Source of the DNA: Piromyces finnis finn
Lineage: Eukaryota > Fungi > Neocallimastigomycota
NCBI GenBank assembly: GCA_002104945.1
Contig: MCFH01000056.1
Span: 62,001 to 126,000 of the forward strand
Direction of reading: 5' to 3'
DNA length: 64,000 nucleotides
Part shown: in pieces, positions 1 through 64,000 of the stretch
Layout of the letters: every line of letters begins with the position of its first letter
Position numbering within the stretch: the first letter of the stretch is position 1
Position numbers and translations under genes: made by a program
The notes under the pieces: model-generated
The model's input: the letters and a program-made list of their open reading frames with translations, nothing else
Told to the model about the DNA's origin: nothing
Database searches by the model: none

Positions 1-599
1 TTTTAATTTAAAATTTAAATTACTTCATCTTTATAGGTATTATTAATAGCAGGTAATACAAATAGTAGTCTATATAAATTACTTTGTAAAAAAAACTAAA
101 TATATAAATTTTATTATCAAATATTATTTTTCTTTTGTTATTAGATGATAATGGAAAATAGTAAGAACAAGCGAAAAAAAAAAAAAAAAAAAAAAAAACA
201 GTTTATTGCCGAAATGACAGTTAATATAGAGTTAAGGTTTTTTATGGTTTATAATATTTATATTGTTTTTTTAACTTTGAAAAAAGTATTAATGATTTTA
301 ATCATAAAATCAAGCTTTTCTTTTTTTTTTATTAATAATATGATATAGATAAATTAAAATGTACGATAAACTTTTAAAGGGTAGGAGGTTAGGGGTTAAT
401 AATATGTTTTATTTATATTATTATTACTCAAAAATTTCTCATGGTTTAAATAATAAATTAGTTTATTTTTACGAAAATGTTATTGATTATAAAGATTATG
501 CAGTTTCAAATCAACTTTTTTTAACCAGTAGAATAAATATTTTAGACAAAAATAAAACAATAAGTAAATGTAAAGATATCAAACGCCTCAGCATGATAT

Positions 600-1144
600 T
601 GTAACGCGTATCTATATAAGTATTTAATAATGTGGTAATTAATAAACTTTATATAGATAATAATTTTGATCCCAATAAGTCAATTAATTTTATTTATTAA
701 AATTTTTAATTATTTTTTATTTAAATTATTTTTTAATAATAAATATTTTTTTTTTTTTTTAAAATTTAAAAGTTAAAAGTTAATAGTTAATAAAAACACA
801 ATTTTTTTAATTTTCGATTCAAACCACTTCTATTTATACTTTTTCTAAATCTGATGTGGCTAAATCAAAAATTTTAATTATCTTTCTAGATTGTTCTTTA
901 AATTAAAAATTGCATAAGATGAATCCCGTGATAAAATTACAAAAAATATTTGATTTTTCGAATATTCGAACTTATTCTTTTTCGAATAAGTTCTATAAGT
1001 TTCTATGAGTCGTAAATTAAATTGTTAAATAAATAATCTAAAATAGATTTCGGATCAAGGTGTGAGTCGAACCCGAGTGATCCAGATTAATGTCTTAAAT
1101 ACTAACCATTAAGACAATATTAATTATCTAATAGATTCGTTACA
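600..1144 (-). repeat. 3' LTR of E1 (545 bp)
   Basis: Direct repeat of 6017-6560; the only difference I saw is poly-T length. Confidence 0.96.
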
Positions 1145-1420
1145 TGGTCTTCCTCCAGGATTCGGATACCAGACGAATCTTTGGATTCATTTTATGTTTT
1201 ATTACAATAATAATTTTTTTAAGCTATATAATTACTATATAATTAAACTATACTAATTGAATTACAATAAAATAATTTTTTTTTTTTTTTTTTTTTACAT
1301 TATACATTTAATATTAAATACATGCTTAAAGAAAATCTAAAATTTAAGAAAATTTAAAGAAGTTATTTTTTTTTTTAAATTAAAATTAAAAATAAATTAA
1401 AAATAAAGTTTCTGTTGAAA

Positions 1421-4400
1421 TCATTTCTTTTTATTGAATTCCTTAAGTAGTTCTGGACAATTCAAATTTGTTTCTGGCTCCCAAGATGCTTCAGATATTG
1501 GGTATCCTTTCCATTTAATTAGATATTGGACTTTACCATAATATCTTCTTTTATCCAATATCTCTTCGACTTCAAATTCTTCCTTATTATCCACAATAAC
1601 CGGCGGAGGTGGCGGTTGCTTTCTATTGAACTTGTCTTCATGGTAGGGTTCCAATTCTGAAACGTGGATGACTGGATGAATGCGAATTTCTTTTGGTAAC
1701 TCCAATTTGAAAGAAACTGGAGAAATTTTTTCAATTATTTTGTACGGACCAAGTTTTCTAGGTTTTAACTTCTTATTACCATTACGCATTATTAAAGAAC
1801 TGTTGATCCATACTTTATCATTTACCTTGAGTTCAGGGGCTTTACTTCTGTGTTTGTTTGCGAATTTTTCTTGTTGATTAATGGATTTCTTCAAGTTATC
1901 TTTAAGAGTTTTAATTATTTCTTTGAAATTTCTTGTGAATTCATCCGCAGTTGGTATCTCGGTACGACTTGGTAAAATTGGAGAATGTTTTGGATTATAG
2001 CCATAGTTAGCAAAAAATGGTGAAGTTTTGGTAGATTCTTGAACGGCATTATTGTAACTAAATTCAGCAAGATGTAAGAACTTGTACCAGTTAGAGCCTT
2101 TATAATTTGAGTAACACCTTAGGTATTGTTCTACAACGGAGTTTACCCTCTCCGTCAACCCGTTTGTTTGGTGATGGTAGGAAGAAGAAAATTTTAGGTT
2201 TATATCAAAAGATTTGCAAATTGAATTCCAGAATTTAGAGGTAAATTGAGTACCTCTATCCGAAAGAATTTCATTTGGTAATCCATGGAGACGAAAAACG
2301 TTGATCATGAAAGCATCAGCAGTATCGGAGGCAGAAGGGATGTTCTCAAAAGGAATGAAGTGGCATAATTTAGTTAATCTATCGGTGACTACAAGAATGC
2401 AAGTATACTTTTGGGAAAGTGGGAGATCCGTAATAAAGTCCATAGATAAGGAAGACCAAGGACGTTCAGCAATTTCCAAAGGGGAGAGAAATCCATAGGG
2501 TTTGTGTCGAGAATCCTTTGATCGGCAACATATTTCGCAAGACCTAACATATTCTTTGACATCGACTGAGAGATAAGGCCACCAAAAGTCACGAACAATA
2601 AGGGAAGTAGTTTTCTTTAATCCGAAGTGTCCAGCGGAGGGTGAGTCATGGCAAATTTTAAGAACTTCCAAACGACAATCTTGGGGGACATAGATCCTAT
2701 TATTGAATAATAATACACCATCTTGAATTTTAAAGTTTTCGATTTGCGAATGAGGGACTGGGGGAATTTGAGTTTCTAAATATTTGCATACTTCAAAGTA
2801 AAATTTATCATCTTTGCTATTTGAAATGATTTTATCCATAAGGGGATTGTTATCCAGAACCATGGCACAAAAGTTTTCGGGTCTAAGGACGGAATTTGGA
2901 ATGTCATTGTTATACTTAAAATTTTCTAAGTAATCTGGTCTTCTAGATAAAGCGTCAGGTTTACCATTAGCAGAACCCGACCGATAAACGATGATAAAGT
3001 TAAACTCGGCAAGGAACAAAGACCAACGAACTAATCTTTGAGTCATTTTTTCGGGTTTCTTCTGGTAGAGCAAATTTCTATGATCCGAGAAAATCTTGAA
3101 AGGCTGAGTAGTTCCTTTGAGTAGATGTCGCCAAGTTTCTAAAGCAGCTACAATTGCTAAAAGTTCTTTATCGTAGATCGGATAGTTCCTTTCAGAAGAA
3201 CTAAGCGATCTAGAGAAAAATGCCACTGGATGAACCGACTTGTCTTTTGGATTCGTTTGTGAAAGGATTGCTCCTATAGCGAAATTACTTGCATCCGTTT
3301 CAACTATGAAAGGTATATCACGATTCGGGTATGCAAGAACAGGGGAAGAAGCAAATTTGGATTTGATTAAACTAAAAGAATTTTCACACTGATGAGAGAA
3401 GCAGAATTTAACATCCTTCTTAAGTAACGCATTCAGTGGTTGTGCGATCTCAGCAAAACCGGCAATGAATCTTCTATAATAATTAGCTAACCCAAGAAAC
3501 GCTTGAACCTCTTTAACGCTTTTAGGAGTTGGCCATTCCAAGATAGATGCAATTTTCTTTGGATCCATTAAAATACCTTCAGAAGATATACGATGACCTA
3601 AGAAATCGATAAATGGGACAAAGAACTCACATTTTTCAAGTTTTGCGTAAAGTCCCGCTTTTCTAAGTCTTTTAAGTACTTCTTTAACCTGGATTACATG
3701 GGTTTTAAAATTTTCCGAGAAAATTATTAAGTCATCAATATAACTAAAGACAAATATTCCCAAGATTCCCTCAAGCACATCATTAATGAAATGTTGAAAT
3801 ACTGCAGGTGCGTTTTTCAAACCAAACGGCATTACAGTATATTCAAAGTGTCCATATTTGCAAGTAAAAGCAGTTTTGAATTCATCACCTTCTTTGATCC
3901 TCACAAGATTGTAAGCTGATCTTAAATCAAGTTTGGAGAAGATGTTGCTTTTACCTAGATGTTCCAACATGTCATTAATTAATGGTAAAGGGTATGAATC
4001 ACGGATTGTGATTTCGTTTAATTTCCTATAATCTTGACATAGACGTAGTTCACCATTTTTCTTCGGGACAAAAAGCACTGGGGCACCAGCCGGAGACTTC
4101 GAAGGTCTGATGAAACCTTTTCGCAAATTTTCATCAATGTATTCCTTCAATACCATTGATTCTTTATCCGTTAAAGGATAAATTGGTCCATAGAAAAGTT
4201 TGGAGTCCGGCTTAAGACGGATTTCACAATCGTATTGCCTATGTGGCGGCAATTGTTCAGCGGCTTTTTCATTAAATACATCTTCAAAGGCTTGAAGTTC
4301 AGCGGGTAGAATAACTTCTTGATTACTAGAAGTGTTAGTGGTGGAATCTTGACTTTTTGGAAGATTTGTTACAGAATCATGGATATAAGAATTGGTTGAA

Positions 4401-4612
4401 GTGCTACAAGAAGGTTTGGAATCATTAGAAATAGAAGAAATAACATAAGTAGGGGCAACATTTGGAATGACAGAGCAATGTGACAAACAGAAATTTGAAT
4501 TAAAAGATAATTCTTTTTCAACGAAGTTAATATTAGGGTTGTGCTGATGTAACCATTCAGCACCTAAGATACCACAATATCCCGGGAGGTCTACAATATA
4601 AAATATAGTTTT
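1421..4612 (-). CDS. pol: E1 pol: C-terminal part of protease, RT (YIDD), RNase H ([12 protein letters not shown]), integrase (HHCC, SDRGTQF), canonical chromodomain
   Basis: ORF track 1421-4486. The frame stays open upstream to 4612 ([21 protein letters not shown]). C-terminus FEVEEILD...YLIKWKGY...SWEP is a chromodomain. Confidence 0.95.
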
Positions 4613-5656
4613 TCATTGGTGGTTTTTGTATTTAATTGAAATTGGGATGGATTTACCTAAGACTTGTTGTTCCCCACCAATACCAGAGATTTTGTCGAGA
4701 GAGACGGATTTATCAAAAGGAATGTTGTTTTCTTCTGCAAAGACCACATCTATTATGTTAAGTTGGGATCCTGAATCAATTAGTAGTTTAGTGTTAACGG
4801 AGACGTCGGAAGTATTGAGTTGGAACTCAAAAACTGGTTGTTTCAAATGGGGATTATCGGAGAATCTTATTCTAGGTTTCTTTTCAGGCATAGAATTAGA
4901 AATATGAGTCCCAGCTGTTTTTTCATTTTTACTTCTTTTTGGACAGTTGTTTAACTTGTGATCTGGAGAACCACAATATAAACAGAGATTCTCCTTAATT
5001 CTTCTAGCCTTTTCTTCTGAGGTAAGCGGTCCGTAAGTTTTCTTATTTCTCGAAGTGAAAGGTTTTCTATTTGCTTCAGTTCTTCGGTTTTGATTGGTGC
5101 TATTAGAGTGATTGTTGTTGAAAAATCTTCTATTAGTATCGATTCTAGAATCGATTCTTGATGCTATAACTTGTAAATTTAGTAGCGTTTGTGGACCGGG
5201 AAACATTTCTAAAATTCTATTGGCGACTTGATCTTGTAGTCCAGCTAAGAAGGCGTCCATTTTTGCACTTTCGTTCCAAGAGGAGTCATCAGAGTATCGG
5301 TTAAATTCAAGAATATATTTTTGAATTTCTCCGATTTTCCTTTGCTTTATAGTTCGAAGCTTTTGATTAGCCACAAATGTTGAGTCGTTGTTGCCAAACA
5401 CAGATTTAAGCTTTGCAACAAATGAGTCATAATTTAATAGGCATTCGTCATGGTTGTGAATTAATGATGCAGCCCAATTCAAGGCTTCACCATATAGTCT
5501 TGAAATAATATAGACGATTTTTGCTTCGTCATCCGCGTAGCGCTCTGGGTAGACCATAAAGATTAATTCTATTTTGGCGAGAAAACCCTTAAAGAAACGA
5601 CGATTTCCAGCGAAACCATCCTTCAACGTAGCATGGTTCATCAATTCTTCATCCAT
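4613..5656 (-). CDS. gag: E1 gag (capsid, CCHC knuckle CLYCGSPDHKLNNC) plus protease N-half (LIDSGS), ending at an in-frame TGA
   Basis: 347-aa ORF in the same frame as pol, separated from it by a single TGA (CAA TGA AAA). Confidence 0.92.
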   Translation of the reverse strand: MDEELMNHATLKDGFAGNRRFFKGFLAKIELIFMVYPERYADDEAKIVYIISRLYGEALNWAASLIHNHDECLLNYDSFVAKLKSVFGNNDSTFVANQKLRTIKQRKIGEIQKYILEFNRYSDDSSWNESAKMDAFLAGLQDQVANRILEMFPGPQTLLNLQVIASRIDSRIDTNRRFFNNNHSNSTNQNRRTEANRKPFTSRNKKTYGPLTSEEKARRIKENLCLYCGSPDHKLNNCPKRSKNEKTAGTHISNSMPEKKPRIRFSDNPHLKQPVFEFQLNTSDVSVNTKLLIDSGSQLNIIDVVFAEENNIPFDKSVSLDKISGIGGEQQVLGKSIPISIKYKNHQ

Positions 5657-5711
5657 ATTCTTTATTTTATTGAAAATATCTAATTTTAATTCAATTTAAT
5701 CGTATAATATA

Positions 5712-5800
5712 TCCAAGAGAGTCCAAAAGAGTCCAAAAGAGTCCAAAAGAGTCCAAAAGAGTCCGAGAGAGTCCAAGAGTCCAAGAGAGTCCAAAAGAGT
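5712..5800. repeat. Tandem GAGTCCAAAA-type ~10-mer repeats in the E1 5' leader
   Basis: About 8-9 imperfect units visible directly. Confidence 0.9.
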
Positions 5801-6016
5801 TGTAAAACAATATACAAAGGTAGTGTCTATTGCCTAGAGAAAAAATAAAGGAGTAAACAGAAGTAGTATCTAAAGTAGCAAAACAGAAAAGTACAAAAGT
5901 CAGGTAGATACTAATATACAAGTGGATATTTAAACCAAGGGTAGACACTATAACAGGTAGGAAAAATAAACAAATTAATTAAGGTAAAGGGAATATGTTA
6001 CAACTGGTGTTTTTAT

Positions 6017-6560
6017 TGTAACGCGTATCTATATAAGTATTTAATAATGTGGTAATTAATAAACTTTATATAGATAATAATTTTGATCCCAATAAGTCAA
6101 TTAATTTTATTTATTAAAATTTTTAATTATTTTTTATTTAAATTATTTTTTAATAATAAATATTTTTTTTTTTTTTAAAATTTAAAAGTTAAAAGTTAAT
6201 AGTTAATAAAAACACAATTTTTTTAATTTTCGATTCAAACCACTTCTATTTATACTTTTTCTAAATCTGATGTGGCTAAATCAAAAATTTTAATTATCTT
6301 TCTAGATTGTTCTTTAAATTAAAAATTGCATAAGATGAATCCCGTGATAAAATTACAAAAAATATTTGATTTTTCGAATATTCGAACTTATTCTTTTTCG
6401 AATAAGTTCTATAAGTTTCTATGAGTCGTAAATTAAATTGTTAAATAAATAATCTAAAATAGATTTCGGATCAAGGTGTGAGTCGAACCCGAGTGATCCA
6501 GATTAATGTCTTAAATACTAACCATTAAGACAATATTAATTATCTAATAGATTCGTTACA
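6017..6560 (-). repeat. 5' LTR of E1 (544 bp)
   Basis: Direct repeat of 600-1144, lying upstream of gag on the minus strand. Confidence 0.96.
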
Positions 6561-7311
6561 GATATCTTTAATGTAACTTAAGCCATAAATATTATTGTTT
6601 AAGTTACACGAATTATTACAGAAAAAGAAAATGAAACATAATTTATTTATTAATATTAAAAGTTTAAAACAAAATAAATTAAATTTCTCAATTTAATTTC
6701 TTAGTTTTAGTATTGTTTTTGATAGAAAAAGATGAATAGTATATAAATAATAAATGATTAATATATAAATAATACATGGGCACATATTCAAATTAAATAG
6801 TACTTGATTTGAATTGCCTATTTTATTTTACTAAAATAATTATAGTTTAAATATTTTATTAATAATTAAGATTTTAGCATAGGGTTTAAATAATAATGAA
6901 TAAATAGTTATAATAATATAAATGTATTTAGGAAAAATATAAATAGAAGATATTTTTCATCATTTTATCAATTTAATTGTTATTAAAAATTCTATTCTTT
7001 CAGTGTCTGCTTTACAGTAAATCTAAAGTATTGAAAAATAAAAGTAAGTTTAACTTTAGATATATTAGTAATGTATTAGTAACGTATAATAGTTTCATAT
7101 GTTCTAGGAATATTAATAAACAATAATTTTTTTTTAATTTAATTAACTACATTTAATAGAATAAATTTATTTGGATTTCCAATAATTAGTTCTATGTTAT
7201 TGTAAATATAATTTTTTATAATCATATAATTTATACGATTCATTAATATTAAGAGTTGACATAATGTAAAATAATAACCAAGATATTCTAACAGTTCGAG
7301 AGTCTCTGACC

Positions 7312-7860
7312 GTTGTTCCAGTTTTTATCCTTATTTTTAAGGCATTTCCTTAGTATACATAAGGCTTCTGGTTTGATCACGCAGATGTCAGTGTTCGTAG
7401 ATTTCCCCCATTGAATTTTGCTATGGGTTTGGTTATGATATTCATAAGTATTAATGAACTTTCTAATTTACTACTATGATATTAGCACTCATCTAACCGA
7501 CCTGAGAGGGTCAAAATATACATATTACATTGCAAATTAGAACCTTATAATTGGTGACTTAGGCTATACCAAATACACAACCAACATTCTTTAATCTATT
7601 TAAGTGTAAACATTAGGGGGCGTTTGTCACGTGATCAAAATTGACTATATGAGGCTTAGTATTATAGTTGGAAATATCGTACAACGACATGCATCTAATG
7701 TACATGGATTAAGTGAGCGTGGAAGCTGAAGATTCGGTATGACAGACCAGAAGGGTCACAACCATCTAGCAATAGGGAAGAGCCAACGTTTCTCTAAGAA
7801 CCACCATTGGAGCTTATTCTGATTGATGGGAGAAATGAACTAGGAAATTAAAAACAAAAA
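7312..7860 (+). mobile_element. SINE-like retroposon, diverged full-length copy
   Basis: Colinear with the reverse complement of 36090-36624 over about 540 bp. Ends GATGGGAGAAATGAACTAGGAAATT plus an A-rich tail. No clear TSD. Confidence 0.8.
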
Positions 7861-8313
7861 GTCACACTAACCCTCATTGACTCTTAACAAAATTATTTAA
7901 AGTTATTCGAAAAAAAGCTACATAAGTTAATTTTATTTACAAATATATATTTATTTGTGGCTTATATAATTAATAAAATACATAACGTATTTTAAATAAT
8001 CGATAATGTAATTAAAAAAATTCTGAGTTAAAAAACTTTATTTTATAATCCACAATAAATTTTTATTAAATTACCTATATATTACAATATATTATAATAA
8101 ATGTATGTTGCATAAAAAAAGCCTATAAAATGAAACAAAAAATATCTTTTATTTTTTAATCTAAAAAATAAAACAACAAATAAACAAAACAAATAAAAGT
8201 TTTAATTTAATTTATAAAAAAAATATTATGATAAAATAAAATAATTATAAATAATGATATATAAAAGATATATTGTTTCTAAAAGATAATTTTTTACATA
8301 TCGTGAATACTAT

Positions 8314-8965
8314 TATAAAATATTGTATTAATTGAATAATGTATAATGTATTGAATTAATGTACCGTAAAAGTTTACAAAAAATTTTCATCAATACATTA
8401 ACATAGATTTATGTAAAATTTAACTTATTGATAAGATAAATTTTTTGATGATAAAATAAAATTTTAAATTAAATAATTTTTAACCAATAAATATTTTAGA
8501 TAATAAAAAAAATTATATTTATAAACTAAGCCTCAAAATTAGAAATAAATAAATTTAATATATGTTTGAAATATAATCAACCATATAGTAAATAAATCAA
8601 AACTTTATTTTAAGTTTAGAAAATTCTTTAGTAAATAAATTGAATTTAAATAGTTTAATACAAATAATTTCTTTTAATAAAGGTATAAATATAAACAATG
8701 TAAAGTTATATTAAAACATGTATATTAGAATTAATTTAATTTTTTTAAAAAGTATAAAAAGAAAATTTTTCAACTATTAAAACGATAGTTGGAAAATCGT
8801 AATTAAAACAATGTAATTGTTATTAGTATAATTTTAGTTAATAACTAAATAAATTAATAAAAAGAGAATTTTAAATATACTTGGTTTCTTTTCGTTTTTT
8901 TAGTTTTTTATTTTGGTGTAGTTTTATTTTGAAATTTTAGAATTTTTTTTTATAAAACTTTTACA
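8314..8965 (+). repeat. Older solo LTR related to the E2 LTR family (U3 shared, U5 divergent)
   Basis: 8314 to about 8800 matches the reverse complement of the E2 LTR through GATAGTTGGAAAATCGTA. Termini TATAAAAT...TTTTACA. Flanks ACTAT/ATTAT form an imperfect TSD. Confidence 0.7.
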
Positions 8966-9123
8966 ATTATAATGATTATTTATATTTAAATAGTATTTTA
9001 TTTTTTATTTAAATAATATTTATATAATATTTAATATGCATTATTATAGTAAATAACATTATCAATTATTAACCAATAATAGTTAATATAAATTAACAAT
9101 ATTATAAAAGAAAGCATGTAAAC

Positions 9124-9396
9124 TGAAAAAATATAATTCAGCTAGAACTTAAATTACTAATAAAATTTTATATTACTAATATTAAACTTTAATTAATAAT
9201 AAAATTATAATATAATTACTAATGTAATGTTTCTTAGAATAATCGTAGCATATAGTATTACTAGTTGGCATTAGCCACATATTTTAGTATAAAAAGAAAT
9301 TGTAAATGTATTTTCAAAATCTTTGTAATTACTTTTATTAAATTAAATTTAATAAACATAATAAATAAACTTTATCAAACCTAAATTTACTTTTCA
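9124..9396 (+). repeat. Copia 5' LTR (273 bp)
   Basis: Matches 20923-21009 joined to 35548-35824, with several substitutions. Confidence 0.92.
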
Positions 9397-9410
9397 GATT
9401 AAGAGTCTCA

Positions 9411-11502
9411 ATGGCTACCGAATATATTCTTTCTAACCACGGACGTCCACTTAACGGTGATAATTTTAGTGCTTGGAAATTAAGAATTACCAGCATCCTC
9501 ACCGCTTTAAATCTCAAGAATTACTTAGACCAAAATATTACTACTGATGGAATTCAAGACCCAGGTGAAATCCTAGGAATACAAAAGGAAAATGCAGCTG
9601 CCATATCTATTATACTTAACAATATTGAAGATAAAATCTACCCGCTGATAACCGATACTGATACTGCCCACGAACTTATGGAAAACTTAAAAATCCTCTT
9701 TGAGCAAGACGAAGATGTAACTTTATAAGAATGGATGAACAAATTAAGAGATATGAAGGTCAAAAATCACAAAGAAATACTTAGCTTAACTAGTAAAATG
9801 ATGTCCATATTCAAACAAATGGAGAAGAAAAAGTTACCAATTACTGAACAAGAAAAAATAGATTGCCTTTTAGGGTGTATGCCAAAGGAACTAAAAATCA
9901 TTTTTATTTCCGGAACTACAACTACTGCAAATGACCTTTATGAAGATATTAAAAATAAATACAAATTACTCTACCATATAGGAAAAATAAAGAAATTAAA
10001 AATACAAAAAACTATGATGAAGACATGATGGACATCGACTTAGTTAACAATATAATGAAATTTAACCAGGGCAATAACAATAACTCAAGAACAAGCAAAT
10101 ACTGTCATATATGTAACATGAAAAATCATAATACTAGTGAATGTGGTTATAACACAAAAAACAAGTATAGATACAACAAATACAACAACAACAACAACAA
10201 CAACAGTAGAAGTAAACCATATCAAAATAACAAAAGAAATTATAATAGAAACAACATCAATTATTTAAACAAGAAAGAAATGGATGAAATCTTGTCAAAT
10301 GAGGGACTTGCCTATATTAATAACATCAATAATAAAGAAAACAATGAAAAATCTTCGAACTCTACTACCTGGATATACGATATAGGTGCTTCTGAACACA
10401 TAACTAATGATAAAAGTATTTTAAGAAATTTTGTTGAACAAAAATTAAAAATGAAATGTGCCAACAATACTACTTGCGAATTTCAGGAATTCGGTACATA
10501 CGAAGGAAAACTAAATAACTATAACATAATATTAAAAAGGGTTTTATACTCCAAGGATATAGCACAAAATCTAATAAGTGGAATAAAATTAGCACAATCA
10601 CACATAGATTGTGAAATAATTAATAAAAATTTCAAACCACAGTTAATAATCAAATACAATAATAAAAATATATTTAGAACACATGTCAATAAAGGGAATA
10701 ATTTCAAAATTAAAACACAAAATAATATTACTTTCAATGATAGAAAGTTATATTGTTTCAATGAAAATTTATCAAATAATATATAGCACAATAGATTAGG
10801 ACATTACTATAACAAAAGTCTAGAAAAATTTTTAAAGTCACACAAAATTGAAAATAATGAATGTCTACACTGTAAAATATCAAAATTAAATAGAAAACCA
10901 CACAATGGAATTCCACCCAAAGCAACTAGAAGAAACGAAGTTATTCATTCCGACGTTATGGGACCTTTACCACCATCAATAAATTAATATAAATATATTC
11001 TAACTTTTATTGACGAAGCTACTAGAAAAGGTTAGGTATTTAATCTAAAAAACAAATCAGATTTTACTAGTACGACTATCAATTTTATTAAGTTAATCAA
11101 CAATAACTACCCAAATGAAAAAATTAAAATATTTAAGTCTGATAATGGAAAAGAATACAATAATAAAAAATTATTAAATTTTTGCAAACGAAATGGTATT
11201 AAGAAAGAATATTCTCCTCCTTACAATCCTCAAAATAATGGAATAGCTGAGCGTTTCAACAGAACTATTACATCGTGTGTTAAAACAATTTTGTATTGGG
11301 CAAAACTTAGTTTAAACTTTTGGGAATATGCAGTAAAACATGCTGTATATATTTATAATAATACCACACAGTAGTATCTCAAATAAAACTCCTAATGAAA
11401 TATACTTCAATAAAAAGATAAATTTAAACTATATAAAAACTTTTGGCTGTATTGCATACTATAAGAATTTCAATCATAACAAAAGAAAATTTGATATCAA
11501 CT
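9411..11502 (+). pseudogene. Copia gag / CCHC (CHICNMKNHNTSEC) / protease (WIYDIGASEH) / GAG-pre-integrase (HNRLGH) / integrase core, disrupted
   Basis: ORF fragments 9411-9728, 9735-10028 and 10025-10786, then integrase motifs (HSDVMGP, KSDNGKEY, QNNGIAERFNRT). Several in-frame stops and a frameshift. Confidence 0.9.
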
Positions 11503-11860
11503 TGTAATGAAATATTATAATAATAAACACACTAAAGTATATAACTAATATTTTTTTAATAATTTTTATTTATTAAATTTATTATTATAATACAACTAAT
11601 TCGCTAGGTCAGTGTATTATCAAACTAAAGACAAAACGAAAAAAACTAATTTTATTAATTGTTAATAAAAACACTAAAGAGCTATCTTATCTTTCGTATT
11701 CTCTTTTATACATGAAAAAATAATTTTTTTAATACAATTTGATAAGTGAACTAATTACTTAATGATTGATTAAAAAAATATAATAATAATAATTTCTTTC
11801 ATTAATCTAATCTTAATGATTTCCTAATCTAACCCTTATCACTAGATATACTTCGTTACA
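11503..11860 (-). repeat. Solo LTR (358 bp) inserted in the copia integrase
   Basis: Termini TGTAATGA...TCGTTACA. TSD CAACT at 11498-11502 and 11861-11865. Removing it restores KRKFDINSRKGIYLG. Orientation inferred from the TATA and primer motif shared with the E1 LTR. Confidence 0.9.
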
Positions 11861-12016
11861 CAACTCCAGAAAAGGAATTTACTTAGGATTTAATATTAAT
11901 ACACACTGTTTTATAATTATGGATTTTTACGATCATAATATACATTTAGTAATGGAAGCAGTTTTCATAGAAGAAAAACCAGGAAATCCCAAAATTGAAT
12001 CCGGCAACAATCCTGG

Positions 12017-12784
12017 TGTAAAATATTCTAAAGTTCAGGTTTGTATACAACACTAAACTAACAATTAAACTAATTATTTTTAATAATAATTTTTATTTAT
12101 TTATTTATTTATTTTTAAAACTATACTAACTAAACAACCGTTGATTACTTTACCGTGAAGGATATTTTACCAGAGCCCTCACTAGGTAATCAATATTTAT
12201 TATTAAAAAAAAAAAACAACTAAACTAATTATAAACTAATGTTAATTTATCTAAACAAAATTAACCTATACGATTTTCCAACTATCGTTTCAATAGTTGA
12301 AAAATTTTCTTTATTTATACTTTTTAAATAAATTGAATAAATTCTAATATACATGTTTTAATATTATAATTTTACATTGTTTACATTTATACATTTATTA
12401 AAAGAAATTATTTGTATTAAACTATTTAAATTCTATTTATTTACTAAAGAATTTTCTAAACTTAAAATAAAGTTTTGATTTATTTACTATATGGTTGATT
12501 ATATTTCAAACATATATTCAATTTATTTATTTCTAATTTTGAGGCTTAGTTTATAAAAAAAATTTTTTATTATCTAAAATATTTATTGGTTAAAATTTAT
12601 TTAATTTAAAATTTTATTTTATCATCAAAAACTTTATCTTATCATAAAATTAAATTTTACATAAATTTATGTTAATGTATTGTGATATAAATTTTATGAA
12701 AATTTACGGTACATTAATTTAATACATTATACATTATTTTAAATACGTATTAAATACATTATTCTATTAATACAATATTTTACA
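12017..12784 (-). repeat. Solo LTR (768 bp), E2-family relative, inserted in copia
   Basis: Termini TGTAAAATATTC...ATTTTACA. TSD CCTGG at 12012-12016 and 12785-12789. Closely similar to 22000-22796. Confidence 0.93.
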
Positions 12785-12789
12785 CCTGG

Positions 12790-13952
12790 CTACCTAAAAC
12801 TTTCAAAAACAAAAAATTCTAATGGTACAATGGTACATGAACATGATCAGGAATCTAACTATGAGGAGATCGATACCAAGCACTATCCTACCATAACTAA
12901 AATTAATAATAATTTTGACAATAATATTCTTGAGGATAGTTACACAGAAGAAGTTTTTCAAGACGACAATAATCTTAGCAATTATGAAAATGATGTAATT
13001 ATTCAAAATAAAAAATTAGTTAACGAGAATTCCAACAAAGATAATAATGAAAATATCAGCAAAAACAATAATAAAAGACCATTTTCACCAACTGAAGATA
13101 CACATATTAGCAAATATAGAATTACAAATACAACTGAAGAAGAAAATATTTCTGAAAATATTGTAAACAACACTATTTATAATATTGACAATAACGATAA
13201 TAATTCTGAATGTAACACAATATTTTCAATTAATACTGAGGTTCCACTAACTTTCAATGATATAATTAAAAGAGAAGATTGGAAAGAATGGAGACGCGCT
13301 ATTAGAAATGAACTTTTAAATCTATACAATAATAAAGTTATGATATTCACCAAAAATATTCCAGAAAATACAAATGTTATCTCTACAAAATGGGTTTTTA
13401 ACATAAAACGTGATTCGAACAATAAAATTTCAACATATAAAGCTAGACTAGTTGCTAGAGGATACAAACAAAAATACAGAATTGATTATGACAATATCTA
13501 CTCACCAACATTAGACATTGTTTGCATTAGACTCATTCTATCTTTAGCTGCTAAATTCAAATGGATCACATACCAATTAGATATTAAGGTAGAGTATTTA
13601 AATGCTCCACTAGACAAAAATGTTTATGTTTCTATTCCCCAAGGCGATAAAAACTACAAAAAGGGTTTCTGGCTTCTTAAGAAATCGTTATATGGATTAA
13701 AACAATCAGGCCGTAATTAGAATATCACTATCTCTGAATTTCTCTCAAAAATTGGATTTACTCAATGTAAATCTGAATCTTGTTTGTTTTATAAAACTTT
13801 TGATAATTCGTTAACTTGTTTGATAGGCCTATACGTAGATGATATGATTATTTCTGGCACTAATCAGGAACTAATTAGCACTATACTAAAAATTAGAAAT
13901 AAATTTTCTATTTCCAAATGTGAAATTATTAATTTCATTTTAGGCAATAAGG
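12790..13952 (+). pseudogene. Copia IN-RT linker and reverse transcriptase N-part, disrupted
   Basis: Motifs KWVFNIK, YKARLVARG, LKKSLYGLKQSGRN* and LYVDDM. Interrupted at 13953 by EB. Confidence 0.9.
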
Positions 13953-14541
13953 TGTCAGGAGTTTGTAGAATAGGTTGAATTATTTTATTATTAAATAAAG
14001 TTTGATAAAAATTTTAGGAAAGACAATAGTAAAAATTTATTAAAAATTTATTTAAGAGTTTTTTATTAATAATTTGAATTTAAAATTAAATTTGATTTTT
14101 TATTAACATTTAAAAGTGGACTTTTTATAAGTCAAATAATAAAAGGTTTTATATAAAATTGAAAATAATTCTCAATTGAAGCTTAACTAATTATTTTTTC
14201 TTTAACTATTTATACTAAAGCTTCAATTGAGGCTTTACAATTATTTTAATTTTTATTAATAATAATTAAATTAATAATTAAATAAAAATAATTAATAATA
14301 AAAATTATAAAATTAATATTACTTCGAGAAGGTGTTATAGTTCTTTTACTAAACTAAACTATTTATTCTTCTAAATTTTTCTATTTATTTATTACTAATA
14401 ACTAATGTATTAATAATTAAGATTCTTCTACAAAAATTATTTTATTATTTATTATTAATTAAAGTTAATTATAACAAAAATTTCACTTAATGTAATGTAA
14501 CGTATTGATAATGTCCCTTCTCAAAGACGGATTCCAGACGT

Positions 14542-16031
14542 CTAAAGGAATTTTTCTAGTCTTTCAATATGAACTACGTCTGAAGCTTTGGAATTAGGAG
14601 GAAGTTCTAGCTTAAAAGTAACAGGGGATAATTTTTCAATAATTTTGAAAGGTCCAATTCTTCTAGAGGCAAATTTTTTTAATTTCTTCAACGATGGAAC
14701 TTGTTTGACCCAAACGAAATTACCAATTTTAAATAAAGGTCCTTCAGAGCGGTGTTTATCAGCTTTTTCTTTGTATGATGATTTACTTGAATTAATATTA
14801 TTGTAAATAGAATTAAAATGAACTTTCCAGTCAAGAGTTGTGAATTCTGCATGATTTGACGCACAAGTAAAACTAAGATCTGGATCAAAATTAAGCTTAT
14901 GTCCATAAAAGATTTCAAAAGGAGATTTTTTCGTAGTAGTATTAATAGTATTATTGATAGAAAATTCAACAAGAGGGAGATAATAAGACCATAAGTGAGG
15001 TTCATCATGAGCGATACATCTAAGAGTCTGAGTGACTATTTCGTTTAATCTTTCAACTTGACCATTACTTTGATGGTGATGAGCGGTGGAGTATTTACAT
15101 TCAATCTTGAGAAGGTTGAGAAGCTTTTTCCAAAAATGAGAAGTAAATTGACTTCCACGGTCAGAAGTAATAGAATGCGGTAAACCATGAATTCGGAAGA
15201 TATTTTGAAGAAACATATTAGCAACGTCTTCAGCAGAGGGAGTACCAGTTACGAGAATTAAGTGGATCATCTTGCTAAATTGGTCAACAACGTTCATAAT
15301 AGTAGTATAGCCTGACGAATCTGGTAAGTCTGTAATAAAATCATCGTTGATAAAGGTCCATGGTAAAGAAGGAGTTTTTGTAAGTTGGTTCAATCCATAT
15401 GGGGAATGAGTAGCTTCTTTCCTAATGGCGCATATAACACATTTCTTAATAAACAGATCAACATCGTCATGCAACTTAGGCCAATAGTAGTATCTGGTAA
15501 TTAATTCTTCAGTTTTCTTTGTTCCAAAATGACCAGCAACTGGTGTAGCATGGTATTTTTGAATAGTGGAAATTCTCATGTTTATAGGCAGATAAATCCT
15601 ATTATTATAATAAAGAATATCGTTAATAATTTCATAATTTTTATTATACTCACCGTTTAATTTAATTGAATTTATAATTTTTTGAATTTCAAGATCAAAT
15701 TGGTATTGTTTTTTGATTTCATCAAAGAATAATTCATTATCATTAAAAGAAGTAATAAGTCCAATAAATAAGTCAGGTCGTCTTGATAGAATATCGGCTT
15801 TCTTGTTTGAGGCTCCACTACGGTAGACAATTTCATAGTTGAACTTAGAAAGGAATTCAAACCAACGGATTTGTCTATCCGAAAGAACTTCAGGCTTCTT
15901 GGGGAATTTTAAGTTTTTATGGTCACAATAGATTTTGAAAGGCTCCTTGGTTCCTTGTAGATAATTCCTCCATTCTTTGAGAGCAGAGATAATTGCTAGT
16001 AATTCTTTATCGTAAATGTCATATCGCACTT
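14542..16031 (-). CDS. pol: EB pol C-part: RNase H end and integrase
   Basis: Motifs [21 protein letters not shown]...C..C and SDRGSQF. Continues 16826-18655 after removal of the solo LTR. Confidence 0.92.
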
Positions 16032-16825
16032 TGTAAAAGTATAAAATTTAAAACAGATTTTATACTTAAAACAAAACAATTTTTATTAACACAAAAATAA
16101 AAAAATAAAACATTAAATTTTTATTTTTAAAAAAAAACATTTTTATTTAAACTCTTAAAAAATATTATTAACTATACAATAGTTAATAATTAAAAAATTG
16201 AAAATAACAATTACATCGATTTAATAAACAAAAATTACATGTATTTATATTTTTTCATAATTATATTCTAATATATTATTCTATTTAAATAAACATATAT
16301 TTAATATAAAATAAACAAAACTAATTTAATTAAATAATAAAATAAAAGAACTAAACTAAACTAATTCATTATACTTTTAATTCAATTTGAGTAAACTCAA
16401 AATTGAATAAAGCCCATGTATTTTCTATAAATTAATTTAATATTATCAATACTATTCTTAATATATTTCCTATTGAAACATAAACAAATCTATTTTTAAA
16501 ACTAAGTTAAAATTATTAAACTATTCTAAATTTAAATAAAAAAGTATAATCTATTCTAAAATTAAATAAAAAGTATTTAAAAAAATATTTTAATTATTTA
16601 AAATATTTGAAATATTTAAATTTAGTTAAAATTCTTTTATTCCTTAAATTTAAATATTTATCTTAATTTAATTTTAACGGAATTATTATAAAACAATTTA
16701 TTATTAAATTATTCCATAAAATTTATTCAAAAATTTTATAATCAATTTTACTAAATATTAATTTATTATTTAATAATTAATAATTAATTATTAAATAATC
16801 TAAAGATATATATTATATCTTTACA
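16032..16825. repeat. Solo LTR (794 bp) inserted in EB RNase H
   Basis: Termini TGTAAAAG...TCTTTACA. TSD CACTT at 16027-16031 and 16826-16830. Removing it restores KNAEVRYDIYDKE. Confidence 0.9.
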
Positions 16826-18655
16826 CACTTCTGCATTTTTTAATCCTTTTGACATATATGCACACGGATACAATTTATTATTTTTATCATATTGAGACAA
16901 AACGGCTCCCACGGCATAATTACTAGCATCTGTTTCGACAATAAAAGGCTGAGTAGGATCTGGAATCATTAGGATGGGGTCCGTGGTAAAGGCTTCTTTA
17001 AGTGTAGAAAAGGAAGCTTCTTGTTCGTCTTCCCAGATAAATTCTTGCCCTTTTCTTGTTAATTTGGTTAAAGGCTGGGCAATTTTTGAAAAATTGAGAA
17101 CAAATCGGCGGTAGAAATTTGCTAATCCTAAAAATTGTTGCACTTCTTTTATATTAGTTGGTCGAAGCCAATTCTGAATAGTAGCTACTTTATCTTGACA
17201 CATAGAAATTCCTTTGTCAGAGATTTGATATCCAAGAAATTCTACAGAAGATTTGAAAAATTCACATTTCTTTAATTTACAATAAAGTCCATTATTAAGT
17301 AATATTCTTAAGACTTCCTTAACATGGCTAATGTGTTCTTCACGCGTTTTTGAAAAAATTAGTATGTCATCAATATAGGAAAAGGCGAATTTATCCAATA
17401 CAGGGGTTAGGATATCATTAAGAAAATATTGAAATGTGGCTGGAGCATTGGTAAGACCAAAAGGCATTACTTCATATTCAAAATGTCCGAATCTTGTGCG
17501 AAAGGCAGTTTTTGCTTGATCTCCATCCTTGATGCGTACTAAATTATAAGCACCTGGTAGATCTAATTTAGTAAAGTAGGAACATCCTTGAACGCGATTG
17601 AGTAAGTCCTTGATTAATGGCAACGGGTACGAGTTTCTAATTGTGGCTTGATTAAGTTTTCTATAGTCAATACAAAGGCGGAGAGTACCATCTTTCTTTG
17701 GTACAAATAATACTGGAGCACCATAAGGAGATTTGGAAGGCTTAATAAATCCTTTTCTCAAGTTTTCTTCAATATATTCCTTTAAAGTTTCTTGTTCCTG
17801 AAGAGTTAATGAATACAAAGGTCCATAGAATGGCACTGAATTTGGTTTTAAGTCAATGGCGCAGTCATACACTCTGTGTGGCAGTAATTCTTCTGGTAGT
17901 TTTTCATCAAAAATTTCTTTGATTTCCATTAATTCATTTGGGATTCTTGGTTCCTGTTGATTGCTATCTTCTTCATTAAAAAGTAAATCTTGTTCTGTGA
18001 AGTCTCTAATTACATTGACTTCAATACATTGTTCTTCAACTGATCTAGAAATTGATGCCGGAAATTCTAAGGTAAATTCATTATCGAAATTGAAGGTAGC
18101 TTTATTATCCTTAAGCCAATTGTACCCAATAATACCTGAATAGTTATTTAGATTAATAATAAGGAATGTGATGGAACTATAATAGTTTTGATACTGGATA
18201 GGCATTTCTGAAGTTTTTCCGAATACGGTAGATTTTCCATTAATACCATTGACATAGTTGATTTCTGGGTCTGGAGTATATTTGATTTCATGTTGTTCAG
18301 CATAATTCTTATCGAGGAAACAGGCAAAAGCACCAGTGTCGATTAAAAATGAGGTAGATACAGTTTTACTATTTGAGATTAACTCAAATGTGGCTACTGG
18401 ACATGTTTTTTCTTCTTGGACTTCAGCACTAATAGTAGAAATATTGGTAGAATGGTCTTGTCGATGTCTAATATCACTTTGTCGTTTAAAACAATTATAT
18501 TCACTATGGCCAACTCTTTTACAATAACTACAACGCTCAAAATTAGAGTTTCGATTACGGTTAACAGCTGGAGTTTCACTTGAATGATTTGGACTAGACC
18601 TGATTGGAGGGGTTTTGTAATTTCTCTGATTGTTCTTTCTTTGCCGGCGATTCAT
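16826..18655 (-). CDS. pol: EB NC knuckle (CSYCKRVGHSEYNC), protease (FLIDTGA), RT (YIDD) and RNase H start
   Basis: ORF 16784-18655; the last 14 codons run into the inserted solo LTR. Confidence 0.92.
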
Positions 18656-18658
18656 TTG

Positions 18659-19288
18659 TTAGAGTAGATGACGATCAAGTCGGACCGCAAGTTGAGCAAG
18701 GTCATCTAAGGTTTCTGGAGGAGGGAAAATATTATCAATTCTTTCTTGTAGACGGCTATTCAATCCTTGATAAAAGTTGTCAGTTAAAAGAGCTTCATCA
18801 GTATCTATAAATACGGCGAGGCGACGGAATTCATTAACGTAGTCTAACACATTACCAATTCCATGTTGGCGTAAACGTCTGAACTGACGTTGATAGTGGT
18901 ATTCTAAATCGGGATCACCAAAGGTGTTTCGGATTCTCTTGATGAATCCTTCAGTATCTTGCTTAAGTAACAGATATCTTTCCAAAAGTTTACTAGCCCA
19001 TTGATAGGCTTGTCCTCCCATATTGTTTAAAAGGTAGCTTACTTGTTTATCTGGTGTAGGAAAGCGATGAGAATAGTTTGCAAAGTTTGTCTTACAATGA
19101 GCAATGTAAGATTCTACCATAACTCTATCTCCAAAAAATCTTGGTGGACGTCTCATATTATCATCAACGTCCATCGGTTCAGCTTCTTCTTCCACAGATC
19201 TTGAGTCATCAAGTAGAGGTTCTTGTTCTTCCATATCAGCGGCTGCGTAAGCTACATAGACTTCATTATTATTATTATTGCGGCTCAT
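18659..19288 (-). CDS. gag: EB gag capsid region
   Basis: Retrotransposon-gag-like motifs PPRFFGD, LLNNMGGQAYQW and FYQGL. In frame with the downstream ORF, separated by one TAA. Confidence 0.85.
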   Translation of the reverse strand: MSRNNNNNEVYVAYAAADMEEQEPLLDDSRSVEEEAEPMDVDDNMRRPPRFFGDRVMVESYIAHCKTNFANYSHRFPTPDKQVSYLLNNMGGQAYQWASKLLERYLLLKQDTEGFIKRIRNTFGDPDLEYHYQRQFRRLRQHGIGNVLDYVNEFRRLAVFIDTDEALLTDNFYQGLNSRLQERIDNIFPPPETLDDLAQLAVRLDRHLL

Positions 19289-20092
19289 TTTAATCTTACT
19301 GAGAATAGTTAAGTGTACGGTAGTTATAATAATCCAAGGTATTCTGTTAAAGTAGAATTGAGAATTATTATCAGGAGTTTGTAGAATAGGTTGAATTATT
19401 TTATTATTAAATAAAGTTTGATAAAAATTTTAGGAAAGACAATAGTAAAAATTGAGAATTATTTTCAATTTTATATAAAACCTTTTATTATTTGACTTAT
19501 AAAAAAGTCCACTTTTAAATGTTAATAAAAAAATCAAATTTAATTTTAAGTTCAAATTATAATTAAAAAACTCTTAAATAAATTTTTAATAAATTTTTAC
19601 TATTGTCTTTCCTAAAATTTTTATCAAAGAGTTTTTTAATTATAATTTGAATTTAAAATTAAATTTGATTTTTTATTAACATTTAAAAGTGGACTTTTTT
19701 ATAAGTCAAATAATAAAATGTTTTATATAAAATTGAAAATAATTCTCAATTGAAGCTTAACTAATTATTTTTTCTTTAACTATTTATACTAAAGCTTCAA
19801 TTGAGGCTTTACAATTATTTTAATTTTTTATTAACAATAATTACTAATAATTACTAATTAAATAAAAATAATTAATAATAAAAATTATAAAATTAATATT
19901 ACTTCGAGGTGTTATAATTCTTTTACTAAACTAAACTATTTATTCTTCTAAATTTTTCTATTTATTTATTACTAATAACTAATTTATTAATAATTAAGAT
20001 TCTTCTACAAAAATTATTTTATTATTTATTATTAATTAAAGTTAATTATAACAAAAATTTCACTTAACGTAATGTAACGTATTGATATAAGG

Positions 20093-20905
20093 TTGTACAA
20101 GAAAATTTCAGTTACACAATTTCCCAAAAAATCATATATTGAAAATATTTTTTCAAAATACAATTTTAACAATATTAAAAAATCTAAAACTCCTTGTACT
20201 GGCGAAAATTATGTTTCTAAGAACAATTCTTTATTCGATAAAACTGTCTACAAATCGGTTATTGGTTCTTTAATTCACTTAGCTAAATGCACCCGCCCTG
20301 ACATTACTTATGCAGTTAATAATGCCGCCAGATATTGTGAAAATCCTACTGTTAGTGACTAGCATAAAATTATTAATATATTTAAATATCTCAATTTTTC
20401 TATGGACTACTCTATCACTTATGATGGATCTGGTGAATTTATTGCTTATTCTGATGTTGATTTGGGGGGAGACAAGAATGACAGAAAATCTACATCAGGC
20501 AATCTAATTTGTACAGGAAATAAACCAATCTTTTGGTTATCAAAGAAACAAAAAGTAGTTGCTCTTTCAACAGCTGAAGCGGAACTTATAAGTACTTCAG
20601 AACTAACAAGAAAAATTCTATGGCTAAAAAACATTTTTAAGGAAATTTTAAACAAAAATTTATCAATAAAAATATACACAGACAACCTATCAAGTAAAAG
20701 GACAATTGAAAATGGTCAGTTTAACAACAACATGAAACATATAGACCTTAGAGAACATTTTATTTTTGATGCAATTAAAAATAATAAAATAATTCTAGAA
20801 TATATTAAATCCGAAGATATGCTTGCTGACACATTAACTAAAAATACTAACGGTCCAAAAATGACTAAATTCACAAACTTAATTTTTAGTAAACAAAATA
20901 AATAA
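20093..20905 (+). pseudogene. Copia RT C-part and RNase H
   Basis: Motifs TRPDITYAVN, YSDVDLGGD, VALSTAEAE, KHIDLREHF and DMLADTLTK. Frameshifted. Followed by the PPT. Confidence 0.92.
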
Positions 20906-21576
20906 TTAAGTTTGAGGGGGAGTGAAAGAATATAATTCAGCTAGAACTTAAATTACTAATAAAAATTTATATTACTAATATTAAACTTTAATTAATAATA
21001 AAATTAGTAATATAAATTAGTAATTACATTATAATTTTATTATTAATTAAAGTTTAATATTGGCCGTTTTAGCCAGACTTTTTAGCCAGAAGAAATTTGA
21101 CCTCAGGCAGAAGTTTAGCCAGGAAAATTTAGTAATCTGGCAAAAATCTAGGCTTTATGGATCAAGAAATCTAGGTCATACTAAATTCCTGGTTATGTAT
21201 TTTTTCCCGAGCAAGATTAGAGCAGAAAGAATTTGAGGAAGCGTAAGCTTTCCTAATTCGTTAGGGCATATGTAATGCCCGTGGCATGTCGCCGCTCGGG
21301 TTATATCTATGGGAGGCCTTGTTCTTGGTAGGCAAAGTTGGTACCAGTCTCTAATAGTGGGGGACAAGAGTGCATCATAAGGGAGAAATACCAGGCAAGA
21401 TCAAGTGCATTATAAAGGGTAAAGGAGAAATACCTGGTATGGTTAAAGGGATAGATGCACTATAGTAACACACAAAAAGTGCATCATAAAAATAAAAACA
21501 AAAAGCATGTGCCACAATTAAAAAAGATAGATTCACTGTAATGGGAGACAAAATATTATGGGAGACATTTAGGTTA

Positions 21577-21999
21577 CACATAATTTTTCTTGGTGTTGTA
21601 TACTTATAAAATGATCTTATTAAACATGTGGATTTTTTAGATGTAAAAAATCCTTACATGTTACATCACATAATTTTTCTTGGTGTTGTATAGTTATAAA
21701 ATGATCTTATTAAACATGTGGATTTTTTAGATGTAAAAAATCCTTACATGTTACATCACATAATTTTTCTTGGTGTTGTATAGTTATAAAATGATCTTAT
21801 TAAACATGTGGATTTTTTAGATGTAAAAAATCCTTACATGTTACATCACATAATTTTTCTTGGTGTTGTATAGTTATAAAATGATCTTATTAAGCATGTG
21901 GATTTTTTAGATGTAAAAAATCCTTACATGTTACATCACATAATTTTTCTTGGTGTTGTATAGTTATAAAATGATCTTATTAAACATGTGGATTTTTTA
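21577..21999. repeat. 90-bp tandem array with internal palindrome (5 units; the 5th is split by E2 and E3)
   Basis: Units start at 21577, 21667, 21757, 21847 and 21937. The remainder of unit 5 is at 28669-28677 and 34952-34980. Confidence 0.95.
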
Positions 22000-22807
22000 T
22001 GTAAAATATTCTATTCTAAGTTCAGGTTTGTATACACTAAATCAAACTAACACTAGTTATAAATTTATTTATTATTAAACTTTATTTATTTATTAAATTA
22101 TATTAAACTAAACTAAACTAAAACAACCGTTGATTACTTTACCGTGAAGGATATTTTACCAGAGCCCTCACTAGGTAATCAATTTATATTTATTTAAAAC
22201 TAAAATTATTAATCTAAACTATAAACTAATTATAAACTAATGTTAATTTATCTAAACAACATTAACCTATACGATTTTCCAACTATCGTTTCAATAGTTG
22301 AAAAATTTTCTTTATTTATACTTTTTAAATAAATTGAATAAATTCTAATATACATGTTTTAATATTATAATTTTACATTGTTTACATTTATACATTTATT
22401 AAAAGAAATTATTTGTATTAAACTATTTAAATTCAATTTATTTACTACAGAATTTTCTAAACTTAAAATAAAGTTTTGATTTATTTACTATATGGTTGAT
22501 TATATTTCAAACATATATTCAATTTATTTATTTCTAATTTTGAGGCTTAGTTTATAAAAAAAATTTTTTATTATCTAAAATATTTATTGGTTAAAATTTA
22601 TTTAATTTAAAATTTTATTTTATCATCAAAAACTTTATCTTATCATAAAATTATATTTTACATAAATTTATGTTAATGTATTGTGATATAAATTTTTGTA
22701 ATTAAAAAATAAAATTTACGGTACATTAATTTAATACATTATACATTATTTTAAATACGTATTAAATACATTATTCTATTAATACAATATTTTACATGCC
22801 CCTCTTC

Positions 22808-24681
22808 TTAAGTCGAGCCCCTGAGCGACTTATGTTTAAGGTATTCCTGGATCAATTGAGGGTCATCGATTTCATCTTCTTTAAGCCATGTACTTTCTGA
22901 AGGTAATAAGTTTTTCCAAACCATAAAGTAGTACTTGGTTCCATTAACAACTTTTTCACTAACAATCTTCAATGGAATTCTTCCTTCAGTAGAATCAGTA
23001 GCAATGTTTGGAATTCTAGAAGTTGATTCATTCACTTCAACTTCTCTTTCAACAAAAGGTTCTAAGTTCGAAATGTGAAAAACGGGATGACATCTTAGAC
23101 TTTCTGGTAGTTCCAATTTATAAGAAACAGGTCCTGTTTTTTCAATGATCTTAAATGGTCCAAGTTTCTTATTTGTTAATTTTGGAGGTCCTTTAGGAAG
23201 TAAGTCAGGACGCTTTAACCAAACTAAGTCACCAACCTTTAACTTAGGTCCAATAAGTCTAATACAATCGGCATACTTCTTATATCTTTCCTTGGCTTTT
23301 TCTAAGTTCTTCTTTAAAAATTTAATATTATCTTGCATCTGAGAGGCGTGCCTGTTAGCTCTTCTATTGTCGCTATCAGCAGGAATTTCGGTACTAAATC
23401 TTGGATTTTGCCCATAATTTGCAAAGAATGGTGTTTGATTTATGGATTGCTGAAGTGTATTATTATACGCAAATTCAGCATATGGCAAAAGGTTCATCCA
23501 GTTATCTTTTCTTTTGTTAATATAACATCTAAGAAATTGTTCTAAAATACTATTTACACGTTCAGTCTGCCCGTCTGTTTGAGGATGATGAGCACTCGAG
23601 ATATTGTGCTTTATGTTCAACAAAGTGCATAATCTTTGCCAAAATTCTGAAGTAAACTGGGTTCCTCGATCCGATATTATTTCATCAGGTAGACCATGTA
23701 AACGAAAAACTTCTCTAAAGAAAACATCAGCAGCAATTTGAGCAGTAGGAATCATTCTAAACGGAATAAAGTGAGCCATCTTCGTTAATCTATCCACAAC
23801 AACCATTATAACTGTTTTTTCCTTTGACTTTGGCAAATCAGTTATAAAATCCATTGAAACAGAAGACCACGGTCTTTCAGGAGTAGGTAACGGCTGTAAA
23901 AGTCCATAAGGTCTATGACGCTCAACCTTAGCAGCTCCACAAACTTTACAAGAAGCAATAAACTTAACTATATCTTGAGTCATGTTTATCCAAACAAAGT
24001 TTCTTGTAATTAATTCTTTTGTTTTGATAATACCAAAATGACCATGAATTGGATTATCATGATGCATCGAGATTATTGTATTTCTCATTTTCTTTGGTAC
24101 ATAAATTAAACTTTTATACAAAAGAATTCCTTCTTCACTTAACTTAAAATTTTTCATTAATTTCTTATACTTCTTATTTGCGGTAGATTTTCCTTGTAGT
24201 ATTTTTATTAACTCTTTAATTTCTTCATCTTCTTTAATTTCTTTAATTAAATCTTCTTTAAGATTTCCTCGAATAGACACAAGACATAAAGTATCTTCAA
24301 TTTCTTTGACTGTCAAACAGGAATAAGCTTCTTCATCTTCTTTATTAATTTTTTCTTTTTCATAATCAGGGCGTCTTGAAAAAGCATCAGGTTTTCCACC
24401 TTCTTTACCCGGTCTATATTGTATTTTGAAGTCATAACGTGTTAAGAACAAATTCCATCGAATTTGTCTTTGCGATAATAATTCGGGCTTCCTTGGAAAA
24501 GTAAGATTTTTATGATCTGTGTAGATCATAAATTGATGCTTAGCTCCTTCTAAGTAATGTCTCCATTGTTTCAAAGCTTCAATAACAGCCAAAAGTTCTT
24601 TATCATAAATTGGGTAGTTCTTTTCCGATTTAGTCAATCCTCTTGAATAATAACAAATTGGATGAAGCTCGTTATTATCCG

Positions 24682-24725
<44 letters not shown>

Positions 24726-27454
24726 TTCCGAGTGCATTTCTCCCATCGATTATTATCCGGTAATCTTTGAGATAATACGGCACCGATTGCGAAATTACTT
24801 GCATCTGTCTCAACCACAAAAGGTAATTCAGGATCAGCATGAATTAAAATTGGTTCCTCGGTAAAGAATTTCTTTAATATACAAAAAGCTTCATTACATT
24901 CTTCTGGCCAATGAAAATTGACATCTTTCTTAGTTAGATTATGTAACGGTTTAGCAATACTAGCAAAGTTTGGAATAAATCTTCTATAATAATTGCATAA
25001 TCCAATAAACGACTGAACTTCTTTAACAGATGTTGGCACAGGCCATTCCATAATAGCTTTAACCTTTTTTGGATCCATAGAGATTCCCTTATCTGAGATA
25101 ACATGCCCTAAGAAAGTAGTTTCTGAAGTTTCAAATTCACATTTGCTAAGTTTCGCATAAAGACCATTTTCTTTTAATCTTTGAAGAACTTTCTTTACAT
25201 GCTTTCGGTGTTCTTCCAAGTTTTTCGAATAGATAAGAATATCATCAATATAAGAAAAGGCGAATTCATCCAAGTATTCCCCGAGAACATCATTGATAAA
25301 ATGTTGGAAAGTTGCAGGAGCGTTTTTTAATCCAAACGGCATGACAAGATATTCAAAGTGACCAAATCTTGTCCTAAATGCAGTCTTATATTCATCACCT
25401 TCATTTATTCGAACTAGATTATAAGCAGACTTGAGATCAAGTTTAGTAAAAACTTTGGCTTCTCTTAATCTATCGAATAATTCAGATATGAGAGGTAGTG
25501 GATATGAATCCCTGATTGTGTTTTCATTGAGTCTTCGGTAATCAACACACAATCTTAAAGTTCCATCCTTTTTCCTAACAAATAGCACAGGTGCTCCAGC
25601 AGGTGAAGTAGACGGTCTTATAAATCCTTTTTCTAGATTTTCAGAAATATACTCCTTTAACGTATTCCTTTCTTCTTCTGTTAGAGGGTATAAAGGACCA
25701 TAAAATAAGTTATCTTTATCTTTCAATCTTATTTTACAATCGTATATTCGATGTGGAGGTAGTTCATTACACTCAACTTCATCAAATACATTTTCAAATT
25801 CCTTATATACATCTGGAATTTCTATAACATTTTCTCTAACATCTTCACCACTATTTTCATCATTTGAAAGAACACTACATACAATATACTTTTGAACATT
25901 CTTTTTATTTAATTTTAAATTTTTACTACATTTCTTTTTAATACATGAATTTTTATTTTTATCTATAATTTTTCTATTTTCTTTATTCCTAATTTCACTT
26001 TCTCTAATTTTTAAACTATTCTTATAATTGTTAAGTATTTCTTGTACGAGTTCCTTTTCTTTTCTTCTTTTTTCTTCTTTGGCCAATTGCGCTTCTTGAT
26101 TTCTTCTTTCCATGTCTTCTGGAGTAGCACAGCAATTCAAAGAACAGAATTCGGATTTGAATTCAAGAGTTTGATCCTTAAAGCTAATTGTAGGATCGTG
26201 TTTTCTTAACCAATTCTTACCCAAAATGACAGAAATACCAGAAGGAAGATCAGTAAGGTAGAATTGAATGGATTCTTTATGATTCTTGATGTTCATGATT
26301 AAAGGAATTGTTTCATACTTCAAGAATCCATTACCACCTATACCTTCAACAAACTTATCCTTAAACATTCTTTGGAATGGGATCTTGTACTTGTCCACGG
26401 CTTTCCAATCCAAAAAGTCTAAGTCCGAACCAGAATCCACAAGAGCCTTAAGATACACTCCATTATTGACTTGTAATAGAATGTCATAAACATTTAACAT
26501 TCTTCTTCCAGCGGTAGTAGCCATGAACGCTTTTGGTCTATTTATAACCTTATCCTTAAGTTGAGGACAATCCTTCTTAATATGTCCAGTCCTTTTGCAG
26601 AAGAAACATTTTCTAGGCTTAGCTGAGGTGGTAGGGTTTTCTTGGTCTACATAATTTCTATATTTTACACCATAAGAGAGGTACCTTGTTCCTAAGTCTC
26701 TGTTATATCTTCGGTTCTTCTTTCCGTCGACATCCATAGGATCCTTTCCGAAGACTTTCCATTCTACTTCTACATTGGCAGCAACAACATTAATTAACTC
26801 AGTTATCTTTCTAATTCTTGGGTAAAGGAGCTTCGCTTTTTCCTTGACTGAAGTTGGTAAACCTTCCATAAAGAAATGGATCTTTGCTTCATCATTAAAG
26901 GACGAGTCTCTAGCCATCTTTTCAAATTCCTCGCAGTAGTCCATGACGTTCTTGAATTGGCTTGACTTTAACTTTGCAAGTCGACTGTTGGCTACATCGG
27001 CACTGTTACAGGTTTTATAGCGAGCCTTCATTGCCTCAATAAAATCTTCATAGGAGTTCAACAGGGGGCTTTCTTCTCTTTCCAAGTCGGCAAACCATTC
27101 GGCGGCGGTTCCTTCCAGGTAGCATCCCAAGATATCCAGCTTGTAGGCGTCGGTAGCATCTTCTTCTAAGTTATATTTGAAGTATTTCTCCAATCTTGCC
27201 AGGAAGTAAAGAAGTTCACTTCTTTTTCCCGAAAATCTTGGAGGTTTTGGGATGAGTTTTCCCCTGGTGTTAACGCTTTTACCAGTCTCATCCTCGATAT
27301 CCATCATGGAACTCGCCTCAGAGCCTGCGTCACTGACTCCAGCTATTCCATCGTCACGGTTGTCTAACATTCTATATCTAGTATTCATATTACTACTTAA
27401 TAAACAACAAATAGTCAACCAATATTTAATATCCCAATTATTTATACTATTCAA
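22808..27454 (-). CDS. gag-pol: E2 single-ORF gag-pol polyprotein (CA, CCHC, PR LVDSGS, RT YIDD, RH, IN, divergent chromodomain)
   Basis: 1548-aa open frame. The true start is uncertain. Contains an in-frame 78-bp retroposon-derived insert (RWEKCTRKLKKK...). Confidence 0.95.
24685..24749 (-). mobile_element. Severely 5'-truncated SINE insertion (27 nt of 3' end plus 38-nt poly-A) in E2 RNase H
   Basis: AACTTCCGAGTGCATTTCTCCCATCGA is identical to the start of the body at 36090. 13-bp TSD TTATTATCCGGTA at 24672-24684 and 24750-24762. Confidence 0.93.
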
Positions 27455-28687
27455 CTTGACTATTCCTAATTATTTTATTCTTATATTAAATAAATAATTT
27501 AACAACCTTATTATTATACTATACTAACCTTTTTATTATTTACTACTACTAAACTAACAACTAGTTATTAACCAAACTAATATATTTTTATTATTACTAT
27601 TTATTGATTATTAACTATTAAACTATTTTAACAACAAATTATTCTATACCAAATAATTATAAAATACCCCGAAATTAACTAAAATTAATTTCTAACAAAA
27701 AAATTTTTTTTTTTTTTTTTTTTTTTTAATATTAATATATTTTAGATAATCCCCGAATTTAATTCTATTATTAAATTCTCACTATAATTAATTTTTTTTT
27801 TTTTTATAATATTATTTTCTATTACTATTCTTATACAAAGGTGAACTTCCTATTCTAATAAGTTGGAAAATTGTAAAATATTCTATTCTAAGTTCAGGTT
27901 TGTATACACTAAATCAAACTAACACTAGTTATAAATTTATTTATTATTAAACTTTATTTATTTATTAAATTATATTAAACTAAACTAAACTAAAACAACC
28001 GTTGATTACTTTACCGTGAAGGATATTTTACCAGAGCCCTCACTAGGTAATCAATTTATATTTATTTAAAACTAAAATTATTAATCTAAACTATAAACTA
28101 ATTATAAACTAATGTTAATTTATCTAAACAACATTAACCTATACGATTTTCCAACTATCGTTTCAATAGTTGAAAAATTTTCTTTATTTATACTTTTTAA
28201 ATAAATTGAATAAATTCTAATATACATGTTTTAATATTATAATTTTACATTGTTTACATTTATACATTTATTAAAAGAAATTATTTGTATTAAACTATTT
28301 AAATTCAATTTATTTACTACAGAATTTTCTAAACTTAAAATAAAGTTTTGATTTATTTACTATATGGTTGATTATATTTCAAACATATATTCAATTTATT
28401 TATTTCTAATTTTGAGGCTTAGTTTATAAAAAAAATTTTTTATTATCTAAAATATTTATTGGTTAAAATTTATTTAATTTAAAATTTTATTTTATCATCA
28501 AAAACTTTATCTTATCATAAAATTATATTTTACATAAATTTATGTTAATGTATTGTGATATAAATTTTTGTAATTAAAAAATAAAATTTACGGTACATTA
28601 ATTTAATACATTATACATTATTTTAAATACGTATTAAATACATTATTCTATTAATACAATATTTTACATTTTAGATGTGTAATGAAT

Positions 28688-30711
28688 TGTAGTAATTTCT
28701 TATTATTGTTTACAGAAATTACTATCTACAATAATATTAACGAATAATATTGTAGTATTATTATGCGGAAATAAGAAGTATTGAACAAATTAGAATAGAA
28801 AATAGAAAGTAAAAATAAAACTTATCGAGTTTATTATAAAGATTTATAATAAACAACCAAACACAAAGAGTCAAATGGGTCGTAAGTTTTTTTAGTTAAA
28901 TTACTGATTTATTAGAAGGATATTTTATTTAATTAAAAAGAAAAATGTATTTATGTTATTTATTATAACGTATTCCTTTATAATAATAACTCTTGAATTT
29001 CTAAGGAATTTCAAGAGTGTTTTATTTATAATTTTATTAAAAAATAAGGTTAAATAAACGGGTTCTAATCTTAACAAATAAAATGTTTAGGAAAAGACTA
29101 GAAGAAAAACCTAAACATGATTTTCGATCAATATTCTAGTCATATTGATCTTCGTGTAATTTTAAGTAAAACCGAATGCTTCTTTAAAGCGAAATCGGGA
29201 AAACCTTAAAATTCCGATTCCTATTTTATCCGTGCTTAATACAATACATAAAATATAATTAATACATAATTTAAAACAATAAGTGTAATGAATATAGTTA
29301 GTCAAAATTAAATGTATAAGATAAATAATAAGTAAATAAATTATTTATATTAATTAAATGTACATAAAAATTAATAATTAAATAAATTTATAAAGTTAAT
29401 TAAATATATAAGAATATAGCAAGTAAATAAATTTTATATTTTATATAAGTGTATATAAAATTAATATTTTAAGTAAATCATAAGTATTAACTAAATGAAT
29501 GAAATATTAAATAATTTAATAAATTATTAGTAATAGTTGAATGTATAGAAAATAATAATTTAAATAAATTTGTATTAAATAATAAGAAATAATAATTATT
29601 CAATTATGAATAATTAATATTTCTTATATGATGATGCGTTGACCGATATATTTTTGAATAATATAATATTTTATATAAATAATAAATTCTAATATTTATG
29701 ATGAAACAATAAATTTAAAATAAAATAAAATATGTTTTATAATTAACAAATAAATCACTCAAAAACTCGAAAATAAACTCTTTTTATTATGTTTAAATTA
29801 TCTCTTTATTATATTTATAATTTATTTATTGTCTATTTATTGTCCCCCCTTTATAAAGAAGAATTTTATCTTCCTTTTATACATTTTCATTTATTACATG
29901 TATTATTATTTTTAACTATTAAATGTTATTATTACTATTGTTATTATTTATTAAAATTAAAAGAATAAATTAAAATTATGTCTTAGTATTATAAAATATT
30001 ATAGAATATTACTTATTTGATTTTCTTATTACTTCAAAATGTTTAAATTTAGAAAAATTATTATAAATTATCATTGACTATCATTAAATGTATAATACCT
30101 TGAATAAAATAATTAAAATTTAAAATTAAAATAATATTAAAATAAAATTAAAATGAAATTAAAATATTAAAAGTATCAATTATTATAAACACTCATTTTA
30201 TACAGAAACATAAAAGAGTTCTGTATTTTATCTTTGAAATTGTTATTATTGTTCTATTTCCAGGCTTTAAATTAATCACTTTTAGTAATAATTACTCAGT
30301 TATTTATTTGTTAATTTATATATATAAGTTTGAAAGAATTTCTAAAGAACACTTGGATAAAACACTAGAATTAATAATTTAATGTATATCATTTTATTTT
30401 TTTTTAGTTTATTTATTCATTTTTATTTACTTATTATTATTTTATTATTTTAATACATTTTTGGATTGAGTCGTTTTATTTTATTTAATAATTTATTTTA
30501 TTATTATCTCTATTAAGTCGTTTTTTTATTCATAATTTATTATTTAATAAAGAGAATATTATTTATTTAAAAGAAAGGGTTATATTTCCATAAAATTATT
30601 ATTTATTCATTTTTAAGGGTTATTATCTTTTATTTTTATTATAAGTCGCTATGGGTTAAGTCGTGTTTATTCGGCTAGTTTTTATTACGTTTTTATGTGA
30701 GTAGCGTATCA
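28688..30711. mobile_element. Non-coding 2024-bp TG...CA insertion (possible large solo LTR) inside the E3 5' LTR
   Basis: Starts TGTAGTAATT and ends GTAGCGTATCA. Flanked by duplicated ATGAAT at 28682-28687 and 30712-30717. The right ~770 bp recur at 46376-47127. Confidence 0.75.
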
Positions 30712-31151
30712 ATGAATACTAGAAATAACTAAATTGTCTTAGTGGTTAGTAGCTAAGACTTTGAGTCTGAATGACACTAGTTCGAGACCTCATAGATACT
30801 ATTTTAAAAAAATTATAATTTTATTTTATTTTATTTTATTTTATTTTTAAATTTTATTTTATATGAAGATTATTGATTGGTTAAGAATTTTAAGTTGAAA
30901 AAATTTTATAAATTAATTTAAAAAATTTTTAGTATAAATACGAGTGAATTTTCCCAAATATTTTAAAGAATCGAGATTTTATTAATAAATAATTATATTA
31001 TTAAACACTAACTTATTAAGTTAAATTCTATGTGTTTTTAATAATATTTTTATAAATTAATAATTTACAGAATATTTTAAAGTGTTAATATTACTAAGTT
31101 ATTTAGTAAATATTATAATTTGTTTTATTGTTAAAGACACATTTCTTTACA

Positions 31152-34100
31152 CTAAGAAGTCTTCTGTTAACTTTTCTACTTCGTCTCTCTCAAATCAAGA
31201 ACCAACTTCTGTTTTGACTTCTTTTTCTGATTCTAATATTCAATCCAATTCTATTCTCAAATCCGATTCAAACTCTAAATCAGAACCCAATTCTTCTATT
31301 ATACTTCCGGATGTTCTTTCTGACTTTGCTGATGTCTTCAATGAATCTAATGCTGAAAAACTTCCTCCACACCGTCCATACGATTGTGAAATAAAACTCA
31401 AAGAAAATTCAAAACTGTTTTATGGACCGATTTATCCTCTAACAGAAACCGAATCAATTGCTTTAGAAGAATATATAAAAGAAAATCTCAAGAAAGGATT
31501 TATTAGAAAATCAAAATCGCCTGCGGGAGCTCCTATTCTGTTTGTACCTAAGAAAAACGGTCAACTTCGTATGTGTGTTGACTATCGCCAATTAAACTCC
31601 ATAACTATTCGTGATTCTTATCCCCTTCCTCTTATACAAGATATGCTTGAACATCTTGGAAAAGGGAAGATTTTCTCAAAATTGGATCTTCGTTCTGCCT
31701 ATAACTTGGTCAGGATTAAAAGTGGTGATGAATATAAAACCGCTTTTACTTGCAAGTTAGGTCATTTTGAATACTGTGTGATGCCTTTTGGGTTGAAAAA
31801 TGCACCTGCTGTTTTTCAACATTTCATTAATGATGTTCTTGAAGACGTTCTTGGTAAATTCGCTTTCTCTTACATAGATGATATTATTATTTTTTCCTCT
31901 GATTATAAATCTCATATATCTCATGTCAAAACTGTTTTGAAACTCCTGAGGGATGCTGGGCTCTATGCTAAATTGGAAAAATGCGAGTTCTTTGTTTCTT
32001 TTATTGATTTCCTTGGTCATAGGATTTCTACTGATGGTATTCACATGGACCCAAATAAAGTTTCTTCTATTTTAAACTGGCCTACTCCATCTAATGTTAA
32101 AGAGGTTCAATCTTTTCTTGGTCTTGCGAACTACTACCGTCGATTTATTCCAAATTTTGCAAAGATCGCTCATCCTTTGCATAAACTTTTGAAGAAAAAT
32201 GTTAAATTTGTATGGTCTAAAGAAGCTCAAGATGCTTTCGATTCACTCAAGTCCTTATTTGTTTCTGCTCCTGTTCTTATATTTCCTAATCGTGAACTTC
32301 CATTCATAGTCGAAACTGATTCAAGTAACTTTGCCATTGGTGCTATTCTCTCGCAAGTCTCTCCAATTGATAATATGACCCATCCAGTTGCTTTCTTTTC
32401 TCGCTCTCTTACTGGTCCTGAACGTAATTATCCAATATATGATAAAGAGCTCTTAGCTATCGTTGCTGCTCTTGAAACATGGCGTCATCTACTTAAAGGC
32501 TCTTCTTCTACTTTTAAGATTTACTCGGATCATCGAAATTTACTCTATCAAAAGAAACCTGAAAAAATGTCTCAACGTCTTGTTCGCTGGGCTTTGTTTC
32601 TCTCTGAATTTAACTTTGTTATTATTTATCGTTCTGGTTCTTCTAACGGTAAGCCTGATGCTCTATCTCGTCGTCCTGATTATGCTATCAATTCGAATTC
32701 CTCTTCTGATGTTCCTTTTAATGTTCTTCGCCCTGAAAACTTTTGTGCCATTGTGACTTCTGTTTCGTCCATTAGTGATTCTTTTCTTTCCGAATATATA
32801 AATGATGACTTTTACAATAAAATCTGTGAATATCTTGATTGTAGGAAACCTCCAATACCTCACCCTCAAATTGACAAATTTTCCTTAAGCAATAGTTTTC
32901 TCCTTTTTACTGACAGAATCTATGTTCCTCCAAATTGTCGTCTTTCAATTCTTAAACTCTGTCATGACTCTCCTTCAGCTGGTCATTTCGGAATAAAGAA
33001 AACATCTTCTCTTATTGCTAGAGACTTCTGGTGGCCTTCTATTTCTTCTGATGTTAAAGACTACGTTCGTTCTTGTGAAGTTTGTTGTCGTTCAAAAACC
33101 TTTCGTCATAAACCTTATGGTCTTCTGAATCCTCTTGATATTGCTGAGCGTCCTTGGTCATCCATTTCAATGGATTTCATTACAGATTTGCCTTCATCTT
33201 CTGGTTTCACTTGCATTCTTGTTGTTGTTGATCGTCTTACAAAAATGGTTCATCTCATTCCGTTCAAAAGTATTCCTTCCGCCGCCGAAACAGCCACAGC
33301 CTTTATTGATAATATTTTCCGTTTTCATGGCCTACCTGAATCTATTGTCTCGGATAGAGGTTCTCAATTTACCTCTAAATTCTTCCAATCCATCTGTTCC
33401 TCCCTTGGCATTGAACTTAAGTTGTCTACTCCATTTCATCATCAATCAAACGGTCAGACGGAGAGGGTGAACTCCGTTATAGAACAATATTTAAGATGTT
33501 TCTCAAATTATAAAGGTTCAAATTGGAAAAGTTTTCTTAGTCTTGCAGAATTTAGTTATAACAACGTGGTCCAAGAATCATCCAAATTTTCTCCATTCTT
33601 TTTGAATTACGGCTTTCATCCAAAATATTCACCAGTTATTCCAGACTTATCTAAAGTCCCAAGAGCAGAAGAGTTTACAAGAGATTTTAAAACTTTAATT
33701 AATACCTTAAAAGAAAATTTAAAATCTGCCATGGAAACCCAGAAGAAGCATGCTGACAAACGTAGAAAAGAAGCTCCGAATTTTAAAGTTGGTGACAAAG
33801 TTTGGCTGGATAGTTCTTTAATTATCCACAAAGGAAATAAAAAATTTAAGCCAAGAAAACTCGGCCCATACAAAATCTTGGAAAAAATATCAAATGTTAC
33901 ATTTAAATTAAGTCTCCCAAAATCTATTAAGATTCATCCAGTTATTCATGTATCCAATCTCGAGAAATATGTCGAAGATAAATTTGGAAGATCTCAACCA
34001 CCACCGCCACCTATTACCGTTGACAATGAAGAAGAATACGAAGTTGAAGAAATTCTGGATAAAAGAAGACATTACGGAAAAATACAATACCTGATTAAAT

Positions 34101-34192
34101 GGAAAGGGTATTCAATCAATGAAGCTTCGTGGGAGCCTGAAGAAGATCTAAATTGCAAGGGGCTACTTAAAAAATTTAATAGAAAGAAATAA
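31152..34192 (+). CDS. pol: E3 pol: Ser-rich linker, RT, RNase H, integrase, canonical chromodomain
   Basis: The ORF track start (31082) lies inside the LTR. Real internal sequence begins at 31152. Clearly the same clade as E1 pol. Confidence 0.92.
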
Positions 34193-36047
34193 AAAATAGT
34201 TAAAAAATTCAAATTATATTTATTATTAATATTAAAATCACAATTATTATTATTATCAAAACTTATTAATATCATTATCAATATCAATTTTATTATTAAA
34301 CAATTTATTAATATCAAATTTATCAATATTTTATTTTTAACTTTAGTAATATTAAAAAAAAAAAAATGTATTTTATTATATTAAATGTATTTTTATAATT
34401 AAGAAAATTCACTCCTTAGTTTAGTTTATTAAAAAAGAAAAACATATATTTAAATATTAAAATTCTAGATTCGTCTGGTATCCGAATCCTGGAGGAGGAC
34501 CATGTAATGAATACTAGAAATAACTAAATTGTCTTAGTGGTTAGTAGCTAAGACTTTGAGTCTGAATGACACTAGTTCGAGACCTCATAGATACTATTTT
34601 AAAAAAATTATAATTTTATTTTATTTTATTTTATTTTATTTTTAAATTTTATTTTATATGAAGATTATTGATTGGTTAAGAATTTTAAGTTGAAAAAATT
34701 TTATAAATTAATTTAAAAAATTTTTAGTATAAATACGAGTGAATTTTCCCAAATATTTTAAAGAATCGAGATTTTATTAATAAATAATTATATTATTAAA
34801 CACTAACTTATTAAGTTAAATTCTATGTGTTTTTAATAATATTTTTATAAATTAATAATTTACAGAATATTTTAAAGTGTTAATATTACTAAGTTATTTA
34901 GTAAATATTATAATTTGTTTTATTGTTAAAGACACATTTCTTTACAAGATGTAAAAAATCCTTACATGTTACATCACATAAAATACTTTAAGACACAATC
35001 TTAACCCTATTAATAAATATATAAAATTATGTGTAACCTAAATGTCTCCCATAATATTTGTCTCCCATTACAGTGCATCTATCTTTTTTAATTGTGGCAC
35101 ATGCTTTTTGTTTTTATTTTTATGATGCACTTTTTGTGTGTTACTATAGTGCATCTATCCCTTTAACCATACCAGGTATTTCTCCTTTACCCTTTATAAT
35201 GCACTTGATCTTGCCTGGTATTTCTCCCTTATGATGCACTCTTGTCCCCCACTATTAGAGACTGGTACCAACTTTGCCTACCAAGAACAAGGCCTCCCAT
35301 AGATATAACCCGAGCGGCGACATGCCACGGGCATTACATATGCCCTAACGAATTAGGAAAGCTTACGCTTCCTCAAATTCTTTCTGCTCTAATCTTGCTC
35401 GGGAAAAAATACATAACCAGGAATTTAGTATGACCTAGATTTCTTGATCCATAAAGCCTAGATTTTTGCCAGATTACTAAATTTTCCTGGCTAAACTTCT
35501 GCCTGAGGTCAAATTTCTTCTGGCTAAAAAGTCTGGCTAAAACGGCCAATATTAAACTTTAATTAATAATAAAATTATAATGTAATTACTAATGTAATGT
35601 TTCTTAGAATAATCGTAGCATATAAAATAAAATTATAATGTAATTACTAATGTAATGTTTCTTAGAATAATCGTAGCATATAGTATTACTAATTGACATT
35701 AGCCACATATTTTAGTATAAAAAGAAATTGTAAATGTATTATCAAAATCTTTGTAATTACCTTTATTAAATTAAATTTAATAAACATAATAAATAAACTT
35801 TATCAAACCTAAATTTACTTTTCATAAACAAACGCTAGTATCATTATTATAGTAACTATTTTTAATCATTTCAACATATTTCTAATATTAAATACATTTA
35901 AAAATTATAAAAAATTGTTTTTTGAATTACTATTATTTTTTCAATAAATGAAATAATACTAATTATTAATCTTTTTTTTTTACATAATTTGATTATATTT
36001 ACATGGTTTTGATTAAGTTTGTAAATATAATTTTAATATTACTTTTT

Positions 36048-36050
<3 letters not shown>

Positions 36051-36092
<42 letters not shown>

Positions 36093-36624
36093 TTCCGAGT
36101 GCATTTCTCCCATCGATCAGAGTTAGCTCCAATGGTGGTTCTTAGAGAAACGTTGGCTCATTCCTATTGCTAGGTGGTTGTGACCCTCCTGGTCTGTCAT
36201 ACTGTTTCTTCAGCTTCGACGCTCACTTAATCCATGTACATTAGATGCATGTCGTTGTACGATATTTCACAACTACAATGCTAAGCCTCTTATAGTCAAT
36301 TTGATCACGTGTCAACCGCCCCCTAATGTTTACACTTAAATTGATTAAGGAATATTATGTGTTTTTGGCATAGCCTAAGTCACCACTTATTAAGTTCTAA
36401 TTTGGAATGTACCATGTACACTAGACCCTCTCAGGCCGGCTAGACGAGTGTTATTATCATAGTAGTAAATTAGAAAGTTCATTTATACTTACCTGAATAT
36501 CATAACCCAACCCATGGCAAACCCAGTGGGAAAATCCACAGGCACTGACATCTGCGGGGTCGAACCAGAAGCCTTATGTATGCTAAGGAAACGCCTTAAC
36601 AACCAGGATAAAAACTGGAACGAC
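36051..36624 (-). mobile_element. Full-length SINE-like retroposon (535-bp body plus 39-nt poly-A) with tRNA-like head
   Basis: TSD ATTACTTTTTAAT at 36038-36050 and 36625-36637. B-box GGTTCGACCCC at 36556-36566. Homologues at 7312, 24685 and 43368. Confidence 0.88.
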
Positions 36625-37289
36625 ATTACTTTTTAATTATCATATGATTTAGAAATAAGTAGTATTAAAATATTATAATAAACATTATTTATTTGCTATT
36701 TTATTTCAAAATAATATTTCGTTATTTTTTAATATATTCCATTTTTTTAAATTTGACTAATTACATATTATAAAATTTCAATATTTTAAACTTGACTAAT
36801 GATATTCCAAAACATTCCGATTTTCTATCACTTGTTCTAAGATGTATGATACCTCAATTTTAGAATTTAAAATTTTTTTAAATTAATAACATAAAAACTT
36901 CTAATCAATAATATGATTAGAAGTTTTGTAATAACCGATGATGGAAATACTCCGTAAGAACATGGAAAAATCTTTCTCAAGTTCTTTTCATTCTATAAAT
37001 TATTATTATTGTTGCTAAAACTTCATTCAAGAAGGAATTTAAATATATATTTTTGATATATATTAGAATAATTATATATATATTAATATTTACTGATTAA
37101 TAAAATTATTACGAACTAAATTATTGTTTAAATTAACATAATAATTTTCAAATTAAAAAAAATTGAATGATTATCTTAATTATTACTATTACTATTGATA
37201 CTATTATCATAATTAGGGTTAAATTTAGGAATGTAGTAGACTAAGCAAAAGATAATACATTTGGAGTTTTTTTCATTTGTTGTAACATC

Positions 37290-38760
37290 TAACACAAGTT
37301 AATGTGTATTTTTACCGATGATGAAAGAATATACTTGAATCTTTTTAAAATGAATAAAGGGGTATAAAAAGATATAACTTTGTGCCTAACTTCAATCCAA
37401 CATATTCCTTTATTGGCATACTTCTGAGTGATTCTAGACCTAATTTTATTAGAGCCAAGTAAGTTTGTTGTAAAATGAATAAAATACATTAATCTAAGAA
37501 TAATAAGCTAATTCTATTTTTATTGTAATTGTATAAACGAATCATAATAGGAAACTCTACTTTGAATGTGAAAATAAATGAAAACATTTTTGGGAATAGA
37601 GTACGATATCCTATTGAACATTTATAAATAAAGAACTAATTGTTTTTTTTTTTTTTTTTTTTGAATAGAATAATAATATTTTGGATCCATAAAAATTTAC
37701 TAATTAAAAAAAGTCCTTTTAAAATTTGTTAATTGATTTATTCGACAAATTCTTTGGTACATTGCGATAGGAATTGGAATAAAATTTCCTACTAAAATAA
37801 ATGAAAATAAATATAAGATCTTTCTTATTATGGAATTCTTTTTTCTTTTTTAGGATGAATAATTCAATCATTTATTCTCTTAAGAATTTTTTTTGTATCT
37901 TCTTAATAATATACAAATAGCATTATCGTTTACAAAGAGTCCACCACAGCAACACATACTTCCTAAACCAACATTGAGATCTTGACATTCTTCAAAAATA
38001 TCATTAATAAAAAAAGAATTAAAAAGAAGTGGAGAAGGTCAACAAGCCTGACGAATTCCTTTTTTTTATACAATATTAAATGATTTAAAGTATTGTATTG
38101 TCTATCAATTTTGAAATTAATTTTTGATAATAAATATAAAAATTTTTTGATAAATTATAAATGTTTACCTCTAATGTCTAAAGTTACTTGATTTATATAA
38201 AAAATATGACTGATATAGAATGTATTATATACTTTTCTATGATCTAAAAAAGAAACAAAATATGTTTTTTTATTATCTAATTAATGGCTACAACATATTT
38301 CTTGGATTGAAATGAAAATATAGATATTTTCATCCCTTTTGCAAAAATTAAATTGTTTTGGTGTAATGAAATTTTTTCGAGATTATATTATAAAATTATC
38401 ATTATTTAATAGGTAAGATACCATAATGGGTATTGCTTCTCGTCAAGTCTTAGGAATAGAAATCATACCCTTGTTTTATTCCATAAGCTGGAGAAGTTGT
38501 CATCATTCCCAATTTAATTGAATAATTTAAACCAAAAGAGAAGAATTATTTCCTTAAAAAAAATTAATACTATAAAAATTATTTGAAAGAAATTAAATGC
38601 TTTTAAAATTTAATATTAATAATAAATTATACCACATCATTTATTTTTTTTAAAATTCATGTTTCCTCATCCCCAGTTTTTATCAACTTTTTACATTTTA
38701 ACTCTTCTAATGAATTTTTTGACATTTACAATAATTTATACATCTTCTCCATTCTTTTAA
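37290..38760 (-). pseudogene. Degenerate non-LTR retrotransposon (LINE) reverse transcriptase remnant
   Basis: Manual translation of the minus strand gives eroded motifs in the correct order: MISIPK, PKQFNF, FLDHRKVYNT (LDLKKAYD-like), KGIRQAC*PSPLLFN..FINDI (GVRQGCPLSPLLF-like) and CCGGLFVND. Many stops and frameshifts; ends approximate. Confidence 0.72.
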
Positions 38761-38794
38761 AAAACATTCCTTAATATTATAATAAAAAGTTTGA

Positions 38795-39005
38795 TTTTTT
38801 AAATATTTTAATTTTTAATAGGATAATGATTTTTTTTTTTTAAAATATTTTAATTTTTAATAGAATAACGATTTTTATTTTTTATTATTATTATTTTTTT
38901 TTTTTTATTTTTAAATATTTTAATTTTTAATAGGATAACGATTTTTATTTTTATTATTATTTTTTTTTAAATATTTTAATTTTTAATAGGATAACGATAT
39001 TTTTA
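38795..39005. repeat. About 4 imperfect AT-rich tandem units (TTTTAAATATTTTAATTTTTAATAGGATAACGATTTTT plus variable tail)
   Basis: The core recurs four times, downstream of the 39284 gene. Confidence 0.8.
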
Positions 39006-39283
39006 TTTTTTTTTTCTATTATTATTATTTTTTGTTTGATTCTTACGGTTCTATATTTTTTATTACAATTTTTTATAATATGTAATATATATTTTATAGA
39101 GTGTAAGGTTTTGTTTTGTTTTATAATTATCTTTTTTTTTTATATAATTATTAGTTATTAGTTTATACTAATTTTATTTCTACTAATTTTTAACTTTTTT
39201 TATGCTTTTTAAGAATTAAAAAGAATATTGAAAAATCTAAAGAATGTTGAATTTTATCTTAAATATTTTTAATTAAAATAAAA

Positions 39284-40063
39284 TTAAAAATACATAACTG
39301 ATAAAACAATGGCTAAAACAACAGAGCTGAATAATTTTGTCATGTTAGTGACAGCATCAGAACTTTGATTACCATCAGAACTTTGATTAGCAGAGTTATT
39401 TGCTGGTGTTTTAAAAGTATTACCGCTGTTGGTATCATCTTTAGTTTCCTTGGTACATATAGGAGAATTTAACAATTCCTTAAGATAAGGAAATACAAAA
39501 TTATCACCAGATTTAGTAGCTGTTCCTTCCTCAACTGCATCATCTAAATTATCAACAAAGGAAGTAAGTGCATTATTCAAAGCAGTAAAACATTTCTTTG
39601 ATTTACATGAATTAAATACAACATTTTCATTAATTAATTCTCCCTTAAGAGTAGCTTCAGCACCTGGACATAACTCTCCGTTACCATCAATTGCACAGTT
39701 TAATTCTTTTACTTTTTTAATCATATCTAAACTTTTTGCACTAAACAAGGATTGGAATTCTGGTTCATTCTTACATTTATTGAAATAAGAAGAAGGATCT
39801 TCATAAAATTTTTTGCATTCATCAGAAAGAATGTAAGGACAAAGAGTTACGTAATTATCCATACCTAACTTAGGATCAACACCTAAACATTGGAATTCCT
39901 TAACAGTTTCAGTTTCTTGTTGACATTCTGGACTTATATTCATTAATTGTCGCTTAAAGATATTGTTAATACTATCAGATAACAAAACACCTTCAATTTT
40001 AACGCTGTAGGAAAGGGCTGAAGAAGCAGCAATTAAAGTTAAAAATTGAGAAATAAATTTCAT
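39284..40063 (-). CDS. Secreted, Cys-rich, probably GPI-anchored protein of unknown function (259 aa)
   Basis: Intronless ORF much richer in GC than its flanks. Signal peptide MKFISQFLTLIAASSALS. Multiple Cys, an S/N/T linker, and a hydrophobic C-terminal tail after SSDA. Confidence 0.88.
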   Translation of the reverse strand: MKFISQFLTLIAASSALSYSVKIEGVLLSDSINNIFKRQLMNISPECQQETETVKEFQCLGVDPKLGMDNYVTLCPYILSDECKKFYEDPSSYFNKCKNEPEFQSLFSAKSLDMIKKVKELNCAIDGNGELCPGAEATLKGELINENVVFNSCKSKKCFTALNNALTSFVDNLDDAVEEGTATKSGDNFVFPYLKELLNSPICTKETKDDTNSGNTFKTPANNSANQSSDGNQSSDAVTNMTKLFSSVVLAIVLSVMYF

Positions 40064-40416
40064 TTTATTTTATATATTTTCTTCTTTTTTTTATTTTATT
40101 GATTAATCAAAAAATTGCCTTTTTTTCAATCTTTTATATATTTTAAAAATGAAATTTATTTAATTATTAATTTATTAATTTATTTATTTATTTATTTATT
40201 TAACTATTCATTTATTTTTTATTTTATTTTTTATTAATTTAATATATTATTATTAATTTATAGATATAAGTTTTTTTTTAAAAACATTATAATATATTAT
40301 TTTTAAATTGATTTTTTAACTGTTCCATAATCCTACCAACCAACAAATTATTTTCACCTTAAGTTTTTTTTATTTTTTTTTTCTTTCTTAACCACAAATT
40401 TTTTAGAAATTATTTA

Positions 40417-40428
40417 TTGATTGGTGGT
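40417..40428 (-). promoter_or_regulatory. Putative CCAAT box (ACCACCAATCAA) about 355 bp upstream of the 40063 gene
   Basis: The same 12-mer occurs upstream of the permease gene (62602-62613) and fits RRCCAATCA. Confidence 0.4.
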
Positions 40429-42448
40429 ACAAAAACCATGCCATTGATTCGATTAATTATCATTGTCATTTATTATTATTACTCTAATTATTATTATTAT
40501 TATTATTACTATTATATATAATATATATTTTATTATTATTATTATATATAATATATATTTTATTATTATTATTACATTTACAATTCGTATTGAAAACAAC
40601 TTTTAATATTTTACAAGTTTTTTTTTAAAAAAGTTATCTTAATTTTACTAATAGTAACAATAACTAATGAAATCCTTACATTTAAAAATAGAAACAAATA
40701 ATATAAATAAATTATTTATATTTTTTTCAATAGGTAAGGATGATATTCTTATCTTCTTCTCTACCATAGCCATAAACTATAAACCATAAACTATAAACTA
40801 TAAAAGTTATAATTTAATTAATGGGTGATATCTATAAACAAAATGAATTAAATATATATTGAAAAAGGGTGAAATTTATTAATTATTTTTAAAAATAAAT
40901 AAATTATTAAAATAATAAGAAAAAGAAGAAGAAAGAATGGTTCAAAGTCAGTCATGTTGGAAATCTTTTTAATATAATATTTTTAAAATTAGACCTATTG
41001 GATTTTCATAGTACAAAAAAAAAGGATGAATAATGAATAGCATTTATTTAAATATTAATTCTTTTATTCATTTAATTTTTATAGGTCAAAGTTACATAGA
41101 GTTTTAATTAATTTCAATATATTTTAATTAATAAAATACTTTAAATAAAAAACTAAATTGGTTTAAAAAAAATGGATGTAAATAATACATGTTAAAATAG
41201 ATCATTAAAACGACATTATAATTATAATTATGATTATAAATAAGATGGTAGTTGTCGTAGATTTGCTCATCCTATTCTTCTTATTTTACTAGGTTCATTA
41301 CCAATTTCTACTACTTTTCTTTTGAAAAAAGGTACTGTTACAAATTATAAATTATATATAAACTTTACTTTTGAAAAAAATTACTTCTAAAAATAAAGTT
41401 TAATATAAAATTAAATTATTATTAATATATAAATAATAATTTAATTAATATTTAATTTATTTAATTAAATATTTAATTCGTGATTTTATTTTAACTAAAG
41501 ATTAAAATAGAATATTCTATAAGAAATTTTTTTCCTAATTAATTATACCTTCAACTCAGTTTGTTCGTTGTCAATACTATTTTTAATTGAGGGAACGAGG
41601 TCAGGTTATATAGATATAGTCTTATCTTAGGATATATTGCAAGGACAAAAAAAAACAATAAAACTATGTTCTTTATACTACTTTAAAAAGTATTCTTTTT
41701 TTATTTTTATTTTTTATATTAAATAATGATACGATTGCAAGAATTTTAGTATTATTTCATTTATTTAAATGGTATAAAAATTTATATTTGAATTTCTTAA
41801 AATTTTATTATAATAAGTTCTATTAATTTATATTTTTAAGAGGCAAATTCTTATCAAACATCATTACATTACATCAAAATAAGTATAATAATTATTATTG
41901 AACATTTCTTTAACATTTCAAATATGGGCAGCTCAACGTATACAGTTAACTACATCATCTCCAAAAAGTTCATCATCATAATATAATAATATACATACAT
42001 CTTGACCTAACTTTGAAATTTTTTGTATTTATTGATAAATAAGAAATTAAATAAGATTATGAAGAGAAGGAAACATCCTTTGTATACATTTTTTTTATAA
42101 AAATATCAAGAAAATTTCAGTATTATTTTATTTTAATATTAACCTTGGATACTAAATATATATAAAGAGTGAAATGCTAAAACCATCTTTCTATACAATT
42201 TATAGTATGTGAAAAAAATATTACTGAGAAACTATAAACATATACTTCCTTCAAAAAGTTCGAATCTAATTGTCATTTATGGCATATGTCTAGGACTGAA
42301 GTATATTATTCCTATTTAGTAGGAAAAAACTAAATTGTTCTGGTTACTACTACACTGTCTTTAAAAAAGTGTATTCTTTACTTTTATTAAGCAATAACCT
42401 CAATTTGTGATACCATTACTGATGATTTAGTATAAATCTTAGATTTTG

Positions 42449-42516
42449 GGCCGTTTTAGCCAGACTTTTTAGCCAGAAGAAATTTGACCTCAGGCAGAAG
42501 TTTAGCCAGGAAAATT
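42449..42516 (+). repeat. Isolated terminal fragment of the inverted-repeat element
   Basis: Identical to 21062-21129 (GGCCGTTTTAGCCAG...GGAAAATT). Homology starts exactly at GGCC. Confidence 0.9.
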
Positions 42517-43367
42517 GGTAATTGAAATATTCATGAATAATTATCCTAATCGGTGAAATCTTTCCATTTTTCAAGTAAAAGTTGACATCTTTAATTTGAT
42601 GATAGAATTTACCATAAAGATTTTTTAAAATACAAAGAGTATCATTATACCAGAAATAGGATGACTATAAATATCAAAACATCATAACAAATAATATTAT
42701 TATCAAATATTATATTTGAAACAAGATATTTTCTAAAAAGTATTATTATCTGTGGAATTTTTATTAAAAGGATTTATTCAGATAGATTTATAACTTTATT
42801 TTGAAAAGGAATCTGAATGTTTTTTTAGAATAAAAAAAATTTAAAGATTCCTACTCAAAATAAAGTTCAAGAAAAAAAAAGGCATAATAATAAAAATATT
42901 ATTAAATACTATTTAATAAGGTTTGATTTTCATATTAAAAGTTTTTTTTAATTTAATTGTGATTCATTTAAATTAAAAGTTAAATATATTAAATTTTCCT
43001 TTTTTAGTAATTAATTTTTTAAAAAAAATAAAACATTTTATGTGATTTATGTGATATATACAACTCGGTTCATTGTACTCAGGCTTTGTGGTTGACTTAT
43101 ATACTTTATAAATTATTCAAATACATACTTAATATGATTGTAAGAATATCTTCTCCTAATTATTATAATTCTTAGATAGAGACTCGTTTACTCTATTTTC
43201 TACTAATTTATACCAAAATCTAACTATAAAATTCGTTTATTTTTATCTGTTTATATTAAATACTCTAATTACTATAAATACTTTAATTATCACATGCTTA
43301 TAAAAATATGATAAATACATTAATGTACTAAATAAAATGTACTAAAAAAACTACATTATAATCTATT

Positions 43368-43595
43368 GTCGTTCCAGTTTTTATCCTGGTTGTTAAGACG
43401 TTTCCTTAGCATATATAAGACTTCTGGTTTGACCACGCAGATGTCAGTGTTTGTGGATTTTTGATAATAACACTCGTCTGAAAGGGTCAAAATATACATA
43501 GTACATTTCAAATTAGAACTTTATAATTGGTGACTTAGGCTATGCCAAATACACAAGCAAAATTCCTTGATCCATTTAAGAGTTAAAAAAAAAAT
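43368..43595 (+). mobile_element. Internally deleted SINE copy with poly-A and TSD
   Basis: Starts GTCGTTCCAG like the full copy and ends AGTT plus A11. TSD ATTATAATCTATT at 43355-43367 and 43595-43607. Confidence 0.87.
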
Positions 43596-45218
43596 TATAA
43601 TCTATTCCAGTATTACATTAATTTATGTTTATATAACATTTATAGTAATTCAATTATATCATTAAGGTTTTTATGTTCATTTTATATCATATTATTATAT
43701 TTAAATATATAGTGTATTGTTTATATATTATTATTGTTATTGTTATTAATAATTAAAAAAATTGAATTAAGGTTAATAATTTTTATTACGAATTGTACTA
43801 CAATTCTATCCTTTCTATTTATTTGATTTGGATCAAGCCATATTATATTTTATTTATTTTTGTGGCTTGATTTTCATATCAAATAAATTTTACATTTTTC
43901 TAAAATGAAACATTCTCGTTTAATTTGTATAAAGCAACTATTTATTATTTATTTATTTATTTATTTATTAATATGTAATAAATATTTTTTTTTTTTTTTT
44001 TTGCTTTATTTTAAATTTTGACTAAACTTTTCTGGGGTTGTTTTTTTTTTTTAAATTAATTAAATTACTTTAAAATTTAAATTGTTTTATAGTAATCTAT
44101 TTCAAATTTGGATATTATATTATTATTTTTTTTTGCCAATTAGCATTTCAATTTCAAATTTTTAAAATTAAATTTCAAAATAAAAAAAAAAAAATAGATA
44201 AAAAATAAAATAACATGATTATAGTTTCCAATAAATTTTTTTCCTCTAATATTTTAATGTATTATATGAACGACATGAATTCATCGTTTAAAGAATTAAT
44301 CGGAAAGTCATTGAGAAACTTTAATTGACTATTTTTTTAAATTAACAATTTTATTAATTTAAAAAGATAGTCAATTCTAGATAAATTTAATACATTAGTA
44401 TATATCATCAATACATTGGTTTATCAAGTCATATTCTAACAATTTTTTTTATTATTATTATTTTTGAATATTAAAAGTATATAAAAAAAATAAAAATATC
44501 TTATTCGACCTTGAATATATAATAATAATAACGAATTTCCATTAAATATTAAAAAAAACAGGGTCATAGTTTTATTATAAAATATAATTTATTAATATTG
44601 ATTGTGTTTGTCCTACTAACCTGGTTTATTGTTTCTTTAATTTATATGGTATTGATTGTCATTTCAAATCCTACTTAAATATAACTACCTCAGAAATGAT
44701 AGTATGAATCACAAATTCAATTTATTTTTAATTATTATATAATAATAGTATTTTTTTTTTTTTAATATTAAATATCCATTTATTATTTATTAATATTATT
44801 TCTTTGTAAAAAAATAATAATAATAATAATAATAACACTTTTTAAAATATAATTACCTAATTTAAAATTTAATTATTTTAAAATTTAATTATTTTTTTTA
44901 TTTATTTATTCATAATTTATGAATTTAAATTCTATTTTTTTTAAAAAAAAAAAAAAAGAATATTTATATAAATCTTTAATAATATTTTTTTTTATTTTAT
45001 TTTTCAAAAAAAAAAAAAAAGATTTTATAGTTTTGTTTTCAGAGTATTAATTCTTATTACTACTTATATATATAGGATAATTATTTATTTTTAATATTTA
45101 TTACTTTTAAATGAATGATAAAAGTAAATATAATAAATATCTTTTTTTTTTTTTACTATAACATAAATAATGATGAATTTATGTTGTTGTTTGTTCTTAT
45201 TTATTTTTATTATTTTAT

Positions 45219-45749
45219 TTAGTAAACTATTGATAATTTACTGAATAAAGTTTTGGAATACTTTTGGTTTGTAGATTTATTTCTAATGATGATTTTAACT
45301 TCATTTTCAGATTCATAAATTGATGGATTGAAACGGAATTGATCTTCATAATCTTTAACGTTTAATTCATCAATGTTTATTTCAATATCGTTTATTGTGA
45401 TGCTTTCAAATTCATAATTTTTTAAAAATGTTTCCTTTGAAATGTCTTGTAATTCAAGAATAAAAATTGGTAATTTTCTTTGGCTAATAGTATTTGTTCC
45501 AGGTATGACTACTGGCATAGAATTTAACCATGAAAGTAATTTGATATCAAAATCTTTTAATTCTTCAATTTCATTGGTAGTTGGAGTTGAAATGATAGTT
45601 GAAGTTGGGATAATTGTAGTTTTTGTTTTTTTAGGGTTACAACGACCACGATTAGCTATAATCTTATCAATTGGTGCAGCTTGGACACCATTGAAAACAA
45701 AAGTAGCAATAATAAAAATAATAAAATAAAGATGAATAAATTGTTTCAT
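45219..45749 (-). CDS. Small secreted protein of unknown function (176 aa from MKQFIH)
   Basis: The likely start is Met49 of the listed ORF (45749). Signal peptide ends VQA-AP, followed by a Thr/Pro-rich linker and a globular C-part. Confidence 0.75.
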   Translation of the reverse strand: MKQFIHLYFIIFIIATFVFNGVQAAPIDKIIANRGRCNPKKTKTTIIPTSTIISTPTTNEIEELKDFDIKLLSWLNSMPVVIPGTNTISQRKLPIFILELQDISKETFLKNYEFESITINDIEINIDELNVKDYEDQFRFNPSIYESENEVKIIIRNKSTNQKYSKTLFSKLSIVY

Positions 45750-46162
45750 TTTTCCTTTCCTAAAGGTGTTGAAGTTTTTTTTTATTTGTACTTCTTCTTT
45801 TAAAAAAAGTTTATAACTTTTTTTTCTTTTTTGGTTAGTTTTATTTTTTTCTCTTTTGAATAAAAAAAAACTTCTTTTTATATTAATTTTCAAATTAGAA
45901 AAAAAAAAAAAATTTTTTAATTAAATTTTTGTGTGATTCATTTATATTAAAAAAAATTAATAAATTAAAATTTCCTTTTTTGATAATGAAATAAACTTTA
46001 ATTTTATTAATTTAAATTAAAAAATAAATTAAAATTAATATTATTCTTTTAAAAAAAAAAAAGAATTTTAATAATAAAAAAAAAGATTAAATAATAATAA
46101 AAATAAATAATAATACTAGTTATGATTTATTATTAAGTATTACTTTTTAATTAGTAACTTTA

Positions 46163-46204
<42 letters not shown>

Positions 46205-46375
46205 TTATTCATTAAACAAGTCATCGAGTCATGATTACTACTAATTCTTTTTTTTTTTTTAATACTACTAATAATTAATGAATGATTCATAAAAAAATAA
46301 AATTTTTTGAATGCCTCTGCGTATTATGAAAATATCAATTAAAAAAAATATAAAATAAATAGTACATTAAATACT

Positions 46376-47127
46376 TTATTATTTATTAAAATTAAAAGAA
46401 TAAATTAAAATTATGTCTTAGTATTTTTAAATATTATAGAATATTACTTATTTGATTTTCTTATTACTTCAAAATGTTTAAATTTAGAAAAATTATTATA
46501 AATTATCATTGACTATCATTAAATGTATAATACCTTGAATAAAATAATTAAAATTTAAAATTAAAATGAAATTAAAATATTAAAAGTATCAATTATTATA
46601 AACACTCATTTTATACAGAAACATAAAAGAGTTCTGTATTTTATCTTTGGAATTGTTATTATTGTTCTATTTCCAGGTTTTAAGTTTATCATTTTAGTAA
46701 TAATTACTCAATTAGTTATTTTCTTAATTTATAAGTTTAAGAGAATTTCTAAAGAACACTTGGATAAACACTAGAATTAATAATTTGATGTATATCATTT
46801 TATTTTTAGTTTATTTATTCATTTTTATTTATTTATTATTATTTTATTATTTTAGTACATTATTGGATTAAGTCGTTTTATTTTATTTAATAATTTATTT
46901 TATTTAATAATTTATTTTATTATTATCACTATTAGGTCGTTTTTACTCAGAATTTATTATATAATAAAGATAATATTATTTATTTAAAGAAAGGGTTATA
47001 TTTTCATAAAATTATTATTCATTCATCTTTAAGGGTTATTATTGTTTATTTTTATTATAAGTTACTATGGGTTAAGTCATGTTTATTCAGCTAGTTTTTA
47101 TCATATTTTTATGTGAGTAGCGTATCA
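46376..47127. mobile_element. Left-truncated second copy of the 28688-30711 element, ending 15 nt upstream of tRNA-iMet
   Basis: Colinear with 29941-30711 and has the same GTAGCGTATCA end. Confidence 0.85.
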
Positions 47128-47142
47128 CAAAATCTAACAGGA

Positions 47143-47214
47143 AGCAGCGTAGCGCAGTGGAAGCGTGGTGGGCTCATAACCCACAGGTCGTATGATCGAA
47201 ACATACCGCTGCTA
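47143..47214 (+). tRNA. tRNA-iMet(CAT): Initiator tRNA-Met (CAT), copy 1
   Basis: Perfect cloverleaf with A1:T72, three consecutive G:C pairs in the anticodon stem, and an A54 T-loop (GATCGAAA). A T-run follows. Confidence 0.97.
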
Positions 47215-47311
47215 ATATATTTTCATTTTTATTAATATAAAAAAAATAAAAATATATAATAATAATAATAATAATATTAAAACACAGATAGTTAAAAATT
47301 ATAAATGTAAA

Positions 47312-47342
<31 letters not shown>

Positions 47343-48636
47343 TAAATTAAATAGTTTATATTTGTTTATAATTATACTTAAATAATAATTTTGTATAAAT
47401 AGTGATAGAATTACTTTATTTTAAAAGATGTTCCTAATAATCCATAAAAATTAGATATAGTTATATTAAATTTATATATTATGGTTACTAATTATCCAAG
47501 AGAGAAAAATTAGATATTTATACTTAATAAAACAATATTTATTTTACAACATTTATAATACATACTAGATGTATTAAATTTTAATTATTTAATAATACTA
47601 GAGTTATTAAATAATATGATAATATAATAATTTTATAATTAAATAAAATAACATTTTATATTAAAAACTAACACTTGCAAATGAACAAGTATAAAAATCA
47701 TTTATTCTATTTTTATTTTCCTTATTTTTATTTATAAATTTTTAGATACAGATATTATCACTTTCTATAGTAAAATATAGAATTAAGATAATATTTTTCT
47801 TCGTATCAAATGATATAATTTGATAATAATCTTAATTTTGAATTTTACTTCAAAAAGTGATTATTATATTATATCTTTTGTTATAACTATATAAGTTATA
47901 TTGATTAAGATTTAAGATCGTTTTTATAAAAATTAATAAAATTGTTTTGTTAAAACACTAAATTGTTTTATTAGAAACACTTGTTTTTCTAATATTTAAA
48001 TATTTAAAATTTTATTTATTTAAGTATAAAAGTGATTATTAAAATTATAAAATATTAATCTAACTATATAATATTTCTTTATTAATAATAATAATAATGA
48101 TTAAAATGAGAATATTTACATGTATTTATATTTTCTTTTAGATTTAAACTATTTACATTAAAACAATAAAATTAATAACTATTTACAATAAAAGTAATAA
48201 AAGTAATTAGAAATAACAATAAAAGAAATAATTAAAAGTTAAAGAATATAAAAAGTTGTTTATTTTACAATTAATTAAAGTAATAATTATTTTTAATGTT
48301 TTAATAAAGGTGTTTAATTATATTATTTTATAACATGAATTATTATATTTGTTTACTTTTAAAGTGTAATTTACTAACGAAAGTTATTAAATATTTAATT
48401 TAACAATTAATTTAACAAGAGTTATATATTTTGATCTCGATTAATTAAAGTTTATTATTTTCTTTCAATAATCAAAATATATGCAGTGTTTAGGATTAAT
48501 TTTATTTAAGAATTTTGGTAAAGTACTTAATTAAACTATAACTTGTTTTAAGTTACTTTTAGGGTTAACTTAAAAATCAGGTTTAATAATAATTTTATAT
48601 TTATTAATTTCATTATTTCTCAAAATTTTAATGAAA

Positions 48637-48708
48637 AGCAGCGTAGCGCAGTGGAAGCGTGGTGGGCTCATAACCCACAGGTCGTATGATCGAAACATAC
48701 CGCTGCTA
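48637..48708 (+). tRNA. tRNA-iMet(CAT): Initiator tRNA-Met (CAT), copy 2
   Basis: Identical to copy 1, with homologous short flanks. Confidence 0.97.
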
Positions 48709-49118
48709 AAATATTTTCATTTTTATTAATATAAAAAAAGCCATTAAAATAGCATAGTAATTAGTTAAAATTATATAATCTAATATTTAAAATGTATGAT
48801 AGTTTTTATTTTAAAATTATTAATATTTTTATTGTAATAATTAAAAAAAAAAAAAAATTCAAATTAAAAAATAATAATATCTATAGTTGTTATTTGTTTT
48901 ATACAAATCTTTAAAATATTCTAAATATATATATGCGTATATTTTAGGTGATTATTTATTTATGAATGGAAAATTGAAAATTGCTATGATGAGATTCTTA
49001 TAGTATTAAAATGTTTTTTTTTTTTTTTTCATTTTTTTCTATTATCATTAGATAACTTGATAATTAATATTTTAAATAAACTATTTAAAAAATAAAGTAG
49101 TATTTCATATAAAATTTT

Positions 49119-56470
<7,352 letters not shown>

Positions 56471-56976
56471 ACAGTCCTTTTTTTTTTTTTTTATCAATAT
56501 ATAAATAGGTATATAGATATAAATAAAATTATAAATGATAATAGTGGGAAAAAAAAATTTAAAAATGACTTTTTAGGGGAAAATATATAAAAAGATAGAT
56601 ATAGATAGGATAGTTATATTTTTTATTTTATTCAAAACTATTTCAATTTACCTCATTTCTTTTAATTCTTTATAAAAAAAAAGTTATTTAATTAAATAAT
56701 TAATAAACATTTGATATCCTATAACATTTAATTAATTATAATAAAATAGGTCACTTTAATATCTTTTATTAATTCTATATATATATATTTATTTCTTTTA
56801 TTATTATGACTACACAATAAACTTTTTTTTTTTAAAGTTTTCAGGAAATTTTTTTTTTTTTTATATTTAAAATTATATATAAAATAAAATAAAAAATTTC
56901 TTAAAAAGTAAATGTATTTTATTTTTTTTTTTTTTTTAATTTTTATTTTATTTTCGTATTTTATAAAATTATAAAG

Positions 56977-56977
<1 letters not shown>

Positions 56978-57046
<69 letters not shown>

Positions 57047-57051
57047 TATTA

Positions 57052-57147
<96 letters not shown>

Positions 57148-57171
57148 ATTCTTTTATTTTATTTTATTATA

Positions 57172-57228
<57 letters not shown>
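56978..57228. repeat. Interrupted (ATT)n microsatellite upstream of the receptor-like gene
   Basis: Direct inspection. Confidence 0.93.
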
Positions 57229-57974
57229 TAAAGGTGAGAGTGGAAATGATTTTTTTTTTATTTAATAAAATTAAATAAAATATTTTAGTATTTCCAAGAT
57301 AACAATAAAAAAGAAAAAACTATATATCCATGTCAAAAAAATTTAAAGTTATTACGATTTTTATTATTCATTAAAAATATATATATATATATAATAAAAA
57401 ATAAAAAAAAAAAAAAAGAGTATGCTAGGTTAGATGTAAAATCGTTAAAAAAACTCCGAAAATTTACAAATTCATTATTGATAGTTGTATCCAAATGGAT
57501 ACAATGTCAATGATAAATTTAATTATATATAAAAGTTTTTTTTTTTTTTTTGACATGAATTATCAATTATCTAATAAAAAATAAAAAAAATTTAAAAGTG
57601 TTCCGTTTTATTATTTTCCTTTCTGTAGTTTTTTCGAAGGATAAAAAAAAAAATTCTCCTTTTTAGGATTATTATTATTAATTTAATAGTTCTCCCTATA
57701 TAAAATAAATTTAAAATATTAAAAGAAGAAATATATATATATTATATATATATATATTTAAATTATCTTTTTAATTTTATTTAATAAGGTGAGATAAATA
57801 ATAAGATTTAAAAAAAAAAATCTAATTTTACTACACCACTCGATCCTTTAATTCATTTTAAGTTTATAAAAAAATTTTTTTATTTAAAGACAGCAAAAAT
57901 TTTTTTTAAAACTATTTAATATTTTAATTGATACTTTATAAATATTAAAAAATAAATTTAAATATAAATGCCAA

Positions 57975-58098
57975 AAAAAAAAAAAGTTGAGGTGGGAAGG
58001 CGGAATATAATGTTTTCTAGGTCATTTTTGAATGACAAAAAAAAAGTTGAGGGGGGGAGGCGGAATATAATGTTTTTTAGGTCATTTCTGAATGGCAA
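57975..58098. repeat. Imperfect tandem duplication of a ~58-bp unit (A-run, GTTGAGG.GGGA.GGCGGAATATAATG...AGGTCATT..GAATG.C)
   Basis: Two adjacent units with a few substitutions. Confidence 0.85.
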
Positions 58099-60771
58099 AA
58101 AAAAAAAAAAATCCCAATTATGCTAGAATATTAAGAATTGTAGGTTGATTTCCAATAATGGGGCTCAACCTTAAATATTGTCAAAAGGGAACAAAATTAG
58201 GATTTTTCTAGGTTACACCTAGCTTTTTTTTTTTTCCAACACATACACTTTTGATTATTACTTTAAATATTTTTGAACATTAATCATTGTTAGCTAATAA
58301 CCAAAAAGTAGGGTTATAATTAAAAGTTCTGCTAATGATCATTAAAATTGAAGATCTTTTTGTGGTTTAATTTGCCAATTTTCAAAAAAGTTTTTTTTTT
58401 TTTCATTCCTTTGAATTATCCTTAGTATTAAAAACTTCATTCTCCCTTCTTCTTCCAACAAGAAGAAACCTAATCTATATTCTTGACATAAATGCTAGAA
58501 TAATTATACATATTAATATATTCATTGAATTATTTAGAATTATCATTAACTAAATCTTTAAATTATAAAAATTATTTAAATTTTAAGGAATTAATCATTG
58601 TGACCTTTAAAAATTTGGAGATCCTTTACAAAAAAGTTTTTTTTTTTTTTTTCATTTCTTTTGAATTATCAATAATATTATTGTTAAAATCTTTTTTTTT
58701 CCTTTTTTTCCAAGAAGGAATTTCTACACACTTGAAATAATTATAAAAAAAAGTATTCATATTCTAAATTACTATTATTTTAAATAAGATAATTTTTTTT
58801 AAATTAATTATTATTATTATTATTATTATCACTATTATTTAGCAAATGTTACCATGATTTTATTCCTAATATCGTTACTATCATCATCATTATTATCGTT
58901 GATGGAACTTTTTTGAATGACTTTTTACCATGATAATTGAATATTTTAATTATTTTTAATTCTATTTAACTATTATAATTACCTGTTATATGTTTTTTTT
59001 TTTTTTTTACATAAAAAAATTATAAATTTAAAAATGTTTTCTCCTCCCTTTCTTATACATGGATATTATTAGAAAAAAAAAATTTTTTTTTTAATCGTTT
59101 AATTTAACCAAGGTTAGCCCTGTTAATCTTTTTTTTTTTCTTTACATATATTAATGATAATAAATTATTCCTCTCTTCCTTTCTATACAACTAATGACTC
59201 ACATTTCCATTTATTTATTAATAATTCTACTATTTAGTAGAAGAAGAAATGTATTCCATTTTAAAAATTTCAAGGGTTGAACAACTTTTATTTCATCAAG
59301 GCTTACACACACAAACATACACATAAAATACTTATAAACCAATGATAATCTAAAGGATGGATTTAATTACATAGTTTTATTTTTTTTCCCTTTTTTTTTT
59401 TTTTTTTTGATATATTAAATTTTTACAAAGTATTAATCTTCTTTTTTTTTTTTTTTTTTTTTTTAAATATTATTTTTTTTTAATTAGGAAAGATAACTTT
59501 TTTTTTTTTACAAGATAGAGTTTTTTTTTTTGTTATAGAATATTAAAAGAATAATTTAATCCTTTTGATTCCTTTTTTTTTTCTTTAATAGGATAGATAG
59601 TAGTGGGATGAATTAAATGAATAAATTATGTTTTTTTTTTCTTTTTTAATAAATAATTATGGATTTTTTTTTTTTTTTTTTTTTGTAAAGAATAATTATA
59701 ATTAAAATTGATTTTTTTTTTTTGTTGTTGTTTTTCTTTTTTTTTTTTTTTTTATATATATATTTCTAGAATTATATTTTCATTGTTACCAATCAATAAT
59801 TTATTCTATATTTTTCTTTTTTCTTTTTTAAAAATCGATAGTCATTTATTTTTTGTTTTTATCGATAACAATATTGGTGTTTAAAAAAAAATAAATAATT
59901 AGATTTTCTTTGTTGTTATTATTTTGATCAAAACTTTTTTTTTTTTTTGAATGCTTAAAGAAATGGTTATTGAGTTTTGGTATGATTTCTTTTGGTATCT
60001 TTTAAACTTTTTTTTTTTTTAAAAAATTACGATATTTCTATTTTGTTTTTTTTGGTTACATATACATTGATTATTGGTATCGTTGTCTTCATTGGCTTTT
60101 TTGACTTTACCTTTTTTTTTCATCCATGATGACAATAGCATTAAATTTTATTAACCTAGTTAACCTTTTTTTTATTTTACAATCATTAATTATTTAATGA
60201 CAATGTTTTTTTTTAACTTAATTTAAAAAAGATAATTTTCAAAAGTTTAGGATAAAATAAAAAATATATAAAAGGGTTTTTTCTTTTTTAATATTCTATT
60301 CTTTTATTTTTTTATCTTTAAATTTTTTTGTAATGACAATTTATAATAAATTAAAATGGGGGTATTTGTCATTACTTTTTTTTAAAATTATTATGGTTTC
60401 TTTTAATTTAAATAGCAAGTATCTTTCTAAAAAATTATAAAAAAAAAAAAGTAATAATAATCCTTTTTTTTTTTTTTTTACTATTACTATTTTTTTTTTA
60501 AAAAAAAAAACTAATTATAATATCTAAAGGGTTTTTTTTATAGGGAATATATAAGATTTTTTTTCCCTAAAACTAATTTATATATAATAGATTAAAACAT
60601 TTTTTTTGTAAAAAATATATCAGAAAAAAATATTAAAAAAATTTTTGTTTATACATAGAGGTTGAAAAAAAAATAAATTAAATATTTTGTTTTTTTTGTA
60701 GAAAAAAAAAAAAAGGGAGGGATAAGGGGTGGGGTATAGTATTATTTTCATAAAGTTATTTTAAAATAACT

Positions 60772-62055
60772 CTAGCGTAAATAAACTAAATAGAGGTAGA
60801 CGGTAGCCATGGAAATAGAAAGAACCATCATTGGGAAGGCTTCAACAAAGAATTTCTTAAAGGAAATCTTGTGACCTTGTTTTTTGGATAATCCAACAGC
60901 AATTACATTTGCACTAGCACCAACAATGGTACCGTTACCACCTAAGCAGGCACCCAAAGATAAAGCCCACCATAATGGAGTTAAATTCATGTGAGAAGCT
61001 TTACCGATTTCCTGAATTAATGGTATCATAGTGGTAACGAATGGAATATTATCGATAAAGGCAGAGGCGAAAGCAGAGACCCATAAAATAGAAAAGGTAG
61101 TTAATACTAAATTACCATTTGTAATATCCAAAACAAAATGAGCCAATTTATCGATAGCACCAACAACCTTTAAACCACCAACTAAGATGAATAATCCAAC
61201 AAAGAAGAGGATGGTACCCCATTCGACTTCACTTAAAATTTCCTCAATATTTTCGTTAGAGATAAGTAAGAGTACGGCGGCACCAGTTAAAGCAATAGTG
61301 GCAGATTCAAAACCAAGTACACCGTGTAAGATGAAAGCGATAAAGACTAAAGCAATGACGGCTAAACTTTTCCATAAAAGGGCCTTATTTTTAATCATTA
61401 ATTTTTCATCCTTTTCCATAATTCTTTCCTTTAATTCCTTGACGGTCTTAAGGTGTTTCTTGTAACGAAGAGTGTAAATGGAGATAGAAACAAGAAGAAT
61501 TAATAATACAATACCACCATTATTGATAATGAAGTCCATAAAAGTGAACTTAACAGCACTACCGATCATAATGTTTGGTGGGTCACCAATAAGAGTAGCA
61601 GTACCACCAACATTAGAAGCGAAAACTTCAGCGATAACAATGTATATTGGGTTAATCATTAATTCATCACAAATATTCAAAGTAATTGGAATGATTAACA
61701 TAATGGTAGTAACATTATCTAATAAAGCGGAAAAGATACCAGTAGTCAATGATAAATAAATCATAATTTTTTTTGGACTACCCTTGGCAATCTTTACCAG
61801 TTTTATAGCAACATATTCAAAAATACCACTTCTCTTGGTGATAAGTACTAATATCATCATACCTACTAATAAACCAAGAGTATTGAAATCAACTTCTTCC
61901 ACTGCTACTTCTTGGTTGACAATCTTTAATAAGATCATTAAACAGGCACCACTTAAGGCGACAACTGTTCTATCAAATGTTTCCAATACAATGAAAACAT
62001 AGGTTAATACAAATATCGCAATTGCTAAAATTAATGAAACTGTTTCGTTGAACAT
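60772..62055 (-). CDS. ArsB/NhaD (ion transporter superfamily, P-permease/SLC13-like) membrane permease, bacterial-sized and intronless
   Basis: 427 aa with about 11-12 hydrophobic helices. Family motifs DFNTLGLLVGMM, SALLDNVTT, ASNVGGTATLIGDPPNIMI, SAFIDNIPF and GACLGGNGTIVGASANV. Confidence 0.95.
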   Translation of the reverse strand: MFNETVSLILAIAIFVLTYVFIVLETFDRTVVALSGACLMILLKIVNQEVAVEEVDFNTLGLLVGMMILVLITKRSGIFEYVAIKLVKIAKGSPKKIMIYLSLTTGIFSALLDNVTTIMLIIPITLNICDELMINPIYIVIAEVFASNVGGTATLIGDPPNIMIGSAVKFTFMDFIINNGGIVLLILLVSISIYTLRYKKHLKTVKELKERIMEKDEKLMIKNKALLWKSLAVIALVFIAFILHGVLGFESATIALTGAAVLLLISNENIEEILSEVEWGTILFFVGLFILVGGLKVVGAIDKLAHFVLDITNGNLVLTTFSILWVSAFASAFIDNIPFVTTMIPLIQEIGKASHMNLTPLWWALSLGACLGGNGTIVGASANVIAVGLSKKQGHKISFKKFFVEAFPMMVLSISMATVYLYLVYLR

Positions 62056-62601
62056 TTTTATTGTTTTTTTTTTTTTTTTTTTTACTTTTTAAAAACTATA
62101 TATAATTTTTTTTGATGATATATATTATTTTTTGACTATATAATTTTTTTTTGATTTCAGAGTGACTGACAAATTTAGGTATATTACACTAAAATTACTA
62201 AATTGTTTATACTATATTTTTTTTTAAAATTACTATATAAGATTCGTTTGGTTGGTTCTTTTAACCTAGTTTTTTTTTATCTTTTCTTTAAGCGTGTTTT
62301 TTTTTTATATTCACAAATTGAATTATTTTTTGTTGTTGTTGTTATTTTTATTAAAATTGTTTTTTTTTTAATAATCTAATTATTATTATTTTTTGATTTT
62401 GATTTGGGATTGATTGAAATTGGGTTGTTGTTTTTTTTTTTTGTAAATAATTATTACAAAAAAAAAAATTTTTTTAATTATAATTAGACTTTTTTTTTTA
62501 AAAATGATGTCAATTTTTTAAAAAATTGAAAATTTTATGCTTCTTTTATACTAAAAAAATTTTTATTTTAAAATTTTTGTTATCAAATATTATGAAATAT
62601 T

Positions 62602-62613
62602 TTGATTGGTGGT
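62602..62613 (-). promoter_or_regulatory. Putative CCAAT box about 550 bp upstream of the permease
   Basis: TTGATTGGTGGT is identical to 40417-40428. Confidence 0.4.
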
Positions 62614-64000
62614 GTAACTGCCATTATGAAATAAACAAAAAAAAATTTTAAAAATGTCAAAAAGTTAAAACTGCCATTTTGTCATTGCTATTGTGTGTGT
62701 GTGTGTGAAAAGGGGATCGACACCTTTTATGTTGTTTTAAAAAGTTTATTTGAAACAAAAGAATCTTTCGATTTATCTAAAAAAAAAAAAGTTCAATGAT
62801 GGATGATGCCATTTTTTAAGGAAGAATGAACCTTAAATGGAATTGATGGTGCAATAAATAAAAGAATAAAAAAAAAAAAAAACGCTAGACTATTTTATTA
62901 ATTCATAAGTTGTAATCTCGTGTGGATTATGCCTATTTTGTCTATTTTGCCTTAGGAAACCTTTTTAAAAAAGGCCATCCTTTATCAATGTATACATTAT
63001 TGTATTAATGTATACAATTTAAAATTTAAAAATAACATCATTTTAATTAAAAATGGTGTCAATGTTTAGGCCTTGATTAAAACTATAAATATCATCCATA
63101 ATATATTATAATTGATTCTATTTATATTATTTCATTTATTATTTCATATATTCAATCTATTTTTTTTTACTTGAAAAAATGTTTATTTTTAAAAGAAAAA
63201 AATAAACAACATCCACTGCTTGCTGTCATCCATGCCATAGTCCTTTTCCACAAAAATAATTCGTCATTTTTTTTTTTTTTTTGCATCGGAGAATGAAAAC
63301 TTTATCATTCTTAAAAAATTTTATTCCTTTTTTTTATAAAAAAATTTTTCATTTTTTATGCCTTTTTTTGATAAAGCAAATGAATGGTGTCACATCATTA
63401 TCAACCTATGAGAAAAGCAATTAAAAACATGTTTCAGTTGTTAATAAAATAGTGTTGGATAGAATTTAATATATGGAATAATATATGATGTAATATAATA
63501 TAAATATAATTTAATATAAGAAGAAATTAATTATAAAATATTAATACTATATTATTAATAAATCATTTATATTGATTTATATTAATTTATATAGGGAATA
63601 AAAAATTAATAAATAAAATAAATGATATCATAAAAAAAAGTAATAAATAAAATTGGAATAAATTAATGAATAATAATTTATGAATAAATTAAATAATATA
63701 TGATGAAATAAATAAAATAAATGATAAAATTGACATTTGAAAAGTTTTTTTTTTTAATAAATAAAAAGATAAAATAAATAATTAAATCATAAAATATAAT
63801 AATAAAATATATAATAATAAATAAAATAATAATAAAATAAAATATAATTAAATTAAATCATAAAATAAAATATATTTATAATAAAATAAAATAGTTTATT
63901 AAAAAAAATCAATTTAAACTAAAATGTCAAACTTTTATTATGACTAATAATTAATAATAATTATTAATAATAAAATTTATTAGGAATAAAAAGAATTTTC

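Follow-up and report, generated by a model that had tools for sequence, protein, structure and literature searches.

Conserved tRNA-type A and B boxes in the LTR heads of a gut-fungal chromovirus clade, a likely docking site for TFIIIC and TFIIIB

Why would a coding chromovirus carry the promoter boxes of a tRNA gene in its LTRs? This question is raised by a 64,000-nt stretch of the Piromyces finnis genome (contig MCFH01000056.1, positions 62,001 to 126,000; hereafter, the window), in which two elements, E1 and E3, bear an A-box-like motif and a B-box near the start of both of their LTRs. The two elements are laid out as follows:

595..6565, minus strand: E1, a structurally intact chromovirus with LTRs at 6560-6017 and 1144-600 and the target duplication ATATC
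5695-4613, minus strand: E1 gag, followed by an in-frame stop and by pol at 4612-1421
28673..28687, plus strand: true left end of E3, comprising the target duplication AGATG (28673-28677) and LTR nt 1-10
30712..31151, plus strand: the rest of the E3 5' LTR, identical to the 3' LTR
31064..34192, plus strand: E3 pol frame, encoding RT, RNase H, integrase, and chromodomain, in an element without gag or PBS
34503..34951, plus strand: E3 3' LTR (444 bp, TATA-like box at nt 226) and the right target duplication AGATG

In both elements, pol encodes RT, RNase H, integrase, and a C-terminal chromodomain in chromovirus (Ty3/Gypsy) order, and the 5-bp target duplication and TG...CA LTRs of chromoviruses were found, together with a self-complementary PBS in E1 only. 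E1 is ~6 kb long with coding gag and pol, and its two LTRs are 99.8% identical to each other; its PBS has its complement at nt 346 of the element's LTR, which points to self-priming. The E3 LTR begins at 28678, directly after an AGATG that recurs behind the 3' LTR (0.0008 occurrences expected per window by composition). At 31151-31160 in E3, pol directly follows the 5' LTR, the PBS and gag being lost together with most of the protease region; the two LTRs and the target duplication have nonetheless stayed intact. A third cassette-bearing family, L001 (spacing 45; 20.6 bits in the box matrix described below), was found in metagenome contigs using a PPT pattern that excludes the cassette, with one match there and none in viral contigs. 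Like E3, L001 carries pol.

Several other features of the window were observed alongside. In the element E4, 11 nt of the PBS (27855-27871, minus strand) are complementary to the E4 LTR at nt 514, suggesting self-priming as in E1. E4 (duplication TTTTA) and E3 (duplication AGATG) are inserted at overlapping sites (21995-22004, 28669-28677, and 34947-34968) in the centre of a short inverted repeat, itself within a larger one (21013-21587 versus 35023-35596). The LTRs of E5 (14047-14510 and 19620-20087, minus strand) have apparent non-canonical inverted ends, TATCAA...TTGATA rather than TG...CA, and a 300-bp palindrome lies nearby at 19450-19751. A 37-bp stretch with LTR-like inverted ends (6572-6608) is located 11 nt from the E1 5' LTR. 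An unbroken 438-aa frame of the CitMHS/ArsB transporter family, possibly of bacterial origin, occupies 60772-62088 on the minus strand.

The A-box/B-box cassettes of E3 and E1 were located at four positions:

30735..30789, plus strand: cassette of the E3 5' LTR, with tRNA position 8 at 30735, position 53 at 30780, and a spacing of 45
34530..34584, plus strand: cassette of the E3 3' LTR
6479..6532, minus strand: cassette of the E1 5' LTR, with a spacing of 44
1063..1116, minus strand: cassette of the E1 3' LTR

The cassette strings quoted in a preliminary description of this DNA were recovered in both LTRs of each element, from 30735 and 34530 (plus strand) in E3 and from 6532 and 1116 (minus strand) in E1; the start of the cassette, which had been put about 20 nt into the LTR, is corrected to LTR nt 28–29. 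Its reading of the boxes as standing at tRNA spacing held, with 44–45 nt between positions 8 and 53 in the cassettes versus 43–46 in real tRNAs. The usual G preceding the B-box is absent in E3, and the second C of the B-box is absent in E1 and L001. The B-box occupies LTR nt 73–80 and is followed in E1, E3, and L001 by runs of 4–6 T that begin 20–30 nt after it, at nt 95–102. TATA-like boxes were found at LTR nt 226, 307, and 355 in the three families (226 in E3 and 307 in E1). Read from the sequence, an A/B pair at tRNA spacing is the anatomy of a type-2 Pol III promoter, here set in the LTR head. The positions of the B-box, T-runs, TATA-like boxes, and PBS place the cassette in U3 and make Pol III an unlikely maker of the genomic RNA.

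The boxes were scored with an A+B matrix built from 31 real tRNAs, 30 of them from one bacterial genome and one from the window. The cassettes reached 24.2, 20.6, and 20.2 bits in E3, L001, and E1, respectively; the two tRNA genes of the window scored 24.9 bits with the same matrix, but belonged to its training set. The A-box scores of the cassettes were modest (4.6–9.0 bits). Locally shuffled windows contained 0.14 sites of at least 20 bits per 64 kb, and 0 of 2,000 shuffles per LTR head attained the observed matrix score; a single background site, within E1 pol, reached 22.1 bits. The GC content of the window is 14–36%. An A/B pattern search of viral contigs returned 22 loci, including three that ARAGORN called tRNAs and that were left out of the matrix because their use would have been circular, and phage blastn gave chance-level matches only. 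Elsewhere in the window, a SINE-like repeat of ~550 bp, possibly a gut-fungal tRNA-type SINE, occurs at 36079-36624 (minus strand), 7312-7860 (plus strand), and 43355-43586 (plus strand, internally deleted) with 87–90% identity; its B-box is strong (21.5 bits in the copy at 36.6 kb), its A-box weak, and its 3' end A-rich.

The preliminary description had taken the cassette to be derived from a tRNA, and the corresponding tRNA check was negative: neither ARAGORN nor Rfam (RF00005, with matches allowed up to E 10) called any cassette a tRNA. The cloverleaf is absent from the cassettes, with the acceptor stem lost, as had been proposed, and the D stem (1–2 of 4 pairs) and T stem (1–3 of 5 pairs) lost too. 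In E3 alone, TTG is present at the anticodon position, where it sits in a stem with 4 of 5 pairs; the glutamine isotype suggested on this basis is a candidate only, the best of the 31 reference tRNAs (30 bacterial and one from the host, with no host Gln) being Arg(TCG). The tRNA-likeness of the spacer was attained by 11, 166, and 396 of 1,000 shuffles in E3, E1, and L001, respectively. Derivation of the cassette from a tRNA is therefore weakly suggested, because only the E3 spacer is still tRNA-like.

In a quick tree of 21 of the 120 listed proteins plus five elements, E1, E3, and L001 shared one chromovirus clade (SH-aLRT 99), and the cassette was present in all three clade members with a readable LTR. 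E4 and E5 fell outside the clade, and neither the cassette nor the B-box core was found in their LTRs. The two LTR families of the window, E1 and E3, are therefore sisters within this clade and not independent captures. The only named member of the clade is from Orpinomyces; likewise, ~30 protein clusters resemble the E3 integrase region at 64–75% identity, and the sole organism-named one is from Orpinomyces. Contig loose ends from the same organism yielded two further spacer variants, one of them long enough to read and with the B-box core kept. Integrase searches confirmed 0 of 40 candidates in viral contigs and returned three distant loci out of 86 in genome contigs (36–40% identity), which were not counted as relatives.

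Conservation was compared across three full LTR heads. Box columns were invariant at 15 of 17 positions versus 10 of 28 in the spacer between the boxes (Fisher p 0.0007, from three sequences and with boundaries chosen after viewing the alignment). The central proposal of the preliminary description, a selected tRNA-type A/B-box unit in U3, is borne out to this extent, the boxes being more conserved than the spacer in the three sequences. The synonymous sites of E1 and E3 pol are near saturation, with 0.39 of four-fold sites identical against 0.35 at saturation, and the pairs involving L001 gave 0.41–0.47 against 0.33–0.35. Alignment z-scores are 10–20 for the LTR heads and −1.3 to 2.5 for windows further into the LTR. 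The view that the rest of the LTRs cannot be aligned is accurate past nt 90, but the homologous block is wider than the cassette and takes in the LTR leader, with 15 of 27 columns invariant, and a block ending at the PPT:

34467..34502, plus strand: PPT-ending conserved block of 36 nt, with 35 of 36 columns invariant in the three families

The same block lies at 1145-1180 (minus strand) in E1 and at 1981-2016 in L001 and can form a small hairpin; it is conserved more than the cassette, despite the near-saturated synonymous sites.

The E3 5' LTR is interrupted just upstream of the cassette, and the interrupting sequence recurs beside a tRNA gene:

28688..30711, no strand assigned: non-coding TG...CA insert of 2,024 bp within the E3 5' LTR leader, after LTR nt 10
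46376..47127, no strand assigned: repeat X, in which the right 770 bp of the insert recur at 89% identity
47143..47214, plus strand: tRNA-Met(CAT) gene, a real Pol III target, presumably the initiator

The insert is flanked by ATGAAT (28682-28687 and 30712-30717), or by a 5-bp duplication if its end is read one base further, and is likely a solo LTR or a non-autonomous element. The earlier suggestion that the cassette could serve as a landing pad accordingly gains one insertion with a target duplication in the E3 5' LTR. The right end of the insert lies 24 nt before the cassette A-box and 16 nt before its virtual +1, and repeat X ends 23 nt before the A-box of the tRNA-Met gene and 15 nt before its +1, so that the A-box offset is 23–24 nt in both window copies of the insert end. 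The chance of an offset match within 1 nt is ~1e-4 by post-hoc arithmetic (3 offsets × 6 sites / 128,000), which is not a tool result. The left part of the insert is absent from repeat X, the left flanks are unrelated, and no convincing target duplication was found there. No comparable insertion was found at the other three cassettes in the window. In nine contigs with other copies of the insert end, the sequence continued AT-rich with no tRNA start in 30 nt, these flanks being consensus rows with an agreement of ~0.55 among the rows listed; leaders of other cassettes or stacked inserts would also fit. In one row (three contigs), a motif resembling an LTR end abuts LTR nt 8, 21 nt upstream of the A-box, and could reflect either another insertion or LTRs joined in tandem.

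Two candidate histories at these loci were rejected. Insertion of E3 beside a duplicated X-tRNA locus was discarded on finding E3's own left end and duplication at 28673, and the possible end of an element at 48622, 14 nt upstream of the second tRNA-Met gene, showed neither a 5–6 bp duplication nor likeness to X. The two identical tRNA-Met(CAT) genes, 1.5 kb apart (47143-47277 and 48637-48776), have a common 3' flank and different 5' flanks.

We consider it probable, from these sequence comparisons, that an autonomous gut-fungal chromovirus clade keeps A and B boxes in its LTRs as a docking site for TFIIIC and TFIIIB, which targeting elements would read as a tRNA gene. The boxes would go back to a tRNA, or to the head of a tRNA-SINE, acquired before the clade diversified. 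TFIIIC would bind them and set TFIIIB at the LTR edge, and a short Pol III transcript may run from approximately LTR nt 5–15 to the first T-run, at nt 95–200. tRNA genes act as barriers in fission yeast; the bound complex may similarly shield the LTR's Pol II promoter, 150–280 nt downstream, from silencing, and selection would keep the boxes for this reason, which is the least certain step. Insertions of other elements would follow as a side effect, and the genomic RNA would still be made by Pol II and self-primed.

Alternatively, conservation may act on an RNA: a small Pol III product of ~90–190 nt, or two hairpins at the genomic RNA's 3' end that serve in PPT positioning, packaging, or strand transfer, the boxes being kept as its promoter or as hairpin parts. 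We regard this as rather unlikely; it is partly compatible with a docking site. The preliminary description had reported a 7-bp hairpin with one compensatory pair, and both are present in E1 and E3, but covariation was not upheld, with a single two-sided change and a level reached by 169 of 500 shuffles. This first hairpin loops out the A-box in all three families, and a second helix of 5 bp pairs the B-box in all three, with all three of its changes G-U compatible; across the three families, 94% of the cells in the two hairpins over the boxes are paired. An RNA is further favoured by fold z-scores of −2.2 in E3 and −2.7 in L001, by the T-run after the B-box in all three families, and by the nearly invariant block adjoining the PPT. 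Against it stand the covariation, no better than in shuffles, the z-score of −0.5 in E1, and the shift of hairpin 1 in L001, which breaks 2 of 7 pairs in the E1/E3 register and folds in another; moreover, structure alone leaves the fixed 44–45 nt spacing and the insertion offset unexplained. Overall, the hairpins are no more than suggestive of RNA structure.

The cassette might also be a passive relic of a tRNA or SINE that persists through its linkage to the essential PPT-att end, perhaps with some recombination among families, in which case the offset match would be coincidental. That the cassette abuts the conserved PPT/att block, that the tRNA-likeness of the spacer has decayed in two of the three families, and that other copies of the insert end have no tRNA within 30 nt would all agree with a relic, but hitch-hiking predicts uniform decay, whereas the boxes were kept and the spacer was not, and the post-hoc ~1e-4 for an offset match within 1 nt also speaks against coincidence; we judge a relic improbable. 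It is very improbable that Pol III drives the genomic RNA of the element itself or of a short derivative, as in Cassandra or the proposal for Helenus: although the LTRs share the same box anatomy (PMC10886601, available text) and E3 is an internally deleted copy, runs of 4–6 T begin 20–30 nt past the B-box, E1 is a ~6-kb gag-pol element with a TATA-like box and a PBS needing a 5' end near LTR nt 346, and E3 has no PBS.

Among known systems, Cassandra had been put forward as the closest precedent and shares a Pol III promoter borne by the LTR, but this promoter is 5S-derived, in a non-autonomous plant element, and makes the element's RNA (PMC10886601, available text). Helenus/TRIMp3 is closer. 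According to the available text of Kojima 2024 (PMC10886601), its LTRs, also found in fungi, contain a tRNA-like sequence that is conserved at boxes A and B and is not a functional tRNA; Helenus elements are non-autonomous TRIMs of 311–1263 bp with a tRNA-primed PBS, mobilised by Copia elements in fungi (rusts and agarics), and any autonomous partner has to rely on Pol II and probably does not have a long stretch of LTR in common with them. E1 and E3 resemble Helenus in having tRNA-like A/B boxes in both LTRs and differ in their carrier, which is a coding chromovirus (~6 kb with gag and pol in E1, pol in E3) and not a 0.3–1.3 kb non-coding TRIM, and in their priming, the PBS being complementary to the element's own LTR in E1, missing in E3, and tRNA-complementary in Helenus. 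The same text has no match for Neocallimast- or Chytrid-, and mentions other Repbase LTRs with tRNA similarity that were left unanalysed, TRIMs alone being kept; because of this mention, unpublished annotation of such LTRs may exist. A search of mostly open literature turned up no report of A/B boxes in the LTRs of autonomous or gut-fungal elements. PMC3286476 was set aside as a precedent, as its available text concerns tRNA copies at the PBS, not in U3.

On the targeting side, Ty3, Tj1, DGLT-A, and Tca8 insert in their own windows upstream of tRNA genes (PMC5911963, available text), and the 15–16 nt offset observed here falls within the windows of DGLT-A (13–33) and Tca8 (6–30) and next to the Ty3 site. 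Tf1 and Tj1 self-prime, and E1 resembles Tj1 in its self-complementary PBS and its in-frame gag stop (PMC4600332, available text). The targets of these elements are host Pol III genes, in contrast to the present case, and the available texts of PMC5911963 and PMC4600332 describe no target-bearing LTR. In Dictyostelium rDNA, bare A/B boxes without a tRNA gene attract the tRNA-targeting retrotransposon TRE5-A; in that case, the target is host rDNA and not a mobile LTR, and TRE5-A is a non-LTR element that inserts ~47 bp upstream (PMC5391098, available text).

In the literature found, Pol III promoters in LTRs are described only for short non-autonomous elements, and a selected Pol III promoter in an autonomous element of Pol II type would need another function. 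More tentatively than the docking site itself, we propose that this chromovirus lineage may have maintained a functional site for Pol III assembly from a time before its families diverged, seeding gut-fungal genomes with many decoy tRNA genes that could steer tRNA-targeting retroelements, build nested TE clusters, and perhaps shield the lineage's own promoter from silencing. If TFIIIC binds, each LTR would act as a barrier or docking site that moves with its element and redirects the insertion of others, and the cassette would offer a compact cis-element to direct Ty3-like integration, as well as a testable cause of the nested repeat clusters in gut-fungal genomes.
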